From: Candidatus Melainabacteria bacterium 17Bon1m
GTDB lineage: Bacteria > Cyanobacteriota > Vampirovibrionia > Obscuribacterales > Obscuribacteraceae
Assembly: GCA_032128875.1 (NCBI GenBank)
Contig: JAVLKG010000003.1
Coordinates: 984,974 to 1,048,973, forward strand
DNA: 64,000 nucleotides
Reading direction: 5' to 3'
The notes below the pieces were generated by a model that saw nothing but the letters and a program-made list of their open reading frames with translations, was not told the origin of the DNA and did no database searches. The position numbers were made by a program, and so were the translations under genes. Below are positions 1-64,000 of this stretch, piece by piece. Positions within the stretch are counted from its first letter, which is position 1, and each line of letters begins with the position of its first letter.

Positions 1-241
1 TAAAAACAGAGCAGGGCCTGGCGGTTTAATCCGCGTGCTTTGCTTTTTTATTTGCAGCCTGCCAAAAGGAAGGCAGTCGTTTGCCGGCACACCCCACCGG
101 TCAGCGTTTGTGTCGACCTTTGACCACTGCTGCAAGGCGACGGCATATTGACTTTTACAATTGAGTGATACTGCAGGTGATGGCGTTGTCTATCGCTGAC
201 AGTAGCATCGTTCGCCCTGCCCCACCAAGGAAGGTTAGTTT

Positions 242-3200
242 ATGGCACCTCCGAATTCTGAAATCGCCCAAAAGCCTTACGCTGTCGAGGCATATGCACC
301 GCCTGCGGTGCCATTCCAGTTGCCGTCGATTGAGGTGTCTGCACCAGCAGAGACCCCCGCTGTCCCAGGCAGAGCTCTTCCCGGCGGGTTGGAAGGTGTC
401 CGCTCCGACACCTTTCGTGCTCCCGGACTTGTCAATCCAAATGACAGAGCACAACTGAAGCGCGATGAAATAATTCAGTTTGTCGACTTCGACGGACAGA
501 AATTGCCGGAGGTTCGCGTTGCGGGAAAAAACGGCGAGTACCTCGGGCGCGACAAAGAGCGCGGCGATAGAATTACCGAGATTAACTTCGCCGGCAATAA
601 GAAGTCGGCACTCGTCTGTTATGCAAACGACGCTGCCACTTCACCCAACCGAATCGACATAACCGAGAGAGCATCAGACGGGATGATGAGCCGCACTAGC
701 TATAGGCAAGAAGATAGCGGCAAGTGGGGACTGTATGTCAACGATCGCCGACTTACTCAGTTGCCGGGTGATGTAAAACTGGCTCAGGACGGCACGATCT
801 CGCATGAGACGGGCGACGGATATTGGCACACAGAGCGCCTCGATGGATCTGTTGTAACAGAGAAACAGTTGGCAGGCGGTGCGCGTGTAGCAGTCGGTAA
901 TGATGGCTCTGTTTCGCAAGTAAGCAGACCTGACGGTTCGCGTGTGGAAGTGCAGAAGATAGCGGGGCAGCCGTATTCTGTGACTGAAATCGACGCGAAT
1001 GGGCAAAGCGTCAACTGGACGAACAGTGATGGTTCTTGGACAAGCGCGCAAAAACCGGGCGAAGTCCGAAAGAACATCAAGCTCTATAACAACGGCTTAT
1101 TGTCTTTCGAATCAGGTGACAGCAGAACACATGTTCTCGGCAACGGCAACGAACTGAAAGAATCTACATCGGCTGAGAGTATCAAGTTCGATGAACAGGG
1201 ACGTCTCAAGGCAATTTCCTACCCTAACGGCGACACGCGCAATGTGGTTTTCGAAGAGGGCACCGACCGTATTAAGTCTATGACCTACACGACTAAAGCC
1301 ACAGGGCAGATCAGCGAGTACACTCGCGTCGGCTCTGAAGAAAAGTTCGAGTTCAAGGGAACGGACGCCAAAGGCAAGGTCAAAACTGGCAAGTGGAACG
1401 GCTCGATTGACTGCAGCCCCGACGGAACATTCACAATTAAGGACGGCGAAGGCAACGGAAGAAAAGTCGACGGCTTCGTCACCAAAACACCGACCGACGG
1501 AAAGACATATCTCGAAAAGAAAAACGCCGACGGCTCGACTTTGATTTGCAATAAGGACAAAGAACTGCAGGCGCTTTTGCGCCCGGATGGTTCTAACGTA
1601 GAAGTGCAAAGAGAAGGCTCGCAGATAACGAAAGTGAGCGAGACTAGACCGGACGGACGCACGGTCAATTTCAGTTATGACGCTGGAACTAAAGCCTGGT
1701 CGAGCGACAATTCTCACATTCCAATCTCGAAGAACCAGCCTGTCGATGCTGATGGCAACTTGAAGTTCAAGACTGTCGACGGTTCGGTGCATTCGGTTGC
1801 TACTGATGGCAAAGAACGTGTGGTCACCAAGGACGGTGCCACGCTGGAAAACAATTCGAAAGGCGAGCTTGAAAGAATTACACAACGCAATGGTGAATAC
1901 CGAGTCGTTAACCGGGACGGTGACACGGTCAATGGCTTCTCTGATTATGACAAAACCGGTGCTCTAAAACGAGAGCTGAAAGGTGTTTCAAACCTGACCC
2001 TCGACAAGGACGGCAACTTCAAATACACCGATGCCAATGGCTCCACGATTGAAGAGCGGTCAAATTTTTCACGAGTGGAGAATGATGCCAGCGGGCGCAT
2101 TGCGAAAGTAACCCGCCCTGACGGCTCTCACCGCGATTTCACCTACGACGCGACAACCGGAGAATTGGCAAAGATTTCCGACGTCACGAAGTCGGAAAAA
2201 GGGGAGCGCACTGATGACTGGACAAGAAAACGCAACGCTGCACCACCGCAAGGAGACGGAAAGTATAGTGACACTTTCGAGCGACTCCGCCCGCAAGATG
2301 GAAAGTCCGTAGAGTCGCGTACCAATGTTCAACTGGATCCATCCGGCGACTACACGTTCAAAGATCAAAAAGGGCGCGAGCGTGAATCGAGAGTATCAGA
2401 GCGTTTTCGCCGCAGTGGTGACGGTTTTACTTCTGCCACGATCGAAGAAGCTCACTACAATTTTCTCGACGAAATGCGCATGAACGTCAAGGATGAGTCG
2501 AAGTTGGAGCGACTCGAGTTAATGATGAATGGATTCGAGCAACGCTTCAACGACTCGGTTGAGCTGCGTGTTGCCGCCGGACAATCGGAGGATGCTGCTC
2601 GTGAAAAAATGGAGCAAAAGGTCGCCGCAACCTATGACCATTTAACTCGGATGGTGCAGGCTGACGATGCCGCCATCGACAGCAAAGAAAATCGCGTGAT
2701 GCTGGCTGAAACATTCATGTATCACGCATGGGAGCCGGAGACTGTTAACCAGCAAGGGTGGGGCTCGTGCTGGCTGCAGTCCGGATACATCCCCTGTGGT
2801 CTCGGCAAGAATACAGACGATATGGCGAAAGTACTTGCCGACGTCAGTCTGACCGGCCGATACACAGACAAAAAGGGCAACAGCTACGACTTCAAACGTG
2901 ACCACCTAGGCATTCACTCTCGAGCCGACGGTGCCGGCTGGAGCATTCAGAATGCCACCCAAGACAATTCACAGCCCAGCCCAGTTGCACACCGTTTGGA
3001 CAGAACGCTTTCCGTCATGGACCGTGGTGCCGGCTATGGGGGCGCCGGCAACTCGCAGCGTATCCGTACAGGTGGCGGCGGACAGCGGGAGATCATGCGC
3101 CGGGTGACGGGCGACGAATTGCTCTACACCAACTATCCGCACAGCCGCAAAGAAAGACTGGCAATGCTCGAGGCTGGCGGTGCTCAGCGCAGTGGCGGGC

Positions 3201-3502
3201 CCGGGCACGTGGCGACACTGGCAATGCGCAAAATTGGGGAAAACTGGGCGATTGTTCGGGGCGATCAGTACGACGGTCGGGACCGCGTCATCTCAGTCAT
3301 TCGTGACCTTAAGCAGTGGCTGAACACCGGCGAAAGCGCGCGCATTGAGCGCTCCTTCGCCCCAGCCTGGAATAAGGAATTCAAAATTGCCGACAATGTC
3401 AGGCCGAGTGACTTCAAGCCTGGACCGAATCGTTTCAACGACGACGATGATAACGATCGCCCAGTTCGTCCGTTCCGCCGGTTCTTCCGGCGCCGCGGTT
3501 AG
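242..3502 (+). CDS. Large repeat protein (YD/RHS-like beta-hairpin repeats) with C-terminal papain-like cysteine-peptidase-like domain
   Basis: 1086-aa ORF; many 'xxPDGSxxxx' / 'D(G/K)xGxLxxI' hairpin repeats over the first ~720 aa; C-terminal NQQGWGSCW (Q..GxCW), GPGHVATL and RGDQY resemble a Cys-His catalytic set. Confidence 0.6.
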   Translation: MAPPNSEIAQKPYAVEAYAPPAVPFQLPSIEVSAPAETPAVPGRALPGGLEGVRSDTFRAPGLVNPNDRAQLKRDEIIQFVDFDGQKLPEVRVAGKNGEYLGRDKERGDRITEINFAGNKKSALVCYANDAATSPNRIDITERASDGMMSRTSYRQEDSGKWGLYVNDRRLTQLPGDVKLAQDGTISHETGDGYWHTERLDGSVVTEKQLAGGARVAVGNDGSVSQVSRPDGSRVEVQKIAGQPYSVTEIDANGQSVNWTNSDGSWTSAQKPGEVRKNIKLYNNGLLSFESGDSRTHVLGNGNELKESTSAESIKFDEQGRLKAISYPNGDTRNVVFEEGTDRIKSMTYTTKATGQISEYTRVGSEEKFEFKGTDAKGKVKTGKWNGSIDCSPDGTFTIKDGEGNGRKVDGFVTKTPTDGKTYLEKKNADGSTLICNKDKELQALLRPDGSNVEVQREGSQITKVSETRPDGRTVNFSYDAGTKAWSSDNSHIPISKNQPVDADGNLKFKTVDGSVHSVATDGKERVVTKDGATLENNSKGELERITQRNGEYRVVNRDGDTVNGFSDYDKTGALKRELKGVSNLTLDKDGNFKYTDANGSTIEERSNFSRVENDASGRIAKVTRPDGSHRDFTYDATTGELAKISDVTKSEKGERTDDWTRKRNAAPPQGDGKYSDTFERLRPQDGKSVESRTNVQLDPSGDYTFKDQKGRERESRVSERFRRSGDGFTSATIEEAHYNFLDEMRMNVKDESKLERLELMMNGFEQRFNDSVELRVAAGQSEDAAREKMEQKVAATYDHLTRMVQADDAAIDSKENRVMLAETFMYHAWEPETVNQQGWGSCWLQSGYIPCGLGKNTDDMAKVLADVSLTGRYTDKKGNSYDFKRDHLGIHSRADGAGWSIQNATQDNSQPSPVAHRLDRTLSVMDRGAGYGGAGNSQRIRTGGGGQREIMRRVTGDELLYTNYPHSRKERLAMLEAGGAQRSGGPGHVATLAMRKIGENWAIVRGDQYDGRDRVISVIRDLKQWLNTGESARIERSFAPAWNKEFKIADNVRPSDFKPGPNRFNDDDDNDRPVRPFRRFFRRRG

Positions 3503-3642
3503 CCGGTGGCAGCACACGGGGCAGGATTGCCTGCCCCTAAAATCACAAACGTCAAGCAGGCTAATGTGATTGCACGTTCACGCCAAATTCATGTTGTCAG
3601 TATTAATCTTTAGGTCCACCTCCTGCAACAAATCTGAAACTC

Positions 3643-4911
3643 TTGTTGATTACCTTTGAATCAACTCCCCCTCCTGCACCAAAAGTTTCTAAAGCCATGC
3701 AATTACTAAATTCTGCTGCTTTTTCCTCTTCTTTCACCTCTGATTCGGGCGTTCCTGAAACCTGGCTGGACAGAGTCTGTCTGCCGGCAGTAGAGACGCG
3801 AACGCAAGAAATTCTCAGCCAGGCGCTCGCCGCGAGACTTGACCAGGTGTTGGAACTCTACGACGACTTCATAGCTGCATACGACCGCTACCGCTCGAAT
3901 CGCGGACCGCGCCCTGATGCTGGTTTGTTGGCAGTCCTGCGTTTTCTCGATGATCTCCGTCCTGCCGATATAGATGTATTGATTCAAGCGCTTCGTCGGC
4001 TCGAAACCTCCAATCCATCGCCTGACGCGACCAAATGTCTCGAACGTATGGGTGCTCTGTTGAATCGTCTGGAAGCGGACAGACGGCTCAAGGTTGTAGC
4101 CTTGCTTGGCGAGCTGAAACGACTCGAGTCTCACGAGAGCAGCGAATACAAGGAATGCTTTATTCGGATAAGAAAGGACGAAATCGCACGCTTATCTATG
4201 ATCATCAGCAGCGAACTCCAAATCTTGGACGATTCCCTCGCTGGCGGTCGCATCGCCAAGCTCAATATCGTCAAACTCTTGCCTCTCTTTATTCGTTATC
4301 GCCTGGCTATGGACACGCAAGATCTCGACAAAGCCACCACGCTGGTTTCCGAGATGAGTCAGTTCAGCCAAATGCACCTCACATTGTTCGGCTTGCACCT
4401 GACGGCGCAAGAAATGGAGTCCTTCGGTAAGCGTATTACTCAACTGCGCAAGCGCAATTTGCAGATGTTCCAAATGAAAGGTTGGACAGAAGCTGCTCGA
4501 CAAGCCAGTCGCCTCGAGCAGGAAATCGCGGAGTGCTTTTTAACCCTCACGGGTGAAGATCGTTTGGAAGCGCAAAAAGCGCTGTGCAGATTTGAAAACG
4601 CTGAATCGACCGTAGATGAAATGGTGGCGCTGTCCGATTTGCACAAGTACAGTCCGGAAATCGCCGGCAAAGCTAAAGAATGGCGCTCGCTAACTGACGA
4701 TGTGTGCAACTGCAGAAAGATCGGACAACAACTGGAGCGCGTTCAAAACGGCATCGCTGTTTTCGGACCCGGATTTGCGCCGCCGCAACTTGGTGTTGTG
4801 GATGAAGAGTTTGTGCAAAGCAAAGAAAGCCAAGAAATTACGAGCGAGATGCAGGCGTTCACCAAATTTGAAACGCTGGTTAATTGCATGAATGCGGTAA
4901 TGAATTTCTAG
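3643..4911 (+). CDS. Hypothetical alpha-helical protein
   Basis: 422-aa ORF, L/E/R-rich helical pattern; start codon uncertain. Confidence 0.55.
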   Translation: MLITFESTPPPAPKVSKAMQLLNSAAFSSSFTSDSGVPETWLDRVCLPAVETRTQEILSQALAARLDQVLELYDDFIAAYDRYRSNRGPRPDAGLLAVLRFLDDLRPADIDVLIQALRRLETSNPSPDATKCLERMGALLNRLEADRRLKVVALLGELKRLESHESSEYKECFIRIRKDEIARLSMIISSELQILDDSLAGGRIAKLNIVKLLPLFIRYRLAMDTQDLDKATTLVSEMSQFSQMHLTLFGLHLTAQEMESFGKRITQLRKRNLQMFQMKGWTEAARQASRLEQEIAECFLTLTGEDRLEAQKALCRFENAESTVDEMVALSDLHKYSPEIAGKAKEWRSLTDDVCNCRKIGQQLERVQNGIAVFGPGFAPPQLGVVDEEFVQSKESQEITSEMQAFTKFETLVNCMNAVMNF

Positions 4912-4925
4912 TCGCTAGTTAAAAA

Positions 4926-5342
4926 CTAGTGAATCGATATTTCAGCAGTGACTCGGCTGCTGCTTGGCACTGCCCGAGCTTCATCCAGGTGTGTCATTGA
5001 GCCGGCTACAATCTTCCAGCCGTCTTCTTTTCTGACCCAGATCCGCATGAAATTCATCGCCAGTCTTCCGTCCGGTCCTTCATAGTTGCCATATCCGGTA
5101 ACTATCGCCGTGTCGCCCTGCTCTAATATTTTCATGTCCGTGACTTCGACCCGGTCGAATTTTTGAGCCTTGTTAGGCTGATGCTTGTCTACGATGAATG
5201 CTTTGGGTGAGCAAATGTCGCCGTCAACCATAAGCACCATTTGGTCGTCTAAATAAGTTTGAAAGAAATTTGGGTTTGGTTTCAAGTCCGCCTGCCGCAG
5301 CAGCTCTTCGAGCTCTGCGATTTCCCTTTCAACACTAGACAT
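4926..5342 (-). CDS. NTF2-like (DUF4440) protein
   Basis: GDTAIVTG ... FMRIWVRKEDGWKIVA pattern typical of the family. Confidence 0.75.
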   Translation of the reverse strand: MSSVEREIAELEELLRQADLKPNPNFFQTYLDDQMVLMVDGDICSPKAFIVDKHQPNKAQKFDRVEVTDMKILEQGDTAIVTGYGNYEGPDGRLAMNFMRIWVRKEDGWKIVAGSMTHLDEARAVPSSSRVTAEISIH

Positions 5343-5503
5343 AAGGTCTTTCCACCCAGCAACGTCAATATTAAATTAGCCGCAGTCGAAGACGCCGGTG
5401 CGGCGCCTCTACTTCTATTCTTGGCCACAACGTTCATACTGCATATCCCCCCAAATCGGTATAATAAGCCCTTGTTTTGGGCGTTCCAGGCAGGTTTGTA
5501 TAT

Positions 5504-6946
5504 ATGAAAGATGGTTCCGGTGACAGAACAAGAGTCGTTCTTCTAGCGGCTGGGCAGGGCAAGCGCATGAAGTCGGACTTGCCAAAGGTTTTGCATGAAG
5601 TGCTTGGCAAAACGATTTTGGGCCGGTTGATGGCTGCCAGTGATGAGCTGAAGCCAGAACATATCCACATTGTCATCGGGCATGAGGCAGAGCAGGTCGA
5701 GAAATTCATTCAAGACAATCCATCTGCGACTCCAGTTTCCACTCATTTGCAGAAGCCTCAGCTCGGCACTGGCCATGCGCTCATGCAGGTGGCACCAAGC
5801 TTGAAAGACTTTACCGGCACATTGGTCGTCTCGGTTGCCGACACGCCATTGCTGACAGGCGCAACATTGAAGGCTCTGGTTGATGCACATCGCGAGAGCA
5901 AGGCTGTTGTGTCTCTTCTCACCACTGATGTTGAGGATGCGAAAAACTACGGTCGAATTACGCGCAACGAGACGGGCGAAGTGACCGGCATTGTCGAGCA
6001 CAAAGACGCAACCGAAGCACAACGCGCAATCAAAGAAATCAATCCAGCAATCTACTGCTTTGCGTGGCCGCAAGTCGAAGCTGCGCTGTCGACGTTGAAA
6101 AACGACAACCAGCAGAAAGAGTATTACCTCACCGATGTGATCGGTTGGGCGCACAAAAATTCTCACAAAATTGCATCGGCGAAAGTGCCTGACTGGCGCG
6201 AAGTCGCTGGTATCAACTCTAGATTGGAACTTGCCGAAGCGATTCGATTGATGCGCGACATCACAATCAATAACCTGGCGCTAGAGTCGGGTGTCACTAT
6301 TGTTGATACGCAAGGAACGTGGATCGCCCCCGAAGTCAAAATCGGCAAGGACACCGTTGTTTTGCCGGGCTGCTATTTGACCGGAGAAATCGAAATCGGT
6401 CAAAAATGCACCATCGGACCGAACACTGTGATGAAGGGCGTTGTGCATGTCGGCGACGGTTCAACTGTTGCCCAGTCGCTCGTGCAAAACTCAGATATCG
6501 GCGCGAACTGCAGGGTTGGACCGTTCTCTCAATTGAGAGAGCATGCTGTATTGCACGATCAGGTCAAGATTGGAAACTTTGTTGAGATCAAAAAGAGCAT
6601 CATCAACAACAAGACTAGTGTTGGGCATTTGAGCTATATCGGTGATTCTACGCTGGGTTCGGCCGTAAACATCGGTGCAGGAACAATCACTGCCAACTAC
6701 GACCATATCACCAAGAAAAAAGAGCTTACCACCATATGTGATGGCGCCTCAACTGGCAGCAATTCTGTTCTCGTCGCTCCGGTGACACTTGAAGAAGGCG
6801 CTGTCGTTGCTGCTGGAACAGTAGTAACCAAGACCGTTCCCAAAGGAGCGCTGGCTATTACCCGTACTCCTCAAAAGAACCATGAGGGCTGGGCCGAAGA
6901 ACGCAAGAGAAAAGCTGAAGCTGCAAAACTCGAAGCAGCGAAGTAA
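5504..6946 (+). CDS. glmU: Bifunctional UDP-GlcNAc pyrophosphorylase / glucosamine-1-P acetyltransferase
   Basis: LAAGQGKRMKSDLPKVLH, QLGTGHA, EYYLTD, GNFVEIKK, HLSYIGD, GAGTITANYD, hexapeptide repeats; ATG at 5504 preferred to TTG at 5477. Confidence 0.97.
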   Translation: MKDGSGDRTRVVLLAAGQGKRMKSDLPKVLHEVLGKTILGRLMAASDELKPEHIHIVIGHEAEQVEKFIQDNPSATPVSTHLQKPQLGTGHALMQVAPSLKDFTGTLVVSVADTPLLTGATLKALVDAHRESKAVVSLLTTDVEDAKNYGRITRNETGEVTGIVEHKDATEAQRAIKEINPAIYCFAWPQVEAALSTLKNDNQQKEYYLTDVIGWAHKNSHKIASAKVPDWREVAGINSRLELAEAIRLMRDITINNLALESGVTIVDTQGTWIAPEVKIGKDTVVLPGCYLTGEIEIGQKCTIGPNTVMKGVVHVGDGSTVAQSLVQNSDIGANCRVGPFSQLREHAVLHDQVKIGNFVEIKKSIINNKTSVGHLSYIGDSTLGSAVNIGAGTITANYDHITKKKELTTICDGASTGSNSVLVAPVTLEEGAVVAAGTVVTKTVPKGALAITRTPQKNHEGWAEERKRKAEAAKLEAAK

Positions 6947-7008
6947 CGATCGAAGTTTCGCACTGCTTTTGCGTAGTTTGATTCGTGTTTGCGTTGAGCG
7001 CTTTGGAT

Positions 7009-7073
7009 TAGTGCCTCGCGGGCACCTTAACATAATGCCCCGCCGGCATCTTGACGTAGTGCCCGAGTGGCGC
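7009..7073. repeat. Three tandem 24-bp units each forming a TGCC-n5-GGCR hairpin
   Basis: tagtgcctcgcgggcaccttaaca / taatgccccgccggcatcttgacg / tagtgcccgagtggcgc, downstream of glmU. Confidence 0.6.
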
Positions 7074-7083
7074 AAGCAGGCAT

Positions 7084-7416
7084 TCAGTTAAGGAAACCCG
7101 CCATCAGAATGAAGAATGGTGCGATATATGAGCAAACGTAGAGAATAGGAATGAAAAAGTTCGGCTTGCACCGAATCGGTTCAGGATAACGCATCCCGCA
7201 CGGCATAAGCTTTTCGGTTGGTGCTGAATTTTGATCGAGGCAGACAACTTCGGAGCCGTTCGTAATGTAATTGAGTTTCTCTTGCGGAATGTTGGTTGGA
7301 ACAATACGCAGTCGCTCAAACTTAGAGCCAGAACTAACTCGAAGCGTGGTTATCGGATTGAATTGAATAGCTTCCTTTTGAACGCTGACCGTTTCCACTC
7401 TGAAGCCTCCGTTCAC
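7084..7416 (-). CDS. Hypothetical protein with C-terminal transmembrane segment
   Basis: 110-aa ORF ending in hydrophobic FFIPILYVCSYIAPFFILMAGFL. Confidence 0.4.
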   Translation of the reverse strand: MNGGFRVETVSVQKEAIQFNPITTLRVSSGSKFERLRIVPTNIPQEKLNYITNGSEVVCLDQNSAPTEKLMPCGMRYPEPIRCKPNFFIPILYVCSYIAPFFILMAGFLN

Positions 7417-7596
7417 CCATCAAATCACATTTTGTTATTTGGCGAACCGGCGCCGGCGACCTAAAATCAAGGATTAGCACGGCGCAGGGTTTTCAATAGT
7501 GCAATGGGTGCGGGTTTGCGGGTATCCTTCTATTCAGAGACTTTGAGTCCTGTACCCATAAATTGGGCATATTGGACCAATGTGTGAGGGCTGAAT

Positions 7597-8553
7597 ATGG
7601 CCGACGAGGAATCCCCAAAAAAAGATAGACGGAAACCGGGCTCGGGCGCCGGTGCGTCTGGTGAGGCCGAAAAGAAAGCGGACGAAGGTAAGTCCGAAGG
7701 TTCGTCTGTCCCCAGTAACGAAATGCCATCACCCTCAGACACCTTTAATCGCGGTCTAAAAGCGATTTCTAAAGATGCGCGCCCGGAAGATTTTGAAGAC
7801 CTGCAAGGTCTTTACTCAATCATGTATATGGAGCGCAAAGCAGAGCGCTATTTCAAGCGCGATCCAAATGAACCGCCGAGCCCTGACGACACTATGACTG
7901 CGGGCAACAAGCCTTACGACAAAACCGAAGGGTATGTTTTTCCCTTTCGTGGCAAAGAAGCGGAAAAGTTGGCTGAGTGCACAAAGGTAGAGTCGAAGGC
8001 ATTTTTGACGGCAGCCGCAATGTTCAAAGATTTGAGCCGTTATATGTGGGCTCCACGTTTGCTGCGACAGCTTGTCGGAAATGAGATTCACTACTACGAT
8101 CCAATCGATATCGAACGCGACAAGAACGCGCGCAAAGGTGTGATTAAGAGCAATAGCCAGACCTTCGGCTATACGCAGGTTTCAATTAACGCTGTAAAGC
8201 TCTACGTACTCGAGTTCCCGATCTTGCGGCAGTATTTCGAGCGGAAAAATCACGTAGGAGCCGACTACGAAATTAGAGCATTGCTCGATCCTCAATGTGC
8301 CGCGATGATTGTTGCTGCTGTTTGCGAGCACCATTTGAAACTCTGGAAAGGACAGGACAATGATGACGGCGTCCCTATTCCAATTAATGAGCGAACTTTG
8401 GCATACGGCTATAACCCTGATGTCTATGACGTCAACGGGACATTGGAGACGTCGCCTGTTCCAATCTACGGCGCAAGGAAAATCTTGATGCCGTCAGAGC
8501 GCGTGGTTGCCGTTTCAAAACACGTCAAAAAAGTTTTTGAGCAAGACTACTAG
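7597..8553 (+). CDS. Hypothetical protein, possible lysozyme-like fold
   Basis: 318-aa ORF; GNEI ... TFGYTQVS ... LLDP ... AYGYN spacing resembles transglycosylase-like motifs (weak). Confidence 0.5.
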   Translation: MADEESPKKDRRKPGSGAGASGEAEKKADEGKSEGSSVPSNEMPSPSDTFNRGLKAISKDARPEDFEDLQGLYSIMYMERKAERYFKRDPNEPPSPDDTMTAGNKPYDKTEGYVFPFRGKEAEKLAECTKVESKAFLTAAAMFKDLSRYMWAPRLLRQLVGNEIHYYDPIDIERDKNARKGVIKSNSQTFGYTQVSINAVKLYVLEFPILRQYFERKNHVGADYEIRALLDPQCAAMIVAAVCEHHLKLWKGQDNDDGVPIPINERTLAYGYNPDVYDVNGTLETSPVPIYGARKILMPSERVVAVSKHVKKVFEQDY

Positions 8554-8591
8554 TTTTCCAATTCGGAACATAGCCGGCGAGCCGCCCGTGT

Positions 8592-9182
8592 TCAAATGAT
8601 TCTGAAGTACCGCGCAGCAACGACAAATATCGTGGTGAAGAAAAACATCACGATGAACCATATTGAAAAAGCGATCAGCGGCTTCAAACTTTTGAAGCGA
8701 TATAAGACTGACGCGAGCCAGACGCCAAACAGCGGTGGGACAGATGCGATCAAGATGGCAATAGTTGCAGCCATTCCGCCTTTCAACAGTACGGGATATG
8801 GTTCTATCCCTGTCTTGAGCATTTTGTACGCACCATCTACAAGCTGCGGATTTCTCTGCAATACGTAGAACATTCCGAGCGGAATCAAAAATGAGAAAAC
8901 GGTCCGCAGCGTCCACCACACAAAGCGCATGAATAGCCCATCGTCAGCGAAAAACTTCTCTACTGCGCCCCGTGGTTTTGCTGGTTCGCCAGTCGCTGGG
9001 ATGGAAGGGACTGGTGGCGTATTTGGTTGCGGCTCCGCCGCTTCGTTTGCAGCATGAGCGCTATCCAAATCAAATTCGATGCCGTTCTCTTCAGCCGGTT
9101 GGTATTTCTCGACCAATTGCGCGCCTCTTAGTGGAGAACTAGCCTTCCAATTCGGGGAATTCTTCGCGCACTGCGCTTTCAC
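8592..9182 (-). CDS. Membrane protein (about 3 TM helices)
   Basis: Three hydrophobic stretches in the C-terminal half; true start probably downstream of 9182. Confidence 0.6.
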   Translation of the reverse strand: MKAQCAKNSPNWKASSPLRGAQLVEKYQPAEENGIEFDLDSAHAANEAAEPQPNTPPVPSIPATGEPAKPRGAVEKFFADDGLFMRFVWWTLRTVFSFLIPLGMFYVLQRNPQLVDGAYKMLKTGIEPYPVLLKGGMAATIAILIASVPPLFGVWLASVLYRFKSLKPLIAFSIWFIVMFFFTTIFVVAARYFRII

Positions 9183-9447
9183 TGTTGGCTAGATAGTCGA
9201 GGCGGCGGCGCTCGGCTTCGGCGAATTGCGGAGATTCAATCGTCAGCATCTTCACCAGATTCATTGGTATCAAGTGCTTGGAATAATCCCGCGAATGTGG
9301 TCTATCAGTATCGCCGTACGATTCCAATTCGATATAGTCGTGCCCGATACGCAGAACCCGCCCAATAACGGTGGTTCCGTCAGCAAAGTGCAACCGCACC
9401 CAGGCGCGGCTGTCGGCGAGTTTTTCCAATCTGAGCTTGAGATTCAT
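9139..9447 (-). CDS. Small protein, Sm/LSm-like fold candidate
   Basis: VRLHFADGTTVIGRVLRIGHDYIEL ... HLIPMNLVKML matches Sm1/Sm2-like pattern. Confidence 0.55.
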   Translation of the reverse strand: MNLKLRLEKLADSRAWVRLHFADGTTVIGRVLRIGHDYIELESYGDTDRPHSRDYSKHLIPMNLVKMLTIESPQFAEAERRRLDYLANSESAVREEFPELEG

Positions 9448-9986
9448 ATGTATTCTGTACTTAGGTTGCCTGTACTTATTCTATGCATTTCACTGATTTC
9501 ATCTTAGCATCGCGTCCGATAAGTCGCCGGAAGCCCGCAAGCGATCCTGAAAAGCTTTGCAGGGCGGCAACTGTGGCAGGATCACCCAATTGTATTTCGA
9601 TTGGGAACACATCACCATATATGGCGTCGTGTCAAGCGTGGAAACTAGCGACCAAGCCGCTTTCCGAAATAGATGATAGCTAGAAAGGATATGCAAAAAA
9701 TCTTTGAGTTCAATTAAAGAACTAGCAAAGAAGTCAAGCATTCATTTTTTGTATAGACGGGCTAAACTGGCTTCAGGTGAAGCTTTTCGAGATCAATCAA
9801 AACAAAATTATCGGTATGTCCACCGTATAAATTAGGGATCTCTGAGCGATAACCAAACCTCCTGTAACAGTGCGCGGAAGTATGTCGTATTGACGAGTTC
9901 AATCAAAAAGCCGCCGACGAAAACAGGTCAAAAAGAAAGAAAGCAGCGTATTTAAACCACTAACACTCCCAAGGTAAAAACTAGAA

Positions 9987-10181
9987 ATGGCGGCATTGAT
10001 GCAAGAAGATAGCCTTCCGGCGAACCTTCAGAAGCGCATTGAGGAATTGAGAGGAAAAGAATCGAGCTACTGGGAAGACGAAATGTTTTCGCCTGAAGCG
10101 CTCACGAATCTCAATTACAGAGGTGAGTTAGAACGTATTTTCAATCTCGATCCGCTCGGACCGCTTCCGCCTTCGCTATAA
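9987..10181 (+). CDS. Small hypothetical protein
   Basis: 64-aa ORF with AAGG RBS-like site upstream; convergent overlap with coaX. Confidence 0.45.
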   Translation: MAALMQEDSLPANLQKRIEELRGKESSYWEDEMFSPEALTNLNYRGELERIFNLDPLGPLPPSL

Positions 10182-10902
10182 GGTCAATACCTAAAAGCGT
10201 TAGCGTCGGAGCCAGGTGCTCGATCTCAGTTAGAAATGGTGCAATTTGGTTGGCATAACCACCTGTGATTACAGTGGTGTGCTCGCCGGGTAGTACCGCT
10301 TTAGCCGTGGCTATCCATTGTTTGATGATGCCGATATGGGCAAGCAATGTGCCCGATAATATTGCATCGTCGGTGCGATGACCTGGTGAAAGCTGATTGA
10401 CTGAGCGGACCTTTCCGGTTAAATCCGGAAGCTGGTCGGTGTGCTCGTTGAGAGCGCGCAGAGTACGTCCGAGACCAAGTGTTATCCAGCCTCCCTGGAA
10501 TTCTCCTTCTGCGCTTGCCGCCGTGAAAGTGGTGGCAGTACCGCAGTCGATTACAAATGCACCGCGACCCTTGCCGAAGATATGTATGGCGGCAGACACG
10601 CTGGCGACTCTGTCGGTGCCGAGGGTCTTGTATGTGCCGGTGATCAGCGGCTGGCTGTGGGTAGTGACTTGGACCGCGTCTTCTCCCGCCTCCAGCAGGC
10701 GCTTGAGGATGATGTCCGATGCTTCTGGCACCACTGATGCTATCGCTATTTTTGCCTTGTGCGCGCGAGCACCGGTGAGAATGGCGTCGGCTGCGTCTTT
10801 CGGCAGCAATGTGTCGTTGTGCCAAATATCGAGTATCTTGCCACCGTCTATGACGGCGCTGGATATTCTGCTGTTGCCTACGTCTACCGCGATTCGAGTC
10901 AT
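10141..10902 (-). CDS. coaX: Type III pantothenate kinase
   Basis: AVDVGNS, LGTDR, VIDCGTATT, GGWI, VITGG motifs. Confidence 0.93.
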   Translation of the reverse strand: MTRIAVDVGNSRISSAVIDGGKILDIWHNDTLLPKDAADAILTGARAHKAKIAIASVVPEASDIILKRLLEAGEDAVQVTTHSQPLITGTYKTLGTDRVASVSAAIHIFGKGRGAFVIDCGTATTFTAASAEGEFQGGWITLGLGRTLRALNEHTDQLPDLTGKVRSVNQLSPGHRTDDAILSGTLLAHIGIIKQWIATAKAVLPGEHTTVITGGYANQIAPFLTEIEHLAPTLTLLGIDLIAKAEAVRADRD

Positions 10903-10968
10903 TAGAGTCAGTTAACCGTGCGGGACCGGGACGCCCCGAAAACCGGGTCCGTCTTCACAACACGGATT

Positions 10969-13197
10969 TTACTTCCTCGCAAGGTATCTATGTACGCCCT
11001 TAAGCAAACCCTCAGCTACGCGTTCCTGCACCACAGGGTCCAGCATTTGGGCAAATTCGTCCGGATGGATCATAAAACCCACTTCAACTAGCACCGCGGG
11101 CATCGATGTCGGTCGGCAAAGCGCCAGATTTTGGAAGCGGCAACCGATGTCTGGAAAGCCTACGGCGCTTATGACTGAGTCTTTCAACCCGCGCGCCAAC
11201 TCCGTCGATTGGGGGTGGTACCAATAAGTGGATGTCCCGTGTTCTTTCCACGGATCGCGACCATCCGGCAGCGCGTTGTTGTGGACCGAAACTAATAGAT
11301 CGGCGTCAGCTCTGACCGCTATGTTGACCCGCTCGTCCAGTGAAACCGTTTCCGAATCGGTCGTGCGCGTCATTATTACGTGGGCTCCGGCACGCTCGAG
11401 CGCGGCTTTGAACTTAAGTGCCATCTCCAGATTGAGCTGCTTTTCTTTCATCCCATTGCAGCCGGTAGAACCACTTTCGGTACCACCGTGCCCAGGGTCC
11501 ACGCAAATTTTCAACCCGGACAGAGAGCCGTCTGCTGCCAGCCTGGGTGCGTGTTTGACTCGCAGGCGCAGGGTCGTTCCCTCATAGTCGACCTTGTAGC
11601 CCCATTGCCGGTCCCCCTTCAACTGCGCGGTTACTTCGAAGACACCGTCTTGCACTTGCCGGAAAGAAATTCCGTCAACCAGGTCAAGGTTCGACCGTTT
11701 GCTTATTTCATCGGCGTCTGTATCCGCGGGGCTAACCCAGTCAGTGTCTTGAGTCGCACCGTAGATCTTCAATGTAAGTTTATTTGGATGAACCGATTGC
11801 TCGACCTGGTAGGGCAACCTCTGGCTCATCGGTAAAAGCAATGCGTCGCCGTAACCATCCTTTTTAGTATTTATAGTTCTTACAGTAGATGCCGGAAGCG
11901 CGCCGGAGGCTCCAGGATTAGAGGGCGACCAGCCAGGGTTTGCGGCGGTCATATCGTTTTTGCTGATATAAACGTGTTTCGTTGAAGAGTAGACAATTCG
12001 CAGTTCGTCGCCATGCCAACCATCAGCTAACAAGCGAACGCCACGCACTAGGGGCGTAATGCGTCCGGCGCCAGGACCTACTCTGACAATAGTGTTGTCG
12101 TGTGCCGTTTGCACTAAAAACGGCTGGCGCACTACAGTGATTTTGTAGGGTGACGTTGCGCTTACGCTTCTTCCGTCTTTCTCTGCAATAAATATCGGAT
12201 TGGTTTGTTCAAACTGATCCAGGGCGCTTATTTTTATAAAACCAACATAGCGATCTGAGCGAGCTGCGGGCAAGCGCTGGTAAACCTGTCCGTATGCTGC
12301 GTCGAGACCGATGTTTACACCGGAATTGGCTGAGGTGTCTACTGGGCTCATCCCGATTGTTGTGTAAGGATTGTAGCCGCCGGTCTGTTGTGCGGCTGAT
12401 GCTTTCGCTAGCGATGCCTTCGTTGACACTGCATTCGAGTGCGTCGCTGATTTTTGAGGGGTATTGTGTCTTGCACCATTTGCGGTGGCGCCCTTCTTTC
12501 CTTTGGCTGCCGCCGATTTTCTTGCCGCAATTTTTCTTTGTTGTATTTGCTGCTTCAATGCTACGGAGGGGTAAAATGGCACTACATGCCCACCTATCTG
12601 CATAGAGACCGTTGAACCAGGCGTAGCGCGAACAGAGAATTCAACTAATTCGCCCGGCAATACTCCGCGCTCTACTGCTGGTGAAATCGAATCGGGTAAG
12701 ATTTTTAGCTCACCGGCAGGTACCGGTGGTGGTGGCAGCTCTCGATTGACAGTGATGACCTTAGGTGGGCCAAATGGTCGTCCTGGTGCCTGTTGGCTGC
12801 TGGGCCTGTCTAGCAATTGCAAGTTGAGACGATTTGCTCCTGGTTGCAGACCAATAACATGCGCAAAGAATCCGGCACGACCAACTCGTGCCTCTTGCCC
12901 ATTGATGGTGAGACCGGCACCGGGTGCAATCGCCCCGACAATATATGAGGAAGAGGCAGGCACCTTGCCGTTATCCGGAGGGTAGGCAACAAATATGTTG
13001 GCAGAACCGGAGGCGTCCGCAGCGCTTGCCGCATTTGCTCCAGCTCCAACATTTATTGCAGCTCCAACATTTACTGCACATTCCGCTTTTTCTGTTTTCT
13101 TGCAGCAAAGATCAGGGCTCGGTGAAATCACGGAAAGCACCAGTCCGGCAGCCACGGCGCCTGCGATGTAGCGCCAACCGGAACTCTTCAAATGCAT
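10969..13197 (-). CDS. N-acetylmuramoyl-L-alanine amidase (Amidase_3, cyanobacterial-type architecture)
   Basis: N-terminal signal/TM; C-terminal VDPGHGG, EK, LxERV, VSVHNNA, VLVEVGFM. Confidence 0.92.
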   Translation of the reverse strand: MHLKSSGWRYIAGAVAAGLVLSVISPSPDLCCKKTEKAECAVNVGAAINVGAGANAASAADASGSANIFVAYPPDNGKVPASSSYIVGAIAPGAGLTINGQEARVGRAGFFAHVIGLQPGANRLNLQLLDRPSSQQAPGRPFGPPKVITVNRELPPPPVPAGELKILPDSISPAVERGVLPGELVEFSVRATPGSTVSMQIGGHVVPFYPSVALKQQIQQRKIAARKSAAAKGKKGATANGARHNTPQKSATHSNAVSTKASLAKASAAQQTGGYNPYTTIGMSPVDTSANSGVNIGLDAAYGQVYQRLPAARSDRYVGFIKISALDQFEQTNPIFIAEKDGRSVSATSPYKITVVRQPFLVQTAHDNTIVRVGPGAGRITPLVRGVRLLADGWHGDELRIVYSSTKHVYISKNDMTAANPGWSPSNPGASGALPASTVRTINTKKDGYGDALLLPMSQRLPYQVEQSVHPNKLTLKIYGATQDTDWVSPADTDADEISKRSNLDLVDGISFRQVQDGVFEVTAQLKGDRQWGYKVDYEGTTLRLRVKHAPRLAADGSLSGLKICVDPGHGGTESGSTGCNGMKEKQLNLEMALKFKAALERAGAHVIMTRTTDSETVSLDERVNIAVRADADLLVSVHNNALPDGRDPWKEHGTSTYWYHPQSTELARGLKDSVISAVGFPDIGCRFQNLALCRPTSMPAVLVEVGFMIHPDEFAQMLDPVVQERVAEGLLKGVHRYLARK

Positions 13198-13246
13198 TGC
13201 GCCTCCTGTTTTCTGAATAACGTAATCTGAAATGCGCGACTGAAGT

Positions 13247-14122
13247 TTAGTTCGGATTCGCTAATTTTTCCTTTTCTTGACGCGCCTTTTCAATTCGTTT
13301 TTTCAATTCCCAATCGTTGACAGTCCAATTGAATGGTAGTCCAAAACCCTTAATTACAGTGACATTGCTTATTGTTTCTTGTGCTTCGGGGTTTAGAAAA
13401 GACAAAACAAAATCGACAGGTGTGCCAAACCGTTTTTCAAAAATACCCTGGTTCCACTGCAAGAAAGGCCCAATGTCCAGGCGGCTTTTATATTTGTCGA
13501 ACTGCACATTGCCGGGGTCACAAACCCATCTGTACGCGGCTTCTTTCATGTCTTTGTCCATTCGCTCCGGCGTGACCGGATGGTCCAATATAGCTGGATG
13601 TCCCATCGCGCCGCCGCACATCAAGAAGATTTCTTCCGGAAAGTTATCGCTGAATAGTGGTTGAACCTTTTCGAATTGGATCGTCTGCATCGAGTATTTA
13701 TCCCCACCAACAGTGAATTTACGCCGTGTGGGGTCGTTGCCGAGTTGTTTTAGATCTGTGATGGGAAAACGATCTGCGACCGTTTTAATCACTATGAGGT
13801 TGTAGACATTGAGCCAGTAGCAGAGCCTTTCTTTATCATCCAGCATCTTTGCGGGGCTGATATGGGCGATCTCTTTTATGCTCTCTTTTAGCAACGGAGA
13901 CTTTTTCAAATTTGCATAGTCGACGCTGCTGTCTTTGACAAATTCCTTGAGCAGTTGCGAATACTTGTCGAAGCGGTATGTCACCGGGGTTTCGACTTTG
14001 ACGAACATCGTCTCCAGTGACTCGAATCCGTCGCCAATCATTTGAAAGCCGACAAGAAGCAGACCCAGAGCCAACACGCAAAGTCCTATAGCTTTCATCA
14101 GGAAGCCGTTGCGTTCGGTCAA
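13247..14122 (-). CDS. DUF547-family protein
   Basis: VDYANLK, ERLCYWLNVYN, PFNWTVND; N-terminal TM. Confidence 0.8.
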   Translation of the reverse strand: MTERNGFLMKAIGLCVLALGLLLVGFQMIGDGFESLETMFVKVETPVTYRFDKYSQLLKEFVKDSSVDYANLKKSPLLKESIKEIAHISPAKMLDDKERLCYWLNVYNLIVIKTVADRFPITDLKQLGNDPTRRKFTVGGDKYSMQTIQFEKVQPLFSDNFPEEIFLMCGGAMGHPAILDHPVTPERMDKDMKEAAYRWVCDPGNVQFDKYKSRLDIGPFLQWNQGIFEKRFGTPVDFVLSFLNPEAQETISNVTVIKGFGLPFNWTVNDWELKKRIEKARQEKEKLANPN

Positions 14123-14271
14123 AGTCTCAACCTCGCTCGTGCCCGAAGCACTTAGTAAAAATCAGGCAAATGTCCACTAGCTGTCATTAGACATTAAAAC
14201 ACTGGTAAGCGCAATTTTATCTGTTTGTCCGCCAAAAATTTGCCGGGGGGAAGTTTTCGGCGATGGTTTTA

Positions 14272-14304
14272 CAAAAGCAAAACGGCGCCGAATGCGACGC
14301 CGTT
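14272..14304 (-). terminator. Original host terminator of the tRNA-Ala gene, displaced by integration
   Basis: AACGGCG/CGCCGTT stem followed by TTGCTTTT on the minus strand, just past the displaced tRNA 3' fragment. Confidence 0.6.
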
Positions 14305-14319
14305 GCAAGACCAAAAATT

Positions 14320-14361
14320 TGGAGCGTACCGGGGTCGAACCGGTGACCTCTTCAATGCCAT
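14320..14361. repeat. attL: 42-bp direct repeat (3' part of tRNA-Ala)
   Basis: tggagcgtaccggggtcgaaccggtgacctcttcaatgccat, identical to 58494-58535. Confidence 0.97.
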
Positions 14362-14495
14362 GAATGGTTGCGCCGTCACCCTTTGGGGTGATTTGACGCG
14401 GGTTTATGGGGGATTCCCTGTGTATTCACTTGGGTAAATCCCAGTCACAAAAAGGATACTGTCGATGATGATCAAAATCCGTATCTCCGGAGGCT

Positions 14496-15338
14496 TTGTG
14501 GGCAATGAATGTAGATCACCTCTATAAGCTGTATTACGACCGTCACGCGACAGTCAGAACCAGGTGTCCCGAAAACGTTCATTACTTCTGGAAGGCTCAT
14601 GAAAAAACATGGACCGGCCGCGAAGTGGAATCTATAACCAAGCGCGAAATCCAAGATTGGATGGATGATGTGGCTCAATCAAGCCGCTCGTCTGCAACAA
14701 GAGCCGTCAATCAACTCTCCGCAATATTTGGATGGGGGATAAAACGCGGCTATATAGAGTCGAACCCGTGTATTGGTGTCGAAAGGTACAAGATCAAATC
14801 TCGTGAAAGATTCTTGATGCCAGGCGAACTATCGAAATTTCGAGCTTCGCTAAATCAAGAGCCCGAATTGTTACGGGATTTCTTCTACATCTGCCTGTTA
14901 ACGGGTGCACGTCGTGGCAACGTTCAGGCTATGCGATGGGATGAAATAGATCTCGATCTAAATATATGGCGATTCGATTCGAAGAATGATGATTCACAGG
15001 TCTTACCAATCATGCCCGCGGTAAAAGCAATTTTGTTGCGACGAGCACTTGTAAGCACATCACCTTTTGTTTTTCCGGGCCGGTATGGTGGACATCTCAA
15101 AGAACCGAAACGAGCTTGGGCGCGGGTTCTGAAAAGGGCTGGGATTTCCAATCTGAGAATTCATGACCTTCGGCGGACGGTTGGGTCTTACATGGCAATT
15201 AAAGGCGAATCAGCCTATGTCATTGGCAAAGCATTGGGGCACAGGGATCAGCGGTCCACTGCCGTCTATGCAAAGCTCAACTTAGAGCCGGTCAAATCAG
15301 CATTTGGAACCATCGAATCTATTCTTCTGCCATCTTGA
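14496..15338 (+). CDS. int: Tyrosine integrase
   Basis: LTGARRG, HDLRRT, LGH...TAVYA catalytic motifs; next to attL. Confidence 0.95.
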   Translation: MWAMNVDHLYKLYYDRHATVRTRCPENVHYFWKAHEKTWTGREVESITKREIQDWMDDVAQSSRSSATRAVNQLSAIFGWGIKRGYIESNPCIGVERYKIKSRERFLMPGELSKFRASLNQEPELLRDFFYICLLTGARRGNVQAMRWDEIDLDLNIWRFDSKNDDSQVLPIMPAVKAILLRRALVSTSPFVFPGRYGGHLKEPKRAWARVLKRAGISNLRIHDLRRTVGSYMAIKGESAYVIGKALGHRDQRSTAVYAKLNLEPVKSAFGTIESILLPS

Positions 15339-15393
15339 CCGAACCAGCATTAGAGCCTAGAATCTAGAGTATGGATTCCAATCAGAGGGAGAT

Positions 15394-15603
15394 ATGCCAA
15401 AGATTCAAGTATTCATCAGTGAAGAAACAGACGCCGCTTTGCGGGATTTCTCGAATCAAGTTCGAAAGTCAGTCTCGAGTGTGGCCGCTGAAGCTATTGA
15501 TTATGCAATTGCGTCAGGCTGGCAGCCTGGAATGACCGAAAGCCTGGCAGACCGAGTGGCCAAATTGGAGGAATTCATGGCCAAGCTGCAGAAGAAGAAA
15601 TAA
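15394..15603 (+). CDS. Ribbon-helix-helix DNA-binding protein
   Basis: MPKIQVFISEETDAALR...SVSSVAAEAI; GAGGGAG RBS. Confidence 0.7.
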   Translation: MPKIQVFISEETDAALRDFSNQVRKSVSSVAAEAIDYAIASGWQPGMTESLADRVAKLEEFMAKLQKKK

Positions 15604-15688
15604 CCCAATAAAGCTACCCCGCGCGGTAACGCAGGGTAGGGCGGGAGAGAACCCGCTAGAGAACCATAATACAAGGGAGAGAACCCAC

Positions 15689-15964
15689 ATGAAAGTAAAT
15701 AAAGAACTTCTCGCGCCTTTGCGCGACGATATCCCGTTTCATCAGATGTCAACCGACACAATGATGACGATGGCTCAAGACAAGAATTCGCCACGCCGAA
15801 GAGAATTGGCCGTTTTCGTATGCAATCGCGCTGATGCTTACGACGAATTAGGACAAGAGTATCCGACCTGGTTGGCTGCTTGTCTCTTCTATCTGTCAGA
15901 CAAGCTGGAAGAAATCGCTCAAGAAGCTGCGAAAGAACTCCGCGCTCAGAGACAAAGCCATTAG
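15689..15964 (+). CDS. Hypothetical phage protein
   Basis: 91-aa ORF with RBS. Confidence 0.6.
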   Translation: MKVNKELLAPLRDDIPFHQMSTDTMMTMAQDKNSPRRRELAVFVCNRADAYDELGQEYPTWLAACLFYLSDKLEEIAQEAAKELRAQRQSH

Positions 15965-16020
15965 TGTCGAATTAATCGACCAATCATCCGAGTCAGTCGA
16001 ATTATCAGGAGAAAATCGAC

Positions 16021-16689
16021 ATGTCTAATGTAGTCCCGATCAATCAAAAGACTCTATCTATCGTTCCGCAACAGAACGCATTTACAACAGCTATGTCATT
16101 GGTTCCAATCAAGAAGAAGCGATTTGGCGGCAGACCGCCGAAAGGACCGAACAACCCGCACACCCGGAAGGCGCTCAGCAAAGAAGAGCTTGAGCGAGTA
16201 TTCGAGGCAGCGAAGACGGCGAGCAGATACGGGCATCGTGATTACTGCATGATGTTGATTGCATATCGTCACGCGCTGCGCTCCAGCGAGATCTCCAAAT
16301 TGCATTGGTCAATGATTGATCTCGACAAGAAAGAAATATACATTCCTCGATCAAAAGGCGGTCAATCGAATTATCATCCGCTATCGGATCTTGAAATCAA
16401 AGAATTGAATTGGCTGCCTGATCATCGTGGATATGTATTCAAGGCTCAAACTGGTGGCAACCTGCAAGCCAGAGCCATCTTCAAAATAGTTGCTCGAGCC
16501 GGCAGACTCGCTGGACTTAATTTCCCACTTCATCCACACATGTTCAGGCATTCAAAGCTGACTCATCTGGCGGAGCGGAAGACTGACGCGTTCATTCTTC
16601 AGAACTTCGCTGGTCACAAAGACATTAGATCGACTCAAGAATATGTGAAAGAGGCAAAATGGCAATTTGAGGGGCTGACTGAAGACTAA
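16021..16689 (+). CDS. Second tyrosine recombinase, FimB/FimE-like (catalytic domain only)
   Basis: RYGHRDYCMMLIAYRHALRSSE, RSKGG...HPL, HPHMFRHS, AGHKDIRSTQEY. Confidence 0.88.
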   Translation: MSNVVPINQKTLSIVPQQNAFTTAMSLVPIKKKRFGGRPPKGPNNPHTRKALSKEELERVFEAAKTASRYGHRDYCMMLIAYRHALRSSEISKLHWSMIDLDKKEIYIPRSKGGQSNYHPLSDLEIKELNWLPDHRGYVFKAQTGGNLQARAIFKIVARAGRLAGLNFPLHPHMFRHSKLTHLAERKTDAFILQNFAGHKDIRSTQEYVKEAKWQFEGLTED

Positions 16690-17045
16690 TGAGAAAGCTT
16701 GACTGTTCGGAAAGTACTGAGAATTTGCTAAAGGCAGCGGGTGAATGCCCGTATTGCCAAATGGACACGCTTTGGAAGCAGAAGTGGTCAACTCACTGGT
16801 TCTATTGCTGCATGTGTGATCAATGGTGGACAACTGAACCAGAGCCGTTGAAGATGAATCCAGGCTATATCAATCAGATTGATTTCATGCAAGCAATGCG
16901 AAACTATCAGCCGGAGCCTTCAATGTTGGTAGCAGCTATAGCCAATCAACCGAGTTACGCTCATCAGCAATTACACCCAACCAATCGATTAGCTCAATGG
17001 CGCTCACCGCTCGAATTGGTAGTGAATGAATCAATCACTGTTTAA
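16689..17045 (+). CDS. Zn-ribbon hypothetical protein
   Basis: CPYC ... CCMC; TAATG coupling to the recombinase. Confidence 0.55.
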   Translation: MRKLDCSESTENLLKAAGECPYCQMDTLWKQKWSTHWFYCCMCDQWWTTEPEPLKMNPGYINQIDFMQAMRNYQPEPSMLVAAIANQPSYAHQQLHPTNRLAQWRSPLELVVNESITV

Positions 17046-17084
17046 TTGATTGGACCGACCCAGCAAGCAACAATCTAAACATAT

Positions 17085-17121
17085 AACCCCAGGCGCCCCT
17101 CATTGAAGCCACTGGGGTTTT
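17085..17121 (+). terminator. Intrinsic terminator
   Basis: AACCCCAG/CTGGGGTT stem followed by T-rich tract. Confidence 0.55.
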
Positions 17122-17136
17122 AGTTTTGGAGATGTA

Positions 17137-17424
17137 ATGCTGAAAAGAATCAAGTGGAGTTACCACTATAAGATGGTCTGGCTGGGGACGCTACTGTTCA
17201 AGACCGGCAAAGCCCATTGCTCTTTCTGTAATTCCAAGCCCACCAATTTCATTCAATACGCCGGTCGGTTGAAATGGGAACACCTGTGTTTCGACTGCTA
17301 CATGATTACCCATGATGTGATCATGGAACTGGCCGACATGAACTTACCAGCCGATGCGATAAATTATCGATTTATCTCTAAACAAGCATGGAAAGAGTAC
17401 ATGAAGCGTCAGGCCGCCCTCTAA
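17137..17424 (+). CDS. Zn-finger hypothetical protein
   Basis: CSFC ... CFDC; GGAG RBS. Confidence 0.55.
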   Translation: MLKRIKWSYHYKMVWLGTLLFKTGKAHCSFCNSKPTNFIQYAGRLKWEHLCFDCYMITHDVIMELADMNLPADAINYRFISKQAWKEYMKRQAAL

Positions 17425-17666
17425 ATCTTCTTGGCTCCGCAACGCAGGCAGAGCATTACCCGCCTGGCGATGTCATAGCGACTCATCCGCCCAGATATAT
17501 CGATCTGGCAATCACCACATTTAGTACCAGACAAAGCTTTCTTATCAATCAATCCGCAATGCCTGGATTTATTGAACTCAGTCGAATTCGGTCTGTTCTT
17601 CAATCTATTTAGAACAGTCAATTCACGTTTTTGATCATGACTAAGCCCAACTCTATGGCTCGACAT
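17421..17666 (-). CDS. Small Zn-finger hypothetical protein
   Basis: CGDC ... CLRC. Confidence 0.4.
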   Translation of the reverse strand: MSSHRVGLSHDQKRELTVLNRLKNRPNSTEFNKSRHCGLIDKKALSGTKCGDCQIDISGRMSRYDIARRVMLCLRCGAKKI

Positions 17667-18010
17667 TCTTATTGATTACCTAAAAACGGACAAAAAAAAT
17701 AGCGCTCTTTCGGTATGTTTAGCTTATCTGTTGCTGCGTGAAGCCCTAGAACACACACACATAACCCTCACAGACTCAGTAGGCTGCTAATGGCTATGGC
17801 GGATGACTCGTATCCGCGCATCTCTCCCAGGCTGAAATGTAAAAGGTGTAATTGCTTTCTTTTTTACCATCGATCAATTTCCCAATCAATTCCCTCAATC
17901 AGATATTGATCTGGTATCAAATCCAACACCATATCGAAAACATATCCTCATCATTTAATCAAACCAAATTGATTAGAGTCGAATTCAATCCAATACACTA
18001 ATCGAATCAG

Positions 18011-18030
18011 TGGTATCGGATGTGGTGGCA
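18011..18030. promoter_or_regulatory. 20-bp palindromic operator-like site
   Basis: TGGTATC-GGATGT-GGTGGCA; one of nine related intergenic sites. Confidence 0.65.
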
Positions 18031-18321
18031 ATGTTATTTGGCGAAGACAAATTCAATCGATGTGATCTGTATGTCTCAATCTCATTAGAGCCTAAACAGA
18101 TCATGTTAGCTTCGAACTCAGGGATTCGATATAAAACATTGAAATCTGAGAAATTGAATCTAACTGAATTGGATCAAGCCGTTGAACAGATGAGATCTGA
18201 AATCCCGAACTCTGACCAGGAAGAATCTTATTGGGAACTCTATCTGACTCCAAATCATGTTGAACAATACAATCAGATCCGAAACAACCGAAACAAGACG
18301 TTTTGTCTATTGGTGGCATAG
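18031..18321 (+). CDS. Hypothetical phage protein
   Basis: ATG immediately after the operator-like site. Confidence 0.45.
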   Translation: MLFGEDKFNRCDLYVSISLEPKQIMLASNSGIRYKTLKSEKLNLTELDQAVEQMRSEIPNSDQEESYWELYLTPNHVEQYNQIRNNRNKTFCLLVA

Positions 18322-18388
18322 ATGTCTGAACCTCTCCTCTTTTATCCTCTCGCTACGCTCACCTTCATCACCTTTGCAGGATACATAT

Positions 18389-18646
18389 ATGTTTCCCTCT
18401 TATCCTTCATATCGTCAGAACCCGTCGACTTCAACGCCGACAGAGAACTATAAATACTCACAGGAAGTCAGAACCAATGCACAGAGAAAACTCGACAGCC
18501 TCTTTATTGACCTCAGCAACAAAACGCCCAAAGACAAAAAAGCGTATTACCTTTACCAAGTTCTTCACGAAGCTGTTAACGCGAAAGCGGAACCAGGATC
18601 AAGAGACAAAGGTGAAACAGTCGACGACGACTATCTCTGTGGATAA
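18389..18646 (+). CDS. Hypothetical phage protein
   Basis: AGGA RBS before ATG 18389 (MFPSY...). Confidence 0.5.
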   Translation: MFPSYPSYRQNPSTSTPTENYKYSQEVRTNAQRKLDSLFIDLSNKTPKDKKAYYLYQVLHEAVNAKAEPGSRDKGETVDDDYLCG

Positions 18647-18900
18647 ACTCCCAGATCTGAATGTCCAATTCCCTGAACAGCCATTGACTGAAGAACAGCA
18701 ACAACAGGAAGACGACAAACTCCCAGAACCAATTCCACCAGTAATCCCAGCTCACATCAGAGCTCAATCATTCCCAGTCAAGAAAATCACTGAAAACAAA
18801 TGGGAAGTCTAAATCTCTTCTTCATTCATAGAATTCTCTGGTATTGCATTCAATACCATCTGTATATCTTCTCAATCATTCAAGGACTCAGAATCTACTG

Positions 18901-19116
18901 ATGGAAACAACTGCAGTTCTCGCAATTGCCTTCTTGATCTATGCAATCGCTCAAACAGTCGAATCAGCAATTCTCAAAGAGAAACTTGATGATCTAACAG
19001 ATATATCCAATCAGTTGATCAATGATGTTCAAACTATTTGGGATTCAACCATGAATCTAAACGTCATTGAATGCGACTTCCAACCAAATACATTCTCTGA
19101 AGGTAATGACCTCTAA
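18901..19116 (+). CDS. Small N-terminally anchored coiled-coil protein
   Basis: METTAVLAIAFLIYAIA TM then heptad pattern; AAGGA RBS. Confidence 0.55.
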   Translation: METTAVLAIAFLIYAIAQTVESAILKEKLDDLTDISNQLINDVQTIWDSTMNLNVIECDFQPNTFSEGNDL

Positions 19117-19544
19117 TGGACTTCATATTCATCCCTCTGATTCTATTCCTGATAGCGACAGCGCTGCATAATCCCTATCAGCGAGTGAACGAGCTCGACA
19201 AACAAATCACCGATCTAACCAAGCTGATTCACGCAATCGAAGCAGATCATTACATCCATGAATTCAATTGGAAACCAATCGGAAACAAAGTCAGAACAGC
19301 AGAGAAAACAATCTCAGTCCATGAACAACAGATTGGTTATGTAATGGATCAACTCAACATGATCAAATCTGACCTTCAATTATTTGTTGGACGATCAAAC
19401 GCCAATCGACAAGCTGAACTACTCAACGAGATCTTTACTCGACTCAATACCGCTGAACAGCAAATAGATGCTTTGAGAGAAGAAGACCTAAAGACGCTGC
19501 AAGACGCAGAGCTCCTAACGACCATTAGAAACACTCTTTCCTGA
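19116..19544 (+). CDS. N-terminally anchored coiled-coil protein
   Basis: MDFIFIPLILFLIATAL TM then heptads; TAATG coupling. Confidence 0.6.
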   Translation: MDFIFIPLILFLIATALHNPYQRVNELDKQITDLTKLIHAIEADHYIHEFNWKPIGNKVRTAEKTISVHEQQIGYVMDQLNMIKSDLQLFVGRSNANRQAELLNEIFTRLNTAEQQIDALREEDLKTLQDAELLTTIRNTLS

Positions 19545-20167
19545 AGGTAACTCAAACCAATAGAACTAATCATTCCTGCGATAGCAGCATTCGATGTTCT
19601 ATTGACCTCATTCATCATTTATCGATTCATCCTATCAATCAAAGCTGATCAGAAATTGAATCGAATAGAAGCGAAGCTGGATAGGTTAGAACAGTCATTA
19701 GATCAGTTAGAGAGATCATCTGATTGGAATCACATCGTTTAACTGATTCATTGAACCGCAAGGATTGAATTGATTAAGGCTGGTTCCGAAGTGGTCGGTC
19801 GATATGATACGGAGCGGGCAATTAGACAAGGCCAGTTAATCAACAAAATTGTTAGTTGTGGGTACCAAGTATTGAAGGACTCGGTACTAATCAGGCTGGC
19901 TTATTAATCAGGGCTGCCGGTTGCCTCGGTCGGAAGGTACCGGGTATACCCACCCAGGGGGGAAAGCGTCCGCCCCCTTTAGGGTGCCTTCAAGCGTGCG
20001 CATAACTTTGATTGGGGGTCTGAATTCATCAATGATTCGACCAGATTTCCTGATTTCAAAATCGACTCAAATTTTGCAATAAATTCTGATTGGGGGTATT
20101 GATCATACCCACTGATAGATATATCCCTAATTTAATCGATTGAAAATCAGATTGCTGCAGTTCGGGC

Positions 20168-20213
20168 TGGTACTGTATCTGGTGTCAAATATTTAGTACC
20201 GGTGGTGGTGGCA
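20168..20213. promoter_or_regulatory. Tandem pair of operator-like palindromes
   Basis: TGGTACT-GTATCT-GGTGTCA (20168-20187) and TAGTACC-GGTGGT-GGTGGCA (20194-20213). Confidence 0.65.
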
Positions 20214-20214
20214 A

Positions 20215-20448
20215 GTGGATAATAATAAGGTTACTGATGATGCGGCAGTTGCTGGACTCCAAGAAGTTCGGGACAGCCTGAAGTTGCAAGTTGAGCTGTC
20301 TGCAATGATGGATCAGCTTTCTGATTCGATGAGCCGTGAAAATCTCTTGGAGTGGTCCAAGGCTAAATCAGTCTTGGTCAACAATCTCTATAAGGCGATT
20401 GATGGAATGATTCAGGCAGTCATCGACGCGCCGAAGGCGGCTGTCTAA
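20215..20448 (+). CDS. Hypothetical phage protein
   Basis: First of a translationally coupled run of small ORFs. Confidence 0.6.
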   Translation: MDNNKVTDDAAVAGLQEVRDSLKLQVELSAMMDQLSDSMSRENLLEWSKAKSVLVNNLYKAIDGMIQAVIDAPKAAV

Positions 20449-20666
20449 TGATCGACGAAGCCACCCTTGATCTTTGGGAGCGCATAGCGACCCAGCAAGC
20501 TTTCCACGAAGGCTTTCAAAGTACGTTGGCTTTGCCATTCCTGACGTTGATCAAAGAGAATAAGCGTCTCCAAGGATTGGTCGACAAGTTCAATGAGCCT
20601 GAAGCGGCTCGCCGCAAGACGGCAACTTTGATCGATGGCATCGAGGTCAATTCTAATGGGCGCTAA
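20448..20666 (+). CDS. Hypothetical phage protein
   Basis: TAATG coupling. Confidence 0.6.
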   Translation: MIDEATLDLWERIATQQAFHEGFQSTLALPFLTLIKENKRLQGLVDKFNEPEAARRKTATLIDGIEVNSNGR

Positions 20667-20946
20667 TTCACACTATTTCCAATCGATGCTTGAGAGATAT
20701 GTCAACAATTCTGTTGCTGATGAAGGCGGTAAATTCTCGCTTCAGACGAATGTGTTTGATTATTCGATCGAGCTTCAATATCTGAAGGATGGACAGAAGG
20801 AAGTAGCGACGATTCCATTCTTTTCTGATCCGACTTATCCAGTTGAGAAATTGCTTGATCTGGCGCGCAAACTTCGGAACAAAGTCAATCATCAGTTGGG
20901 GAATAGTCAGCCGGTCGATCCCTGTTCATTCGGGGGTTGTATCTGA
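20635..20946 (+). CDS. Hypothetical phage protein
   Basis: Coupled ORF; likely start at ATG 20656. Confidence 0.55.
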   Translation: MASRSILMGANSHYFQSMLERYVNNSVADEGGKFSLQTNVFDYSIELQYLKDGQKEVATIPFFSDPTYPVEKLLDLARKLRNKVNHQLGNSQPVDPCSFGGCI

Positions 20947-21179
20947 TGAAATTCGCTGTTGTCTGGTGGCTTGTCACGACTACTTTAAGTGGTGGCAGTG
21001 TGCCAATTGATAAATACACGTTTGAATATCCTGCATTTTGCCCGCTTGTTTGCGAGAGGAAAGAGCAGACTCAGATCGCGGCTCAGTTCTTCACTGATCG
21101 CAAAACGGCAGAAGATTTCATGAAGCAGGCGCCGGATCGAATCAAGAAACGCATGAAATTGATGGAGATTGACGAGTAA
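20946..21179 (+). CDS. Small exported protein candidate
   Basis: MKFAVVWWLVTTTL hydrophobic N-terminus; TGATG coupling. Confidence 0.55.
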   Translation: MKFAVVWWLVTTTLSGGSVPIDKYTFEYPAFCPLVCERKEQTQIAAQFFTDRKTAEDFMKQAPDRIKKRMKLMEIDE

Positions 21180-21583
21180 TGATCCAGGAATTGGTTAAAC
21201 GCTGGGACGCTAAAAAAGCTGACCTCCGTGACAAATATTCAAAAAAGCGCCCGGGCAGCTATGGGGATATCGTCAAAGACGTTGTTCAATTGGTGACTTC
21301 TGAAGGGAAATATGGCGACTACAATCTAGATCCCGAGCGAATCACTTTGATCGACCACGGCGACTATCAAGGAACTGAGCTTTTCATTATTCCAGAAAAA
21401 GGCTATCAGCCTAGTCGGTTTTGGTTCGTCAAGGTCGGCTACGGCTCATGCTCTGGCTGTGACACTCTCCAATCGATTCAGGGTTGGAGTGATCAAATCT
21501 CGCAACAAGAGCTCGACGGGACTATGACCTTGGCGCTGCATATCTTGCAAGCGATCAAGCCGCTGGATGGAGAATCAGTCTAA
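21179..21583 (+). CDS. Phage protein with YGSCSGCD motif
   Basis: GDYQGT ... VGYGSCSGCDT, a recurrent phage hypothetical motif. Confidence 0.7.
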   Translation: MIQELVKRWDAKKADLRDKYSKKRPGSYGDIVKDVVQLVTSEGKYGDYNLDPERITLIDHGDYQGTELFIIPEKGYQPSRFWFVKVGYGSCSGCDTLQSIQGWSDQISQQELDGTMTLALHILQAIKPLDGESV

Positions 21584-21759
21584 TGTCTAAATCAAAATCA
21601 AAGAATCTTGGCGGTCAATCATCCAGAATCATCATGGTCAATCCGAACAAAGAGAAACGCCGGCGCTTGAAGGCGCAGATTCAGAAAATCTTTGAAGCTG
21701 TTGAAGATCAGCCAAAACCAGTTCTTCTGAACGCTGCTCAGAAAGAGGCTTGGACTTAA
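21583..21759 (+). CDS. Small basic protein (58 aa, not in ORF track)
   Basis: MSKSKSKNLGG...KEAWT*, TAATG-coupled at both ends. Confidence 0.6.
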   Translation: MSKSKSKNLGGQSSRIIMVNPNKEKRRRLKAQIQKIFEAVEDQPKPVLLNAAQKEAWT

Positions 21760-22079
21760 TGCCTTACGGTAATATCTATTACAACCCTGAAGATTACGAC
21801 TGCGAAATTGTCGATGAACTTGACTATGGGCTCAGCTATGAATTCGATAAAGTTGTCGTTTTCCGCCGCAAAACGACGGACGAATTAGCCTGGGGGTCGG
21901 ACTCCGGCTGCTCATGTCCAACCCCATTTGATAGGTTCAATGGATTTGAAGATCTAGACAAGCTCCCGGAAACATTGGCTGATTTCGAATTGGCTGTTCG
22001 GCGGCTGGGATATCGAGAAGAAGTATCAGCCGACAAACTTGAATTCATCCAGAAAGTCAAAAAACTTCTAAAAGCTTGA
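21759..22079 (+). CDS. Phage protein with SDSGCSCP motif
   Basis: SYEFD ... WGSDSGCSCPTPF. Confidence 0.7.
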   Translation: MPYGNIYYNPEDYDCEIVDELDYGLSYEFDKVVVFRRKTTDELAWGSDSGCSCPTPFDRFNGFEDLDKLPETLADFELAVRRLGYREEVSADKLEFIQKVKKLLKA

Positions 22080-22360
22080 TTTATTACACAGTCCATTTCT
22101 TCGATTCATTCACCAATCGCCGCGCAACGCTCGATTATGACATTGCCGACTGGGATGATGAATCAAGTGAATTCCTCTGGAATGAACATAATTGGGGCTG
22201 TGACTGCAATCGAATGTCAGTCTTCGAAGACGAAGAAGAAACCAAATGTGTTTATGAATTCGCTGGAAAGCATGTGGATCGCCGCGTCTTCATTGAAAAG
22301 ATCGTTCATCGAGACGGCAGAATTCTCTATCAAGAAGATATCGAATCAATCTGGACCTAA
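22076..22360 (+). CDS. Phage protein with NWGCDCNR motif
   Basis: FLWNEHNWGCDCNR; overlapping start/stop with previous gene. Confidence 0.65.
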   Translation: MIYYTVHFFDSFTNRRATLDYDIADWDDESSEFLWNEHNWGCDCNRMSVFEDEEETKCVYEFAGKHVDRRVFIEKIVHRDGRILYQEDIESIWT

Positions 22361-22584
22361 CATGGACTTTCCCGAAGAATCTGAACCAGAACGCCATTGT
22401 TCCGGTCCTGAACCGATCATTCATGAATCCCAGAACGATTTCTGGTGGCCGGGTTCTGCCGGCAATTGCCTTGATACAGATGATCATTTTGATGAAAATC
22501 CTGACTAAAAAGCCCCGGGTGAGTTACTTCCGGAGCCCTTTAGACAGGAGGATTTATGTCTTCGATTTCTTGATTGCAGAAAAA

Positions 22585-22627
22585 TGATACCACGGATAGT
22601 ATCACTTTTCCAATTCTATGCTATGAT
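22585..22627 (+). promoter_or_regulatory. Operator-like palindrome plus extended -10 promoter of the RNA cluster
   Basis: TGATACC-ACGGAT-AGTATCA (22585-22604); TGcTATGAT at 22619-22627. Confidence 0.6.
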
Positions 22628-22649
22628 TAATTACATGATCAATCAACTT

Positions 22650-22971
22650 CCCGGAGGCAGACCGGGCTTTTCAGTGATTTCCTCCAAGCCCAGCCACTGG
22701 GGGATTAATAGGTCGATTGAGTGTGAAGGATGCGCCCCGACGGGTGGGATAACTGGGAATGCCCTAGCTTCCGGATTAGGTAATTGATTGGACCCTTTGT
22801 CTGACGGGACAATAAATCAATCACATGCCAGGCTGGTTTTAATCGATCAGCGTGGCTTCATGGGAAATCGGAAGGCTTACAATCCTTCCCCCTCTTGCGA
22901 GACAGGCTTAAACGTCCGCTGAATACAGCGGGGCTAGTTATTAGAGGGTCTGCTGAAACCAGTGATTTCCC
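22650..22971 (+). ncRNA. Candidate large structured ncRNA of unknown family
   Basis: Nested helices GCAGACC/GGTCTGC, GGGCTT/AAGCCC, AGCCAC/GTGGCT, GATTAA/TTAATC, TGATTG/CAATCA, TTGTC/GACAA, GGAAGG/CCTTCC, CCGCTG/CAGCGG; no credible ORF. Confidence 0.65.
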
Positions 22972-22976
22972 TATTT

Positions 22977-23050
22977 GGGCTCGTAGTGTAATGGTTAGCA
23001 CGGCACCGCTCGAGGTGTAAGAGCATGTTCGAATCATGCAGGGTCCACCA
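22977..23050 (+). tRNA. Non-canonical tRNA-like RNA (Ala-type acceptor, 6-nt anticodon loop)
   Basis: D arm GTGT/GCAC, stem GCACC/GGTGT with loop GCTCGA, T arm GCATG-TTCGAAT-CATGC, 3' ACCA; G3:U70 and A73. Confidence 0.75.
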
Positions 23051-23070
23051 ATTTTATTGAGAGAGAAATC

Positions 23071-23280
23071 ATGCCAGAAATTAAAGATCCTTTCGAATAT
23101 CACAAACCATCAGAGAAGCAATTGTGTGTCTTGTCTCAGCTTCGCGCGAAGTGCAAGGAATTGAACGATCTCCAAATGCAATTGCTCCCGCCTGGTCGCT
23201 GCCGATCACTGGCTGTAACTAAGCTGGAAGAAGTTTCGATGTGGCAGAATAAAGCTGCCGTGTTTGAATTGGCGGAATAA
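23071..23280 (+). CDS. Acb2/Tad1-like helical-hairpin protein (candidate immune-signal sponge)
   Basis: FEYHKP ... LRAKCKEL ... PPGRCRSLAVTKLEEVSMWQNKA. Confidence 0.72.
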   Translation: MPEIKDPFEYHKPSEKQLCVLSQLRAKCKELNDLQMQLLPPGRCRSLAVTKLEEVSMWQNKAAVFELAE

Positions 23281-23291
23281 CCGCCCTTCTT

Positions 23292-23367
23292 GGTCCTGTC
23301 GTCTAGTGGCCCAGGATTCCGCGTTGTCGCCGCGGAGACGCGGATTCGAATTCCGCCAGGACCGCCA
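23292..23367 (+). tRNA. tRNA-Asp(GTC)
   Basis: GGTCCTG/CAGGACC acceptor, CCGCG-TTGTCGC-CGCGG, encoded CCA. Confidence 0.92.
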
Positions 23368-23371
23368 CTTT

Positions 23372-23447
23372 GCCCGATTAGTTTAGTTGGAAAAATGCCA
23401 GCCTTCCAAGTTGGTGTCGCCGGTTCGAATCCAGGCATTGGGCTCCA
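23372..23447 (+). tRNA. tRNA-Gly(TCC)
   Basis: GCCCGAT/ATTGGGC, CCAGC-CTTCCAA-GTTGG, U73, CCA; bulged A in T stem. Confidence 0.88.
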
Positions 23448-23452
23448 ATTTT

Positions 23453-23525
23453 GCCGAAATAGCTGAGACGGTTCAAGCGCCGGTCTGCAAAACCGGAGAC
23501 ATCAGTTCGAGTCTGATTTTTGGCT
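23453..23525 (+). tRNA. tRNA-Cys(GCA)
   Basis: GCCGAAA/TTTTGGC, CCGGT-CTGCAAA-ACCGG, U73, no encoded CCA. Confidence 0.85.
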
Positions 23526-23529
23526 TTAT

Positions 23530-23614
23530 GCAACAGTATCCAAGCTGGCTCAAGGACGCGGCCTGTAAAGTCGTTGGTTAACCCCGGTCATTGGTTCGAA
23601 TCCAATCTGTTGCA
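23530..23614 (+). tRNA. tRNA-Tyr(GTA)
   Basis: GCAACAG/CTGTTGC, GCGGC-CTGTAAA-GTCGT, long variable arm. Confidence 0.88.
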
Positions 23615-23618
23615 ATTT

Positions 23619-23690
23619 TGCCTTGTCGTCTAACTGGTAGGACAGCGGACTTTGAATCCGTTAATGGACGTTCGAACCGTCCCGAGGCAG
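23619..23690 (+). tRNA. tRNA-Gln(TTG)
   Basis: TGCCTTG/CGAGGCA (U1-A72), GCGGA-CTTTGAA-TCCGT. Confidence 0.9.
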
Positions 23691-23711
23691 CTTACTAAAT
23701 CATAGAAATTT

Positions 23712-23741
23712 GAAAGCCGCCCTGGTGGGAGCGGCTTTCTT
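23712..23741 (+). terminator. Terminator after tRNA array
   Basis: GAAAGCCGC/GCGGCTTTC stem. Confidence 0.7.
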
Positions 23742-23831
23742 GGCGAACGGGGGAGTCGTTCTCTTTTATCTTGTCAGACCACCAAACCCAATCAATTAAT
23801 CAATCCAATTTCCTGATCGAAATAAATCGAA

Positions 23832-23851
23832 TGCCACCATAAGCGGTATCA
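23832..23851. promoter_or_regulatory. Operator-like palindrome
   Basis: TGCCACC-ATAAGC-GGTATCA upstream of 23869. Confidence 0.65.
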
Positions 23852-23868
23852 CTTATTGGGGAAATTGA

Positions 23869-24372
23869 ATGAGATATATTCTCGAAATAGATGAAAAAGG
23901 AATCCCGAGACTAAAGGGATTCAATGAAGATTTAGCCGTTCAAATGGCGGCAGAACTTGAATTGATCGGTCGAATGGTTGGCGCCCAAGACGGGGAAAGA
24001 GCCAGCCATGCTTTGACTAATGTCAATGAGCGCATGTCAACGCTGAGAGCGGAGAACACAGATCTTAGAAATCAGGTTTCTACCCTGCGGGCTGAAGCTA
24101 AGAAGTACGAAGAACTCAATCACGCGCGCGGTCGCGAGATGCGCTCATTGTTCGGATTCAATCCAAGCATTAGCTATGAAGAATTCGTTGGTCATCTCAG
24201 AGTCTTGGGCGACGCCTACAAGAGACAAGCGGCGAAATATACCGGCGGAATATCTATCCAGTCGATATTGGATCTGCAAAAGCAATTCGCGCCGTACATG
24301 ACACCCAAGCCGATCGTCATGGATCGTCCGGCCTCAATTCATCGCGGCTCGCCGCTCATTTGGGGTAACTAA
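23869..24372 (+). CDS. Coiled-coil hypothetical protein
   Basis: LRAENTDLRNQVSTLRAE heptads. Confidence 0.65.
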   Translation: MRYILEIDEKGIPRLKGFNEDLAVQMAAELELIGRMVGAQDGERASHALTNVNERMSTLRAENTDLRNQVSTLRAEAKKYEELNHARGREMRSLFGFNPSISYEEFVGHLRVLGDAYKRQAAKYTGGISIQSILDLQKQFAPYMTPKPIVMDRPASIHRGSPLIWGN

Positions 24373-24374
24373 TC

Positions 24375-25091
24375 ATGATTGAATATCCCAAAGTTGATTC
24401 TCTGTTCAAGAGAGACGAGAAGACCCAGAAGGTAAACGGGGAGATCAGGCATAGAGAATATGATTTGGTCACCCATTGGGTTGTTTCCGAAAAGATTCAC
24501 GGTCAGAATGTTCGCGTCCATTGGGACGGAACTAATGAACAAATCACATTAGGCAGCCGCCGGCAGACCGGAGATGACAGCCTTCCGAAAGATCTGGTCA
24601 GTCATATCAGAGAAAGAATCACTGTCGACAAGATGAAGGCGGCTTTTGGGCCGGCGACAGTCACGCTCTTTGGTGAAGGTTACGGACCTGGTATCAATGG
24701 CGGTGGCGATCTGGCAGACTCCAAGAGATTCGCTCTCTTTGATTGCCGAATTGACAAGGCTGATGGTTGGTGGATGGAACCAGATCAACTCGAAGGTGTT
24801 GGGGAGCACTTTGGAATTGAAACGGCTCCAGTCTTGAAAGGGCTCCTAACTCTTCAGGAAATCATTCCGATGGTCAGGAAAGGTTTCAATTCAATTGTGG
24901 CTCTGAAGAATACTGGGAAAGAAGTCTGGGCTGAAGGCGTCGTTTGTCGCACTTATCCCGCGCTGAAATTCCGGGATGGAACAAGACTCCAATTCAAACT
25001 CAAGACCGAAGACTTCGCTAAGAATGTGATCGCTCTCCCTCAGAGAAAGGGAATCATTCAGGTCGAAGGCGTTCTATCGCCGGCGGGATAG
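24375..25091 (+). CDS. RNA ligase, Rnl2-like family
   Basis: EYPKVDSLFKRD, motif I EKIHGQN, LFGEGYG, FALFD, EGVVCR, FKLKTEDF. Confidence 0.85.
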   Translation: MIEYPKVDSLFKRDEKTQKVNGEIRHREYDLVTHWVVSEKIHGQNVRVHWDGTNEQITLGSRRQTGDDSLPKDLVSHIRERITVDKMKAAFGPATVTLFGEGYGPGINGGGDLADSKRFALFDCRIDKADGWWMEPDQLEGVGEHFGIETAPVLKGLLTLQEIIPMVRKGFNSIVALKNTGKEVWAEGVVCRTYPALKFRDGTRLQFKLKTEDFAKNVIALPQRKGIIQVEGVLSPAG

Positions 25092-25127
25092 TTTTTGCCT
25101 ATCTTGCTGGGCACTGCCGATAGATCA

Positions 25128-25155
25128 AGAAAGCCGCCTTTTTGGGCGGCTTTCT
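25128..25155. terminator. Bidirectional terminator
   Basis: AGAAAGCCGCC/GGCGGCTTTCT between the convergent ligase and minus-strand tRNAs. Confidence 0.8.
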
Positions 25156-25179
25156 GTTTCCGTTACAGCTCGGAGTAAA

Positions 25180-25269
25180 TGGCGGATTGTGAACGATTCG
25201 AACGTTCGGCACCCTCTCGGGAGCGCCCGGTTAGCAACCGAGTGCATTAGACCTCTCTGCCAACAATCC
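25180..25269 (-). tRNA. tRNA-Ser(GCT)
   Basis: GGATTGT/ACAATCC, CTCGG-TTGCTAA-CCGGG, long variable arm, GCCA end. Confidence 0.92.
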
Positions 25270-25270
25270 A

Positions 25271-25348
25271 TGGTTGCGAGAGGTTCGATTCGAACGAACG
25301 ATCTTTGGGATATGAGCCCAACGAGATAGACCACTTCTCTACTCCGCA
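25271..25348 (-). tRNA. tRNA-Met(CAT), initiator-like
   Basis: TTGGG-CTCATAT-CCCAA with three G-C pairs; CGCAACCA end; one extra base in the acceptor stem. Confidence 0.82.
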
Positions 25349-25486
25349 AAATCAATCTTAAAACTGAATGACCTCCCCAATCAATAGGAAGGTCATCTAG
25401 TAACAAAATTTTGACTGTATTTAGTTGGGTCGCTAAATTTCACGCCTCCGAAAAGCCGTTTGCAGGATTTTTGAGTTTACCATAAC

Positions 25487-25506
25487 TGGTATCAAATATG
25501 GTGGCA
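25487..25506. promoter_or_regulatory. Operator-like palindrome at head of the late operon
   Basis: TGGTATC-AAATAT-GGTGGCA. Confidence 0.65.
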
Positions 25507-25527
25507 TTTTAGGAATCAAATGATTAA

Positions 25528-25842
25528 ATGACTCAAAACTATTCTGATCGCGCTGTTGGTCAGTATTTCAGGAACGCAAAAATCGAAGATGGTTGGCACA
25601 AACTATTTCTGGTCGCGCTTCATCATGCGAATCGAGACGCTAGAAATATCAAAGCCCCTCAATCTCCGAACCGTAAGTTTCAGCCAGGAGTAGCGACGCC
25701 CCAGGCGGAGCTCGACGCGGAAGAAGAGAATCTAAGAGACTGGATCGAATCTGATCAATTGATTGATTGGTGTCTATACGTAGGCAAAGATCCAGATATT
25801 GCAAGGGAACAAATATTGAGATCGCTCGATGGTTTACATTAA
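25528..25842 (+). CDS. Hypothetical phage protein
   Basis: 104-aa ORF, AGGA RBS. Confidence 0.6.
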   Translation: MTQNYSDRAVGQYFRNAKIEDGWHKLFLVALHHANRDARNIKAPQSPNRKFQPGVATPQAELDAEEENLRDWIESDQLIDWCLYVGKDPDIAREQILRSLDGLH

Positions 25843-26497
25843 GAAGCGCAAGCGCGGCAACCCTGACGCCTACCTAGTCCCGCCAGAAATGTGGTGTGGA
25901 CATCCAAAGGCTAACGGCGAGAAATGCCGCGGCTCTCGACTCAAGAAAGAAGACGGATCTCTGACGGAGTATTGCCAGGCGCATGATCCGAAGAAGATCG
26001 CTGAAAAGACGACCTTGAAGGACAAGGCAGAAGAAGCCAAACAGGCAGCCTTAACTTTGATTGAGACGCCTATTAGAACGCTCCATGACGTTGTTGCCAC
26101 TGCTGATTGGGCGCTTCGATCAATGCTGTCCGGTGAAATCACAATTGGTCAAGCCAATTCAGTCGGATTCTTATTGGACAAAGCTCAGAAGGCGATGGTA
26201 TCAGCCAAGAAATTGGATCCGAAGGAAATCGCCAATCGTGAATTTACTCGAGAAGCAGCAATTGAGGCAGCGCGGAAATTAACAGTTGCCGACGCTCGCC
26301 AGGTGGCAGCCCGCCGAAATATGCACTTGCTAGAAGATGCAGCTTATAAGCAGCCGGAAATCAAGGTTCTCACGATCGAGGCTGCCCAAGAGAAGGTTAA
26401 TCAATTGGTACCGCGCACGGTGGCAGAAGATAAGAGAGAATCAGAATCGTTGGACGTGGTGGAGATAGATCAATCAAATGAAAGTACAGAAATATAG
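25829..26497 (+). CDS. Putative terminase small subunit
   Basis: N-terminal CGHPKANGEKC...YCQAH Zn motif followed by helical region; position at start of late genes. Confidence 0.45.
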   Translation: MVYIKKRKRGNPDAYLVPPEMWCGHPKANGEKCRGSRLKKEDGSLTEYCQAHDPKKIAEKTTLKDKAEEAKQAALTLIETPIRTLHDVVATADWALRSMLSGEITIGQANSVGFLLDKAQKAMVSAKKLDPKEIANREFTREAAIEAARKLTVADARQVAARRNMHLLEDAAYKQPEIKVLTIEAAQEKVNQLVPRTVAEDKRESESLDVVEIDQSNESTEI

Positions 26498-27095
26498 TCA
26501 AGATTCAGTTATGAAAGCGCCTGCAGAATTGCAGGAAGCGCGCATGGTCAAGCTCGAAGAAGAGCTATCAAAAATCAGCCGAAGTCTTCAGACCTTGATG
26601 GCAGCCGAATATCCGGAAGGCGAAAATGTCGAACTCCAATTGGTTCACCTTGGCGATGTATATCTTTCGGATGAAAACAACTGCGCGGTTCACGCTGGAT
26701 TCAACGGCAGACTAAGCGGCTGGCTTTTATATTCAGAAGATATCGAAGATTTGACCGAACTGGTTGAATTCGTTTCAAGTCAATACTTTGAGAAGCAGCA
26801 TTTTCACAAGATTGAAGCTGAACCATTGAGCAGTAATGGACAGGTGATTGTTGCTCTTGAATCGGCTGGATTTACAAAAGTCGGCATCAGAAAAATGAAT
26901 AGATTGATTGGCAATCGCTGGGTGGATACGCTCCTAATGGAGAAATTGAATCCGGCTCTAACTGAATCGCCGGTCGAAACAATCGAAATTAAGAAACAGG
27001 ATGAAGGGGAGCTTCCGGTTCTAAACGAACAAGGAGAGGAAGCTAAATGTTCGGAACTGCCCCAGGCCCCCAGGTCAGTAACAACCCTTACCTAA
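26478..27095 (+). CDS. GNAT (RimJ/RimL-like) acetyltransferase-like protein
   Basis: HKIEAEPLSSN...LESAGFTKVGIRK...WVDTLLMEKL. Confidence 0.7.
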   Translation: MKVQKYSQDSVMKAPAELQEARMVKLEEELSKISRSLQTLMAAEYPEGENVELQLVHLGDVYLSDENNCAVHAGFNGRLSGWLLYSEDIEDLTELVEFVSSQYFEKQHFHKIEAEPLSSNGQVIVALESAGFTKVGIRKMNRLIGNRWVDTLLMEKLNPALTESPVETIEIKKQDEGELPVLNEQGEEAKCSELPQAPRSVTTLT

Positions 27096-27700
27096 ACCAA
27101 CAGCAAAGATACATGATGATGTTGCTGGGTGACTCGATGTTGCCTAGCAACCTTCAATTAAGACCCAATCTTGGACAGGCGGAAGCTGCCCGGGCGCGAT
27201 CTGACGTGATGCGCTCGACGGTTAATCCTCAAGTCGCTGATTTAACGGTCAAATTCGGCGCCAATGGTATGGGGAATAGCACGTTTGCCGCGGCTAGAAG
27301 CGCAGCGCTGCAAGCTGAAGGCGCGCGCATGGCTGAAGATGCAGCGCAAGACGCGATGGATCGCGCATACAACAGAACGATGGCTGCCAGAAGTAGCTAT
27401 TTCAACGGTGAAGGCGGACTGGCAAGCGGAACTACTGAAGGCGCTTTGGCGGAAGAGGAAAGGCAGCGCCAGGAACGTGAGCGCAGAATGGAGCGCTACG
27501 GGCAATTTGGGCAAGCCGGTTTAGGTTTGCTCCAGGCAGGATTCCGACCAACCTACAATCAGCCTTATCCCGGTGGCCCTGTTGCTCAGGGTCCAAGTAT
27601 CTTTTCACAATTTGGATCTGGTGTTTCCCAATCTCCGTTAGGAGCGCTGGGCCGTTTCGGTGCTGGCGTTATTAACGGAATGTTCGGGAGCCGATTCTAA
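27047..27700 (+). CDS. Putative internal virion/ejection protein
   Basis: G/A/Q-rich, GANGMGNST motif, C-terminal Gly-rich amphipathic segment. Confidence 0.55.
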   Translation: MFGTAPGPQVSNNPYLNQQQRYMMMLLGDSMLPSNLQLRPNLGQAEAARARSDVMRSTVNPQVADLTVKFGANGMGNSTFAAARSAALQAEGARMAEDAAQDAMDRAYNRTMAARSSYFNGEGGLASGTTEGALAEEERQRQERERRMERYGQFGQAGLGLLQAGFRPTYNQPYPGGPVAQGPSIFSQFGSGVSQSPLGALGRFGAGVINGMFGSRF

Positions 27701-28821
27701 TGTTTGGCGGTGGATTCGGAACAGCGCCCGGTGGGCGCCCTCTCGGCTCATATCAATTTGGCGCAAGCGGTGTAACCGGTGGCGGTTACATCAATTGGCT
27801 TGATGGGTCGAATTCGCTAGTTGATTTGTATCGCCAGAAAGTAGCGGCTAGCGAACAGGCTTGGCGTGATGGCAAGATCACTAATCCTAATGAGATGCAA
27901 TCGCTCAGAGATTCTTTGAAGCGATGGGAAGATATTCAATCAAATCGCGGCGTCACTCCGCAAATCTTCGCACTGCCGGAATACAGTACGGATAACTTCT
28001 TTACTGAAGCCAATGAAGCTTCGCGCCTTCCTGGTATGGGCGGGCAGGTTAGAGCGGATGCAGTTGAAGCAACCCTTCCTGAAAGTCTTCGTGGTCAGAA
28101 TCGAGGTCAATTGATGCGACCTTGGACAGCGACCGGATTGGTCGACAGTAATTTTGGCAGCGGGTCGGAAGGAAATTATGTAGCCGGCGGCATCGCCAGG
28201 AATATGTCTACGACCGCGCCAACCGATCCAAACCGGGTGAGCGCTTTCGGTGGAGCTTATAACGGTGGCGATTTACGATCTGCTAGCCAGTTTGGAAGCT
28301 ATCAATCTCCGCTTCTGCGCGGTGGTGATGCTCATGGCGCAGTCGCGCGCGTGACACCAAATTGGGGCGGAAGCACAACCAATCCATTTCAGAACCAAAG
28401 CGGAAATCTTTCAAATCCTTCCCCGCTGTGGGATCAGCCGCGCGACTCTGGACCGCGATTTGACGACAATGGAAGATCTTCGCGTCCTGGCGGTGGTTAT
28501 ATTCAAAACACACCAAACGGACCATATGAAGTTGATAGATTCGGTAATCGTTTATCGTCCGGAATGCAATCAAGCACATTTGGCGCTATGGCGATGCCTT
28601 ATGGTGGTCCTTCGACTGTTGATTACAGGAAGCAGCCTGATTTTAGTCCGCGATATATGGGACCGTACAGCCAAGCTTATTACAACAATGCGATGAATTC
28701 AGCCGCAATCTATGGCGGTTTGCTTGGCAGCGGTAACGGATATTCAGCCAGTCCGAGCGCCTACTATCAGCCCGGACAGGGCATTTTCAACAATGACTTC
28801 AATCGAAGAGGCGGATTCTAA
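27700..28821 (+). CDS. Putative internal virion/ejection protein (low complexity)
   Basis: G/S/N/Y-rich 373 aa, TAATG-coupled. Confidence 0.5.
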   Translation: MFGGGFGTAPGGRPLGSYQFGASGVTGGGYINWLDGSNSLVDLYRQKVAASEQAWRDGKITNPNEMQSLRDSLKRWEDIQSNRGVTPQIFALPEYSTDNFFTEANEASRLPGMGGQVRADAVEATLPESLRGQNRGQLMRPWTATGLVDSNFGSGSEGNYVAGGIARNMSTTAPTDPNRVSAFGGAYNGGDLRSASQFGSYQSPLLRGGDAHGAVARVTPNWGGSTTNPFQNQSGNLSNPSPLWDQPRDSGPRFDDNGRSSRPGGGYIQNTPNGPYEVDRFGNRLSSGMQSSTFGAMAMPYGGPSTVDYRKQPDFSPRYMGPYSQAYYNNAMNSAAIYGGLLGSGNGYSASPSAYYQPGQGIFNNDFNRRGGF

Positions 28822-30545
28822 TGTACTCAACTAGATCGAATGCAAGCCCTCTTAAACCAATGGATTTCTTCGCGCCGCCGCTGATTCCAAAGGTTGATCA
28901 ATATCGACCAGAGCCAAAGACTTTGGGATTTGGAACTCTGCCAAGTCCTAAGCCAATGCCTGTTGGAATTTCTGATCAGATTTACGGACTGCCAATTGGT
29001 ACCAATGGAAACTATGAACGCCAGTATTCGACGGCTGATGAACTTCTAGGAAGAGAACCAATCTTGGAGCCTCCGCCTAGACCAGCGGGAATGCATTCAG
29101 CCTGGCAAGAAGGGCCCGATCCTTCTTACATGCCTTCGCGCGGACGCGGGCAAGTGCCGGCAGGCTATGACAAAGAAGCCTGGCTTGAACAAGGTTTACT
29201 GGTTCCAATTGAAGAAGTTCAAAGACAACAACAAGAGCTTTTGAGGCAGAAACAAGAAGGAGCCAATAGAACGGCAGCGATGCAAGGCGCTCCAATGGGC
29301 GCCGATGACGGAAGCTTGGTAAATCTTGATGATTTCCAGGTTCCGCAACGTCAGCCATTCATGCCGGATCCGAATGATCCAATTGCAAGATTTGGTCAGC
29401 CGCCTGTGCCGGCGCCTGGAAATCCGTACATCAACGGCGGTCAAATGCCCTATCCAGGCGGTATGTCCGGTCCGCACATGCAAGGTCGGATGCAAAACAT
29501 CCTTGATGAAATGTTGACTCGCCAACAATACGGCCGTCAATACAATGACATGCAACTGCAGCGCGATCAGTACGATGACGGCTGGGACAGAGCCCGCGCG
29601 GATATCCTCAATCCTCTCATGGGTGGCTTGATGGGTGGTCGCGGCATGGCAGCGATGACCGCTGATTCAAACAATCGCAGAAATCAAATCATGGATCGCC
29701 GGCAGTTGAGACGCCAGTCGATGACAGATCAGTGGGGACAAACCAAAGATCTGATCAGCATGATTGCAGCTAATGATCCGCAAACGATCAAGAATCAGAA
29801 CATGCTGGCGAAAACCCAGAATGACTATATGCAGAAGATCATCAATCAGCAAAATGCGAACACGAATCAATTCAGTTCGCAAAGTAACGCACAGTACAAA
29901 TCCCGTATGGCTACAGTAGCCGAAAGCAAGGCCGCCACCGCTGCCAGCAACCTTCAACGATTGATCAGCGAAGGCGCTGACAGAAGCCAACGTGGCTGGG
30001 CAATGATCGAATCAAATCGTTCTAAATGGGAATCTTCGCTGGAAATGCGCGGAATGGAACTTGAGCAACGCAAGGCGCAAGCCGCTGCCTCAAACGATAT
30101 CCGAATGATGGCATTGATCCAAAAAGATGAAGCCGATTTGGCAAAAGAGCAGATCGCATATGACAAGATGAGCGCAGATCTTGAATCGAAAGCGGCTGAG
30201 GTAGACAAGAATGGAGCGCCAAAGCGAAGCGCTGAATTCGTTGATAAATACGGAACTAAGGCAGCGCCTGGTAAAGAACCAGCGCCACAGCAGAATCAAG
30301 CCGCGGATATCATCAACGCGCTTGGAGGATTTTTCCAGAGAGTCGCAGGAGGAAACCAACAGAGTGGCACAACAGCGCCAGCTCCGAAGCCGGTTCCTGG
30401 AAAACAACCAACTAAGCCAGCCGCTCAATCAGCCGGATCCAAACCAATCACGCCGGATGTAGTCCGTATGTTGAAAGCGAAATTTCCAAACGATATGAAA
30501 GCCGCTATGGCGGAAGCTAGGCGCCTTGGATATAGGATCGATTAA
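28821..30545 (+). CDS. Putative internal virion/ejection protein
   Basis: P/Q/M-rich, coiled coil, short C-terminal helical domain ending ARRLGYRID. Confidence 0.55.
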   Translation: MYSTRSNASPLKPMDFFAPPLIPKVDQYRPEPKTLGFGTLPSPKPMPVGISDQIYGLPIGTNGNYERQYSTADELLGREPILEPPPRPAGMHSAWQEGPDPSYMPSRGRGQVPAGYDKEAWLEQGLLVPIEEVQRQQQELLRQKQEGANRTAAMQGAPMGADDGSLVNLDDFQVPQRQPFMPDPNDPIARFGQPPVPAPGNPYINGGQMPYPGGMSGPHMQGRMQNILDEMLTRQQYGRQYNDMQLQRDQYDDGWDRARADILNPLMGGLMGGRGMAAMTADSNNRRNQIMDRRQLRRQSMTDQWGQTKDLISMIAANDPQTIKNQNMLAKTQNDYMQKIINQQNANTNQFSSQSNAQYKSRMATVAESKAATAASNLQRLISEGADRSQRGWAMIESNRSKWESSLEMRGMELEQRKAQAAASNDIRMMALIQKDEADLAKEQIAYDKMSADLESKAAEVDKNGAPKRSAEFVDKYGTKAAPGKEPAPQQNQAADIINALGGFFQRVAGGNQQSGTTAPAPKPVPGKQPTKPAAQSAGSKPITPDVVRMLKAKFPNDMKAAMAEARRLGYRID

Positions 30546-33500
30546 TGCCCTCATTCTCTCAACTCTGGAATCAATCAGAAGACAAGCCGACCAATTCCAA
30601 TTTTGAATCACTTTGGAATCAATCGGAACAACCAGTGGCGCCACCAGCGCCGCCGGATCCTATTCGAATGTTGGCAGGACAGGCGACGCAAGGCGCCGCC
30701 GATCTGCTTGGAGGATTCACCGGGTTTCTGAATGATCACGGGGTTAATACTGAGGCATTTTTCAAACCAGCCCGAACTGCAGCAAGAACACAGAAAGCAT
30801 TGAGCGGCAAGGCTAAAATCTACGCCGCCGAAGCGGGCTTGGCTGACCTTGGCGACGCTGTAATTAATACCCCGGCTGGATTAGTCCAACAGGGATTGGG
30901 AATCGATCCAGCGAAGCGCTGGCGGTCTGATATGGCTGGATTTATTGAAAACTTCCCAGCCGCTAGAGAAGCTAAAGAAATTCTTCCCGAAGCCTTCAAT
31001 TCTTACAAAACGACGGCCGGATTCTTGGCTCCGCTGCCTGGCGGTGGCGTAGCTAAAACCGTTGGCATGGCCGGGAAATATCTCCCGGCTGCCGCCAAAT
31101 GGTCTAAGGCGGTTCAAGCCGGAAGCAAAGGAGCGCAGATCGCGGATCTCGCCGCCACTGGTGGCGCTATTGGTGGCGTCATGTCTGTCGGTTCTCAAGT
31201 CAAAGAGAATCGAAATATCGATCCAATTGAAACTTTAGCTTCTGCCGGATTAGGCGCAGCTCTTGGCGGTGGACTTGGCGCCGCGGCTCATGGCGCGGGC
31301 GCTGCATTTGAGAAGCTATGGAACAAGGTTCCAAGAAAACAAACGCCGGCGGCACAGGTTAATCAAGAGGTTTCCGGTCAAATCCTTCCGCGTGAAGGAC
31401 CGATGAACGCCAATGAAATGGAAAACATTGGCATGATCGATCGTGCAGCCCTTGATCCTGAAGATGTGGCGGCGCTTGATCAACTCCAAGGGAAAGCGGC
31501 TGAACCAGCCGTAGTACCAGAAGTTTTACCAACTGAAAAGCCGCGCGTATCAATGCCGCTGAATAAAGCTCAAGAAGGATTGGTTCCTGTTGAGCCGCCT
31601 ATGGATTTCACGCCGCCCGGCAAGCCAAAAGTGGCTATGCCTCTAGAGGATGCAATGGCAGGCGTTCAAGGCGAGCGCCGCGGAATCCTGCAAGTCGACG
31701 AAAACGGCAAACAGATTCTTGGTCGTGATCGGGTCGGCATGGCTCCGGGAATTGAGACATTCTCTGACAATGTTTTACCGCCCGAGCTTCGCGCGCTCAA
31801 GATGGAATATGCCAAAGCGAAAGCTGAGAACGCCTATCATTCTGACCAATTGAATCAGATCAATGAAGTCTTGATTGATCGATTCGGAGCTAACGGCGAA
31901 GCCAAGCTAGGACCGTTTAAGCTGACCCGTGTTCCTGGACAGCGTGAACTAAATAAAGCCGGCGAAGACCTTAAGTATCGAGTCAAGGCACAAATCGATC
32001 AAGAATTGCCCGCATATATTGAAACCAACCGCAAGGGTGGTGGAATCAGAGCGACGCTGGATGAAGCTTCGATCAACAAAATGCCAAAGGCTGTTGTTCC
32101 GGAAGGAATCACTGAAGCCGAAGCGATCGCAATGCTTGAAAAATATCATTCACTTTCTCAAGCCGCTGCAGAACGTCAGAAACAAGTCAGAGCGATGTTC
32201 AATGGTGAGAATGGCGAAGACGCGATCTTGTTGGCTCAACAAAGATTGAGAGATGAATTAGGCGATCCCAATGCCAGCCTTCAATCCAATATTCCTGTTC
32301 TCGGTCCTGATGGTCAAGTCTATAACGTATTGGTCGAAGCGCAGAATCCGCGGCAAGAAATGCCACTACTCTGGGAGCAATTCAAGAAAGCCAAGAAAGA
32401 AGAAATTGGTCCTCGCGGCGGAAAGAACAAAGTCCCGCAAACTGAAGAGGAATTCTTTGGCGACTATGCGGAGAAGATGGGAATCGACACGCCATATAAA
32501 GCATTGGCTGATCAAGCCCGCGCGGGATTCCAACGCCTTCAGGATGAAATCGCTCAGGCGCTAGCCAAGCCGCAAACTAGCCGAATGGCATCCGACAAAA
32601 TTAAGATTGCTAGAACTGCTCAGCTTGTCGGTGGTCTGGCTGGATTCGGCGCGATGTCTCTTGATCAAGGAGCGCAGGCCGCCGGCGTAACTGATAATCG
32701 AGGTAACCCGATCATTGGATCTGGAACGCTTGTTGGCGGAGCCCTCATCATGGCAAGCTTGGCACATAGATTTGGACCGCAAGCGATCAGGAATTTTGCT
32801 AAATGGTCAGGCGCTCATGCAGCTTCGATCTACAAAGACACACTTGATCATATCGATCAGCTTGATAAAGTCATGGCAACGATCAATCCGTCAACCCTGT
32901 CGCCTGCAGCCCAAAAGGTGTTAAGCAAAGGAAACAAGCTCAACGGCAAGACCTTGGCTCGAAATATCTGGGAGCACAACGCCGCGGCTGTCATGTCGAA
33001 TTGGGGTGTTGATTGGTCGAAGAGCGCTAAAGGCGCTAAATGGGATGGTCAAGTTACCAAAGCTAGATCTCTGGCATTGTTGAGATCCAGGCAGGTCACC
33101 AGCGCTGAAGCGCTCCGCGGTAAAGCGGGAACGCTATTCGAAGACATGACGCAGCAACAAAGAGATGCCGCGGTTGGTTACTTCCTGAATCAGAAGACCC
33201 TTTCACAGAAAGTAAATCGCTTTGAAGCTGAGATGAAAGCCGCTGGAATTGCGCAATTGGCACAGGTTGATCCGAATGTCAAAAATGCTCTGGCCGCATT
33301 CAGTTATCTGAAAGATGCAGTAGCCCCAACCAGCCGCGCCTTCGAAGATGGCTTGGTTGATGCTTATCACAAAGGTCTATCCAATGCGATGGACTTCTAT
33401 TTCTTCATGAATCCTAAACACCATCTATTGAACCTGACTGATAGCTTCATTGGTGGCGGTGGAAGAGTGGGAGCCACGCGGATTGCCCGCGCCTGGCAAT

Positions 33501-34702
33501 GGTTGGCCGCCGACAAAGATATTCAGAAAGTATTCGCTGATTCAAATATTGTTGGATCATGGCGAGCGGAACAAACAAATCTGGCAGCCAAGAACGCGAC
33601 CAGTAAAGCTCTATTCGAACATGATTTTCCATCTGATCGAGTCAATGCCAATCGCGTCGCTCTTGGATCGCTGATTCAATATGCGGAAGATAACGCCGCC
33701 AGAATGAATCAAGCTGGATTCAAAGGCGATTCAAAGCAGTTTGTTAAGGAGCTATTCCAGGGGAATCTAGATCCTAGTTTGTCGATGGACGCAGGCGTTC
33801 ACATGGTTGAAACCCTGAGCCGGACTCTTGGAGTAGATCCATATCGAGTCAATACCGATTGGTTAAGCCGTCAAAAATTCTCAAGCTCATTGGGTGTTTT
33901 CGTCAAACAGCCGGCCAGAATTTCGCGCCTTGCGTTTACGTACGCAAAAAATGGTGAGTATGGAAAGCTGGCAACAATGCTTGGAATGATGGCTTTCTTT
34001 GGCGGCTCCGCCGTTCTTCCAATCGAACTTAAGAAGGTTTGGGAAAACGTTGATCCAAACAGCTACTTCCAAGTTGCTGGAGCGCTTGATCGATACAATC
34101 CATATTCAATGATTAGTGGTCAGAACGCCAGCAAAAAGCTGCAATGGGGAGTTAACCCGATTGGCATGACGACAACCAACCCCGCATGGACAACAGCGTA
34201 TGGCATGGCTGAAGATGTCGCTGAACTATACGGCGCATACACCAAACTGGCTGCTGTTCCTGGTGGTGTTTTTGAAGGGATGACCAGTCCACGAACCCAA
34301 GGCGAGCGCTCACAGATCGCCAGCAAGCTTCAAAAGTTCATCGGTGGTTTGACTCAAATTGTTTTGAATCGATTGCCAGGCAATATTCCAACCGGTGAAA
34401 CCACTCGCCTATGGAAGCAGCTCACGCCGGCGGTAACCGGTCAGACTGATATCACCTATTATCGAGACGGCGAGAATCGCCCATATCATCCGAAAGAAGA
34501 AGGCGTTCCGCTCAATAGACTTGGAATGAATAATTTCAATCCGGTATTAAATGCGGTACTACCTGGTGAGATGTCTGGCGTATATCAAAATCAAAATGGT
34601 GTCCTTGAACAGAAGGTCAGACAAGATCGCCGCCAGCGTGTACCAGCCGACCAATTGGGCTATCACGATCCTCTGATGCGGCAGCTTGCAACGCGTCGAT
34701 AA
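30545..34702 (+). CDS. Largest internal virion/ejection protein
   Basis: 1385 aa; N-terminal repeats FSQLWNQSE/FESLWNQSE; Gly/Ala-rich membrane-like segments typical of podovirus DNA-transfer proteins. Confidence 0.65.
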   Translation: MPSFSQLWNQSEDKPTNSNFESLWNQSEQPVAPPAPPDPIRMLAGQATQGAADLLGGFTGFLNDHGVNTEAFFKPARTAARTQKALSGKAKIYAAEAGLADLGDAVINTPAGLVQQGLGIDPAKRWRSDMAGFIENFPAAREAKEILPEAFNSYKTTAGFLAPLPGGGVAKTVGMAGKYLPAAAKWSKAVQAGSKGAQIADLAATGGAIGGVMSVGSQVKENRNIDPIETLASAGLGAALGGGLGAAAHGAGAAFEKLWNKVPRKQTPAAQVNQEVSGQILPREGPMNANEMENIGMIDRAALDPEDVAALDQLQGKAAEPAVVPEVLPTEKPRVSMPLNKAQEGLVPVEPPMDFTPPGKPKVAMPLEDAMAGVQGERRGILQVDENGKQILGRDRVGMAPGIETFSDNVLPPELRALKMEYAKAKAENAYHSDQLNQINEVLIDRFGANGEAKLGPFKLTRVPGQRELNKAGEDLKYRVKAQIDQELPAYIETNRKGGGIRATLDEASINKMPKAVVPEGITEAEAIAMLEKYHSLSQAAAERQKQVRAMFNGENGEDAILLAQQRLRDELGDPNASLQSNIPVLGPDGQVYNVLVEAQNPRQEMPLLWEQFKKAKKEEIGPRGGKNKVPQTEEEFFGDYAEKMGIDTPYKALADQARAGFQRLQDEIAQALAKPQTSRMASDKIKIARTAQLVGGLAGFGAMSLDQGAQAAGVTDNRGNPIIGSGTLVGGALIMASLAHRFGPQAIRNFAKWSGAHAASIYKDTLDHIDQLDKVMATINPSTLSPAAQKVLSKGNKLNGKTLARNIWEHNAAAVMSNWGVDWSKSAKGAKWDGQVTKARSLALLRSRQVTSAEALRGKAGTLFEDMTQQQRDAAVGYFLNQKTLSQKVNRFEAEMKAAGIAQLAQVDPNVKNALAAFSYLKDAVAPTSRAFEDGLVDAYHKGLSNAMDFYFFMNPKHHLLNLTDSFIGGGGRVGATRIARAWQWLAADKDIQKVFADSNIVGSWRAEQTNLAAKNATSKALFEHDFPSDRVNANRVALGSLIQYAEDNAARMNQAGFKGDSKQFVKELFQGNLDPSLSMDAGVHMVETLSRTLGVDPYRVNTDWLSRQKFSSSLGVFVKQPARISRLAFTYAKNGEYGKLATMLGMMAFFGGSAVLPIELKKVWENVDPNSYFQVAGALDRYNPYSMISGQNASKKLQWGVNPIGMTTTNPAWTTAYGMAEDVAELYGAYTKLAAVPGGVFEGMTSPRTQGERSQIASKLQKFIGGLTQIVLNRLPGNIPTGETTRLWKQLTPAVTGQTDITYYRDGENRPYHPKEEGVPLNRLGMNNFNPVLNAVLPGEMSGVYQNQNGVLEQKVRQDRRQRVPADQLGYHDPLMRQLATRR

Positions 34703-34759
34703 TTGCTTGGCTCAATTGCCTAAGCGAAGCTAGGAAATATTTCCAGGGGATCTATTTCC

Positions 34760-35158
34760 ATGCCCAAAGGCAAATCAAATGAAATCAAAGAAGAAGGCGC
34801 CGAAACAAGCGCCGATGCAAATCGACCCAATAGCCAAGAAAATGTCAAACAAGGCAATGTTCGGGATGAAGCCGAAGGCGGGCAAGAAAGCCTGTCGCTA
34901 GTTGGCGCTGAAATCAAACCGCGCAAGGGGATGACGGTTTATTTCATTAGGGGTAGAGAAGTCAGCCCAGCCCTCGTTTTGAATGTCGTGAAGGATCAGG
35001 TCATTGATCTGAACTATCAGAGCATTCATACGCCAGGACGCTGTGTGACGATGCTCAAAGTTGAAAAAGGATTGAAAGCTGGTCAGTGGTGGCCTGACCT
35101 CGACGAGTCAGAGGCCGCGCTAAAACTTGAATTCTCCAAATGCTTCGCTGTCTCCTGA
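34760..35158 (+). CDS. Hypothetical phage protein
   Basis: PRKGMTVYF...PALVLNV small beta domain. Confidence 0.55.
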   Translation: MPKGKSNEIKEEGAETSADANRPNSQENVKQGNVRDEAEGGQESLSLVGAEIKPRKGMTVYFIRGREVSPALVLNVVKDQVIDLNYQSIHTPGRCVTMLKVEKGLKAGQWWPDLDESEAALKLEFSKCFAVS

Positions 35159-36818
35159 GCAGATTCTAGAAATGGTGGCTCAAGAAGCCGCCGTTGAAGC
35201 AATCCAATGGGAACAGAATAGACAAGATAGAGCAATCAAAGACCGGGCAGAACTAACTGTTCGCTGTGCTTATTCGCTGGAAGAGCGCGCCGCGGAGCTC
35301 GTACTTTGCCGCGAAGATATTTTTCACTGGTTAGATAACTGGTGTTGGATTGAAGAGCCGCGCGCCGATGTCCAAGAAATCCCATTCTTAAGATACGACT
35401 TCCAGACCGAATTCATTCAATGGGTGGTTGATAACGTCGCTGAAACTCTCGGCACGATCAAGAAGAAAACCCTATTGATTGAGAAATCCCGGGACATGGG
35501 GGTTAGCTGGACGTTAATCGCCGTCGCTGTCTGGTACTGGCTATTCCACAACAGATCATCTCTATTTGGATCAAGAAAAGCTGAATTAGCCGACAAATTG
35601 GGCGACATGAAAACCTTGCTGGAAAAAGCAAGATTCATCATCCGCCGACTTCCTGAATGGATGTGGCCGATCGGATTTGACCAGAAAGAAGATATGGGTC
35701 ACAACCTGATCAAGAACCCCAACGGTGGCGCGATTACCGCTGAAGCCAGTTGCGTCGACTTCGGACGGGGGGACAGAAAACTTTTCATTGTCCTGGACGA
35801 ATTTGCCAGTTGGCCGTATGACGACGCTGCAGCAAAATCAGCCGGCGGATCTTCATCTGTCCTGATTTTCGTATCAACTCCGAAAGGACCATATAACAAG
35901 TTCGCCCGGATGGCTCGAGGCGAAGACGACGTTACACCACTGATCAAAACACTGCATTGGACGCAGCACCCGATCAAAGCGGCTGGAATGTCGATGGATC
36001 ACGCAGGTAAACCGACTAGCCCTTGGTACCGCGAGCAGTGCAATTCAGGAACATTCTCAGCCGATGACATCGCTTCAGAATTCGATCTGAACTATGCGCA
36101 TTCGACCAAAGGACTTGTATTCCCGGACTATGTAGCCAATTGGCACAGAATGAAACTAATTCCGGATGAAAGATCCCCGATCATTCGGGTTTGGGATCCT
36201 GGAGTTAAGACATTCTATGTTCTCTTTTGCCAGGTCGATAAAGACCGCCGGATTCTTTGCCTTGATGAAGTCTGCATTACAGACGCCAATCTACACGATG
36301 TAGCGCAAGAAGTTTTGAGAGTCAGCAATGAACGCTTCAGGCGTTTCAATTTCCTGGACTGTGGCGACCCTGCTGGATCCAGAATCACTAACTCGCTGCA
36401 AGAATCGCCCGAGTTTGAAACGCTACGTGATGAATATGACATTGATATTGATGTGTCATTCATGGACGGAATGCGATCTGATTTGAAGGTCAAATCAAGA
36501 ATCACAGCGATTCACAACAAGCTCAGAGAGCTGAACGCCAGAACCAATACACCCGGTTTATTGATTGACCATGAGCGATGCCCCACGCTTGATAGGGCAA
36601 TGCTCGAAGGCTACCGATACAAGGTAGACAAGCACACGAAACGTGTTTCGGAAATTGTCGATGAAGAACACCCTTGGGAAGATGCGGTTGACTGTCTTGG
36701 TATGGGAATCCTATACAAACTCGGTCTTGGTACCAACAAACAAGGTAGCAAGAAAGTTGAGATTGAGAAGAATGTCATTCGTTGGCCCGGTCAAATGAGG
36801 CGCCAAAGAATTGTTTGA
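35127..36818 (+). CDS. terL: Terminase large subunit
   Basis: Walker A EKSRDMGVSW, Walker B IVLDEFA, VSTPKG, nuclease WDPG, CGDPAG, HPWEDAVDC. Confidence 0.92.
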   Translation: MNSPNASLSPEQILEMVAQEAAVEAIQWEQNRQDRAIKDRAELTVRCAYSLEERAAELVLCREDIFHWLDNWCWIEEPRADVQEIPFLRYDFQTEFIQWVVDNVAETLGTIKKKTLLIEKSRDMGVSWTLIAVAVWYWLFHNRSSLFGSRKAELADKLGDMKTLLEKARFIIRRLPEWMWPIGFDQKEDMGHNLIKNPNGGAITAEASCVDFGRGDRKLFIVLDEFASWPYDDAAAKSAGGSSSVLIFVSTPKGPYNKFARMARGEDDVTPLIKTLHWTQHPIKAAGMSMDHAGKPTSPWYREQCNSGTFSADDIASEFDLNYAHSTKGLVFPDYVANWHRMKLIPDERSPIIRVWDPGVKTFYVLFCQVDKDRRILCLDEVCITDANLHDVAQEVLRVSNERFRRFNFLDCGDPAGSRITNSLQESPEFETLRDEYDIDIDVSFMDGMRSDLKVKSRITAIHNKLRELNARTNTPGLLIDHERCPTLDRAMLEGYRYKVDKHTKRVSEIVDEEHPWEDAVDCLGMGILYKLGLGTNKQGSKKVEIEKNVIRWPGQMRRQRIV

Positions 36819-38820
36819 GAAACTTCGATTTATCCAATCCAACATTCCCCCGGTAACCTCCGATTACTGGAAGGAACCGGCACAACAGCTATACAACCAA
36901 TATAAGTACTTCGAAGAAGCCAGCCTAGATCTAAGAACAAATATTTGGCCCGCTTGCGCGCGAGCTTATTTCTGTCGCCGGCAATTGCCAGACAATGAAG
37001 GTATGGATTGGGCAAACGGATCCGATCTGGGTGAAACGGATATTTGGGATTCCGTTAACTATGCGGGCGACGCGCTATCCTTGGCGCTCTTCCCTCGCGA
37101 CCAATCTTATCTAGAACTGCTCAGCCAATACGAAGAAGATCAAGGCCTGTTGAATGACATCAGAGATCTTCTGATGATGTATCACCGGCAAGCTGACACC
37201 CGCGGTCAGTATGCGCGGCACATCAAACAGATGCTTATCTATGGAACGTCGGCTATCCGCTGGACGTGGCGCACGATTGAAGATCACAAGCAATTCCCGC
37301 CAACTGAAACTTTGCGCCGACTGTTGGAAGAAGGTGTTGAATTAGATCCGCTCGAAGACATCACCAAAACATATAAGAAGTATAAATTCCCGGTTAAGAC
37401 CTTCAACGGTCCTGTTATCCAGCCGGTCGATATGTACGACTTGTTTTTGGATCCTGCCGCTGATCTTTCCAATGAACACAAAACGGCAATCATTCAGCGT
37501 CTCTATTTGACGCCAGAAGAAATCGAACACGCCGAAGACGAGAACGGCGAGAAACGTTATTCGAATACAGACGGCATTGAACCAATGTCGCTTGAACAAA
37601 TCTATGGACAAGAATCAGAACGCCTTGAACTGGTAACTGAACTTGGATTGAATCCGATTGCCGCTGGCAATAGTTCAAAGAAGCTTGTTCCTGTTTACGT
37701 TTTTCACCAACCAGTGAGGAAATTTGACGGTGACAGCCATAAGTATGTCGACACCTATTTTTACCTGGCACTCAGCAACAGCCAAGAGCAATTCAAACTC
37801 ATTCGAGTCGAAGACAACCCCAACAGTCAGCTTGGCGGCCAGCGTACTGGAAGTAGGGGATTATATATTGACTCTTACGTGGATTGGCTTTCTGGTGCTT
37901 ATGGAATTGGCGCAGTTGAGAAATCCCTTTCCGCGTATGAACAGAAAAACGTAGTCGCGGCGCTCGGTCTGAACGCTCAATTGGCTTCCGTTTTCCCGGC
38001 ATACACCGTCATTGGTGGCGTGCTGCAGGACGATGCAAAGCTAAAAATGGCGCCCGGATCAATCAATGTGATCAACTATAAGCCGGCTATTGGAACTAAT
38101 TTCATTGCCCCTGTGCCAGCTCCAATCGGAACGGTTCAGTTAGGTATGCAGGCTGAACAATGGTATGGTCAAAAGATCGTTGGTCAATTCCAAGCCTACG
38201 GCGCTGCCGCTCAAGATCCAACCAAGTCGATCAAGACTGCAAAAACCGCAACTGAAATCAACACGCAGTCAACGACCGGATCTGTGATGAGAGATAACCT
38301 CTTGGAAAAAATCACGACCAGATCAGTTGAGCCGCTATTTCAAGACATCTATGAAGCTGCCCGCCTGTGGGTTGATGATATCAACACGTTTGAGAAATCA
38401 GCCGATGGCGATGGACGATTGGGTTCAGTTCAAAAGATGGATCTGGATCGCGACCGCCGCGTTATTTGTACCGGATTCCATGGACAAATGAATAAAGCCA
38501 AGGAAATTGAAGAACTGCAGAACGCTCTGCAAATCATCACGACCGGCAACGCGCTTGAACAGCTTCCGACCTTGCGCCCTGTCCTTCAGGATCTTGTATT
38601 CAAATTGCTGGGCCGCTTGGGCGTCAAGAATTTGGAGCAATACAAAGCTGATCCAATGCAGCTAATCATGAACGATCCAAATGTTCAGATGATGATCGAG
38701 CAAGAAATTCAGAAACGAATTGCCCAGTTGACAGGTCAGCCCGCGGTACCATCACCACAAGAAGGACCGCCACCAGGGGCGGTACCACCTGAAATGATGG
38801 GAGCCCAACAGGCAGCATGA
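36811..38820 (+). CDS. Portal protein
   Basis: 669 aa after terL; MLIYGT, DLFLDP, YGIG, KTATEI; Q/P-rich tail. Confidence 0.85.
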   Translation: MFEKLRFIQSNIPPVTSDYWKEPAQQLYNQYKYFEEASLDLRTNIWPACARAYFCRRQLPDNEGMDWANGSDLGETDIWDSVNYAGDALSLALFPRDQSYLELLSQYEEDQGLLNDIRDLLMMYHRQADTRGQYARHIKQMLIYGTSAIRWTWRTIEDHKQFPPTETLRRLLEEGVELDPLEDITKTYKKYKFPVKTFNGPVIQPVDMYDLFLDPAADLSNEHKTAIIQRLYLTPEEIEHAEDENGEKRYSNTDGIEPMSLEQIYGQESERLELVTELGLNPIAAGNSSKKLVPVYVFHQPVRKFDGDSHKYVDTYFYLALSNSQEQFKLIRVEDNPNSQLGGQRTGSRGLYIDSYVDWLSGAYGIGAVEKSLSAYEQKNVVAALGLNAQLASVFPAYTVIGGVLQDDAKLKMAPGSINVINYKPAIGTNFIAPVPAPIGTVQLGMQAEQWYGQKIVGQFQAYGAAAQDPTKSIKTAKTATEINTQSTTGSVMRDNLLEKITTRSVEPLFQDIYEAARLWVDDINTFEKSADGDGRLGSVQKMDLDRDRRVICTGFHGQMNKAKEIEELQNALQIITTGNALEQLPTLRPVLQDLVFKLLGRLGVKNLEQYKADPMQLIMNDPNVQMMIEQEIQKRIAQLTGQPAVPSPQEGPPPGAVPPEMMGAQQAA

Positions 38821-39113
38821 AAAATCTAAATATGTTCAAGCGCTATACACCGACTAGCGCTAAACGAATGATGACTTCGGAGCAGAAGGAACAAGTTCTT
38901 TTGGCTCGATTGGTTAACTCGCCCGAATGGGCGGCAGTGAAGCGAGCGACCGGCTTTTGCTTGAGTCGTTATGCTGCAGCGCCACCACTGAAACTCAATT
39001 TATTGATTGGCTATTTAACTTTCTCAATACTTAGGGATGGATTCAATCAGCTAATCGATCACATCGAATCTGAGGCAATGAAGGCTCCGAATCCGCATGA
39101 CTTTGACGAATAA
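38817..39113 (+). CDS. Small post-portal protein
   Basis: LVNSPEWAAVK; typical position between portal and scaffold. Confidence 0.6.
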   Translation: MKNLNMFKRYTPTSAKRMMTSEQKEQVLLARLVNSPEWAAVKRATGFCLSRYAAAPPLKLNLLIGYLTFSILRDGFNQLIDHIESEAMKAPNPHDFDE

Positions 39114-39162
39114 CGGCGACTAGGGGAAAGAGTCGTTCTCTAAGCGAATAGGTAGGGAACGA

Positions 39163-39912
39163 ATGCCAGTAGAACTAATTGAACCGATGGAAGACGACAT
39201 TGAAGAAGTCGTTGACCAGGAACCGGAAAAAGAAGAAAAACAAGTTGAGCAACCTAAAGACACGCTGGCTATGGCGCGTCAAATCGGTGCAGAAATTTAC
39301 GGACAGATCAAAGCTGAATCTAACGCCCAAGGCGTGCAACAGCCTAGCAAAGTTCAGATCGCTATTAAGGAAATGCTGGATGAAGGCGTTCCTCCGCTTG
39401 CGATCAAACGAATCTTGAAATTGAGAGAAGCCGAACGCGCTGACGAGCAGGAGATTATGAATGCTCACCAGCAAAAGGCTGCTATGGATCGATTCAACGA
39501 TGAATGCTGGCAAATCGGCGCGATGGAACTTGAGAAATATTCAGCGAATATTCCAGTCCTCGCAAATGCTGGCCAGGGACTGAGATCAGATCTCTTGGCT
39601 CAGTTGAATGAAGTGATCAGCACTGATCCTGAATTCGCATCAGTCAGACATCAAATCCGATCGGGAAGACATCCGGACGCCAGGAAAGTCGCTCAGGGAG
39701 CCGCGAAAGTGGTTGACGCCTGGTTGGCTGGTAACGGCTTGTCTAAACCAAAACCGTCATTGAATCTGCAAAGCAGCAAGGTTCAGCCGGCGGAAGCAAA
39801 AGCAAATTTTGATGATTTCAGTAAGGGACAGAAGCAACTCTATCACACCGTACTGAAACACACGGGGGACGAGAAGAAGGCAATGAAGCGAGCTCTAGAG
39901 CTGGCAAGTTAA
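39163..39912 (+). CDS. Capsid scaffolding protein
   Basis: Acidic N-terminus, helical, upstream of capsid genes. Confidence 0.6.
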   Translation: MPVELIEPMEDDIEEVVDQEPEKEEKQVEQPKDTLAMARQIGAEIYGQIKAESNAQGVQQPSKVQIAIKEMLDEGVPPLAIKRILKLREAERADEQEIMNAHQQKAAMDRFNDECWQIGAMELEKYSANIPVLANAGQGLRSDLLAQLNEVISTDPEFASVRHQIRSGRHPDARKVAQGAAKVVDAWLAGNGLSKPKPSLNLQSSKVQPAEAKANFDDFSKGQKQLYHTVLKHTGDEKKAMKRALELAS

Positions 39913-39924
39913 TAGGAGAAGATA

Positions 39925-40557
39925 ATGCCTGGTTTTGAATATGCCAAAGGATTGTCTGGAATCTCTGATCCCCTCAGAGACATGCAGATGCAAAACGGAG
40001 TCACGATCACTCGTGGCGATGCTCTGGAGTATGTCAACGGAAAAGTAGTTGGTGTTAACGCTAAAACCGATAAAGCCCGCTATGTAGCCGAAGAAACTTA
40101 TACTTGCGGCGCGACCGAAATCAAGAAAATCAAAGTAAAAAGTACCGCTAAAGGTCTGGCCGTTTTCAAAGTCGGCTTGACTCCCACCTTGAACGGTGTT
40201 GCTTGCCAATCAAACGCAAGTACCACCACTGTCAAAGCAGCCCTGACCGGAACTGATTCCGACATGGTTGGCGGTGTTGTATATATTCCGGAACTCAACC
40301 AACAAAGATTCATTACTGCAAACACCTATTCAGGCGGTGTAGTTACGATCACTGTTGCTGAGCCGTTCACCACTGCGCCTACTGTCGGTCATACCGTCAG
40401 AGCAACTGCTTTTGGTCCTGGTCATGAAGCTGTCCAATTCTCAGGAACTGGATCAGCCAATTTGAGCAACGTCCAAGGCGAAGCGGTATCAGGAAACATC
40501 AGCATCTTTGATGTGGATCTTTCCAAGAAAACAGCTTACGTCAGTTTTAACCCGTAG
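39925..40557 (+). CDS. Auxiliary capsid/cement protein
   Basis: Beta-rich T/V/G protein immediately before the major capsid gene; strong AGGAG RBS. Confidence 0.5.
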   Translation: MPGFEYAKGLSGISDPLRDMQMQNGVTITRGDALEYVNGKVVGVNAKTDKARYVAEETYTCGATEIKKIKVKSTAKGLAVFKVGLTPTLNGVACQSNASTTTVKAALTGTDSDMVGGVVYIPELNQQRFITANTYSGGVVTITVAEPFTTAPTVGHTVRATAFGPGHEAVQFSGTGSANLSNVQGEAVSGNISIFDVDLSKKTAYVSFNP

Positions 40558-40615
40558 GGTACTGATGACGAACTAGGGGGAGTCGTTTCCAAGATCACTT
40601 AAGGAGTGAGAGGAA

Positions 40616-41539
40616 ATGACCGTAAAAACTACAGATTTTCCGCCAGCTTTGAAGTCCACTCTTCATGACGTCTTCGAAGCAAGTTGGAAGAAAAGACAAG
40701 ATCAGTATTCACGGGTATTCGATGTTGAAACCAGCTTCGACGCCTATGAAGACGAGCTTCAGATCCAGGGTCCGGACGAAATTCCGGTAGCCACTGAAGG
40801 CAGCGTTTTTGAACGCGTTGAAATCGAGAATGTCCGCTCTAAGAGATACACCCACGCCATTTATAAGGGCGAGGTCAAGATCACTAGAGAGGCACTCGAT
40901 GATATCAAATACGGCAAGATCACTGACGCAGTTGCAAAATTGGCTATTGCTGGTTTTAGAACTGTTGAAAGAATTGGCGCCGCGTTCTTCTATAACGGCT
41001 TGATCGGATCGGAATTGTCGCCTGATGGCGCTGCCGTATTCGGTACGCACAACCTGTCTAACCCGCTGCCCGGTCGCCCGACGACTGACAGCAACGCAGG
41101 AACCGGAAGACTTGGTTCTACCAATATCCGCGCTGCCCGCGCTGACGGTCGCAAGACCCTTGACGAACATGGTTCTTTGGCTCCGTACTACCTGACTCAA
41201 TTGTTAGTTGGTCCGGATCTCGAAGATGAAGCCTATGTTCAAAAAGGCAGCGATCAAAAGCCTGGAACGACTAACAACGATGACAACTATACCGGTCGTC
41301 AGATCAAGGACATTGTTGTTCTCGACTTCTTGGCTGAAGCGCCGAACTACTCCGATTCCATGTGGTTCCTTCGTGATCCTGACATGGCAAGGAATAAATT
41401 CTTCTGGCGCGTCAAACCAGAACGCAAGCTGATCCAAGAGGAAGCTTCTGGAGACTGGCTCTATCGCCTGTACTTCCGCTGCTCCGCTGGATGCTCGGAC
41501 TGGCGCGGTTTGTGGGCTTCTACTGGTACCACTGCTTAA
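40616..41539 (+). CDS. Major capsid protein (Mu gpT-like)
   Basis: FDVETS..YE, EG, ITREALDD, DG..VFGTH, LLVGPDL, MWFL, SDWRGLWASTG. Confidence 0.85.
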   Translation: MTVKTTDFPPALKSTLHDVFEASWKKRQDQYSRVFDVETSFDAYEDELQIQGPDEIPVATEGSVFERVEIENVRSKRYTHAIYKGEVKITREALDDIKYGKITDAVAKLAIAGFRTVERIGAAFFYNGLIGSELSPDGAAVFGTHNLSNPLPGRPTTDSNAGTGRLGSTNIRAARADGRKTLDEHGSLAPYYLTQLLVGPDLEDEAYVQKGSDQKPGTTNNDDNYTGRQIKDIVVLDFLAEAPNYSDSMWFLRDPDMARNKFFWRVKPERKLIQEEASGDWLYRLYFRCSAGCSDWRGLWASTGTTA

Positions 41540-41557
41540 TCATAGGAGTGAGTAACA

Positions 41558-42055
41558 ATGCCTGCTGAACAATCAAATATGGACAACCTGTCACTGTCAG
41601 GAACTCTGGCAGTGGCGGGTGTCGCCACCTTCTCCACCCCGCTTGCTAAATCGAATATCAACGCTTCAGTAAGACGGCAGAGAATGACAATTCCGCTGGC
41701 TCCGATCACCGGTGCCGCCGCGGATAGTACCAACTATTCAGGCTGGTTTTTCCCTGGTGTTGCTTGTACCGTAACCGGTATTTCGCTCATCACTGACACG
41801 CCGCCTACTGTTGGAACGGACGTATTCACAGCCAAGAAGGCTAGCGCCGCTGGTAATACCATGCTTAGCGCTGCCTCTTATAACTGCAACTCTCTTGTGG
41901 CAAACACCGGAACGCCAATGGCTTTAACCACCACGGCTTCCGATCTTCAATTGACCGCTACACAAGGCGCGCACTTGAGATATGCCGCGGGTGTTCAAAC
42001 TGTTGATTTGATCAACTTGTTTGCAACTGTTGAATACGAAGTAACTGATTCGTAA
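41558..42055 (+). CDS. Virion structural protein
   Basis: T/A/S-rich beta protein after capsid. Confidence 0.55.
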   Translation: MPAEQSNMDNLSLSGTLAVAGVATFSTPLAKSNINASVRRQRMTIPLAPITGAAADSTNYSGWFFPGVACTVTGISLITDTPPTVGTDVFTAKKASAAGNTMLSAASYNCNSLVANTGTPMALTTTASDLQLTATQGAHLRYAAGVQTVDLINLFATVEYEVTDS

Positions 42056-42065
42056 GGATTAGTCT

Positions 42066-42809
42066 GTGGCAAACTCCACATACATGGATACTGTGAATAG
42101 GATCTTGAACCAAGCCGGTCAGGATCCTATTCCTGATTCTTCAACTTTCACAAATGGTCCTCTAACTAAGGTTCAGCTTCAGACAAAATTGTTTGTCGAT
42201 AAAGCAAATCGCGGCTTAGTGCGATCGATCCGCGGCCGCTTTATGAAGCGGAAATATACATTCAATACAAGCGCTGCATCGAATTCCTATAGCGTCGACA
42301 CAACGACCAGCTTGGAAAATATGGTTGAGGATTCGATGTTTAGGACATCCGCCGGCAAGGGCGGAAGAATTGAATATATCCCTTATGACACTTGGATCAC
42401 CTGGTTCCCCGAAGGTGAATCAGTCAAAGGGATTCCAAATTTCTGGTTTGATTATCCTCCTGATGGAAGTGGCGTCGACAAGATTGGATTCAGCCCGCCG
42501 CCTAATGCGACGATTGCGATCCAGTATGAAGGCTATTTAGATCCGGTCGTTCTGTCTGCATACAACGACGTTATTCAGTGGCCGCAAAAATTTGAAGACT
42601 TGCTTTGGGACTACGCTCAACTTTGGGTCGAGATGGTTCTTTCTGAAGGAAAGATGGAGCAGATCGCCGTCTTCCTCGAGCCGCTTTTTACTCAAGTTCG
42701 ACAACTAACACTTGGACCCGTCGATAAGCCGCCTTCGGTGGATCTCGGAATGAGATTAGGCGGGGTTCGCAAAGGGGGTTCTAGAAGTGCTTACAGCCCG
42801 ACTCTCTAA
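42066..42809 (+). CDS. Head-tail adaptor (tail tubular A-like)
   Basis: YMDTVNRIL ... GIPNFW ... FSPPPN ... WPQKFEDLL. Confidence 0.7.
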   Translation: MANSTYMDTVNRILNQAGQDPIPDSSTFTNGPLTKVQLQTKLFVDKANRGLVRSIRGRFMKRKYTFNTSAASNSYSVDTTTSLENMVEDSMFRTSAGKGGRIEYIPYDTWITWFPEGESVKGIPNFWFDYPPDGSGVDKIGFSPPPNATIAIQYEGYLDPVVLSAYNDVIQWPQKFEDLLWDYAQLWVEMVLSEGKMEQIAVFLEPLFTQVRQLTLGPVDKPPSVDLGMRLGGVRKGGSRSAYSPTL

Positions 42810-44505
42810 GGGTCTTGTTGCTTTAGTTCAAACTTGCCTGTTGGCGATCATGCCAATGGCTGCCGACGCACAAACAGCGCCGCAACAGGCGCCGCCGCCC
42901 GCATCAATGACAGAACTGTCACAGCAAGGGCGAAGCTTGAAGCCTGATGTAATGGCGCCGGATAAAGGTCTGCTTACCAATTCAGCCGATATTCTCAGGG
43001 AAGCTAGTTCAGCCAGAGTACTTCACAATCTGCAGATGCTAAAGCGCGGCATTTGGTCTTCTCGCGGAACTGGGTTCACCAAAGAACGCGCAATTCCTTT
43101 CAATATGGGCACTTCCTTTATTGAAATCGGCAATCACGGCGGAACAATCCCCGTTTTTCAAGTCGGCACAAGTCTATTTACCTACGATTTAACAACTCAT
43201 GCAGAGACACTGCTTGGAACCGTAGGCAATACCAACGTCGCTTGTATGCGATCGTTCGGTCCTCAACTATTTATTGTTGCGCAAGATTCCGGCAAGCCTC
43301 AGAAGTGGGATGGCATTGTTGGGCGCGCCCTATCAAATTTAGGCGGCTGGAACCCGTCAATTGGTGGCGTCACATATATCAATCCGCCATTTGTCGAAGT
43401 CTTCAACAACAGAGCGGTTTTTGCTGGAATGCCAACAAATCCGCAAGTTCTAGTTTTGTCCGATTATGGCGCGCCCGGTAGCTACACGACGTCAGTCCCG
43501 GCAGTTGCCACTGACGCCGGCGCTATTGTCATTCCCACATCACTGGGATTGATCACAGGACTGCGCACGGTCCGATTAAGCAATGAAGCCAATTCAATGG
43601 CGCTGATCATTGGCTGTACCAACGGCATGGCAATGTTGACCGGATCTAGCCCTGATGACTTCACGCTTCGCGAATTAACCAGATCGTTCGGAGTAGTGAA
43701 CAACAGGACATGGATTCAATTAGGTAATGATATTTACTTTCTAGCGACTGATGGAATCCGGAAGTTCTCCAACGTTTATTTCTCGTCTTCAATGACGAGC
43801 GTTCCTGAAAGTTACTCGATTCAGGATGTTTTCAACAGAAGGAATAAGGCGGCAGCGGCCGCGCCTTTTGCTGTCCACCATCCGGATACACAGGAAGTTC
43901 ATTGGTTCTTTCCTCGAGATAATTCAACAACAAATAATTCTTGCGTGATTCTGAATTACAGCACGCGGAATCCAAGCAATCCCAATGAATCATCTCCTGA
44001 CGTTGTTTTCAGCACGAAGGACACGACAGCGACATGCGGCTTTGAACTCAATGGGACCATGTACCACGGGAATTCATCCGGCTATCTATTCGTTGACTAT
44101 TCGGGCGATACATATGATGGGACTGTAATAACGTGGGAATATCTCAGCCCCTTCATACCAAGCAACAGCCCAGCACAAAGCGCTTCAGCTAGACGATTCA
44201 TCATCCTGACAGAAGGCGGAGATCAAAAGTTCACTTGTAGCGCTTACGTTGTCGAAACATTGAGCAATGGTCAATCTCGATTCAAACTCATGTCGACTAT
44301 GCCGATCAATCAGGTTGCTGAATCAATCACAAAACTTGGTACATGGCCGTCTGGCTCAACCACGACATATCCAAAACTTATCAATTTCGAATCAAAAGGA
44401 TCGGGAAGATTCTGGGCCCTGCGCATGACTGGTACCGGCAGTGGTGAACATATTGATTTGGTCGGAATCCAGTCAATACTCGTAGTAGGGGGATGGAGGC
44501 AGTAA
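42787..44505 (+). CDS. Tail nozzle / tubular B-like beta-propeller protein
   Basis: FNNRAVFAG, ITGL, FGVVN, IYFLATDGIR; follows adaptor. Confidence 0.72.
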   Translation: MLTARLSKGLVALVQTCLLAIMPMAADAQTAPQQAPPPASMTELSQQGRSLKPDVMAPDKGLLTNSADILREASSARVLHNLQMLKRGIWSSRGTGFTKERAIPFNMGTSFIEIGNHGGTIPVFQVGTSLFTYDLTTHAETLLGTVGNTNVACMRSFGPQLFIVAQDSGKPQKWDGIVGRALSNLGGWNPSIGGVTYINPPFVEVFNNRAVFAGMPTNPQVLVLSDYGAPGSYTTSVPAVATDAGAIVIPTSLGLITGLRTVRLSNEANSMALIIGCTNGMAMLTGSSPDDFTLRELTRSFGVVNNRTWIQLGNDIYFLATDGIRKFSNVYFSSSMTSVPESYSIQDVFNRRNKAAAAAPFAVHHPDTQEVHWFFPRDNSTTNNSCVILNYSTRNPSNPNESSPDVVFSTKDTTATCGFELNGTMYHGNSSGYLFVDYSGDTYDGTVITWEYLSPFIPSNSPAQSASARRFIILTEGGDQKFTCSAYVVETLSNGQSRFKLMSTMPINQVAESITKLGTWPSGSTTTYPKLINFESKGSGRFWALRMTGTGSGEHIDLVGIQSILVVGGWRQ

Positions 44506-44885
44506 TGGCACAACAACCACAACCAGTATATACAGCCGCGCCAACGCCGACCAGGCAGATTGGAACCGGCGCATTGCCAACGGCAGCGCCAACCAACGGC
44601 AGTATCAATCAAGCTCTTCTGACAGCTCATGGCAAAGTCGGGGAATCAAGCTTGGTCACTGTCGAAGTTTCGGCGGCGGCCACAATTACATTCTGGGTCT
44701 ATTCGCCTGCCAGCCAACGTTGGATCAATCCGGGCTACACAGGAACAAAATACACGCTTGTTTTTGCTGCCGGCGATCTAAGTGATTTCTTCCAGGCAGA
44801 ACCAGGAACGCTCTTCTATCTGCAGTCTTCGGCTGGTTCAGTCAACGCTTACACCAACGCACCAAAAGCCAAACCGGATCCATAA
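44493..44885 (+). CDS. Tail-associated protein
   Basis: Beta-rich 130 aa between nozzle and fibre. Confidence 0.5.
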   Translation: MEAVMAQQPQPVYTAAPTPTRQIGTGALPTAAPTNGSINQALLTAHGKVGESSLVTVEVSAAATITFWVYSPASQRWINPGYTGTKYTLVFAAGDLSDFFQAEPGTLFYLQSSAGSVNAYTNAPKAKPDP

Positions 44886-47146
44886 TGAATAGAAATTTCA
44901 AGGCGCTATTTCTCGCTTTAGCGGTTGGTCTGTTCTGTCAAACGGCAAAAGCAGATCAGCCGGTTTATGGCGTCAATGGCGGTAGCACCGGCGTTCCCTC
45001 AAACGCTCCATTCCTATTAACCACTTCCAGCGCGGCGCTTAGCGACGAGCGGGTTCTAAGATCTCAATTCGGAAACATCACCTTAACTGATGGCGGCCCA
45101 AATGGATTTTTCGATATTGGCTGGACCGGGCAATTAGGTCTAACCAATGGTGGTACCGGCGGTAATGGCGCGCAGGCTGGAACCAATAGTTTGCTAGATG
45201 GAATCGCAGGAGCGGCGGCAGCCAATGGCGATACGCTTGCCCGCGTCTCTGGTAACTGGACGAGAATCGCCAAAGGAACAGACGGTTTTGTCTGGACGAT
45301 GGTTTCTGGCAGCCCTGGCTGGGCAGCTTCGGCAAGCGGAGCGCCGGCGGGGTCTTCTTACGTCACGATTTCCCTTGACGGTTCTTTGACGTCAGAACGT
45401 GTTTTAACCGGCACATCAAACCGAGTGACCATCACGGACGGCGGAGCCGGCGGAAACGTCACCTTAGATGTTGGATCAGATGTCGTTCTTCTGACTGCAA
45501 GTCAAACCCTGACCAATAAGACCTTAACCAGTCCTTCAATTGGGACTAGCTTGATCTTTGAATTAGGCGCGAACGATACAACGATCCAAGCAACGGCGCC
45601 GGCAGCGGCAAGACTCTACACAATCCCTGATGCTGGTGGCGCGGCTTCCTTTGTCATGACCGAAGGCGCTCAAACTATCAATGGCGTAAAAACCATGGGT
45701 AGTGCGACTCGATTCAATGCCAATATTCAAAATAGTTCAGGCAACACAATCACCCTGCCTTCATCGGCGGCAACACTTGCAACGCTTGCGCTGTCGGAAT
45801 CACTGACCAACAAGACATTGCCTAGTGCGATTCTTCAGACTCAATTAACGCTTGATCAAACGACTGGCGATTACACAATCACATGGTCAAACCCTGGCGC
45901 GACTCGCGCTTATAACGTTTATGACGCTGGCGGATCTGCTGATTTCGCGATGAAATCCGGAACGCCAACCAACCAGGCGATTGCTTATGGCGATGGAAAC
46001 AAGATCGTATTTTTAGCACCTGGATCGAATGGTCAAGTCGTCAAAATGAGCGGATCGACGCTCTCTTGGGGATCTGACAATTCAAGCGGATTTGGCGGAA
46101 GCGGTTCGGGCGGAGCGACGACCAAAGGCGCCGTTACCGAAACAACCCCGGTATCTCTTGAATGCACAACATTTACGCAAACGGTTTCAACCACCTGGGC
46201 GCCTCTTAGCGGGACTGTTGTTAATTGCACATCAACAGCTGATTTCAACGGAACCACCAATATTAGCGGACAAGGCTACTATGGCGGAGCCGCAACAACA
46301 AATGGCAGAAACGGCAGCGGTCCATGTGGTGGATATCGCGGCGCCGGCAATGGTGGTGGCGGTGGTGGCGGTAACGCTGGAACCGGCGGAGACGGTGGCG
46401 CAGTAGCCGACAGCGGCGGCAACAACAAACCCTTCACGCTAGAGCCTGGAAGCGGTGGCGGCGGCGGTAACGCAACAGCCGGCGGCAATGGTGGCGGACT
46501 TCTGAAAGTCTGCGCGATCGGAGCAATTACGATCGGAGCCAGCGGAACTATTGATGCATCCGGGCAAGCGGGAACGGCCAACACAGGAGCAGGCGGTAAA
46601 GCTGGCGGCGGTGGCGCGGGCGGTACTGTTCTTTTGGCTAGTCAAACTTCCATCACGCAAACAGGAACCGCTTCAGTAGCCGGCGGAAACGGCGGAAACG
46701 GCGGAGCCTCAAGCGCTGGGCAAGGTGGCGGTGGCGGCGGCGGTGGCTATTATGTCCGAATCTCTCCCTCCAATACTGGCGCGGGAAGTATCACGACAAC
46801 TGCAGGAACCGGAGGGACCGGCAACAACGCGGCTGGAACTGCTGGAACCAGTGGAACGGCAATGGCGATTACAGGAACCCCAAATCATCCATTGATCGGA
46901 AGCTTGGAAAAACATCTTCCTATCCTGGCCGCTTTTGCTCGAATTCATGCTCCAAATCCGCATGATTTGAAATTGTCAGAGAAACAGACGATTGGAACGC
47001 TGGCAGCGCTGGACGCCAAATCAACTCAAGAATATGAAAATCTCTGCCATCTCTATCAATTTGGTGAAGATTTCAGCGGCAATAAAGTCGTGAAGCTTGA
47101 TCAGAAACAATCTGAAAAATTAGAGGCTCTGAGAAATGCCAGCTAA
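44885..47146 (+). CDS. Glycine-rich tail fibre
   Basis: NGGTG, QTLTNKTLT repeats, long poly-Gly (GGGGGG) region. Confidence 0.75.
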   Translation: MNRNFKALFLALAVGLFCQTAKADQPVYGVNGGSTGVPSNAPFLLTTSSAALSDERVLRSQFGNITLTDGGPNGFFDIGWTGQLGLTNGGTGGNGAQAGTNSLLDGIAGAAAANGDTLARVSGNWTRIAKGTDGFVWTMVSGSPGWAASASGAPAGSSYVTISLDGSLTSERVLTGTSNRVTITDGGAGGNVTLDVGSDVVLLTASQTLTNKTLTSPSIGTSLIFELGANDTTIQATAPAAARLYTIPDAGGAASFVMTEGAQTINGVKTMGSATRFNANIQNSSGNTITLPSSAATLATLALSESLTNKTLPSAILQTQLTLDQTTGDYTITWSNPGATRAYNVYDAGGSADFAMKSGTPTNQAIAYGDGNKIVFLAPGSNGQVVKMSGSTLSWGSDNSSGFGGSGSGGATTKGAVTETTPVSLECTTFTQTVSTTWAPLSGTVVNCTSTADFNGTTNISGQGYYGGAATTNGRNGSGPCGGYRGAGNGGGGGGGNAGTGGDGGAVADSGGNNKPFTLEPGSGGGGGNATAGGNGGGLLKVCAIGAITIGASGTIDASGQAGTANTGAGGKAGGGGAGGTVLLASQTSITQTGTASVAGGNGGNGGASSAGQGGGGGGGGYYVRISPSNTGAGSITTTAGTGGTGNNAAGTAGTSGTAMAITGTPNHPLIGSLEKHLPILAAFARIHAPNPHDLKLSEKQTIGTLAALDAKSTQEYENLCHLYQFGEDFSGNKVVKLDQKQSEKLEALRNAS

Positions 47147-47360
47147 TACATTCCTGATCTTTGAAAAGGATGAATCAGGTCATTATCCAAATCGTTCATC
47201 AAATATCTGGCAAGGACCAACGCCAATCGCTGGGCAAGACATGCCCGCCGAAGCGATCGCTGTGGTCTGGCTTGTAATTGAAGGCGATGTTAATCCGCTC
47301 AATTATTACCGGAACAATCAAAACAGCTTATTGCACCTTCCGGAAGCTCCACCTAATTGA
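47136..47360 (+). CDS. Small protein after tail fibre (chaperone candidate)
   Basis: 74 aa, overlapping the fibre stop. Confidence 0.45.
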   Translation: MPANTFLIFEKDESGHYPNRSSNIWQGPTPIAGQDMPAEAIAVVWLVIEGDVNPLNYYRNNQNSLLHLPEAPPN

Positions 47361-47378
47361 TTGGCTCACCCCTTGAGA

Positions 47379-47398
47379 TGACACTAAATGTAGTGGCA
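47379..47398. promoter_or_regulatory. Operator-like palindrome before lysis genes
   Basis: TGACACT-AAATGT-AGTGGCA. Confidence 0.6.
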
Positions 47399-47414
47399 CT
47401 CATTTGGGGTAGCG

Positions 47415-47888
47415 ATGGCTATATCTAATCAAGGCCTCAATTTCATCAAGAATTGGGAAGGCTGCAAACTCAAAACCTATATTTGCGCCGCCGGCAAACC
47501 GACCATTGGGATCGGTCACGTTCTATTGCCTGGCGAAGATAAGAAATTCAAAGACGGGATCACGGAAGAATTCGCTGAACAGATGTTTCTTTCTGACGTG
47601 AAACCACGTGAAGCGTCGATCAGATCGGTGGTCAGGGTTCCTTTGAATCAGCGGCAGTATGACGCAATTGTCAGTTTCGTTTTTAACATCGGCGTCCAAG
47701 CATTCAAGACCTCGACTTTCTTGAAGCGATTGAACGAAAGGCGATTTATCGAAGCATCGAATGAATTGCTCCGCTGGTGTAAGGACGACAACGGCAAGGT
47801 CATCAAAGGCGTCCTAAATCGGCGCGAAGCAGAGCGCAAATTATTCCTTTCAAAACAAACCGACAAAGTGGAGTTTTATCATGTTTAA
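47415..47888 (+). CDS. Endolysin, GH24 lysozyme
   Basis: IKNWEG..L..Y.C.AG..TIGIGH, LNQRQYDAIVSFVFNIG, GVLNRREAE. Confidence 0.93.
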   Translation: MAISNQGLNFIKNWEGCKLKTYICAAGKPTIGIGHVLLPGEDKKFKDGITEEFAEQMFLSDVKPREASIRSVVRVPLNQRQYDAIVSFVFNIGVQAFKTSTFLKRLNERRFIEASNELLRWCKDDNGKVIKGVLNRREAERKLFLSKQTDKVEFYHV

Positions 47889-48210
47889 GATTTTCAAAAA
47901 GGCTGGCGAAGTAGCAGACAAAGTTAAAACCGGTATCAGCGTATTACAACGCTTTCTGAAGGCGTTTGAGGCGATCAAATCTGATATCGACGGTGATGGT
48001 AAGCCGGAGTATCAAAACATCGCTGAGAGCGTCGATGAGCTGAAGAAGCTCGCCACTGAACGAATGCTGAAGCACAAAGATCTTTTGATCGAAGACGGCA
48101 AAGCCGGCGCTGTGATCTTGAAAGATATCCTTCATCGAATGGAAGCTTTGGCTAAAGAAGTTCAGGAATCCGCTTTGGCTAAAGCCGCTGATCAGGAGCC
48201 GGTCGCATGA
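47881..48210 (+). CDS. Hypothetical protein in lysis cassette
   Basis: 109 aa, DIDGDGKPE loop. Confidence 0.55.
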   Translation: MFKIFKKAGEVADKVKTGISVLQRFLKAFEAIKSDIDGDGKPEYQNIAESVDELKKLATERMLKHKDLLIEDGKAGAVILKDILHRMEALAKEVQESALAKAADQEPVA

Positions 48211-48303
48211 TTGTTCTAGAAGCCAATCTAATGTGGTTTTTATCTGGTTCGTTGGTCTTGTTGCTCAGCGGATGTCTTGGTTATCTCTTAACGGTGAGCA
48301 CAC

Positions 48304-48600
48304 ATGACCCCCAGTCTACCCCTTTCAAATTCTGAAGACGATTTGGATCAATGCGAATTGATTGCTGAGGCGCAAGCCAAGGCAATTGTGATCATGGCTG
48401 AAGGCAAAGCCAAAGGGCTTACCTATATGTGCTTGTCTGTTCCAATCCTGATCGGATTAATGCTCTGTCTGCAAACTTTTGCGGCAGCTAATCATGTCAC
48501 TTTGGATATTGATAAACAGATTCCATTGATGCTGGTTGGCGTCGTGCCGGCGGTCCTGGTCGTTTCCTTCAAAGGGAAGAACGGGAACGGCAAATCATGA
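48304..48600 (+). CDS. Holin candidate (2 TM)
   Basis: Two hydrophobic segments and a basic C-terminus, downstream of lysin. Confidence 0.45.
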   Translation: MTPSLPLSNSEDDLDQCELIAEAQAKAIVIMAEGKAKGLTYMCLSVPILIGLMLCLQTFAAANHVTLDIDKQIPLMLVGVVPAVLVVSFKGKNGNGKS

Positions 48601-48725
48601 GCCTTGGTCATTCTTGGATCAATAACGATTACTGCCGATACTGCAAGACCTGGCAGAATTGGGATGACAGGGACGCAGGCTATAACATGAAAGAGCCGTG
48701 CCCTAAGAATCCGAGCTCAATCAGT

Positions 48726-49277
48726 TTAAGCCGCAACGGATACGGACCTGAACTTGCTCTTCGGGACAATGATCGTCTTGAACGGCTGGACATTCCAACA
48801 ATGCCAGGCGCAAGTAACTGAATCGGTCTTACCATCACCGGTGAAACTGATTCTAGGCAAAACGATCAATCCATCGGGCGGATGACTCGCAAGCCAATCG
48901 CCGCGTTCTTCTGTTGGCTCCATAAAGGACATGCGAAGCAGAAGCGCCAATGGCGTGTTGTGTGAATACAAATTTTTCAGAATTGGGAAGGCGACCAGGA
49001 ATGGTGGATTGGTTCCAATTGCCAGATTGCCTGGAGCCACATAGCTTGGCGAGCAATCATCAAATTTAGCGGATCGAGCGTCAGCATAGAAATTACATGG
49101 CATATCTGGATCGATATCCGAAGTAATTACTTTATGCTCTCGCTCAAAAACTCGGGCGATATCGCCTTGTCCGGCGCATGGCTCCCAAATTATTTTGTCT
49201 GAAAACTCAGGAACATGCTCCAGCAAGAACTCTGTTGCTCGTCTCGGTGTTGGGTAAAAGTCGTTCCTTCTTCTCAT
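48726..49277 (-). CDS. DNA N6-adenine methyltransferase (orphan)
   Basis: DFYPTP, WEPCAGQG, TNPPF. Confidence 0.85.
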   Translation of the reverse strand: MRRRNDFYPTPRRATEFLLEHVPEFSDKIIWEPCAGQGDIARVFEREHKVITSDIDPDMPCNFYADARSAKFDDCSPSYVAPGNLAIGTNPPFLVAFPILKNLYSHNTPLALLLRMSFMEPTEERGDWLASHPPDGLIVLPRISFTGDGKTDSVTCAWHCWNVQPFKTIIVPKSKFRSVSVAA

Positions 49278-50043
49278 TTGCCAATTCCTTTTCGACTAAT
49301 TGTCCTAGCTTGATCGGATTATTTTCTTCAGTTGATTCATAAACTTTATGGGCGTGGCTGCCAGGTCTGGCATATCTCCAGACGCCTTTCTTGTCCTGCC
49401 AAAATCGGCGCTGTCTGCGCTTGAATCCATAATGTGTATTTCTGCCATTACCTCGGAAGCTAGATTCAAGCTCTTTTCTCAATTGAGGACTGATTGAATC
49501 AAGCAAATTTTTACGGGCGCCTTCAAGCATCTTGCCGCCAGTTACTTGATATCCGTAACCAATGATCCAGCACACTTCCTGCCTGGTGCAACCCATCATC
49601 AGAAGCATGATCATTGCATTCTGTTTCGGAGTGAGATCTTTCAATTCCTTGAAGAAATGCCGCGCTATTTGACGCCGGTAAACTAATTCTTCAGCTTCTT
49701 CTCTGTCTCGGTTATTCCAGCACAAAGGTTCCGGAAACCACTGATAATCATGCGGGCAATTACTATCTTGAACTGAGCCAGTGACAGAATCGACGTACTT
49801 GTATTGATTGAAATATTTTGCATATACTTGATGCCGTCTCGATATGTCGATCGCGCGGAAGGTAGTGATTTTATAGATTAGAGCGCGAATATTGTCTTCA
49901 GATTTACCTGTGAAATCTATCTGAAGAATCGCTTCCAATGCGTCTTGAATCGCATCTTCTCGATCTTCTTTTGATCTTAGCCAACGCGTCGCGTTCACGC
50001 AGATCGGCAAGACTGCGCGAAGCGGAAATGGTGTTTCCGGCAT
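49207..50043 (-). CDS. Sigma-70/ECF-like factor
   Basis: EDAIQDA...IYKITTFRAIDISRR (region 2); LTPKQ...GCTRQEV (region 4). Confidence 0.72.
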   Translation of the reverse strand: MPETPFPLRAVLPICVNATRWLRSKEDREDAIQDALEAILQIDFTGKSEDNIRALIYKITTFRAIDISRRHQVYAKYFNQYKYVDSVTGSVQDSNCPHDYQWFPEPLCWNNRDREEAEELVYRRQIARHFFKELKDLTPKQNAMIMLLMMGCTRQEVCWIIGYGYQVTGGKMLEGARKNLLDSISPQLRKELESSFRGNGRNTHYGFKRRQRRFWQDKKGVWRYARPGSHAHKVYESTEENNPIKLGQLVEKELANEKKERLLPNTETSNRVLAGACS

Positions 50044-50066
50044 TCCTCTATTTATCCTTGATTGAT

Positions 50067-50345
50067 TTAGTTGCCAGCTAATTTTCGATACTCAGAACTT
50101 CGTTGATACTCGATTTCAACAACAGCCGGCGCTTTGCCGTCACAATTTTTATGCAGCTTTCCAAACGATTTTAGAAATGGAAGAACCATATCCAAAGGCA
50201 TGGAAGGAATGTCTTGGCGCTGATTGCATCTCGTGCATTGCATCATTTTGAAATCAGTTACGACGTGTTGGGGCAAATTTTTCGAAGCGGTCATGATTAA
50301 GCTCCTGTAGCCATGGCCTGATAAACATCTGGCCAATGCTGGCAA
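50067..50345 (-). CDS. Small Zn-binding hypothetical protein
   Basis: CTRC ... HKNC. Confidence 0.5.
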   Translation of the reverse strand: MPALARCLSGHGYRSLIMTASKNLPQHVVTDFKMMQCTRCNQRQDIPSMPLDMVLPFLKSFGKLHKNCDGKAPAVVEIEYQRSSEYRKLAGN

Positions 50346-50728
50346 AGATGTTGAAACTCTTTCTCTGATTGAATGATGTAAACCGGCTTGCCCAGCTTCT
50401 TCGCTTTGCGAATGGTGTCAACCGTTCCGCCGCTGAAACCGTTCCAAAATGCGATTACAACATAGGAGTTTTGAACGATTTGCGTGTTCCGTGCATGAGC
50501 CGCTTTCGTAAACTCAATTCGTGACAGCCCTTTGCCTTCAATCGGGAAGATCTTCTTATTAAGCCCGCGTTCATCAGCTTCTTCTTCCGCCCAAACATCG
50601 GGACCGCCTCCAGGCGATCTGCCGCTGACTAAGCAATCATCATTGTTGAACAATCCAACAACGGTTTTAACCCATCGCTTCGCGTCTTTGTGTAGATCTG
50701 ATCGACTGCCTACAATTGCAATATTCAT
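50297..50728 (-). CDS. SLOG-superfamily (YspA/DprA-like) protein
   Basis: IAIVGSR, VSG..PGGGPD, ARNTQIV, AFWNG.SGGT..TI..A. Confidence 0.82.
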   Translation of the reverse strand: MNIAIVGSRSDLHKDAKRWVKTVVGLFNNDDCLVSGRSPGGGPDVWAEEEADERGLNKKIFPIEGKGLSRIEFTKAAHARNTQIVQNSYVVIAFWNGFSGGTVDTIRKAKKLGKPVYIIQSEKEFQHLCQHWPDVYQAMATGA

Positions 50729-50919
50729 GTCAATTCCTCACGTCCGATAAGAGTCTTTATGTTTCACTAGAGCGGTATTGCCGCAATGCAATCGGGGCAC
50801 AGAAGAGGTTCGTCAAGCCCTTGCGGTGCGACCATATCCTCAAGCTCGCACCATTCGCCGCAATCACACTTGCAAGGCATTTCCATATGGTCCGGATCTT
50901 TACAGCTCATCGCTTCCTT

Positions 50920-51171
50920 CTATGTTCTATTGCTATCTTGAATCGCCTGCTCTACCCACTTGTCGAGATCGGCTGCAAGCTCTGGGTATTCTTCACGACA
51001 GGCATTTGCATACGCTTGCATTCCAGCAACCGCAAACTTGTCGTGCTTTGGGTCAAGTACAAAATACTCGCAGTTTTCATGTTTTCCGGTCGGGTCTTTG
51101 AGTCTATGAACCTTTCCGTCAACTGTTATATATTTGTGATAAAGTCCACGCTCTCTGTCTGTGTCGCTCAT
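50920..51171 (-). CDS. Conserved small phage protein
   Basis: GLYHKY ... CEYFVLD..HD..A...AYA..C...YPELAADL. Confidence 0.65.
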   Translation of the reverse strand: MSDTDRERGLYHKYITVDGKVHRLKDPTGKHENCEYFVLDPKHDKFAVAGMQAYANACREEYPELAADLDKWVEQAIQDSNRT

Positions 51172-51182
51172 TGTCTTTCCTC

Positions 51183-51449
51183 CTATACTTCAAAGCTTAG
51201 AATTGTTCTTTTGCCTCTGGGCTTCCATCGGTAGCCGCAAACGCAATGCGCTTCACATGTTCCGGCGGGATATAAATCAGAATTGTGTGCAAAGACAATT
51301 AGCTCGCCGCCTTTGACTTCGTAAAGTGATTCCGCAAAAATATGCTCACTTATCGATCCATTGAAGGGTTGCTTTCTACACGAAGGACACCTGAGTCTTA
51401 CAGGGAACTTCCTGTCTGTTCTGCTGTAGCTGGGTTCCCAATGCATCAC
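51183..51449 (-). CDS. Zn-ribbon protein
   Basis: CPSC ... CVCGYRW. Confidence 0.5.
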   Translation of the reverse strand: MMHWEPSYSRTDRKFPVRLRCPSCRKQPFNGSISEHIFAESLYEVKGGELIVFAHNSDLYPAGTCEAHCVCGYRWKPRGKRTILSFEV

Positions 51450-51471
51450 GCTTCACCTCCGATAACGTAGA

Positions 51472-51963
51472 TTATGTTTTATTGATGCCTTCCAGGGCTT
51501 CATTCGCGATGTTGAAGACTTCGCTTGCATACAGCGTTTTCTGCTTCTGACCCTTGCTGATGATTCGTCTGAGCCGGTGTTCGTAATATCGCTGATCTTC
51601 TTCTCTCCACTTCTCGCGCTCTTTGACCGCGGCTTGCAGCTCACGCACGGTGTTGACGTTGACCAATTTCCCTCGAATCGAAGTTGAAACTGGCGGATGA
51701 CCAAGCAATCGCGTGACGATCCGAACGAGACGATCATGGAATTTTAAACAGCGTTCGTCATTGCCACCAAAGTGGCGGTCATACCATTTGCTCTCGAAGA
51801 TCTGAAGCTGTGAATCCCAGATCAGGCATTCGTTATCAGCGCCGTAATACTTGCCCATCGGGTAGCGATAGGCTGATGAGATGCAGAGCTTATTCGGTCC
51901 GTCATGCTCAAAAAAACAATCGTGCCTTAACGGGCCGCTTTCAAATCGATCTTCGTCGCTCAT
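51472..51963 (-). CDS. Hypothetical phage protein
   Basis: 163-aa coupled ORF. Confidence 0.55.
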   Translation of the reverse strand: MSDEDRFESGPLRHDCFFEHDGPNKLCISSAYRYPMGKYYGADNECLIWDSQLQIFESKWYDRHFGGNDERCLKFHDRLVRIVTRLLGHPPVSTSIRGKLVNVNTVRELQAAVKEREKWREEDQRYYEHRLRRIISKGQKQKTLYASEVFNIANEALEGINKT

Positions 51964-52226
51964 GCTTTCATCTCCAAAGCTTCTTCAAAGTTCTTCTGTC
52001 TTGCGTCATATGCCTGAATAGCTTTGATGCAGCAAGCGGCAAGTTGAACTAATTCGACTCGATAATTCTCTGAATCTCGATCATTGAATGCCTGACAGGC
52101 TTCGCCAAATTCTTCACCAATTACGATCAATAGGGTAGATTCGGGGTGAGCATCGTCACCCCATTTCTTGATCTGGCGCTCTCTTTCTTCGCGAACTTCC
52201 TGACAGATTTTGTCAAAGTCATTCAT
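51960..52226 (-). CDS. MazG-like nucleotide pyrophosphohydrolase
   Basis: ERERQ..KWG ... EEFGEACQA ... ELVQLAA. Confidence 0.75.
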   Translation of the reverse strand: MNDFDKICQEVREERERQIKKWGDDAHPESTLLIVIGEEFGEACQAFNDRDSENYRVELVQLAACCIKAIQAYDARQKNFEEALEMKA

Positions 52227-52462
52227 TATTCTGGCTCCACTACCTTGGCTGAACCGTCTTCCGTATCCAATTCAACGGTCAGATATTCGCCATATTCAAA
52301 CCAGTGACCAACTTTGTTTTTGAATGACGCAATGCGCGCATCTAGCAGGGCTTCGCGCTCATCCTCGTCAAGCCCTTCAATTTGGGCCAGCGATTCTTCC
52401 GCGGCTTCTTTGACTGCATCGTCAAAAGTATCCGGATCCTTCATCGTGACTCTGAATTTCAT
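52226..52462 (-). CDS. Hypothetical phage protein
   Basis: MKFRVTMKDPD ... WFEYGEYLTVELDT. Confidence 0.65.
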   Translation of the reverse strand: MKFRVTMKDPDTFDDAVKEAAEESLAQIEGLDEDEREALLDARIASFKNKVGHWFEYGEYLTVELDTEDGSAKVVEPE

Positions 52463-52767
52463 TCGTTCCGTTCTCCCTTTTGATCAAGTGCATCACTGAC
52501 AGGATCGAATCCTGAAAGAATTCCATTTGGAAACAATTCCTCAAGCTTGGCAATGAAATCTTGATCTTGGCTCTTGATCTCAAAACACTTGTCGCCAATC
52601 TCAACTTCAACTTCAGAATACTTGCCTAAGATGTCGGAATAGTAGGCACTCAAGCCCTGCGCCTCATCCCAATCCTCTTTGGTGGTGATGAATAGAGCGC
52701 TCAAATCACCCATGCGCCCGAAGTCTTCCCAATATTGAATCAATAGTTTCATTCCAAGGAGTGCCAT
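52459..52767 (-). CDS. Hypothetical phage protein
   Basis: DFGRMG.L ... ILGKYSEV motif; coupled. Confidence 0.65.
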   Translation of the reverse strand: MALLGMKLLIQYWEDFGRMGDLSALFITTKEDWDEAQGLSAYYSDILGKYSEVEVEIGDKCFEIKSQDQDFIAKLEELFPNGILSGFDPVSDALDQKGERNE

Positions 52768-53061
52768 CTATTCTTCCTCCAAGGTTGCCATCACTTCTCT
52801 TTCTGACAGAATCAAATAATCGATTCCTCTAACTTTGACTTCCATTCCTGAATGTTTCGGGAACAGAACGACTTGATCGACTTTGATCAAGACAGGTTGG
52901 ATCGATCCATCTTCCATCCGTCGACCAGGACCGACCGCCAGAACCTTACCCTGCTGCGGCTTCTCTTTCCCTTGATCCGGTAGAAAAATGCCGCCTGGTG
53001 TCATTTCTAGAATGTCGGATTTCTTGATGACGATTCGATCTTGTGTTGGAATTACTTTCAA
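52768..53061 (-). CDS. groES: Phage-encoded co-chaperonin GroES
   Basis: PTQDRIVI, TPGGIFLPD..KEKPQQGKVLAVGPG, YLILSERE. Confidence 0.93.
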   Translation of the reverse strand: MKVIPTQDRIVIKKSDILEMTPGGIFLPDQGKEKPQQGKVLAVGPGRRMEDGSIQPVLIKVDQVVLFPKHSGMEVKVRGIDYLILSEREVMATLEEE

Positions 53062-54406
53062 TTTTTACTGCCTCTTTGTTGAGAAACCGCGTTCTAGCTG
53101 CATCGAAACGGAGGACAGCGGTTCCAATCCGACCATTCCGATTTTTGGCGATGATGATTTCCGCATCGCCTTTATTGCTTGTGTAAGGGTTGTAATAATC
53201 ATCTCGATATATGAACATCACCACATCGCTATCTTGTTCGATGGATCCGCTTTCGCGAAGATCTGACAGCATTGGCCGTTTGTTCTGCCGCATTTCAACG
53301 GCTCGACTTAATTGGGAAAGTGCCAAGATTGGGACATTCAAAAGCATCGCCAATAACTTCAGCCCGCGAGTTATGGAGCTCACTTCCTGCGTTCTATTCG
53401 GATCACCTTTCTGATATTGGCTGCTACCTTTCATCAATTGGATGTAATCGACAATCAACATATCCAGCTTGCCAAGCCTGGCTTTGAGCCGCTTCGCTTT
53501 GGAGCTGATATCAGCAACAGTCGCTTCAGTCGCATCGCAGATATATAAATTCGAATGTCCTAATTCGGCAACCACTTCAGTAAGCAAAGTCCAATCATCA
53601 TCTTGAAGCGTTCCGCGCGCCAATGCGTCGCCTTCAATTCCGCTATCAGCGCTGATCATTCTTCGGACTAATTTCTTGGCATTCATCTCGAGACTGAACG
53701 CAAGCGCAATAAAATCACTAGCCCCCAAATGCTGTCCAATCTGGAGAGCTAAAGATGTTTTGCCCATCGCCGGTCGCGCGGCTAGAGTGACAAGATCCCC
53801 GGGCTGAAAACCATTCAAAAAATCATCGACCGCCGGGAAGCCACTGGGCAAGCCCGGAAGCTGCTTAGAATCATATTGATTCACCAGATCTTCATAGACT
53901 CCCGGAACGATTGCTGAAACCGGCCGCGGATCATCAGAAGTGTTGACTGATTCAATTTCTGATAGAACCCTTGCAGCTTCCGCAAGTAATTCAGGAACAT
54001 CTTCAGATGAGGATTCCAGCGCCTTACTGGCTGTAATTGTGCAAAACCTGACCAGTGATCGAGCAGTCGCCAACTGAATGATACGCTCTGCATAGTATTC
54101 CAAGTTTGCAGAAGTACCACAGGACAGCGCCAAATCAGTGATATACAGCCTGCCGCCGACCTTATCCAGAAGCCCCTTATCTTTCAATCGTTCACTGACA
54201 GCAACAAGATCGGCATTAATGCCCTCTTTGTTTAGATCAAGAATCACCGAATAGATTTCTTCATGACCCTTTCTATAGAAATGGCTCGGTTTCAATTTGT
54301 CATTGACGCGATATGTCGAATTGCCATCGACGATCAAACGCCCCAATACTGCCTGTTCAGCCTCTATTGATAGCGGCTGCTGTGATTCTTCAAGAAGCAA
54401 ACTCAC
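52946..54406 (-). CDS. dnaB: Replicative DNA helicase
   Basis: EAEQAVLG, AARPAMGKT, FSLEM, VDYIQL, LSQLSR, LRESGSIEQDSD, KNRNG. Confidence 0.96.
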   Translation of the reverse strand: MSLLLEESQQPLSIEAEQAVLGRLIVDGNSTYRVNDKLKPSHFYRKGHEEIYSVILDLNKEGINADLVAVSERLKDKGLLDKVGGRLYITDLALSCGTSANLEYYAERIIQLATARSLVRFCTITASKALESSSEDVPELLAEAARVLSEIESVNTSDDPRPVSAIVPGVYEDLVNQYDSKQLPGLPSGFPAVDDFLNGFQPGDLVTLAARPAMGKTSLALQIGQHLGASDFIALAFSLEMNAKKLVRRMISADSGIEGDALARGTLQDDDWTLLTEVVAELGHSNLYICDATEATVADISSKAKRLKARLGKLDMLIVDYIQLMKGSSQYQKGDPNRTQEVSSITRGLKLLAMLLNVPILALSQLSRAVEMRQNKRPMLSDLRESGSIEQDSDVVMFIYRDDYYNPYTSNKGDAEIIIAKNRNGRIGTAVLRFDAARTRFLNKEAVKIESNSNTRSNRHQEIRHSRNDTRRHFSTGSREREAAAG

Positions 54407-54822
54407 TAAGCTGGTTTCCTATGCTTGTTAACTCTTTCGAAATGATCCAAAGTCGAAACAACGACTTCATCTGAACCTAGAATGATTGGAAGACCCGAAT
54501 CTAATTGATCAATCTGCCGGCGGGCTGCCAGCCAAATTCCCTGAGCCTTAAAGACTAAGAGCGGGACTTTCCCTGACTTCATCGCGTTTTCTGTTGTCTG
54601 ATTCCACCAGTCAAGCAATGCTTTTGTTGGTCGAAACAGCCAAAGAAGTTTGGCGACTTTTCTATGCTTAACTTCCGGCTCCCAAGGGAACCAACCTGGA
54701 CAAATAATGTCTGAACCAGCCAATCCCATTGATCGACGCTCAAACCGGTCTTGCCACCACTCAACCCAACGGCTCACTATGTCACGCTCCCCCGCGTTAC
54801 CTTTCTTGCGACCGTTGACCAT
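54406..54822 (-). CDS. Holliday-junction resolvase-like PD-(D/E)xK nuclease
   Basis: NGRKKG..GER, SDI, EVK, WWNQ, PLLVFK. Confidence 0.75.
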   Translation of the reverse strand: MVNGRKKGNAGERDIVSRWVEWWQDRFERRSMGLAGSDIICPGWFPWEPEVKHRKVAKLLWLFRPTKALLDWWNQTTENAMKSGKVPLLVFKAQGIWLAARRQIDQLDSGLPIILGSDEVVVSTLDHFERVNKHRKPA

Positions 54823-54829
54823 TTCCTAC

Positions 54830-55186
54830 CTATTTCCTATTGAACTGATTGTTTGTTGCGTTCCAAAGATTTGCCATCCCCGAGATGAAGCCAAGCCCGC
54901 CGTTGTATGGCTCGACCCGCTTACAAGCTACCTGCAGCTTCTGGTCAAACTTTTCCCAGAGCCATTTGATTCCTGTCTTGTCACAGACCCAGCCGCTAGA
55001 TTTCTTCGTTGTTGTCGCCACCGAAGTGGTTTCATCAGCCGATTTCTTAGCGACGGATTTGATCAAGTTGTATGGCTTGCGGACAATCGCGGTCGATTTC
55101 CACAAAATTGGATGATCTTTCCAATCAAACGCCTGCGCCGGCGCTGCCACTATCAGCGATACCATGAGAGCCAGAATTAATTTCAT
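54830..55186 (-). CDS. Secreted basic protein
   Basis: MKLILALMVSLIVAAPAQA signal peptide (ATG 55186). Confidence 0.6.
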   Translation of the reverse strand: MKLILALMVSLIVAAPAQAFDWKDHPILWKSTAIVRKPYNLIKSVAKKSADETTSVATTTKKSSGWVCDKTGIKWLWEKFDQKLQVACKRVEPYNGGLGFISGMANLWNATNNQFNRK

Positions 55187-55403
55187 GTTCCAATCCCTTG
55201 AGAGTAAAAACAGTTCTTTGCTCAACCTGCCCGGGAGCCAGCCCAACACTTGCAAGGTCCATCACTGCCTTATCTTTGGCAATTAACGCATCTTGCTTTT
55301 CTTTGGATCTAGGATCTGCTTTCTGCCAACGCTCCAAAGCTTGAAGGTAATTGACGATCAACAGATTCTTTGGCTGCCCGAACAAGTGATCTAATTCAGA
55401 CAT
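55125..55403 (-). CDS. Hypothetical phage protein
   Basis: TAATG-coupled to ERF gene. Confidence 0.55.
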   Translation of the reverse strand: MSELDHLFGQPKNLLIVNYLQALERWQKADPRSKEKQDALIAKDKAVMDLASVGLAPGQVEQRTVFTLKGLEHEINSGSHGIADSGSAGAGV

Positions 55404-56161
55404 TAGGCAAGAGTCGAAAAGATATCTAGGAATTCATCATAGATTTCCTGAGTCAATCCAATTGTGGTCGCCTTGTTATTGGCGTCCTTGCCAAATTCAA
55501 CTCCATTGAATCGGAGGCATGATTTCAGAACGTAAGCTTCCTTATGTTCAATCTCAAGGAATTTATCCGTTGGATCCATTCCAGCTTTTGACTGAAGGGG
55601 ATAAAGGATTTCCTCATGGCCTTCCTTTTTGCACAGTGCTTTCAAATCCTGCAGAAGCTTTTCATATCGCTGCTGATCTTGCGATCCGCCCGTTGTTGCT
55701 GGCTTTTGCGCTGGCGTTTTATTCTCGGGCTTCTTCGCCGGTGGCGTTTTTGCCTGCTCAATCATCGCGCCGTTTCCGTCGTCGTCCATTTCTGGAAGGA
55801 CATTCAACAGAGCGCCAACCGAGTAACGGCGAAGGTAAGTAATCCAGATACCAACCTTCTGAGGATCAGACAAATCAGGAATCTTGAATTCCGAAACAAT
55901 CTGTTCATCAGTCGGATGATGGATCAGTGTTGTTTTCAGGACTTGCGTTCCTGCTTCCAGCACTTCACCCAGTCCAAGAATTTCCAGACCTTCAGCGCTT
56001 AGCGCCGGGACTGTTGCGTTCAGAACATCATCGAGCGTCGCATACTCATTGTTATGATAAGTATTCTTCGCTGACTTCTTGATCTCTGCAAAATTTTTAC
56101 GGGCGCGCGCCAGCGCTTGTACCAGCGCGTTACCCGTCGTTTCTGATTCCTTAACTGTCAT
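55403..56161 (-). CDS. erf: ERF-family single-strand annealing protein
   Basis: KSAKN...YATLDDV, TTLIH, PQKVG..ITYLRRYS, DDDGN. Confidence 0.9.
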   Translation of the reverse strand: MTVKESETTGNALVQALARARKNFAEIKKSAKNTYHNNEYATLDDVLNATVPALSAEGLEILGLGEVLEAGTQVLKTTLIHHPTDEQIVSEFKIPDLSDPQKVGIWITYLRRYSVGALLNVLPEMDDDGNGAMIEQAKTPPAKKPENKTPAQKPATTGGSQDQQRYEKLLQDLKALCKKEGHEEILYPLQSKAGMDPTDKFLEIEHKEAYVLKSCLRFNGVEFGKDANNKATTIGLTQEIYDEFLDIFSTLA

Positions 56162-56188
56162 TCCACCACCACTTAACTAGATTTGTTC

Positions 56189-56392
56189 TTACGCTGATTG
56201 CTGACTTGGATCGTTTACTTCCATTGTCGAAACTGCCAGATGTGCCGCGCCTTGCGATTTCCTGAAGGAATCGGTATAACGTCGCAAAGCTTCACGTATC
56301 AGATCAGATCTGGTTCTGTGCTCATAATCTGCGATGAAATCGACTTCTTCAAGCATTCTGTGCGGCAATGCAATCAATACTTTCTTCGGCAT
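56189..56392 (-). CDS. CopG/RHH regulator
   Basis: KKVLIALP..MLEEVD ... RTRSDLIREALRRY. Confidence 0.85.
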   Translation of the reverse strand: MPKKVLIALPHRMLEEVDFIADYEHRTRSDLIREALRRYTDSFRKSQGAAHLAVSTMEVNDPSQQSA

Positions 56393-56422
56393 ACTCTTGT
56401 TTAACTCCTGATTTGATTCGAA

Positions 56423-56614
56423 CTAACTAACTGACTTTCTTCGAGCGAGAACTAATCGCTCTTTTAACCTTCGGTTTAGACTTCGCTCCTGATCCAGATC
56501 TCGCTTTAGCTTTGCAATTTCCAGATTTTGTCGATGAATTTCCTTTGCCAGATCCTCTTCGCTTTGAAGCGCACGTTGAAGCCACGGCTCCCAATCGGCG
56601 GGTAGTCTTACCAT
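56423..56614 (-). CDS. Small coiled-coil protein
   Basis: GAGG RBS; heptads; overlaps the tail of 56427-56924. Confidence 0.5.
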   Translation of the reverse strand: MVRLPADWEPWLQRALQSEEDLAKEIHRQNLEIAKLKRDLDQERSLNRRLKERLVLARRKSVS

Positions 56615-56924
56615 TTACTGTTGACCTCTCATGATTCAGATCCATGATCAATTTCGGTTTGCCGAATCCAACGACAATTAGCACTCCCGGATCTTTCTGA
56701 ATGATTGTTGGGGTGCCGAATACAAAGATTTTGGACTTGTGATAGGCAGTGATCTCTGTATTGTCATAGGCGTTCACCGTCGACTCATCGAGCGCCGTCA
56801 CCTTTGCATTATCCTTGGCAAAAACTTTCGTTGTTCCCTTGGCCACAATCGAGCACTTCATTGACACTCGAACAATGCCCTGTTTAAGACAGCGCTTACG
56901 GCCTCTGCAAATTACTCTTTCCAT
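56427..56924 (-). CDS. Protein with 8-aa beta-solenoid repeats
   Basis: VFAKDNAK/VTALDEST/VNAYDNTE/ITAYHKSK. Confidence 0.55.
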   Translation of the reverse strand: MERVICRGRKRCLKQGIVRVSMKCSIVAKGTTKVFAKDNAKVTALDESTVNAYDNTEITAYHKSKIFVFGTPTIIQKDPGVLIVVGFGKPKLIMDLNHERSTVNGKTTRRLGAVASTCASKRRGSGKGNSSTKSGNCKAKARSGSGAKSKPKVKRAISSRSKKVS

Positions 56925-56937
56925 ACCAAACTCCCTC

Positions 56938-56957
56938 CGCCACCAAATACAGTGGCG
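56938..56957. promoter_or_regulatory. Operator-like palindrome
   Basis: CGCCACC-AAATAC-AGTGGCG next to the RBS of 56924. Confidence 0.55.
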
Positions 56958-57006
56958 AGCATAGCAACTGAAAAATTCGATTTCGATTCGAGACTTGATT
57001 AAATCG

Positions 57007-57645
57007 CTAAGCGACTTCTGTTAATGACTTCAATCGCAATGCAATTGTGTTCTTGTATTCAACCAAGTGATCTATTTCTTGCATAATCAAAGATTGAGCT
57101 TCCCCATCTTTGCGAATGCCAAACTTGTCGCATAAGCGATCAATAAACTTGCCGCATGAAGCGATAGTCGCTGCCTGTTGTTCATTCTTTACAGAAAGAA
57201 CCTTGTTGTTCTCCAACGATTGCTGAAGTGCTACTTCAAGACCTTGAGCCTTGTTTGTTGCATTCGCGAGCTCTTTCCCCAGCTTGTCTTCACTGCAAAC
57301 AATTTCGAGCAGAGCAGATCGGACCAGTTGCTTACAAAGCAATGCTTGCTCTTCTGTTGCCACCAATGGCACATCCGAGACTGTCGCGACTTCAAATCTC
57401 TTTTGCTTTACTGGCGTACCGAGAAAATATGACTCGAGCAGCTCCGCAACTTTCGAAGTCAATCCCTTGTACTTCTTTGTTTTACGTTCAAAACGTTCCG
57501 CCGCTTCCTTCCATGTCGTGCAGCCAGCAAGCATATTGAAATCAAATATGCGCACAGCACAACACATGATTGGATGCCAATTAGTCATGTTCGGGTAGCC
57601 ATTCTTTCTAAGAAAGCCAAGAAAACCATTTCTATCAAATTGCAT
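57007..57645 (-). CDS. Hypothetical protein, first gene of the leftward operon
   Basis: 212 aa, C-terminal coiled coil; GGAG RBS. Confidence 0.6.
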   Translation of the reverse strand: MQFDRNGFLGFLRKNGYPNMTNWHPIMCCAVRIFDFNMLAGCTTWKEAAERFERKTKKYKGLTSKVAELLESYFLGTPVKQKRFEVATVSDVPLVATEEQALLCKQLVRSALLEIVCSEDKLGKELANATNKAQGLEVALQQSLENNKVLSVKNEQQAATIASCGKFIDRLCDKFGIRKDGEAQSLIMQEIDHLVEYKNTIALRLKSLTEVA

Positions 57646-57661
57646 AGATTCTCCACAGCAA

Positions 57662-57744
57662 AGCCAACCCTGCCAAAAGAACAGGCATGGATGAATATCG
57701 CCGAGGAATAGGCGATCACGCCTGCCCTTCAGACAAGATTGGCT
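57662..57744 (-). promoter_or_regulatory. Long leader RNA hairpin
   Basis: AGCCAATCTTGTC/GGCAGGGTTGGCT, GAAGGG/TTCTTT, CAGGCGTG/CATGCCTG, ATCGCC/GGCGAT; complete only with G:U pairs on the minus strand. Confidence 0.7.
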
Positions 57745-57763
57745 ACATTCGACTTAAGACCCT

Positions 57764-57783
57764 TGCCACCAGATTCGGTATCA
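57764..57783. promoter_or_regulatory. Operator-like palindrome
   Basis: TGCCACC-AGATTC-GGTATCA. Confidence 0.65.
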
Positions 57784-57865
57784 GCAAAACATTACCGAGT
57801 GATAACGCGGACAATCTTACAAGGGGTTGAAAGATGTTTCAATCACTTCACATCAAACTCGATGA

Positions 57866-58162
57866 TTACTTGCCTTTAACATCTGCTTCGTTCCACAGCT
57901 TTTCGAAGTTGCCGACCCGCTTTTCGAGTACTGGGACAGGCTGAAGAACCTGTTGACCTTCGGCATTCTGTACGACCTGCCACATATCCCCTGTATAGGA
58001 ATCAAGCAAAAAACGATCAGCCCGAGTTAATGGGCTGATCGAAAAATGAAACCGCTCTTTGTTTACGGTTGGTTGATTTTGTCGGCTATAGAACTGATAG
58101 GCGATTAATCCAATAACAACCAACATTGCTATCGATATCAATCTATCTGGATCTAGTTTCAT
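57866..58162 (-). CDS. Single-TM membrane protein, superinfection-exclusion candidate
   Basis: N-terminal TM, small beta domain, C-terminal NFEKLWNE; directly behind the HTH gene. Confidence 0.65.
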   Translation of the reverse strand: MKLDPDRLISIAMLVVIGLIAYQFYSRQNQPTVNKERFHFSISPLTRADRFLLDSYTGDMWQVVQNAEGQQVLQPVPVLEKRVGNFEKLWNEADVKGK

Positions 58163-58164
58163 AG

Positions 58165-58419
58165 CTAAGAAGCCATAACTAAATCAGAAAACCCCTCCAT
58201 GATTTCAACCGCCGACAGCCCAGTTAAAGCGCTGAGCTTCTTCGCGTTCGGAAGTGTCGGCACTCGCCCATCAAAAGCATATGTATCCAATGTCGAACGA
58301 GCGAGGTCGTGACCAGTTTCAAGCGCAAGCTTGGATAGGTCTGTTAACGTTTCGCACTCTGCCAATTCCAGCAGTCGCGTCATAAACGGATGCATTTCTT
58401 TGGATGATTTGCCTGCCAT
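58165..58419 (-). CDS. XRE-like HTH regulator (repressor candidate)
   Basis: LARSTLDTY..DGRVPTLPNAKKLSALTGLS. Confidence 0.75.
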   Translation of the reverse strand: MAGKSSKEMHPFMTRLLELAECETLTDLSKLALETGHDLARSTLDTYAFDGRVPTLPNAKKLSALTGLSAVEIMEGFSDLVMAS

Positions 58420-58440
58420 GCCCTACCCTCTTCCTTGAAT

Positions 58441-58469
58441 AGAATATATCCTGTATATTGAGCTGACAA
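58441..58469 (-). promoter_or_regulatory. Sigma70-type promoter for HTH/membrane-protein pair
   Basis: TTGTCA-17 bp-TATTCT on the minus strand. Confidence 0.5.
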
Positions 58470-58493
58470 CCAGTTGACACTGGATTTAAAACC

Positions 58494-58535
58494 TGGAGCG
58501 TACCGGGGTCGAACCGGTGACCTCTTCAATGCCAT
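58494..58535. repeat. attR: 42-bp direct repeat
   Basis: Identical to 14320-14361; ends exactly at the anticodon loop. Confidence 0.97.
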
Positions 58536-58566
58536 TGAAGCGCGCTACCAACTGCGCTAACGCCCC
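58494..58566 (-). tRNA. tRNA-Ala(GGC), host, integration target
   Basis: GGGGCGT/ACGCTCC with G3:U70, CTTCA-ATGGCAT-TGAAG, GTTCGAC T loop. Confidence 0.96.
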
Positions 58567-58672
58567 GTCAGGAAGTGGTTATACCATAAACGCTTTAGGA
58601 AGGCACGCAAAGGCAAGGTGAGCCTTAACGGAATGAATTTTGCAGCAAACCAGGCGATGTATCGCTTCGCCC

Positions 58673-59845
58673 TTAAGCTTTGCGGCTAATTTCCACAGGC
58701 GTTACGAGTTCGCCTAGTTCATTTATTTGCGCTTCAGAATTGGACGCTGAAGGGCAGGTTCCGCAGCCGGCGCCTTGATTAGTCCCGCTCATAGGGTTGG
58801 CCGGCAGTTTTGCAATTGCTTTGTCTTTACTACCGGGCAGCATCCTTGTCAGGTTGAGTCCTGTTCTGGCTTCAACGTACTGTTTGGCTTTTTCCTTGCC
58901 CCAGCGCAATTTGCTCTTCACATTGAGAAGGAAATATTTGTCGGGCGGCCACAAGAACGAAGTCTCGAAATAACACCAAATAGTGCATCCCTGGCAAAAG
59001 TCCCACGAACCTTCTTCCGATCGTTTCTTCTGCACCGGTGGGCTTCGCCACAGCTCATCCAGGTTGGAGCGACCGTTTTCGTGTTTGATCTTCAGCCTTT
59101 CATCGTGCATGTGATAGCACGGCAAGAGCAGATGATCGTCAGGTGAGATAACTATGGTTGATGAAACCGCCCGGCAGCGCGGGCTTTTGACCTGATTGCC
59201 GCCATTCAGGTAAAACTCGAGAAACGCCCAGTTAACACAGACATTGTCGAATTTAGCCAGTCTTTGAAGTTCTTTGATGCCTTCTTTGTGCAGCAATTCG
59301 TTGCCGCAGAAATCGAAGACCGGTCCTAGAAGCACTACGACGCCCAATTCTTGCGCCAGCCTGATGACAGGTTCCATGCCCCAGATAGATTCTTGCGTCG
59401 CCGTGGCAATGATAGATGGGCGCTCGCCAAGGCTGCGTGCAAGCTTTAAGCTTTCAACAACTTTGTCGTATCCGTCGATGCCGCGCTCAGCCTTGTATTC
59501 ATCTCGATCTGTGGTTGAAAGCGAGAATTTCAAATCGTCGACCAGTCCGACAAGTTCTTTTGCCATGCGCGGATAGAGTGTTCCGGTGTTGGCAAGGCTG
59601 GTGAAGAACCCCATTGCTTTGGCTGCCCGCAAGACTTCCGGCAAGTATCTGTAGATAAGCGGTTCGCCACCGGTGAAATCAAGAACTTTCACACCCAGAC
59701 GTTTGAGCGCTGCCAGGTTTTCAATGATTGTCTCTGGCTGACTTTCTTTGATGCGAATGTTTTCCGGCTTAATAGGAATGTCGCAATAGGTGCAGCGCGA
59801 ATTGCACTTATAAGTGAGGTAATAGTTGGCAAGGATAGGCGGCAC
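58673..59845 (-). CDS. Radical SAM/SPASM-type protein
   Basis: CNSRCTYC, FTGGEP, C-terminal PC ... CQGCTIWC. Confidence 0.9.
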   Translation of the reverse strand: MPPILANYYLTYKCNSRCTYCDIPIKPENIRIKESQPETIIENLAALKRLGVKVLDFTGGEPLIYRYLPEVLRAAKAMGFFTSLANTGTLYPRMAKELVGLVDDLKFSLSTTDRDEYKAERGIDGYDKVVESLKLARSLGERPSIIATATQESIWGMEPVIRLAQELGVVVLLGPVFDFCGNELLHKEGIKELQRLAKFDNVCVNWAFLEFYLNGGNQVKSPRCRAVSSTIVISPDDHLLLPCYHMHDERLKIKHENGRSNLDELWRSPPVQKKRSEEGSWDFCQGCTIWCYFETSFLWPPDKYFLLNVKSKLRWGKEKAKQYVEARTGLNLTRMLPGSKDKAIAKLPANPMSGTNQGAGCGTCPSASNSEAQINELGELVTPVEISRKA

Positions 59846-60101
59846 TGTCTAAAGCTCGATTCTTGTGGCTTGGTATTGGCGCGACTCGGTATTAGTCAGT
59901 TGGTTCCAAAAAGTTTGGGCTTCTCTTGCCAACCTGTTGCGTGTCACTGCTATAGGGCGCCGGCTGGCAGTCGAAAGACTGTAGAGGGCGGTCAGGGTTG
60001 TTTTATACAAATACAGTATATTAAAGCCGCTAGCGGCTACATTATCTGGTTGCCAGGTATGGGCGACTTTCGCTAAATAACTTCTATAAAGTAGGTTTTC
60101 T

Positions 60102-60656
60102 GTGCGCCATCCTCGTCTGCTAAAAAGAGAAGATTCCGTTCTTCTCATCGTTGATGTTCAAGAAAGTTTTCGCTCGAACATTCAAAACTTTGCCGATTTG
60201 ACCCGCAACATCACGATAATGGCGGAAGCGGCGAAGATTTTGAAATTGCCTGTAGTGGTTACGGAGCAGTATCCTCAAGGTCTAGGCAACATTGTGGCCG
60301 AGATTTCAGCTTGCTTGGGAGAGCACAAACTGTTTGAAAAAAGTTGCTTCAGCTGCTGTGGCAACGAACAGTTTATGTCTTATCTGGAAGGCACGGGGCG
60401 CAAACAGATTGTTGTGACTGGGATTGAAGCACATGTTTGCATCAATCAAACAGTTCACGATCTTATGGAAGCAGGGTATCAGGTCCATCTCGTTACAGAT
60501 GCTGTATCGAGCCGTAGTCAGAAGAATCGCGAAGTCGGAATTGAAAAAATGCTGCAATCCGGCGCCATTCCTTCATCTGTAGAGGCTGCACTTTTTGAAA
60601 TGTTGGTCGAAGCAAATACAGAAACGTTCAAAGCCGTGCAGCGACTCGTTAAATAG
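60102..60656 (+). CDS. Isochorismatase-family hydrolase
   Basis: IVDVQE, TEQYPQGLG, EK..FSC, GIEAHVC. Confidence 0.92.
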   Translation: MRHPRLLKREDSVLLIVDVQESFRSNIQNFADLTRNITIMAEAAKILKLPVVVTEQYPQGLGNIVAEISACLGEHKLFEKSCFSCCGNEQFMSYLEGTGRKQIVVTGIEAHVCINQTVHDLMEAGYQVHLVTDAVSSRSQKNREVGIEKMLQSGAIPSSVEAALFEMLVEANTETFKAVQRLVK

Positions 60657-60859
60657 CATCGAGACATCGAACCGCTGGTGGTGGCGTACTAAATCTGTTG
60701 CAGTATCCACGCGCACCCTGTCGAATTTGCTCAAATTGCAGCATTGCTGCATTGCATTGCGAAACTTAGCTAAATTAGCATTATCCCTTGGATAGTTCGC
60801 TCGCAATGTGATTTACTTTTGCGCGGAAGCTTGCCAATATTAAAGACGTCAAGCGATTT

Positions 60860-62902
60860 ATGGAAACCCCCGGTATGCGAAATTATTCTCCATTGGTGCC
60901 CAGGCGTGCGGGTGCATTGGGAGCGCTTTTGTCGTTGTCATGCATACTTAGTTATGCGCCATGTTACTTAGGCGGCTTGCCGGTACTTGCTCAAACGACT
61001 GCTCCTTCAGGCAATCCCAACGATCAGCTTACTCAGCCGTCCAATCCGCCTCAAACTGCTGTTCCGGCTGGACCTCAGCCCTCCATGCCATTGCAGCCGT
61101 CGGTTCCATATAAAGTTGAGCCGCAGAGCACTGGTTCTGGCTCTGCGATCAATCCGCAAAATCCGGCTTCCGGCAACGATGGTTTGCCCAGCGGTGCAAG
61201 GGTTGAATCAGAGTTGAACTATGGGCAAGGCACGAGTGAAGAAACGGTAAAGCAGGAGTTGAATACTTCTCCACTTTCTCCTTTTTTCCGTAAGCAAGAA
61301 ACCCAAATTATCGAAGGTCAAGCAACCGATTTCAGAAATAAATATCTGGTCGGTGAAGCAATTGAGTTGCAGCTTCCCAAGCCGGAGCAGATGATTCCGC
61401 TTGGAGGCAGGTTGCCTCCAATTCGATTGGAAGCTAGCTATACACAACCTGTTGGTTTGAAGGATGTATTGCAGTACGCCATCGGCAACAACCTCGATAT
61501 TCGCATTCAGCAAGAACAAGTAAACACCGAGAGATGGCGGTTAGGAGCGCAAATGGGGCGCTTCTTGCCAGACACGATCATGGATTACCAATCGCAGTAT
61601 ATCCAGGGTTCGCAATTACTCGGTGGAACAATTCCAATTGCGTTTGCTACGCCGAACGTGCTTACCCATGCTGGTTTTCGCTACTACGGATTCCGTGGCG
61701 GCAGTGTTATGTTCGGCACGCTTGCGCAGCTTCATAATTACAAAGCCTCAAAGCAACAACTGAAAGCCAATGTAAATGACACTCTTATGGAGGTCGCGCG
61801 TCAGTATTACAACATGATTCGCAACCAGGCTTTGCTGCAAATTCAAACTCGCGCAGTAGAAGTGTCGAAAGCGCAGGTCTTACTCAACCAGCAATTACAG
61901 AGAGCCGGCACCGGGACTAAATTCCAAGTCCTTCAGGCAGAAACACAGTTGGCTCGCGACGAACAAAATCTGCTTACTCAGCAGGTCGAATTGCGCCGCA
62001 CTGCAATTAGACTCGCTGTTTCGCTCAACTTGAACAGCAGCGTAAACCTGCTTTCACTCGAGCCTGAAGTGAGAAAGACGCGCCTTTTTGATCCAAACCT
62101 AGATATCAATCGCATCATTGCACTGACGATATTAAACCGACCTGAATTGCGACAATTTGAAGAGCTTCGCCTTGCCGCGCGCAGACAAGTTCAAGTGGCT
62201 GCTGCTCCTCTTTATCCCCGCTTTTCATTCTTCGGCACCATTACCGGAAGCGGTCAAACTCTCAGTCAAAAGTATGCATTCGTGCCTGGCTCTTTCCGCG
62301 ATGTTCCTGTAACCGGTCCTGCACCACAGGGAAATGTTATTGACGTAACGCAGGGCAACGGCAATAACCCGACTGGAAACATCAATCAATTCGTCAATCC
62401 GGCATTGAATGCTACTCTCACTCAGGCTGGTGAAGTTTTTACCCCGCCAAGCTTTGTTTCGCGTCAGATTCGACCGTCTTACGCGATCGGCTGGTTATTG
62501 GACTGGAACTACGAAGGTCTTGGTGTTCCCACAGCCGCAACCGTTGGCGCTCAAAAGGCTCAAGCTCGCCAAGCACTGTTGCGCTCTAACCAAACGCTGA
62601 TAAATGTTTTGCAAGAAGTTCGTGACGCTTATCTGACAAGCCAAACCGCCGAAAGGCAGATCGAAGTGGCGACAAAAGGCGTTTTATCATCGGCGGAAGA
62701 ACTTCGTCTTGCTCGTGTGCGTCTGGCAAATGGCGTAGGGACTAACATCGACGTCATTAACGCTCAGCGCGATTTCACTCAGGCCCTGGTCACAAAGGCA
62801 GACGCCATTGTGGTTTTCAACATCGCTCAAGCGCAACTTCTGAGAAATATGGGTTTAATATCAGTAGATAATCTGACTTCCGGAAGACTTGTGACTCAAT
62901 AA
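60860..62902 (+). CDS. TolC-family outer-membrane efflux protein
   Basis: Signal peptide; AIGNNLDI, GTGTKFQVLQAE, RPEL, GVGTNIDVINAQ. Confidence 0.9.
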   Translation: METPGMRNYSPLVPRRAGALGALLSLSCILSYAPCYLGGLPVLAQTTAPSGNPNDQLTQPSNPPQTAVPAGPQPSMPLQPSVPYKVEPQSTGSGSAINPQNPASGNDGLPSGARVESELNYGQGTSEETVKQELNTSPLSPFFRKQETQIIEGQATDFRNKYLVGEAIELQLPKPEQMIPLGGRLPPIRLEASYTQPVGLKDVLQYAIGNNLDIRIQQEQVNTERWRLGAQMGRFLPDTIMDYQSQYIQGSQLLGGTIPIAFATPNVLTHAGFRYYGFRGGSVMFGTLAQLHNYKASKQQLKANVNDTLMEVARQYYNMIRNQALLQIQTRAVEVSKAQVLLNQQLQRAGTGTKFQVLQAETQLARDEQNLLTQQVELRRTAIRLAVSLNLNSSVNLLSLEPEVRKTRLFDPNLDINRIIALTILNRPELRQFEELRLAARRQVQVAAAPLYPRFSFFGTITGSGQTLSQKYAFVPGSFRDVPVTGPAPQGNVIDVTQGNGNNPTGNINQFVNPALNATLTQAGEVFTPPSFVSRQIRPSYAIGWLLDWNYEGLGVPTAATVGAQKAQARQALLRSNQTLINVLQEVRDAYLTSQTAERQIEVATKGVLSSAEELRLARVRLANGVGTNIDVINAQRDFTQALVTKADAIVVFNIAQAQLLRNMGLISVDNLTSGRLVTQ

Positions 62903-62931
62903 CCGTTATGTAATGACATTTTCTGGGATTG

Positions 62932-64000
62932 ATGTCACAGGGGGAGATACCTAGCAGGCCCCTCGGAATCCCAGGTCTATCGTGGACTATTTTGAGGAGT
63001 GCTCCCTTGGCGGACAAGAACCTCATAGGCATGATTGGCGGATTGCTGAAACGCTCTCGCAGCGAAACAGGCGGTCCCAAGCTCTTTCGCCTTAAAGAGA
63101 CGAACCTGGTTCGCCCTGACGATGACATCACGGGCGAAGAGCAGCAAGTTGCCAGAGAGCAAAGCTACACAGACCTTTGGTTGTCGGCACTCGACACTTC
63201 CAATGCCAAAGAGAAGAAACCTCGTTTGGCTGGCGCTGCAGCCGGCAGTGCGCGGCGCGGGCCGTCCAATCCCGATTTGAGTTTTACCGATGTCTGGATG
63301 AAGTCTCTGGCACCACCGCCGGAGGCGTTTGCGGAGTCGCAGGCTGATCCCGAACGTCTGAAAGAAGGCTCAGACCTCAAAGAAGGCGATTACAAGGTTC
63401 TTTTCCAGGTCGATAGACCGGGCTTCGGAAATTCGTATCTGGTATCGCACCAGGTCATGGATGCGGAAGGCAACTTCCTGAAGAAGGTCGCAGTCTTGAA
63501 GCGTTATCACCTTGTAGAGCCTAAAGATCCCGATATGCCGGACTCTGCGAGCCGTTTTATGAAGTATGCAAAACGGCTTGCCAAAATCGATCACCCCAAT
63601 ATCGTTCCGGTGCTCGACTACTTTGTCGAGGGTGATTACGGTTACCTGGTTCACCAATATTTGGAAGGTTTCTCTTTAAAGAAACAAATTCGGCAACTTG
63701 GTCCGCTGGACGAAAAGACAGTCATTGGGCTGCTTTTGCAGATGACTGATGTGGTTGGACACCTGCATGACCAGCCATCGCCGGTGGTGCATATTGATCT
63801 GACCCCGGATATTTTGCAAATGTGGCGCGGCAACACTTTGAAGTTGATCGATCTCGGTCCGGACCCCAGTCGCGGCATCTTCACTGCCCGCGCAGGCAAG
63901 AGCTACATGAAGTATTTGGCTCCCGAGCGTCTCACATCGAAGCCGGACGAACGCACCAATATGTATTCCATGGGTGCAACGCTCTTCTTCCTCATTACCG
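62932..64000 (+). CDS. Ser/Thr protein kinase-like protein (partial, probable pseudokinase)
   Basis: Open frame to window end (alternative TTG start 63007 with GAGGAG); AVLK, IDHPNIVPVLDYF, VVHIDLTPD, LIDLG, YLAPE. Confidence 0.85.
   Translation, partial: MSQGEIPSRPLGIPGLSWTILRSAPLADKNLIGMIGGLLKRSRSETGGPKLFRLKETNLVRPDDDITGEEQQVAREQSYTDLWLSALDTSNAKEKKPRLAGAAAGSARRGPSNPDLSFTDVWMKSLAPPPEAFAESQADPERLKEGSDLKEGDYKVLFQVDRPGFGNSYLVSHQVMDAEGNFLKKVAVLKRYHLVEPKDPDMPDSASRFMKYAKRLAKIDHPNIVPVLDYFVEGDYGYLVHQYLEGFSLKKQIRQLGPLDEKTVIGLLLQMTDVVGHLHDQPSPVVHIDLTPDILQMWRGNTLKLIDLGPDPSRGIFTARAGKSYMKYLAPERLTSKPDERTNMYSMGATLFFLIT

Follow-up and report, generated by a model that had tools for sequence, protein, structure and literature searches.

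Genomic setting of the element

The stretch of DNA analysed here (the window, 64,000 nt, positions 984974-1048973 of its contig) lies within the 7.55-Mb genome of Candidatus Melainabacteria bacterium 17Bon1m and carries a prophage, which begins near two integrase genes (14496-15338 and 16021-16689) and extends through portal and capsid genes (36811-38820 and 40616-41539), all assigned via Pfam. In an accessory region of this prophage sits a structured-RNA element, a non-coding stretch of ~340 nt on the + strand at the head of a tRNA array.

The first tRNA gene of the array (22977-23050, +) was called by ARAGORN as 'tRNA-???' and matches the Rfam tRNA model with 40.3 bits and an anticodon loop of 6 nt, which reads GCTCGA in the Rfam alignment. 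By eye, its acceptor stem contains a G3:U70 pair and CCA is encoded. The gene could be decaying, or it could specify a decoy or a recoding tRNA; the locus L011 likewise has an ARAGORN 'tRNA-???'. It is followed by a gene for a 69-aa protein of the Acb2/Tad1-hairpin family (23071-23280, +; Pfam PF24729, E 1e-14), so that, judged by its domain match, a member of the anti-CBASS/Thoeris sponge family is encoded inside the tRNA array. Further downstream are five tRNA genes (Asp, Gly, Cys, Tyr and Gln; 23292-23691, +) with a terminator-like hairpin 3' of the run (~23712-23763), then a gene for a 167-aa protein, an RNA ligase gene (24375-25091; PF09414, PHROG 'RNA ligase') and, downstream of the latter, two tRNAs on the opposite strand (25180-25348). 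The Acb2-type gene within the array, together with the adjoining RNA ligase, looks like a counter-defence cassette.

The sequence GTATCACTT occurs exactly twice (22599-22607 and 23846-23854), each copy ~25-35 nt upstream of a unit, namely the RNA/tRNA unit and the 167-aa protein/RNA ligase unit. On its own it is not significant, with 11 matches at up to one mismatch versus 9.4 expected.

A collinear homologue in an uncultivated phage

A scan of IMG/VR with the Acb2 protein returned 13 loci, and the element is present in one of them alone, L002, which is situated on an uncultivated phage contig and is the only full homologue. From the integrase to ~26.3 kb, the L002 contig and the prophage are collinear, apart from window 20.95-22.78 kb with its dissimilar genes. 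The order hairpin, palindrome, TGnTAnnnT motif, RNA, tRNA, acb2 and more tRNAs is common to both phages; the non-coding stretch measures ~340 nt in the window and ~400 nt in L002, the tRNA after the element differs between the two, and the Acb2-type proteins are 86% identical. L002 also carries a corresponding hairpin, CCGCTTATGGTGG, at the second GTATCACTT site.

Compared with the RNA by blastn, L002 matches window 22781-22932 at 75%. At the nucleotide level, the 3' part (75-79% identical to L002) does not exceed the flanking genes (68-80%) in identity, and the signal therefore lies in the pattern of changes and not in mere conservation. L002 reveals an extra 58-nt hairpin between the element and the tRNA, which means that exact juxtaposition to the tRNA is unnecessary. 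A long-range helix of 12 pairs is predicted in L002 between 2554-2566 and 2850-2862 (p of at least 0.9), linking the 5' domain to the 3' tail; it involves the 58-nt tail hairpin, which the window lacks, and has no positional equivalent there.

Upstream boundary and putative promoter

The conserved non-coding block begins at ~22509, so the 5' end of the RNA may lie farther upstream than assumed here. Directly 3' of the upstream stop codon, a hairpin (22512-22536, +; stem 22512-18/22530-36) presents the 11-nt loop GTGAGTTACTT, which is identical in L002 (~2389-2415), while the stem shows two compensatory pairs; the genes upstream of this hairpin are not alike in the two phages. It may mark a terminator-like boundary, bind a protein or be where the conserved non-coding block truly begins. 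Between the hairpin and the palindrome, an SD-like GGAGG/GGAG precedes a mini-ORF (22547-22574; L002 ~2424-2463) of five codons in the window and eight in L002, with conservation limited to 'TATGTCT'.

The palindrome TGATAC-N8-GTATCA (22585-22604) has a single match within the window, compared with 0.01 expected, and both of its arms are invariant in L002. We presume it to be an operator, as did an earlier note on this DNA, made from the sequence alone; alternatively, it may be an RNA hairpin. The same note had also named an extended -10. The motif TGcTATGAT (22619-22627, +) can indeed be read as one by eye and has a counterpart in L002, TGaTAGATT, but a simple sigma-70 scan called no + strand promoter at this site, and for this reason we treat the -10 as putative; a transcript start inferred from it would fall at ~22633-22635. 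The scan did call three sigma-70-like sites on the - strand in 22584-22642, overlapping the palindrome, two of them with a TG before the -10 and including 22642-22613 and 22613-22584, so a divergent promoter is possible in this interval.

Folding, coding content and Rfam

With a predicted energy of -123.4 kcal/mol, the + strand of 22650-22976 folds better than shuffled controls (z -3.50, 0/100 shuffles as good), while the - strand reaches z -1.87; for the 150-nt core (22826-22975), the values are z -4.88 on the + strand and -3.65 on the - strand. Several ORFs of 39-81 aa cross the element, among them one of 67 aa (22584-22787, +), one of 44 aa (22788-22922, +) and others on the - strand, so the stretch does contain ORFs, but none of these ORFs is common to the window element and L002.

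A cmscan of 22630-22980 against all 4227 Rfam families gave no match, whether the gathering score or E<=10 was the cut-off (scans at E<=10 were run on 1001-nt and 351-nt slices), in line with the earlier view of an unrecognised RNA, and the L002 element likewise matched nothing in Rfam. The sole RF00005 match in 22300-23300 is 22977-23047. Within 22650-22971, ARAGORN reported neither a tRNA nor a tmRNA, its first called gene starting at 22977. RNase P RNA, group I intron, known ribozymes and tmRNA gave no Rfam match, and no boxA-like or put-like match was seen among the Rfam models. A riboswitch or attenuator leader was considered and rejected, there being no Rfam aptamer and no conserved expression platform, and the downstream gene being a tRNA. 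Terminator-like sites are found in the window RNA at 22650-66 and 22915-32; L002 2512-2909 contains no + strand terminator-like site and no U-rich counterpart of these two.

Structure and compensatory changes

For window 22778-22976, a structure of 55 pairs was drawn up from the fold of the window and a by-eye comparison with L002, and a model, R1, was built from the window sequence only by self-alignment. R1 finds L002 2656-2851 at 117 bits with one non-standard pair. In this alignment, 54 of the 55 pairs are kept, 13 pairs are changed on both sides, one on one side, and one is broken. The two-row alignment, which was fitted to R1 and with two sequences stays below R-scape-grade statistics, has 108 of 109 cells paired. 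When the 3' partners were moved by 1-3 columns, these slid controls displayed 0-1 double changes and 38-55% pairing. Helices Pa and Pe, the 22916-31 hairpin and the four outer pairs of Pc never vary between the window and L002 and are thus uninformative. Five G-U pairs are present in each of the two sequences; read from the opposite strand, these would turn into A-C mismatches. Folded independently, the 150-nt cores of both phages form the same hairpin and four-way junction (z -4.88 for the window, -3.87 for L002).

All helices described here are on the + strand. The 3' part opens with Pa (22785-90/22818-23), invariant versus L002, which encloses the hairpin Pb (22797-802/22807-12, loop GACG) with two compensatory pairs. 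The conserved 150-nt core (22825-22976) follows and closes 5 nt before the tRNA. It comprises the Pc/Pd hairpin (22827-30/22853-56 and 22832-38/22845-51), a joining UUCAU, and a four-way junction closed by Pe, in which GGGAAAU (22862-68) pairs with AUUUCCC (22965-71). Three arms leave the junction, namely Pf (22870-75/22884-89), the Pg-Ph arm (22890-95/22943-48 and 22905-08/22932-35), with the invariant bulge UAAACGU (22909-15) and the hairpin 22916-21/22926-31, and Pi (22950-52/22960-62). By eye, the Pb loop GACG is complementary to CGUC at the bulge and the Pd loops are palindromic, both features being invariant. The sequence UUAAACG is found three times in L002 (2535, 2713 and 2782), in the P2 loop, the Pd loop and the invariant bulge, and in the window exactly at the bulge only; it may be a repeated binding motif.

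The 5' domain (22634-22777, ~145 nt) is variable and is too diverged between the phages for blastn, P1 and P2 being the only helices that can be followed. According to RNAalifold, P1 (22640-49/22710-19, nine pairs) encloses the hairpin P2 (22650-54/22662-66). Together they have 27/27 cells paired, with four pairs changed on both sides and none in slid controls, while 30 of 500 shuffles reached the same score and the structure was derived from the very alignment used to test it. Imposing P1 and P2 costs 7.4 kcal/mol in the window and 2.9 kcal/mol in L002, and the MFE fold of the window favours other 5' pairings. AUGA (22635-38) may pair with UCAU (22858-61), a contact that is predicted with p 0.60 in the window and kept in L002 by eye, with no covariation.

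These data agree in part with the helices listed in the earlier note. Every complementary segment pair that it named is a perfect Watson-Crick match in the window, and its inner stems (22785-90/22818-23 and 22797-801/22808-12), its hairpins 22870-75/22884-89 and 22916-21/22926-31, and the pairing of GGAAATC (22863-69) with the 3' copy of a duplicated 11-mer are all kept in L002. Its three long-range helices clash with covarying helices: the end-closing one (22657-63/22947-53) overlaps P2, Pg and Pi, while of the two in the long arm, 22692-97/22852-57 competes with Pc and 22703-08/22839-44 takes up the Pd loop. The proposed hairpin 22664-69/22686-91 overlaps P2. Its broader claim of a multi-helix ncRNA heading the phage tRNA cluster gains from the single syntenic homologue, in which compensatory changes support the structure, and from the missing Rfam match.

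A third phage variant and sequencing runs

A close relative of the prophage is present, in short contigs, in two runs of two further studies (X5 and X7). It shows 17 differences from the window across 22080-22580 and 27 across 23784-25069, and only two differences over the 151 positions of 22825-22975. Beyond this core, its contig departs from the window, over 54 nt on the upstream side of 22825 and 61 nt on the downstream side of 22975, so that the Pa/Pb part (22778-22824) falls outside its coverage. Another contig fuses tRNA pieces, joining 23445 to 23613, without acb2 and tRNA-Cys/Tyr; acb2 is thus apparently missing from this relative, a variant that is known by contig coordinates and not by letters and whose low-depth contigs may be wrong. 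Since the core is kept in a different context without acb2, it appears tied to the tRNA array rather than to acb2, which suggests that the 150-nt core is a conserved unit travelling with the tRNAs, with an exchangeable 5' part. Given the tail in L002 and the core contig of the X5/X7 relative, which differs from the window over the 61 nt past the core, the window may have lost a tail.

In two runs labelled 'RNA-Seq' (X2 and X4), which share a sample with the probable source DNA, the whole 4-kb stretch lies inside contigs of 27-44 kb with a flat depth of ~22; such long contigs and flat depth look like DNA, and these runs therefore give no evidence of transcription, ends or strand.

Distribution of the RNA family

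The RNA family is very rare. Among the INPHARED phages, blastn with the window and with L002 found nothing. Pattern scans of IMG/VR returned the L002 contig only, one scan giving three matches of which two were unrelated on inspection, and a scan with an alignment of a 103-aa protein again yielded only that contig. IMG/VR protein scans with the 94-aa neighbour and with the RNA ligase gave 0 each, though the locus L038 does carry the RNA ligase according to tblastx. When the 13 Acb2 loci (L002 included) were compared with R1, the others showed only fragments of 20-42 nt at E 1.2-5. A pattern scan of JGI metagenomes gave 12 matches, none of which fits R1 at E<=0.01 and three of which were inspected and are unrelated, and in GTDB genome contigs neither the RNA pattern nor the Acb2 alignment had a match. 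As the pattern scans demand exact motifs, diverged relatives would be missed by them.

The genome itself holds no copy or paralogue besides the locus, and none was found in 40 relatives, in 103 genomes of the family by CM, in 106 of the order, in a class sample of 150, or in phylum samples of 150 by CM and 400 by BLAST, these genome sets overlapping one another. Within the family, BLAST gave matches of 28-36 nt in three of 103 other genomes (E 0.001-0.01), which were judged to be due to chance and have no R1 match. A word search of the literature for such an RNA led to GOLLD and ROOL only (10.1101/2024.12.08.627333, PMC5737381, 10.1101/2023.03.15.532788), and an unnamed published motif could escape it.

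Comparison with known RNAs

The earlier note had pointed to GOLLD and ROOL, and the element does occupy the same tRNA-island position. Both are large structured phage RNAs beside tRNA islands whose assemblies have been solved and whose function is not known. In GOLLD, the 3' region is conserved while the 5' region varies (10.1101/2024.12.08.627333). The element resembles GOLLD in being encoded by a prophage next to a tRNA array, in its many helices and lack of coding capacity, and in combining a conserved 3' with a variable 5' part. The GOLLD model of Rfam, in contrast, does not match it even at E<=10, and it has ~340-400 nt while many GOLLD RNAs exceed 800 nt. With ROOL, it shares the genomic setting and the character of an 'ornate' RNA without a known protein partner (10.1101/2024.12.08.627333); again there is no model match, and size and helix layout differ.

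Two further comparisons concern the tRNA cluster itself. The core forms a four-way junction with a 7-bp closing stem and three arms at the site of a would-be tRNA gene in the array, and in this it recalls a tRNA cloverleaf; however, it fails the tRNA model and ARAGORN, displays no T-loop or D-loop signature, and its 'anticodon' arm is a long interrupted helix with a terminal tetraloop. In phage T4, the species 1 and 2 RNAs of the tRNA cluster are small stable non-tRNA RNAs that are co-transcribed with the tRNAs and released by tRNA-processing enzymes. Like the element, they are non-tRNA RNAs within a phage tRNA cluster, but they are much smaller.

Interpretation and alternative explanations

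The element is conserved in its structure, which reads on the + strand, and in its position. The pattern of compensatory changes, the G-U pairs, the asymmetry between the strands and the conserved location together make a functional structured RNA the best reading, and judging from the comparison of the two phages, the ~340-nt stretch is probably a new conserved structured ncRNA whose 3' core is conserved and whose 5' domain varies. If the stretch were non-functional spacer DNA or the remnant of a decayed gene or tRNA, with a structure arising by chance, this would fit the very narrow distribution and a conservation no higher than that of neighbouring genes. Such a stretch would hardly be expected to accumulate 13 + 4 compensatory pairs versus 0-1 in slid controls or to fold independently to the same MFE architecture in both phages, and since even at E<=10 no sign of a tRNA or another relic emerged, we regard this explanation as highly improbable. 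Likewise highly improbable is the reading of the earlier note, a conformational switch or self-joining RNA, with the two copies of CAGUGAUUUCC either rivals for GGAAAUC or the sites of recombination or circularisation. The repeat it builds on is real: the window contains the 11-mer CAGTGATTTCC in exactly two places, 22672 and 22960, each time on the + strand, with the 5' copy (22672-82) lying in the variable domain; both copies are perfectly complementary to 22863-69, and when 22634-22976 was mononucleotide-shuffled 20,000 times, 190 of the products had an exact repeat of at least 11 nt, so that chance is an unlikely source. Yet ATTTCC is present once in L002, at 2840, and the 5' copy is hence not conserved, which speaks against competing ends as well as against circularisation or recombination. 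Moreover, forcing GGAAATC onto the 5' copy gives -111.1 versus -124.8 kcal/mol, a loss of 13.7 kcal/mol, and in transcripts shortened to 22900 or 22955, the segment 22862-69 is never predicted to pair with the 5' copy. L002 keeps Pe in the form that uses the 3' copy, and the X5/X7 core spanning both Pe strands differs at just 2/151 positions.

A weightier alternative, though one we hold to be less likely than a released RNA, is a cis-acting leader of the tRNA operon, which would protect the untranslated transcript (from 5'-end-dependent decay or Rho), guide processing or make RNA polymerase termination-resistant, and would be functionless once cut off. Put-type and rrn-leader antitermination are precedents for such a role. 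In both full phages the element directly follows the presumed promoter and precedes the first tRNA, it is a single copy without a host paralogue, and the third phage links the core to the array and not to acb2, with a contig unlike the window past 22975. On the other hand, ~340 nt with at least 12 helices, an invariant bulge and invariant loops far exceed the needs of known leaders of this kind, the 58-nt hairpin of L002 separates the element from the tRNA, and no boxA-like or put-like Rfam match was seen. Size, invariant loops and bulge, the spacer hairpin of L002 and the precedent of GOLLD and ROOL, none of them decisive, lead us to prefer an RNA that is released and acts in trans, with a probability of roughly one half, to a leader acting purely in cis.

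Under the favoured reading of a released RNA, 22634-22976, with an uncertain 5' end, would encode a structured ncRNA of an undescribed family, forming the first element of a phage transcription unit that would continue with the tRNA, the acb2-type counter-defence gene and five more tRNAs. The putative promoter would drive this RNA/tRNA unit. RNase P cuts tRNA 5' ends, and given the gap of 5 nt between the core and the 5' end of the first tRNA, we infer that its cleavage there would set the 3' end of the RNA and free it as a separate molecule. The freed RNA might then act in trans, as a protein- or RNA-binding scaffold or a decoy in a tRNA, translation or counter-defence programme. More speculatively, and in our estimation unlikely, it could represent a third, compact class of 'ornate' tRNA-island phage RNA, freed by RNase P, which via its invariant loops and bulge (GACG, UAAACGU and the A/U-palindromic Pd loop) self-assembles or soaks up a host factor, e.g., a tRNA-targeting or nucleotide-signalling defence protein; on this view it would make up one counter-defence cassette together with the phage tRNAs, Acb2 and the RNA ligase.

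If the element is only a leader, the finding is a modest annotation point. What it adds to the RNAs of phage tRNA islands is a probable, much smaller RNA, unrelated to GOLLD and ROOL, in the same position, with genes for an anti-CBASS sponge and an RNA ligase as neighbours. Should it act in trans, it would provide a simpler system for asking what tRNA-island RNAs do, and it would add an RNA component to a phage counter-defence cassette.

Follow-up and report, generated by a model that had tools for sequence, protein, structure and literature searches.

The stretch of DNA analyzed here (the window, 64 kb) belongs to a 7.55-Mb host genome of 35 contigs and contains a 44.2-kb element bounded by an exact 42-bp direct repeat. 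One copy of the repeat, the attL core, lies at 14320..14361, and the other, the attR core, lies at 58494..58535, where it forms the 3' part of a tRNA-Ala gene (58494-58566, minus strand). At the left end is an integrase gene on the plus strand (14496..15338; PHROG 1 at an E value of 3e-54 and Pfam Phage_integrase), followed rightward by a second integrase-family gene, small genes without an assigned function, a tRNA cluster, an RNA ligase gene, a GNAT gene, and four genes that belong to no family (217, 373, 574, and 1385 aa; 27047-34702). Downstream of the 1385-aa gene are genes for a terminase (35127-36818), an SU10-type portal (36811-38820), the capsid, an SU10-type adaptor, tail proteins, and a lysozyme. 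Read leftward from the right end, the order is an 84-aa protein, a 98-aa protein, a 212-aa protein, and Erf and, beyond Erf, a RusA-like resolvase, DnaB, a GroES-like protein, a sigma-like protein, and a methyltransferase. We found no tail tube, sheath, or tape-measure family among the prophage open reading frames (ORFs) with Pfam or PHROGs, which argues for a short-tailed phage. Thus, the element is a temperate short-tailed SU10-like phage integrated in tRNA-Ala; the SU10-type portal and adaptor, the integrase, and the att repeat in the tRNA gene bear out the temperate podophage proposed in the first-pass annotation. In the contigs of four RNA-labeled runs, the prophage is a single, DNA-like contig of 44,192 nt with an even depth of 22, compared to 24 to 26 for the host flank, and a 42-nt att contig is present at double depth. 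An HxS-type system was considered for a neighboring radical-SAM gene and was rejected, as no HxS repeats were found.

Relatives of this phage group were absent from the GenBank phages searched. A homologue of the 1385-aa protein is carried by 12 of the 107 genomes of the host's order, the host's own included, and across a sample of 401 genomes of the phylum it was found only in the window's own genome; two of the records with homologues are assigned to "Candidatus Obscuribacterales." The related IMG/VR genome G001 (44,993 nt, with terminal repeats) is syntenic with the prophage throughout.

The four genes without a family form a cluster (27047-34702) directly upstream of the terminase and portal genes, and this cluster is syntenic in G001 and in a further relative, G003. 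The first three (27047..30545, plus strand) encode low-complexity proteins of 217, 373, and 574 aa that are rich in Gly, Asn, and Gln and match no known family, and the fourth (30545..34702, plus strand) encodes the 1385-aa protein, which has hydrophobic Gly-rich segments at residues 722-741 and 1142-1162. The 1385-aa protein had no match in Pfam, PHROGs, NCBIfam, or the GenBank phages and no PDB sequence at an E value below 0.1, and no transglycosylase domain was detected in the cluster. Since it belongs to a cluster of four to five genes placed before the terminase, with low-complexity neighbors and with hydrophobic Gly-rich segments of its own, we infer that the 1385-aa protein is an internal, ejected virion protein, its location in the virion being predicted. 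The first-pass annotation had called it an ejection protein; gene order and composition fit this assignment, while similarity in Pfam, PHROGs, and the PDB does not add to it.

At the opposite end of the prophage, adjoining attR, are the genes for the 84-aa and 98-aa proteins, both on the minus strand. The 84-aa gene (58165..58419) stops 2 nt ahead of the start of the 98-aa gene, and a 6-5-6 palindrome lies upstream of it. The model of its product (pLDDT, 87) has five helices, and its top Foldseek matches are nearly all of the Xre type, with the N-terminal domain of TP901-1 CI first and C.BclI, SinR, HigA, and ImmR among the others, at TM scores of 0.5 to 0.6 and E values of only 0.05 to 1. Against Pfam HTH_3, the protein scores 13.9 bits (E value, 0.055), below the cutoff of 23, and its orthologue in G001 gives an E value of 0.061. 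The model and the Foldseek matches thus make the helix-turn-helix (HTH) neighbor of the small protein, as originally described, a five-helix Xre/CI-type fold, with HTH_3 remaining below its cutoff. Pfam scans of 81 ORFs of the window, mostly of the prophage, turned up no further HTH family. The 84-aa protein is a candidate for the prophage repressor, although it may instead be an early regulator. The pair of genes is kept in three lineages (the window, G000; G001 and its relative G002; and a third contig) and so forms a conserved module. In G001, about 220 bp separate the pair from the integrase gene, and the next gene past the pair is an opposite-strand 340-aa ORF there and the gene for the 212-aa protein in the window. 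When the ORFs of 14 assembled regions were searched with phmmer, the small protein and the HTH protein matched only G000 and G001, and the 212-aa protein matched only G000. Between 57600 and 58700, counts of promoters, terminators, and repeats were near the expectation from shuffled sequence, with no clear terminator behind the small gene, and a 47-aa ORF in the gap beside the small gene (57687-57830, plus strand) matched no family even at an E value of 10. A regulator followed by an exclusion gene is a familiar layout at the immunity end of a prophage. Lambda cI-rexAB is one example, and int-ltp of TP-J34 is another (PMC3952083). The small gene may be expressed in the lysogen or early in infection.

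The 98-aa protein (57866..58162, minus strand) is predicted to be a bitopic membrane protein with a membrane helix, a small beta-domain, and a flexible tail. Its start codon is supported by residues 1-12, which are conserved in orthologues. The membrane helix or signal anchor is predicted at residues 5-28 (58079..58150, minus strand), where hydropathy peaks at 2.0 over residues 6-26 and an AlphaFold2 model places a helix over residues 5-28; at the level of prediction, then, the protein has the single membrane helix first ascribed to it. The AlphaFold2 model, built from a 12-row alignment, has a mean pLDDT of 72 and strands at residues 38-42, 50-54, 60-65, and 71-76, and a short helix over the motif at residues 86-92; pLDDT is below 50 at residues 81-85, 90-92, and 94-98. 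Because confidence is below 50 for most of it, we read the tail in this model as a flexible helix lying free of the domain, the arrangement that a linear motif would lead one to expect. Residues R37, R47, D49, D54, G58, W61, and V64 are invariant in the 12-row alignment. The small protein matched no PHROGs, Pfam, NCBIfam, or PADLOC family and no described exclusion or defense family. Foldseek gave no match at an E value of 1e-3 or below in the PDB or BFVD, and an Atlas search with the fold gave hypothetical clusters alone, with scores under 0.9.

The four-stranded beta-domain (residues 38-76; 57935..58051, minus strand) places the protein in an unnamed small exported family with the signature RAD.FLLD..TG..WQ. 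An exhaustive HMMER search of 1.84 billion representatives returned 46 representatives at an E value of 1e-3 or below, the protein's own cluster included. These relatives are remote and match residues ~30-80; they are mostly between 77 and 280 aa in length and often contain the domain twice, and no Pfam family was found in the 13 small ones scanned. An N-terminal hydrophobic segment, typically MKK-hydrophobic-AxA, is present in 40 of the 45 relatives. The relatives suggest that the small protein is a member of an exported family that gained a membrane anchor and a motif-bearing tail. Because they are mostly signal-peptide proteins, the tail of the 98-aa protein probably faces the periplasm, at about two chances in three. 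The charge bias (net 0 on the N flank and net +2 on the C flank) is ambiguous or contrary to a periplasmic tail; two of the charges of the C flank sit at conserved positions of the domain. No signal-peptidase site is evident in the small protein.

The tail of the 98-aa protein contains the peptide NFEKLWNEAD (57881..57910, minus strand; NFEKLWNE is encoded at 57887-57910), and the protein ends in ...VGNFEKLWNEADVKGK. The core of this peptide, F-x-x-L-W-N, recurs three times in the 1385-aa protein. The N terminus of the large protein reads MPSFSQLWNQSEDKPTNSNFESLWNQSE (30551-30628) and includes copy 1, SFSQLWNQSE (residues 3-12; 30551..30580, plus strand), and copy 2, NFESLWNQSE (residues 19-28; 30599..30628, plus strand). 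Copy 3, AFEKLWNK (residues 254-261; 31304..31327, plus strand), directly follows a Gly/Ala-rich hydrophobic stretch. The motif of the small protein matches copy 2 at 7 of 10 residues and shares FEKLWN with copy 3 (31307-31324), for which the codons are TTC GAA AAG CTG TGG AAC in the small gene and TTT GAG AAG CTA TGG AAC in the large gene. These peptides, their positions, and the three synonymous differences between the FEKLWN stretches are all as given in the first-pass annotation, as determined from the ORF translations and the window itself.

The core peptide is rare in its surroundings. In six frames, F..LWN occurs five times in the window, four times as the copies just described and once in a noncoding frame. 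From prophage amino acid frequencies, the other 77 prophage ORFs (12,801 aa) should contain 0.029 occurrences, and at least one was present in 49 of 2,000 shuffles of the other prophage proteins; for NFE.LWN, the expectation in the other prophage ORFs is 8e-5. Across six frames of the 7.55-Mb genome, F..LWN occurs 43 times, and the extended pattern F..[LM]WN[QE][SAN][ED] occurs three times, as the two N-terminal copies of the large protein and the copy in the small protein, a rarity that is somewhat overstated, as the pattern was composed after all three copies had been seen. In an unbiased comparison of 9-mers by BLOSUM62, the N terminus of the large protein and the small protein reached a score of 41, and the next-best match of that N terminus in its own genome reached 29. 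The same comparison in G001 gave 44, and cross-genome controls with unrelated genomes (the related pair G000/G001 excluded) gave 23 to 40, with glycine runs scoring highest. We conclude that the sharing of the peptide between the 98-aa and 1385-aa proteins is real and not due to chance.

Three orthologues of the small protein are known, namely, the window's protein, a 101-aa protein identical in G001 and G002, and P0002 on a 2.2-kb contig. The search for them covered 5.8 billion proteins, 1.84 billion representatives, GenBank phages, JGI metagenomes, and the 107 genomes of the order. The JGI metagenomes yielded no orthologue, and matches were found in 3 of the 107 genomes of the order, G000 included; beyond the window, the phage-type protein occurs only in G001/G002 and on the 2.2-kb contig, always with the same motif. 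The orthologues are 65 to 66% identical overall and have the C termini NFEKLWNEADVKGK, SNFERMWNESKLNGK, and TSFERMWNETKVNGK, in which the motif of the other two reads NFERMWNE and SFERMWNE. The 8 to 11 residues ahead of the motif cannot be aligned among the three, and F-E-(K/R)-(L/M)-W-N-E and the final G-K are kept in all of them. Homologues that lack the motif, which would have spoken against the exclusion by mimicry first proposed, were thus not found among the three orthologues. Both proteins together have eight copies in the window and G001; none of these departs from F, L/M, W, and N, four residues that share one helix face. Together, the three synonymous differences, the invariant residues, and the retention of the motif despite divergence of the linker argue for selection on the peptide and not on the DNA, so that, by these sequence comparisons, the motif in the small protein is under selection. 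The F-x-x-L-W-N motif was found in 0 of the 45 remote relatives of the beta-domain, which points to the tail as an addition in the phage lineage.

We also compared the N termini of the homologues of the large protein. Nearly all of them start with a short peptide, aromatic or acidic, that is repeated in tandem two or three times, in most lineages at residues 2-12, and the peptide differs between lineages: SIWDDI/SIWDDL, LVDWNQFD twice, SFDSFM.EPLD twice, DDELLAMAQEYGIK three times, GVDWDAIGG/GIDWNAIGG, SDPYEAAF twice, and FD..AWL.QGE twice. Tandem short repeats are present in 14 of the 19 homologues. When the first 130 residues were shuffled, 13 of the 19 had a repeat as strong in 0 of 200 shuffles and one more in 1 of 200, while five (G424, G482, G503, P0005, and P0006) failed the test. 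In the window's protein, G001, and P0007, extra internal copies follow the lineage's own motif. Tandem N-terminal peptides are therefore a family-wide, lineage-specific trait of the large protein, which is a new observation. Their behavior is typical of a short linear motif that coevolves with a binding partner, and it suggests that the peptides serve for addressing or docking. In G003, the gene just before the large gene encodes a 190-aa protein that starts with the tag of the large protein (MSVWDDLEE compared to MSVWDDIEN; 9-mer score, 43), and the presence of the same tag at the start of a second cluster protein favors a shared address. In the window, an N-terminal tag is present on one virion-module protein only. 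The 574-aa protein (28821-30545; 5-row alignment) had been proposed as a possible docking partner of the motif; its predicted complex with residues 1-60 of the large protein scored 0.00, a value that speaks neither for nor against such docking.

We searched 10 of the 14 assembled regions for the motif of their lineage by regular expression and 9-mer score, leaving out G482, G503, G448, and G479, in which the large protein is incomplete, undetected, or without a recognizable N-terminal repeat. In the 37 to 60 kb around the large gene in eight other lineages (G424, G470, G507, G463, G003, G452, G451, and G473), where some stretches are perhaps only part of a phage, no membrane protein carried the lineage's motif. 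A membrane protein with the motif therefore does not appear to be a general device of the group. When a membrane-anchored homologue of the beta-domain in G488 was compared with 103 ORFs over 80 kb, none shared a tail motif with it (best score, 27).

We propose, tentatively and at rather less than an even chance, that the 98-aa protein is a decoy, anchored in the inner membrane, that excludes related phages by peptide mimicry. In such a mechanism, the small protein would be made jointly with the Xre/CI-fold regulator from the att-proximal two-gene unit and would present its beta-domain and one amphipathic F-x-x-(L/M)-W-N copy, on a flexible tail, to the periplasm. The same peptide would be borne three times, twice at the extreme N terminus, by the largest ejection-type protein, where it would act as an address tag that docks to a partner in the envelope, either another component of the conduit or a host envelope protein. 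The anchored copy of the resident would occupy this partner, so that the same or related phages arriving later could not complete DNA entry. We read the small protein as a competitor because a peptide from the leading end of the ejected protein is copied onto the probably periplasmic tail of the resident's membrane protein. A wider proposal, which we hold slightly more tentatively, is that this phage group uses fast-evolving N-terminal address peptides for docking at the envelope and that one lineage grafted its own copy onto a membrane-anchored, exported host-type domain, giving exclusion by linear-motif mimicry. The only other case of tag sharing, that in G003, joins two proteins of the virion module and fits an assembly or packaging tag equally well.

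Binding of a common partner by the peptide would not have to bring about exclusion. Within the cycle of its own phage, the small protein could instead tether the partner to the membrane or sequester it there, for example to time or localize assembly or lysis or to modulate a host envelope protein. A motif that is shared, conserved, and displayed on a flexible tail is expected from this explanation just as it is from a decoy, and the small protein matches no defense family. The two-gene unit is moreover codirectional with the early and replication genes (Erf, RusA-like, and DnaB), so it may belong to the early lytic genes and not to lysogeny. Early expression would, by analogy, suit exclusion too, as the T4 exclusion genes imm and sp are expressed early. 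Against a role without exclusion, a protein made after entry cannot aid the entry of its own genome, a periplasmic copy of an internal virion peptide would have no obvious partner during intracellular assembly, and among lysis and assembly families the small protein has no match. We consider this explanation unlikely, though a serious contender.

The N-terminal peptides could also be capsid-targeting tags of the T4 type that load internal proteins into the procapsid, in which case the copy on the small protein would load that protein as well or would have no link to entry. Tags placed at the very N terminus (residues 2-12) in most lineages, and two adjacent G003 cluster proteins starting with the same tag, are what such a function predicts. 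In contrast, the small protein bears its copy at the C terminus and is a membrane protein of an exported domain family, encoded beside a regulator and outside the virion module, and the large protein of the window has a further, internal copy at residue 255. In addition, Pfam and PHROGs gave no prohead protease family for the ORFs that lie between the portal and capsid genes, although the absence of a match is no proof. We therefore regard capsid targeting as improbable. Less probable again is a convergent or chance resemblance in which an aromatic amphipathic tail is a membrane-interface or oligomerization element in both proteins: the core has only four fixed residues, copy 3 follows a hydrophobic Gly/Ala stretch, the small protein is membrane bound, and a looser pattern has two unrelated matches elsewhere in the genome compared to ~1.4 expected (a rough figure from the 43), but the core by itself has a probability of 0.025 to 0.03, which falls to about 1e-4 once the flanking N, F, and E are counted, the match with copy 2 extends over most of its length, and the motif persists in every orthologue beside a diverged linker while missing from every remote domain relative.

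It is common for prophages to encode small membrane proteins that block DNA entry, and to our knowledge the way in which such exclusion proteins recognize the invader is known in very few cases. The closest parallels to the proposed decoy are two proteins that act at the envelope. SieA of P22 is an inner-membrane superinfection exclusion protein, and phages escape it by mutation of the ejection proteins gp16 and gp20 (PMC10883804). The class of target proposed here, the conduit formed by ejection proteins, is the same, as is the block at the step of DNA entry, but the abstract of that study mentions no copy of an ejection-protein peptide in SieA (PMC10883804). The 98-aa protein, with one membrane helix, a beta-domain of the exported type, and a mimic tail, is set apart from SieA by description and by family searches. 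Ltp, an exclusion protein of Streptococcus phage TP-J34, uses a folded domain to act on the tape-measure protein. Its gene lies in the lysogeny module beside the integrase gene and is transcribed from the prophage, and the protein, on the outer face of the cytoplasmic membrane, prevents DNA injection (PMC3952083). Gene position and an anchored, outward-facing design are shared with the 98-aa protein, whose orientation is predicted. Unlike the 98-aa protein, Ltp is a lipoprotein of a Gram-positive siphovirus, and peptide mimicry is not described for it in the available text (PMC3952083), the two being compared by description.

The address peptides themselves have a formal parallel in T4, in which a targeting tag is removed from its proteins by the prohead protease. 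The T4 capsid targeting sequence is a short N-terminal peptide common to otherwise unrelated internal virion proteins (PMC3012670). The lineage-specific N-terminal tags described here, which are found on two proteins in G003, are similar in form. The T4 sequence acts in the cytoplasm during assembly, whereas the tag in the window is tandem, is also internal, and is copied on a membrane protein of the exported type, and no protease gene was found. The cluster that encodes the large protein can be compared to known sets of ejection proteins. In T7, the ejection proteins gp14, gp15, and gp16 have sizes that rise to about 1,400 aa, as do the sizes in this cluster. Phage SU10 has five ejection proteins (PMC9509320), and its gp20 to gp24 resemble the cluster in forming a multigene group in the structural module of a phage with an SU10-type portal and adaptor. 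The cluster differs from both sets in having no sequence or profile similarity to them, and the virion location of its products is predicted.

Envelope-anchored exclusion proteins are thus already known, and a copy of the invader's own peptide on such a protein would be new. In a limited literature search, we found no mechanism of exclusion by linear-motif mimicry of an ejection protein. If the decoy proposal is true, the specificity of exclusion would be readable from sequence, by comparing the tail of the resident's protein with the N terminus of the incoming ejection protein, and it would be predictable and open to engineering. For the uncultured Obscuribacterales-type phages, the lineage-specific N-terminal peptides in 14 of the 19 homologues suggest that DNA delivery or packaging uses a short docking code.

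In the RNA-labelled sequencing runs X1, X3, X5, and X6, compared over 40000-59900, the prophage was recovered as a single 44,192-nt contig that ends at the att core, and the depth of this contig equaled that of the host flank. A variant of the prophage is present in X5 and X6: numerous substitutions mark its capsid region, and past the att core at 58535 its sequence departs from that of the window. Immediately beyond attR lies a radical-SAM gene (58673-59845, minus strand). A 2026 paper reportedly ties a radical-SAM enzyme together with an HxS-repeat peptide to the blocking of phage DNA entry; we found no HxS repeats in the 58-64 kb interval of the window. The other host flank contains a gene for a large RHS-repeat protein (242-3502, plus strand; Pfam E 1e-7).

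Close to attL, we found two integrase-family genes (14496-15338 and 16021-16689, both plus strand). Both are also present in G001, a related IMG/VR phage, with the first only 32% identical to its counterpart in the window, which suggests that the two phages differ in integration site. At the opposite end, in the stretch that separates attR from the HTH gene start, a 6-5-6 palindrome, AATATA CAGGA TATATT, occupies 58442-58458 and falls within the sole promoter-like site of that stretch; it is a possible operator. Membrane-anchored homologues of the beta-domain of the 98-aa membrane protein encoded behind this HTH gene were found in two other genomes of the order, both with unrelated tails. One is a 115-aa protein whose gene adjoins a tyrosine recombinase (L067 1456-1803, plus strand), and the other is a 201-aa protein with a long, Lys/Glu-rich tail (L068 1432-2037, plus strand).

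The early operon includes a GroES/Cpn10-like gene (52768-53061, minus strand; Pfam E 2.5e-26). When the DnaB open reading frame is read at its longest, from a GTG start at 54406 to 52946, the two genes overlap, so one or the other call should be checked. The prophage also has eight tRNA genes in two clusters, one with Asp, Gly, Cys, Tyr, and Gln tRNAs plus one with an odd anticodon loop (22977-23691, plus strand) and one with Ser and Met tRNAs (25180-25348, minus strand). Between them lies an RNA-ligase gene (24375-25091, plus strand), and these genes could together form a module for tRNA supply or repair.

The first gene of the ejection-type cluster encodes a GNAT acetyltransferase (26478-27095, plus strand), which might modify the N termini of the proteins encoded next to it. 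This gene is retained in G001, and a similar-sized gene is found at the equivalent position in G003, another IMG/VR phage. The 217-aa (27047-27700) and 373-aa (27700-28821) proteins of the cluster share the start MFG..TAPG, and both have a C-terminal Phe (..GSRF and ..RRGGF, respectively). Their G001 counterparts have the same start and the same final Phe. These ends may be the proteins' own terminal tags or an outer-membrane-type C-terminal signal. The 574-aa family has a conserved C-terminal tail, ..DMKAAMAEARRLGYRID in the prophage (30440-30545) and ..QLVEQLKARGYKVGG in G463, that resembles the N-terminal tandem repeats, DDELLAMAQEYGIKTK, of the large, putative ejection-type protein in the G470/G463 lineage (within L042 and L044). 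Proteins of this cluster may exchange terminal peptides with one another. In G003, a 190-aa protein encoded directly upstream of the large gene (L003 9422-9994, plus strand) begins with MSVWDDLEE, and the large protein itself begins with the same tag, MSVWDDIEN (9-mer score of 43 against a background of 23-40).
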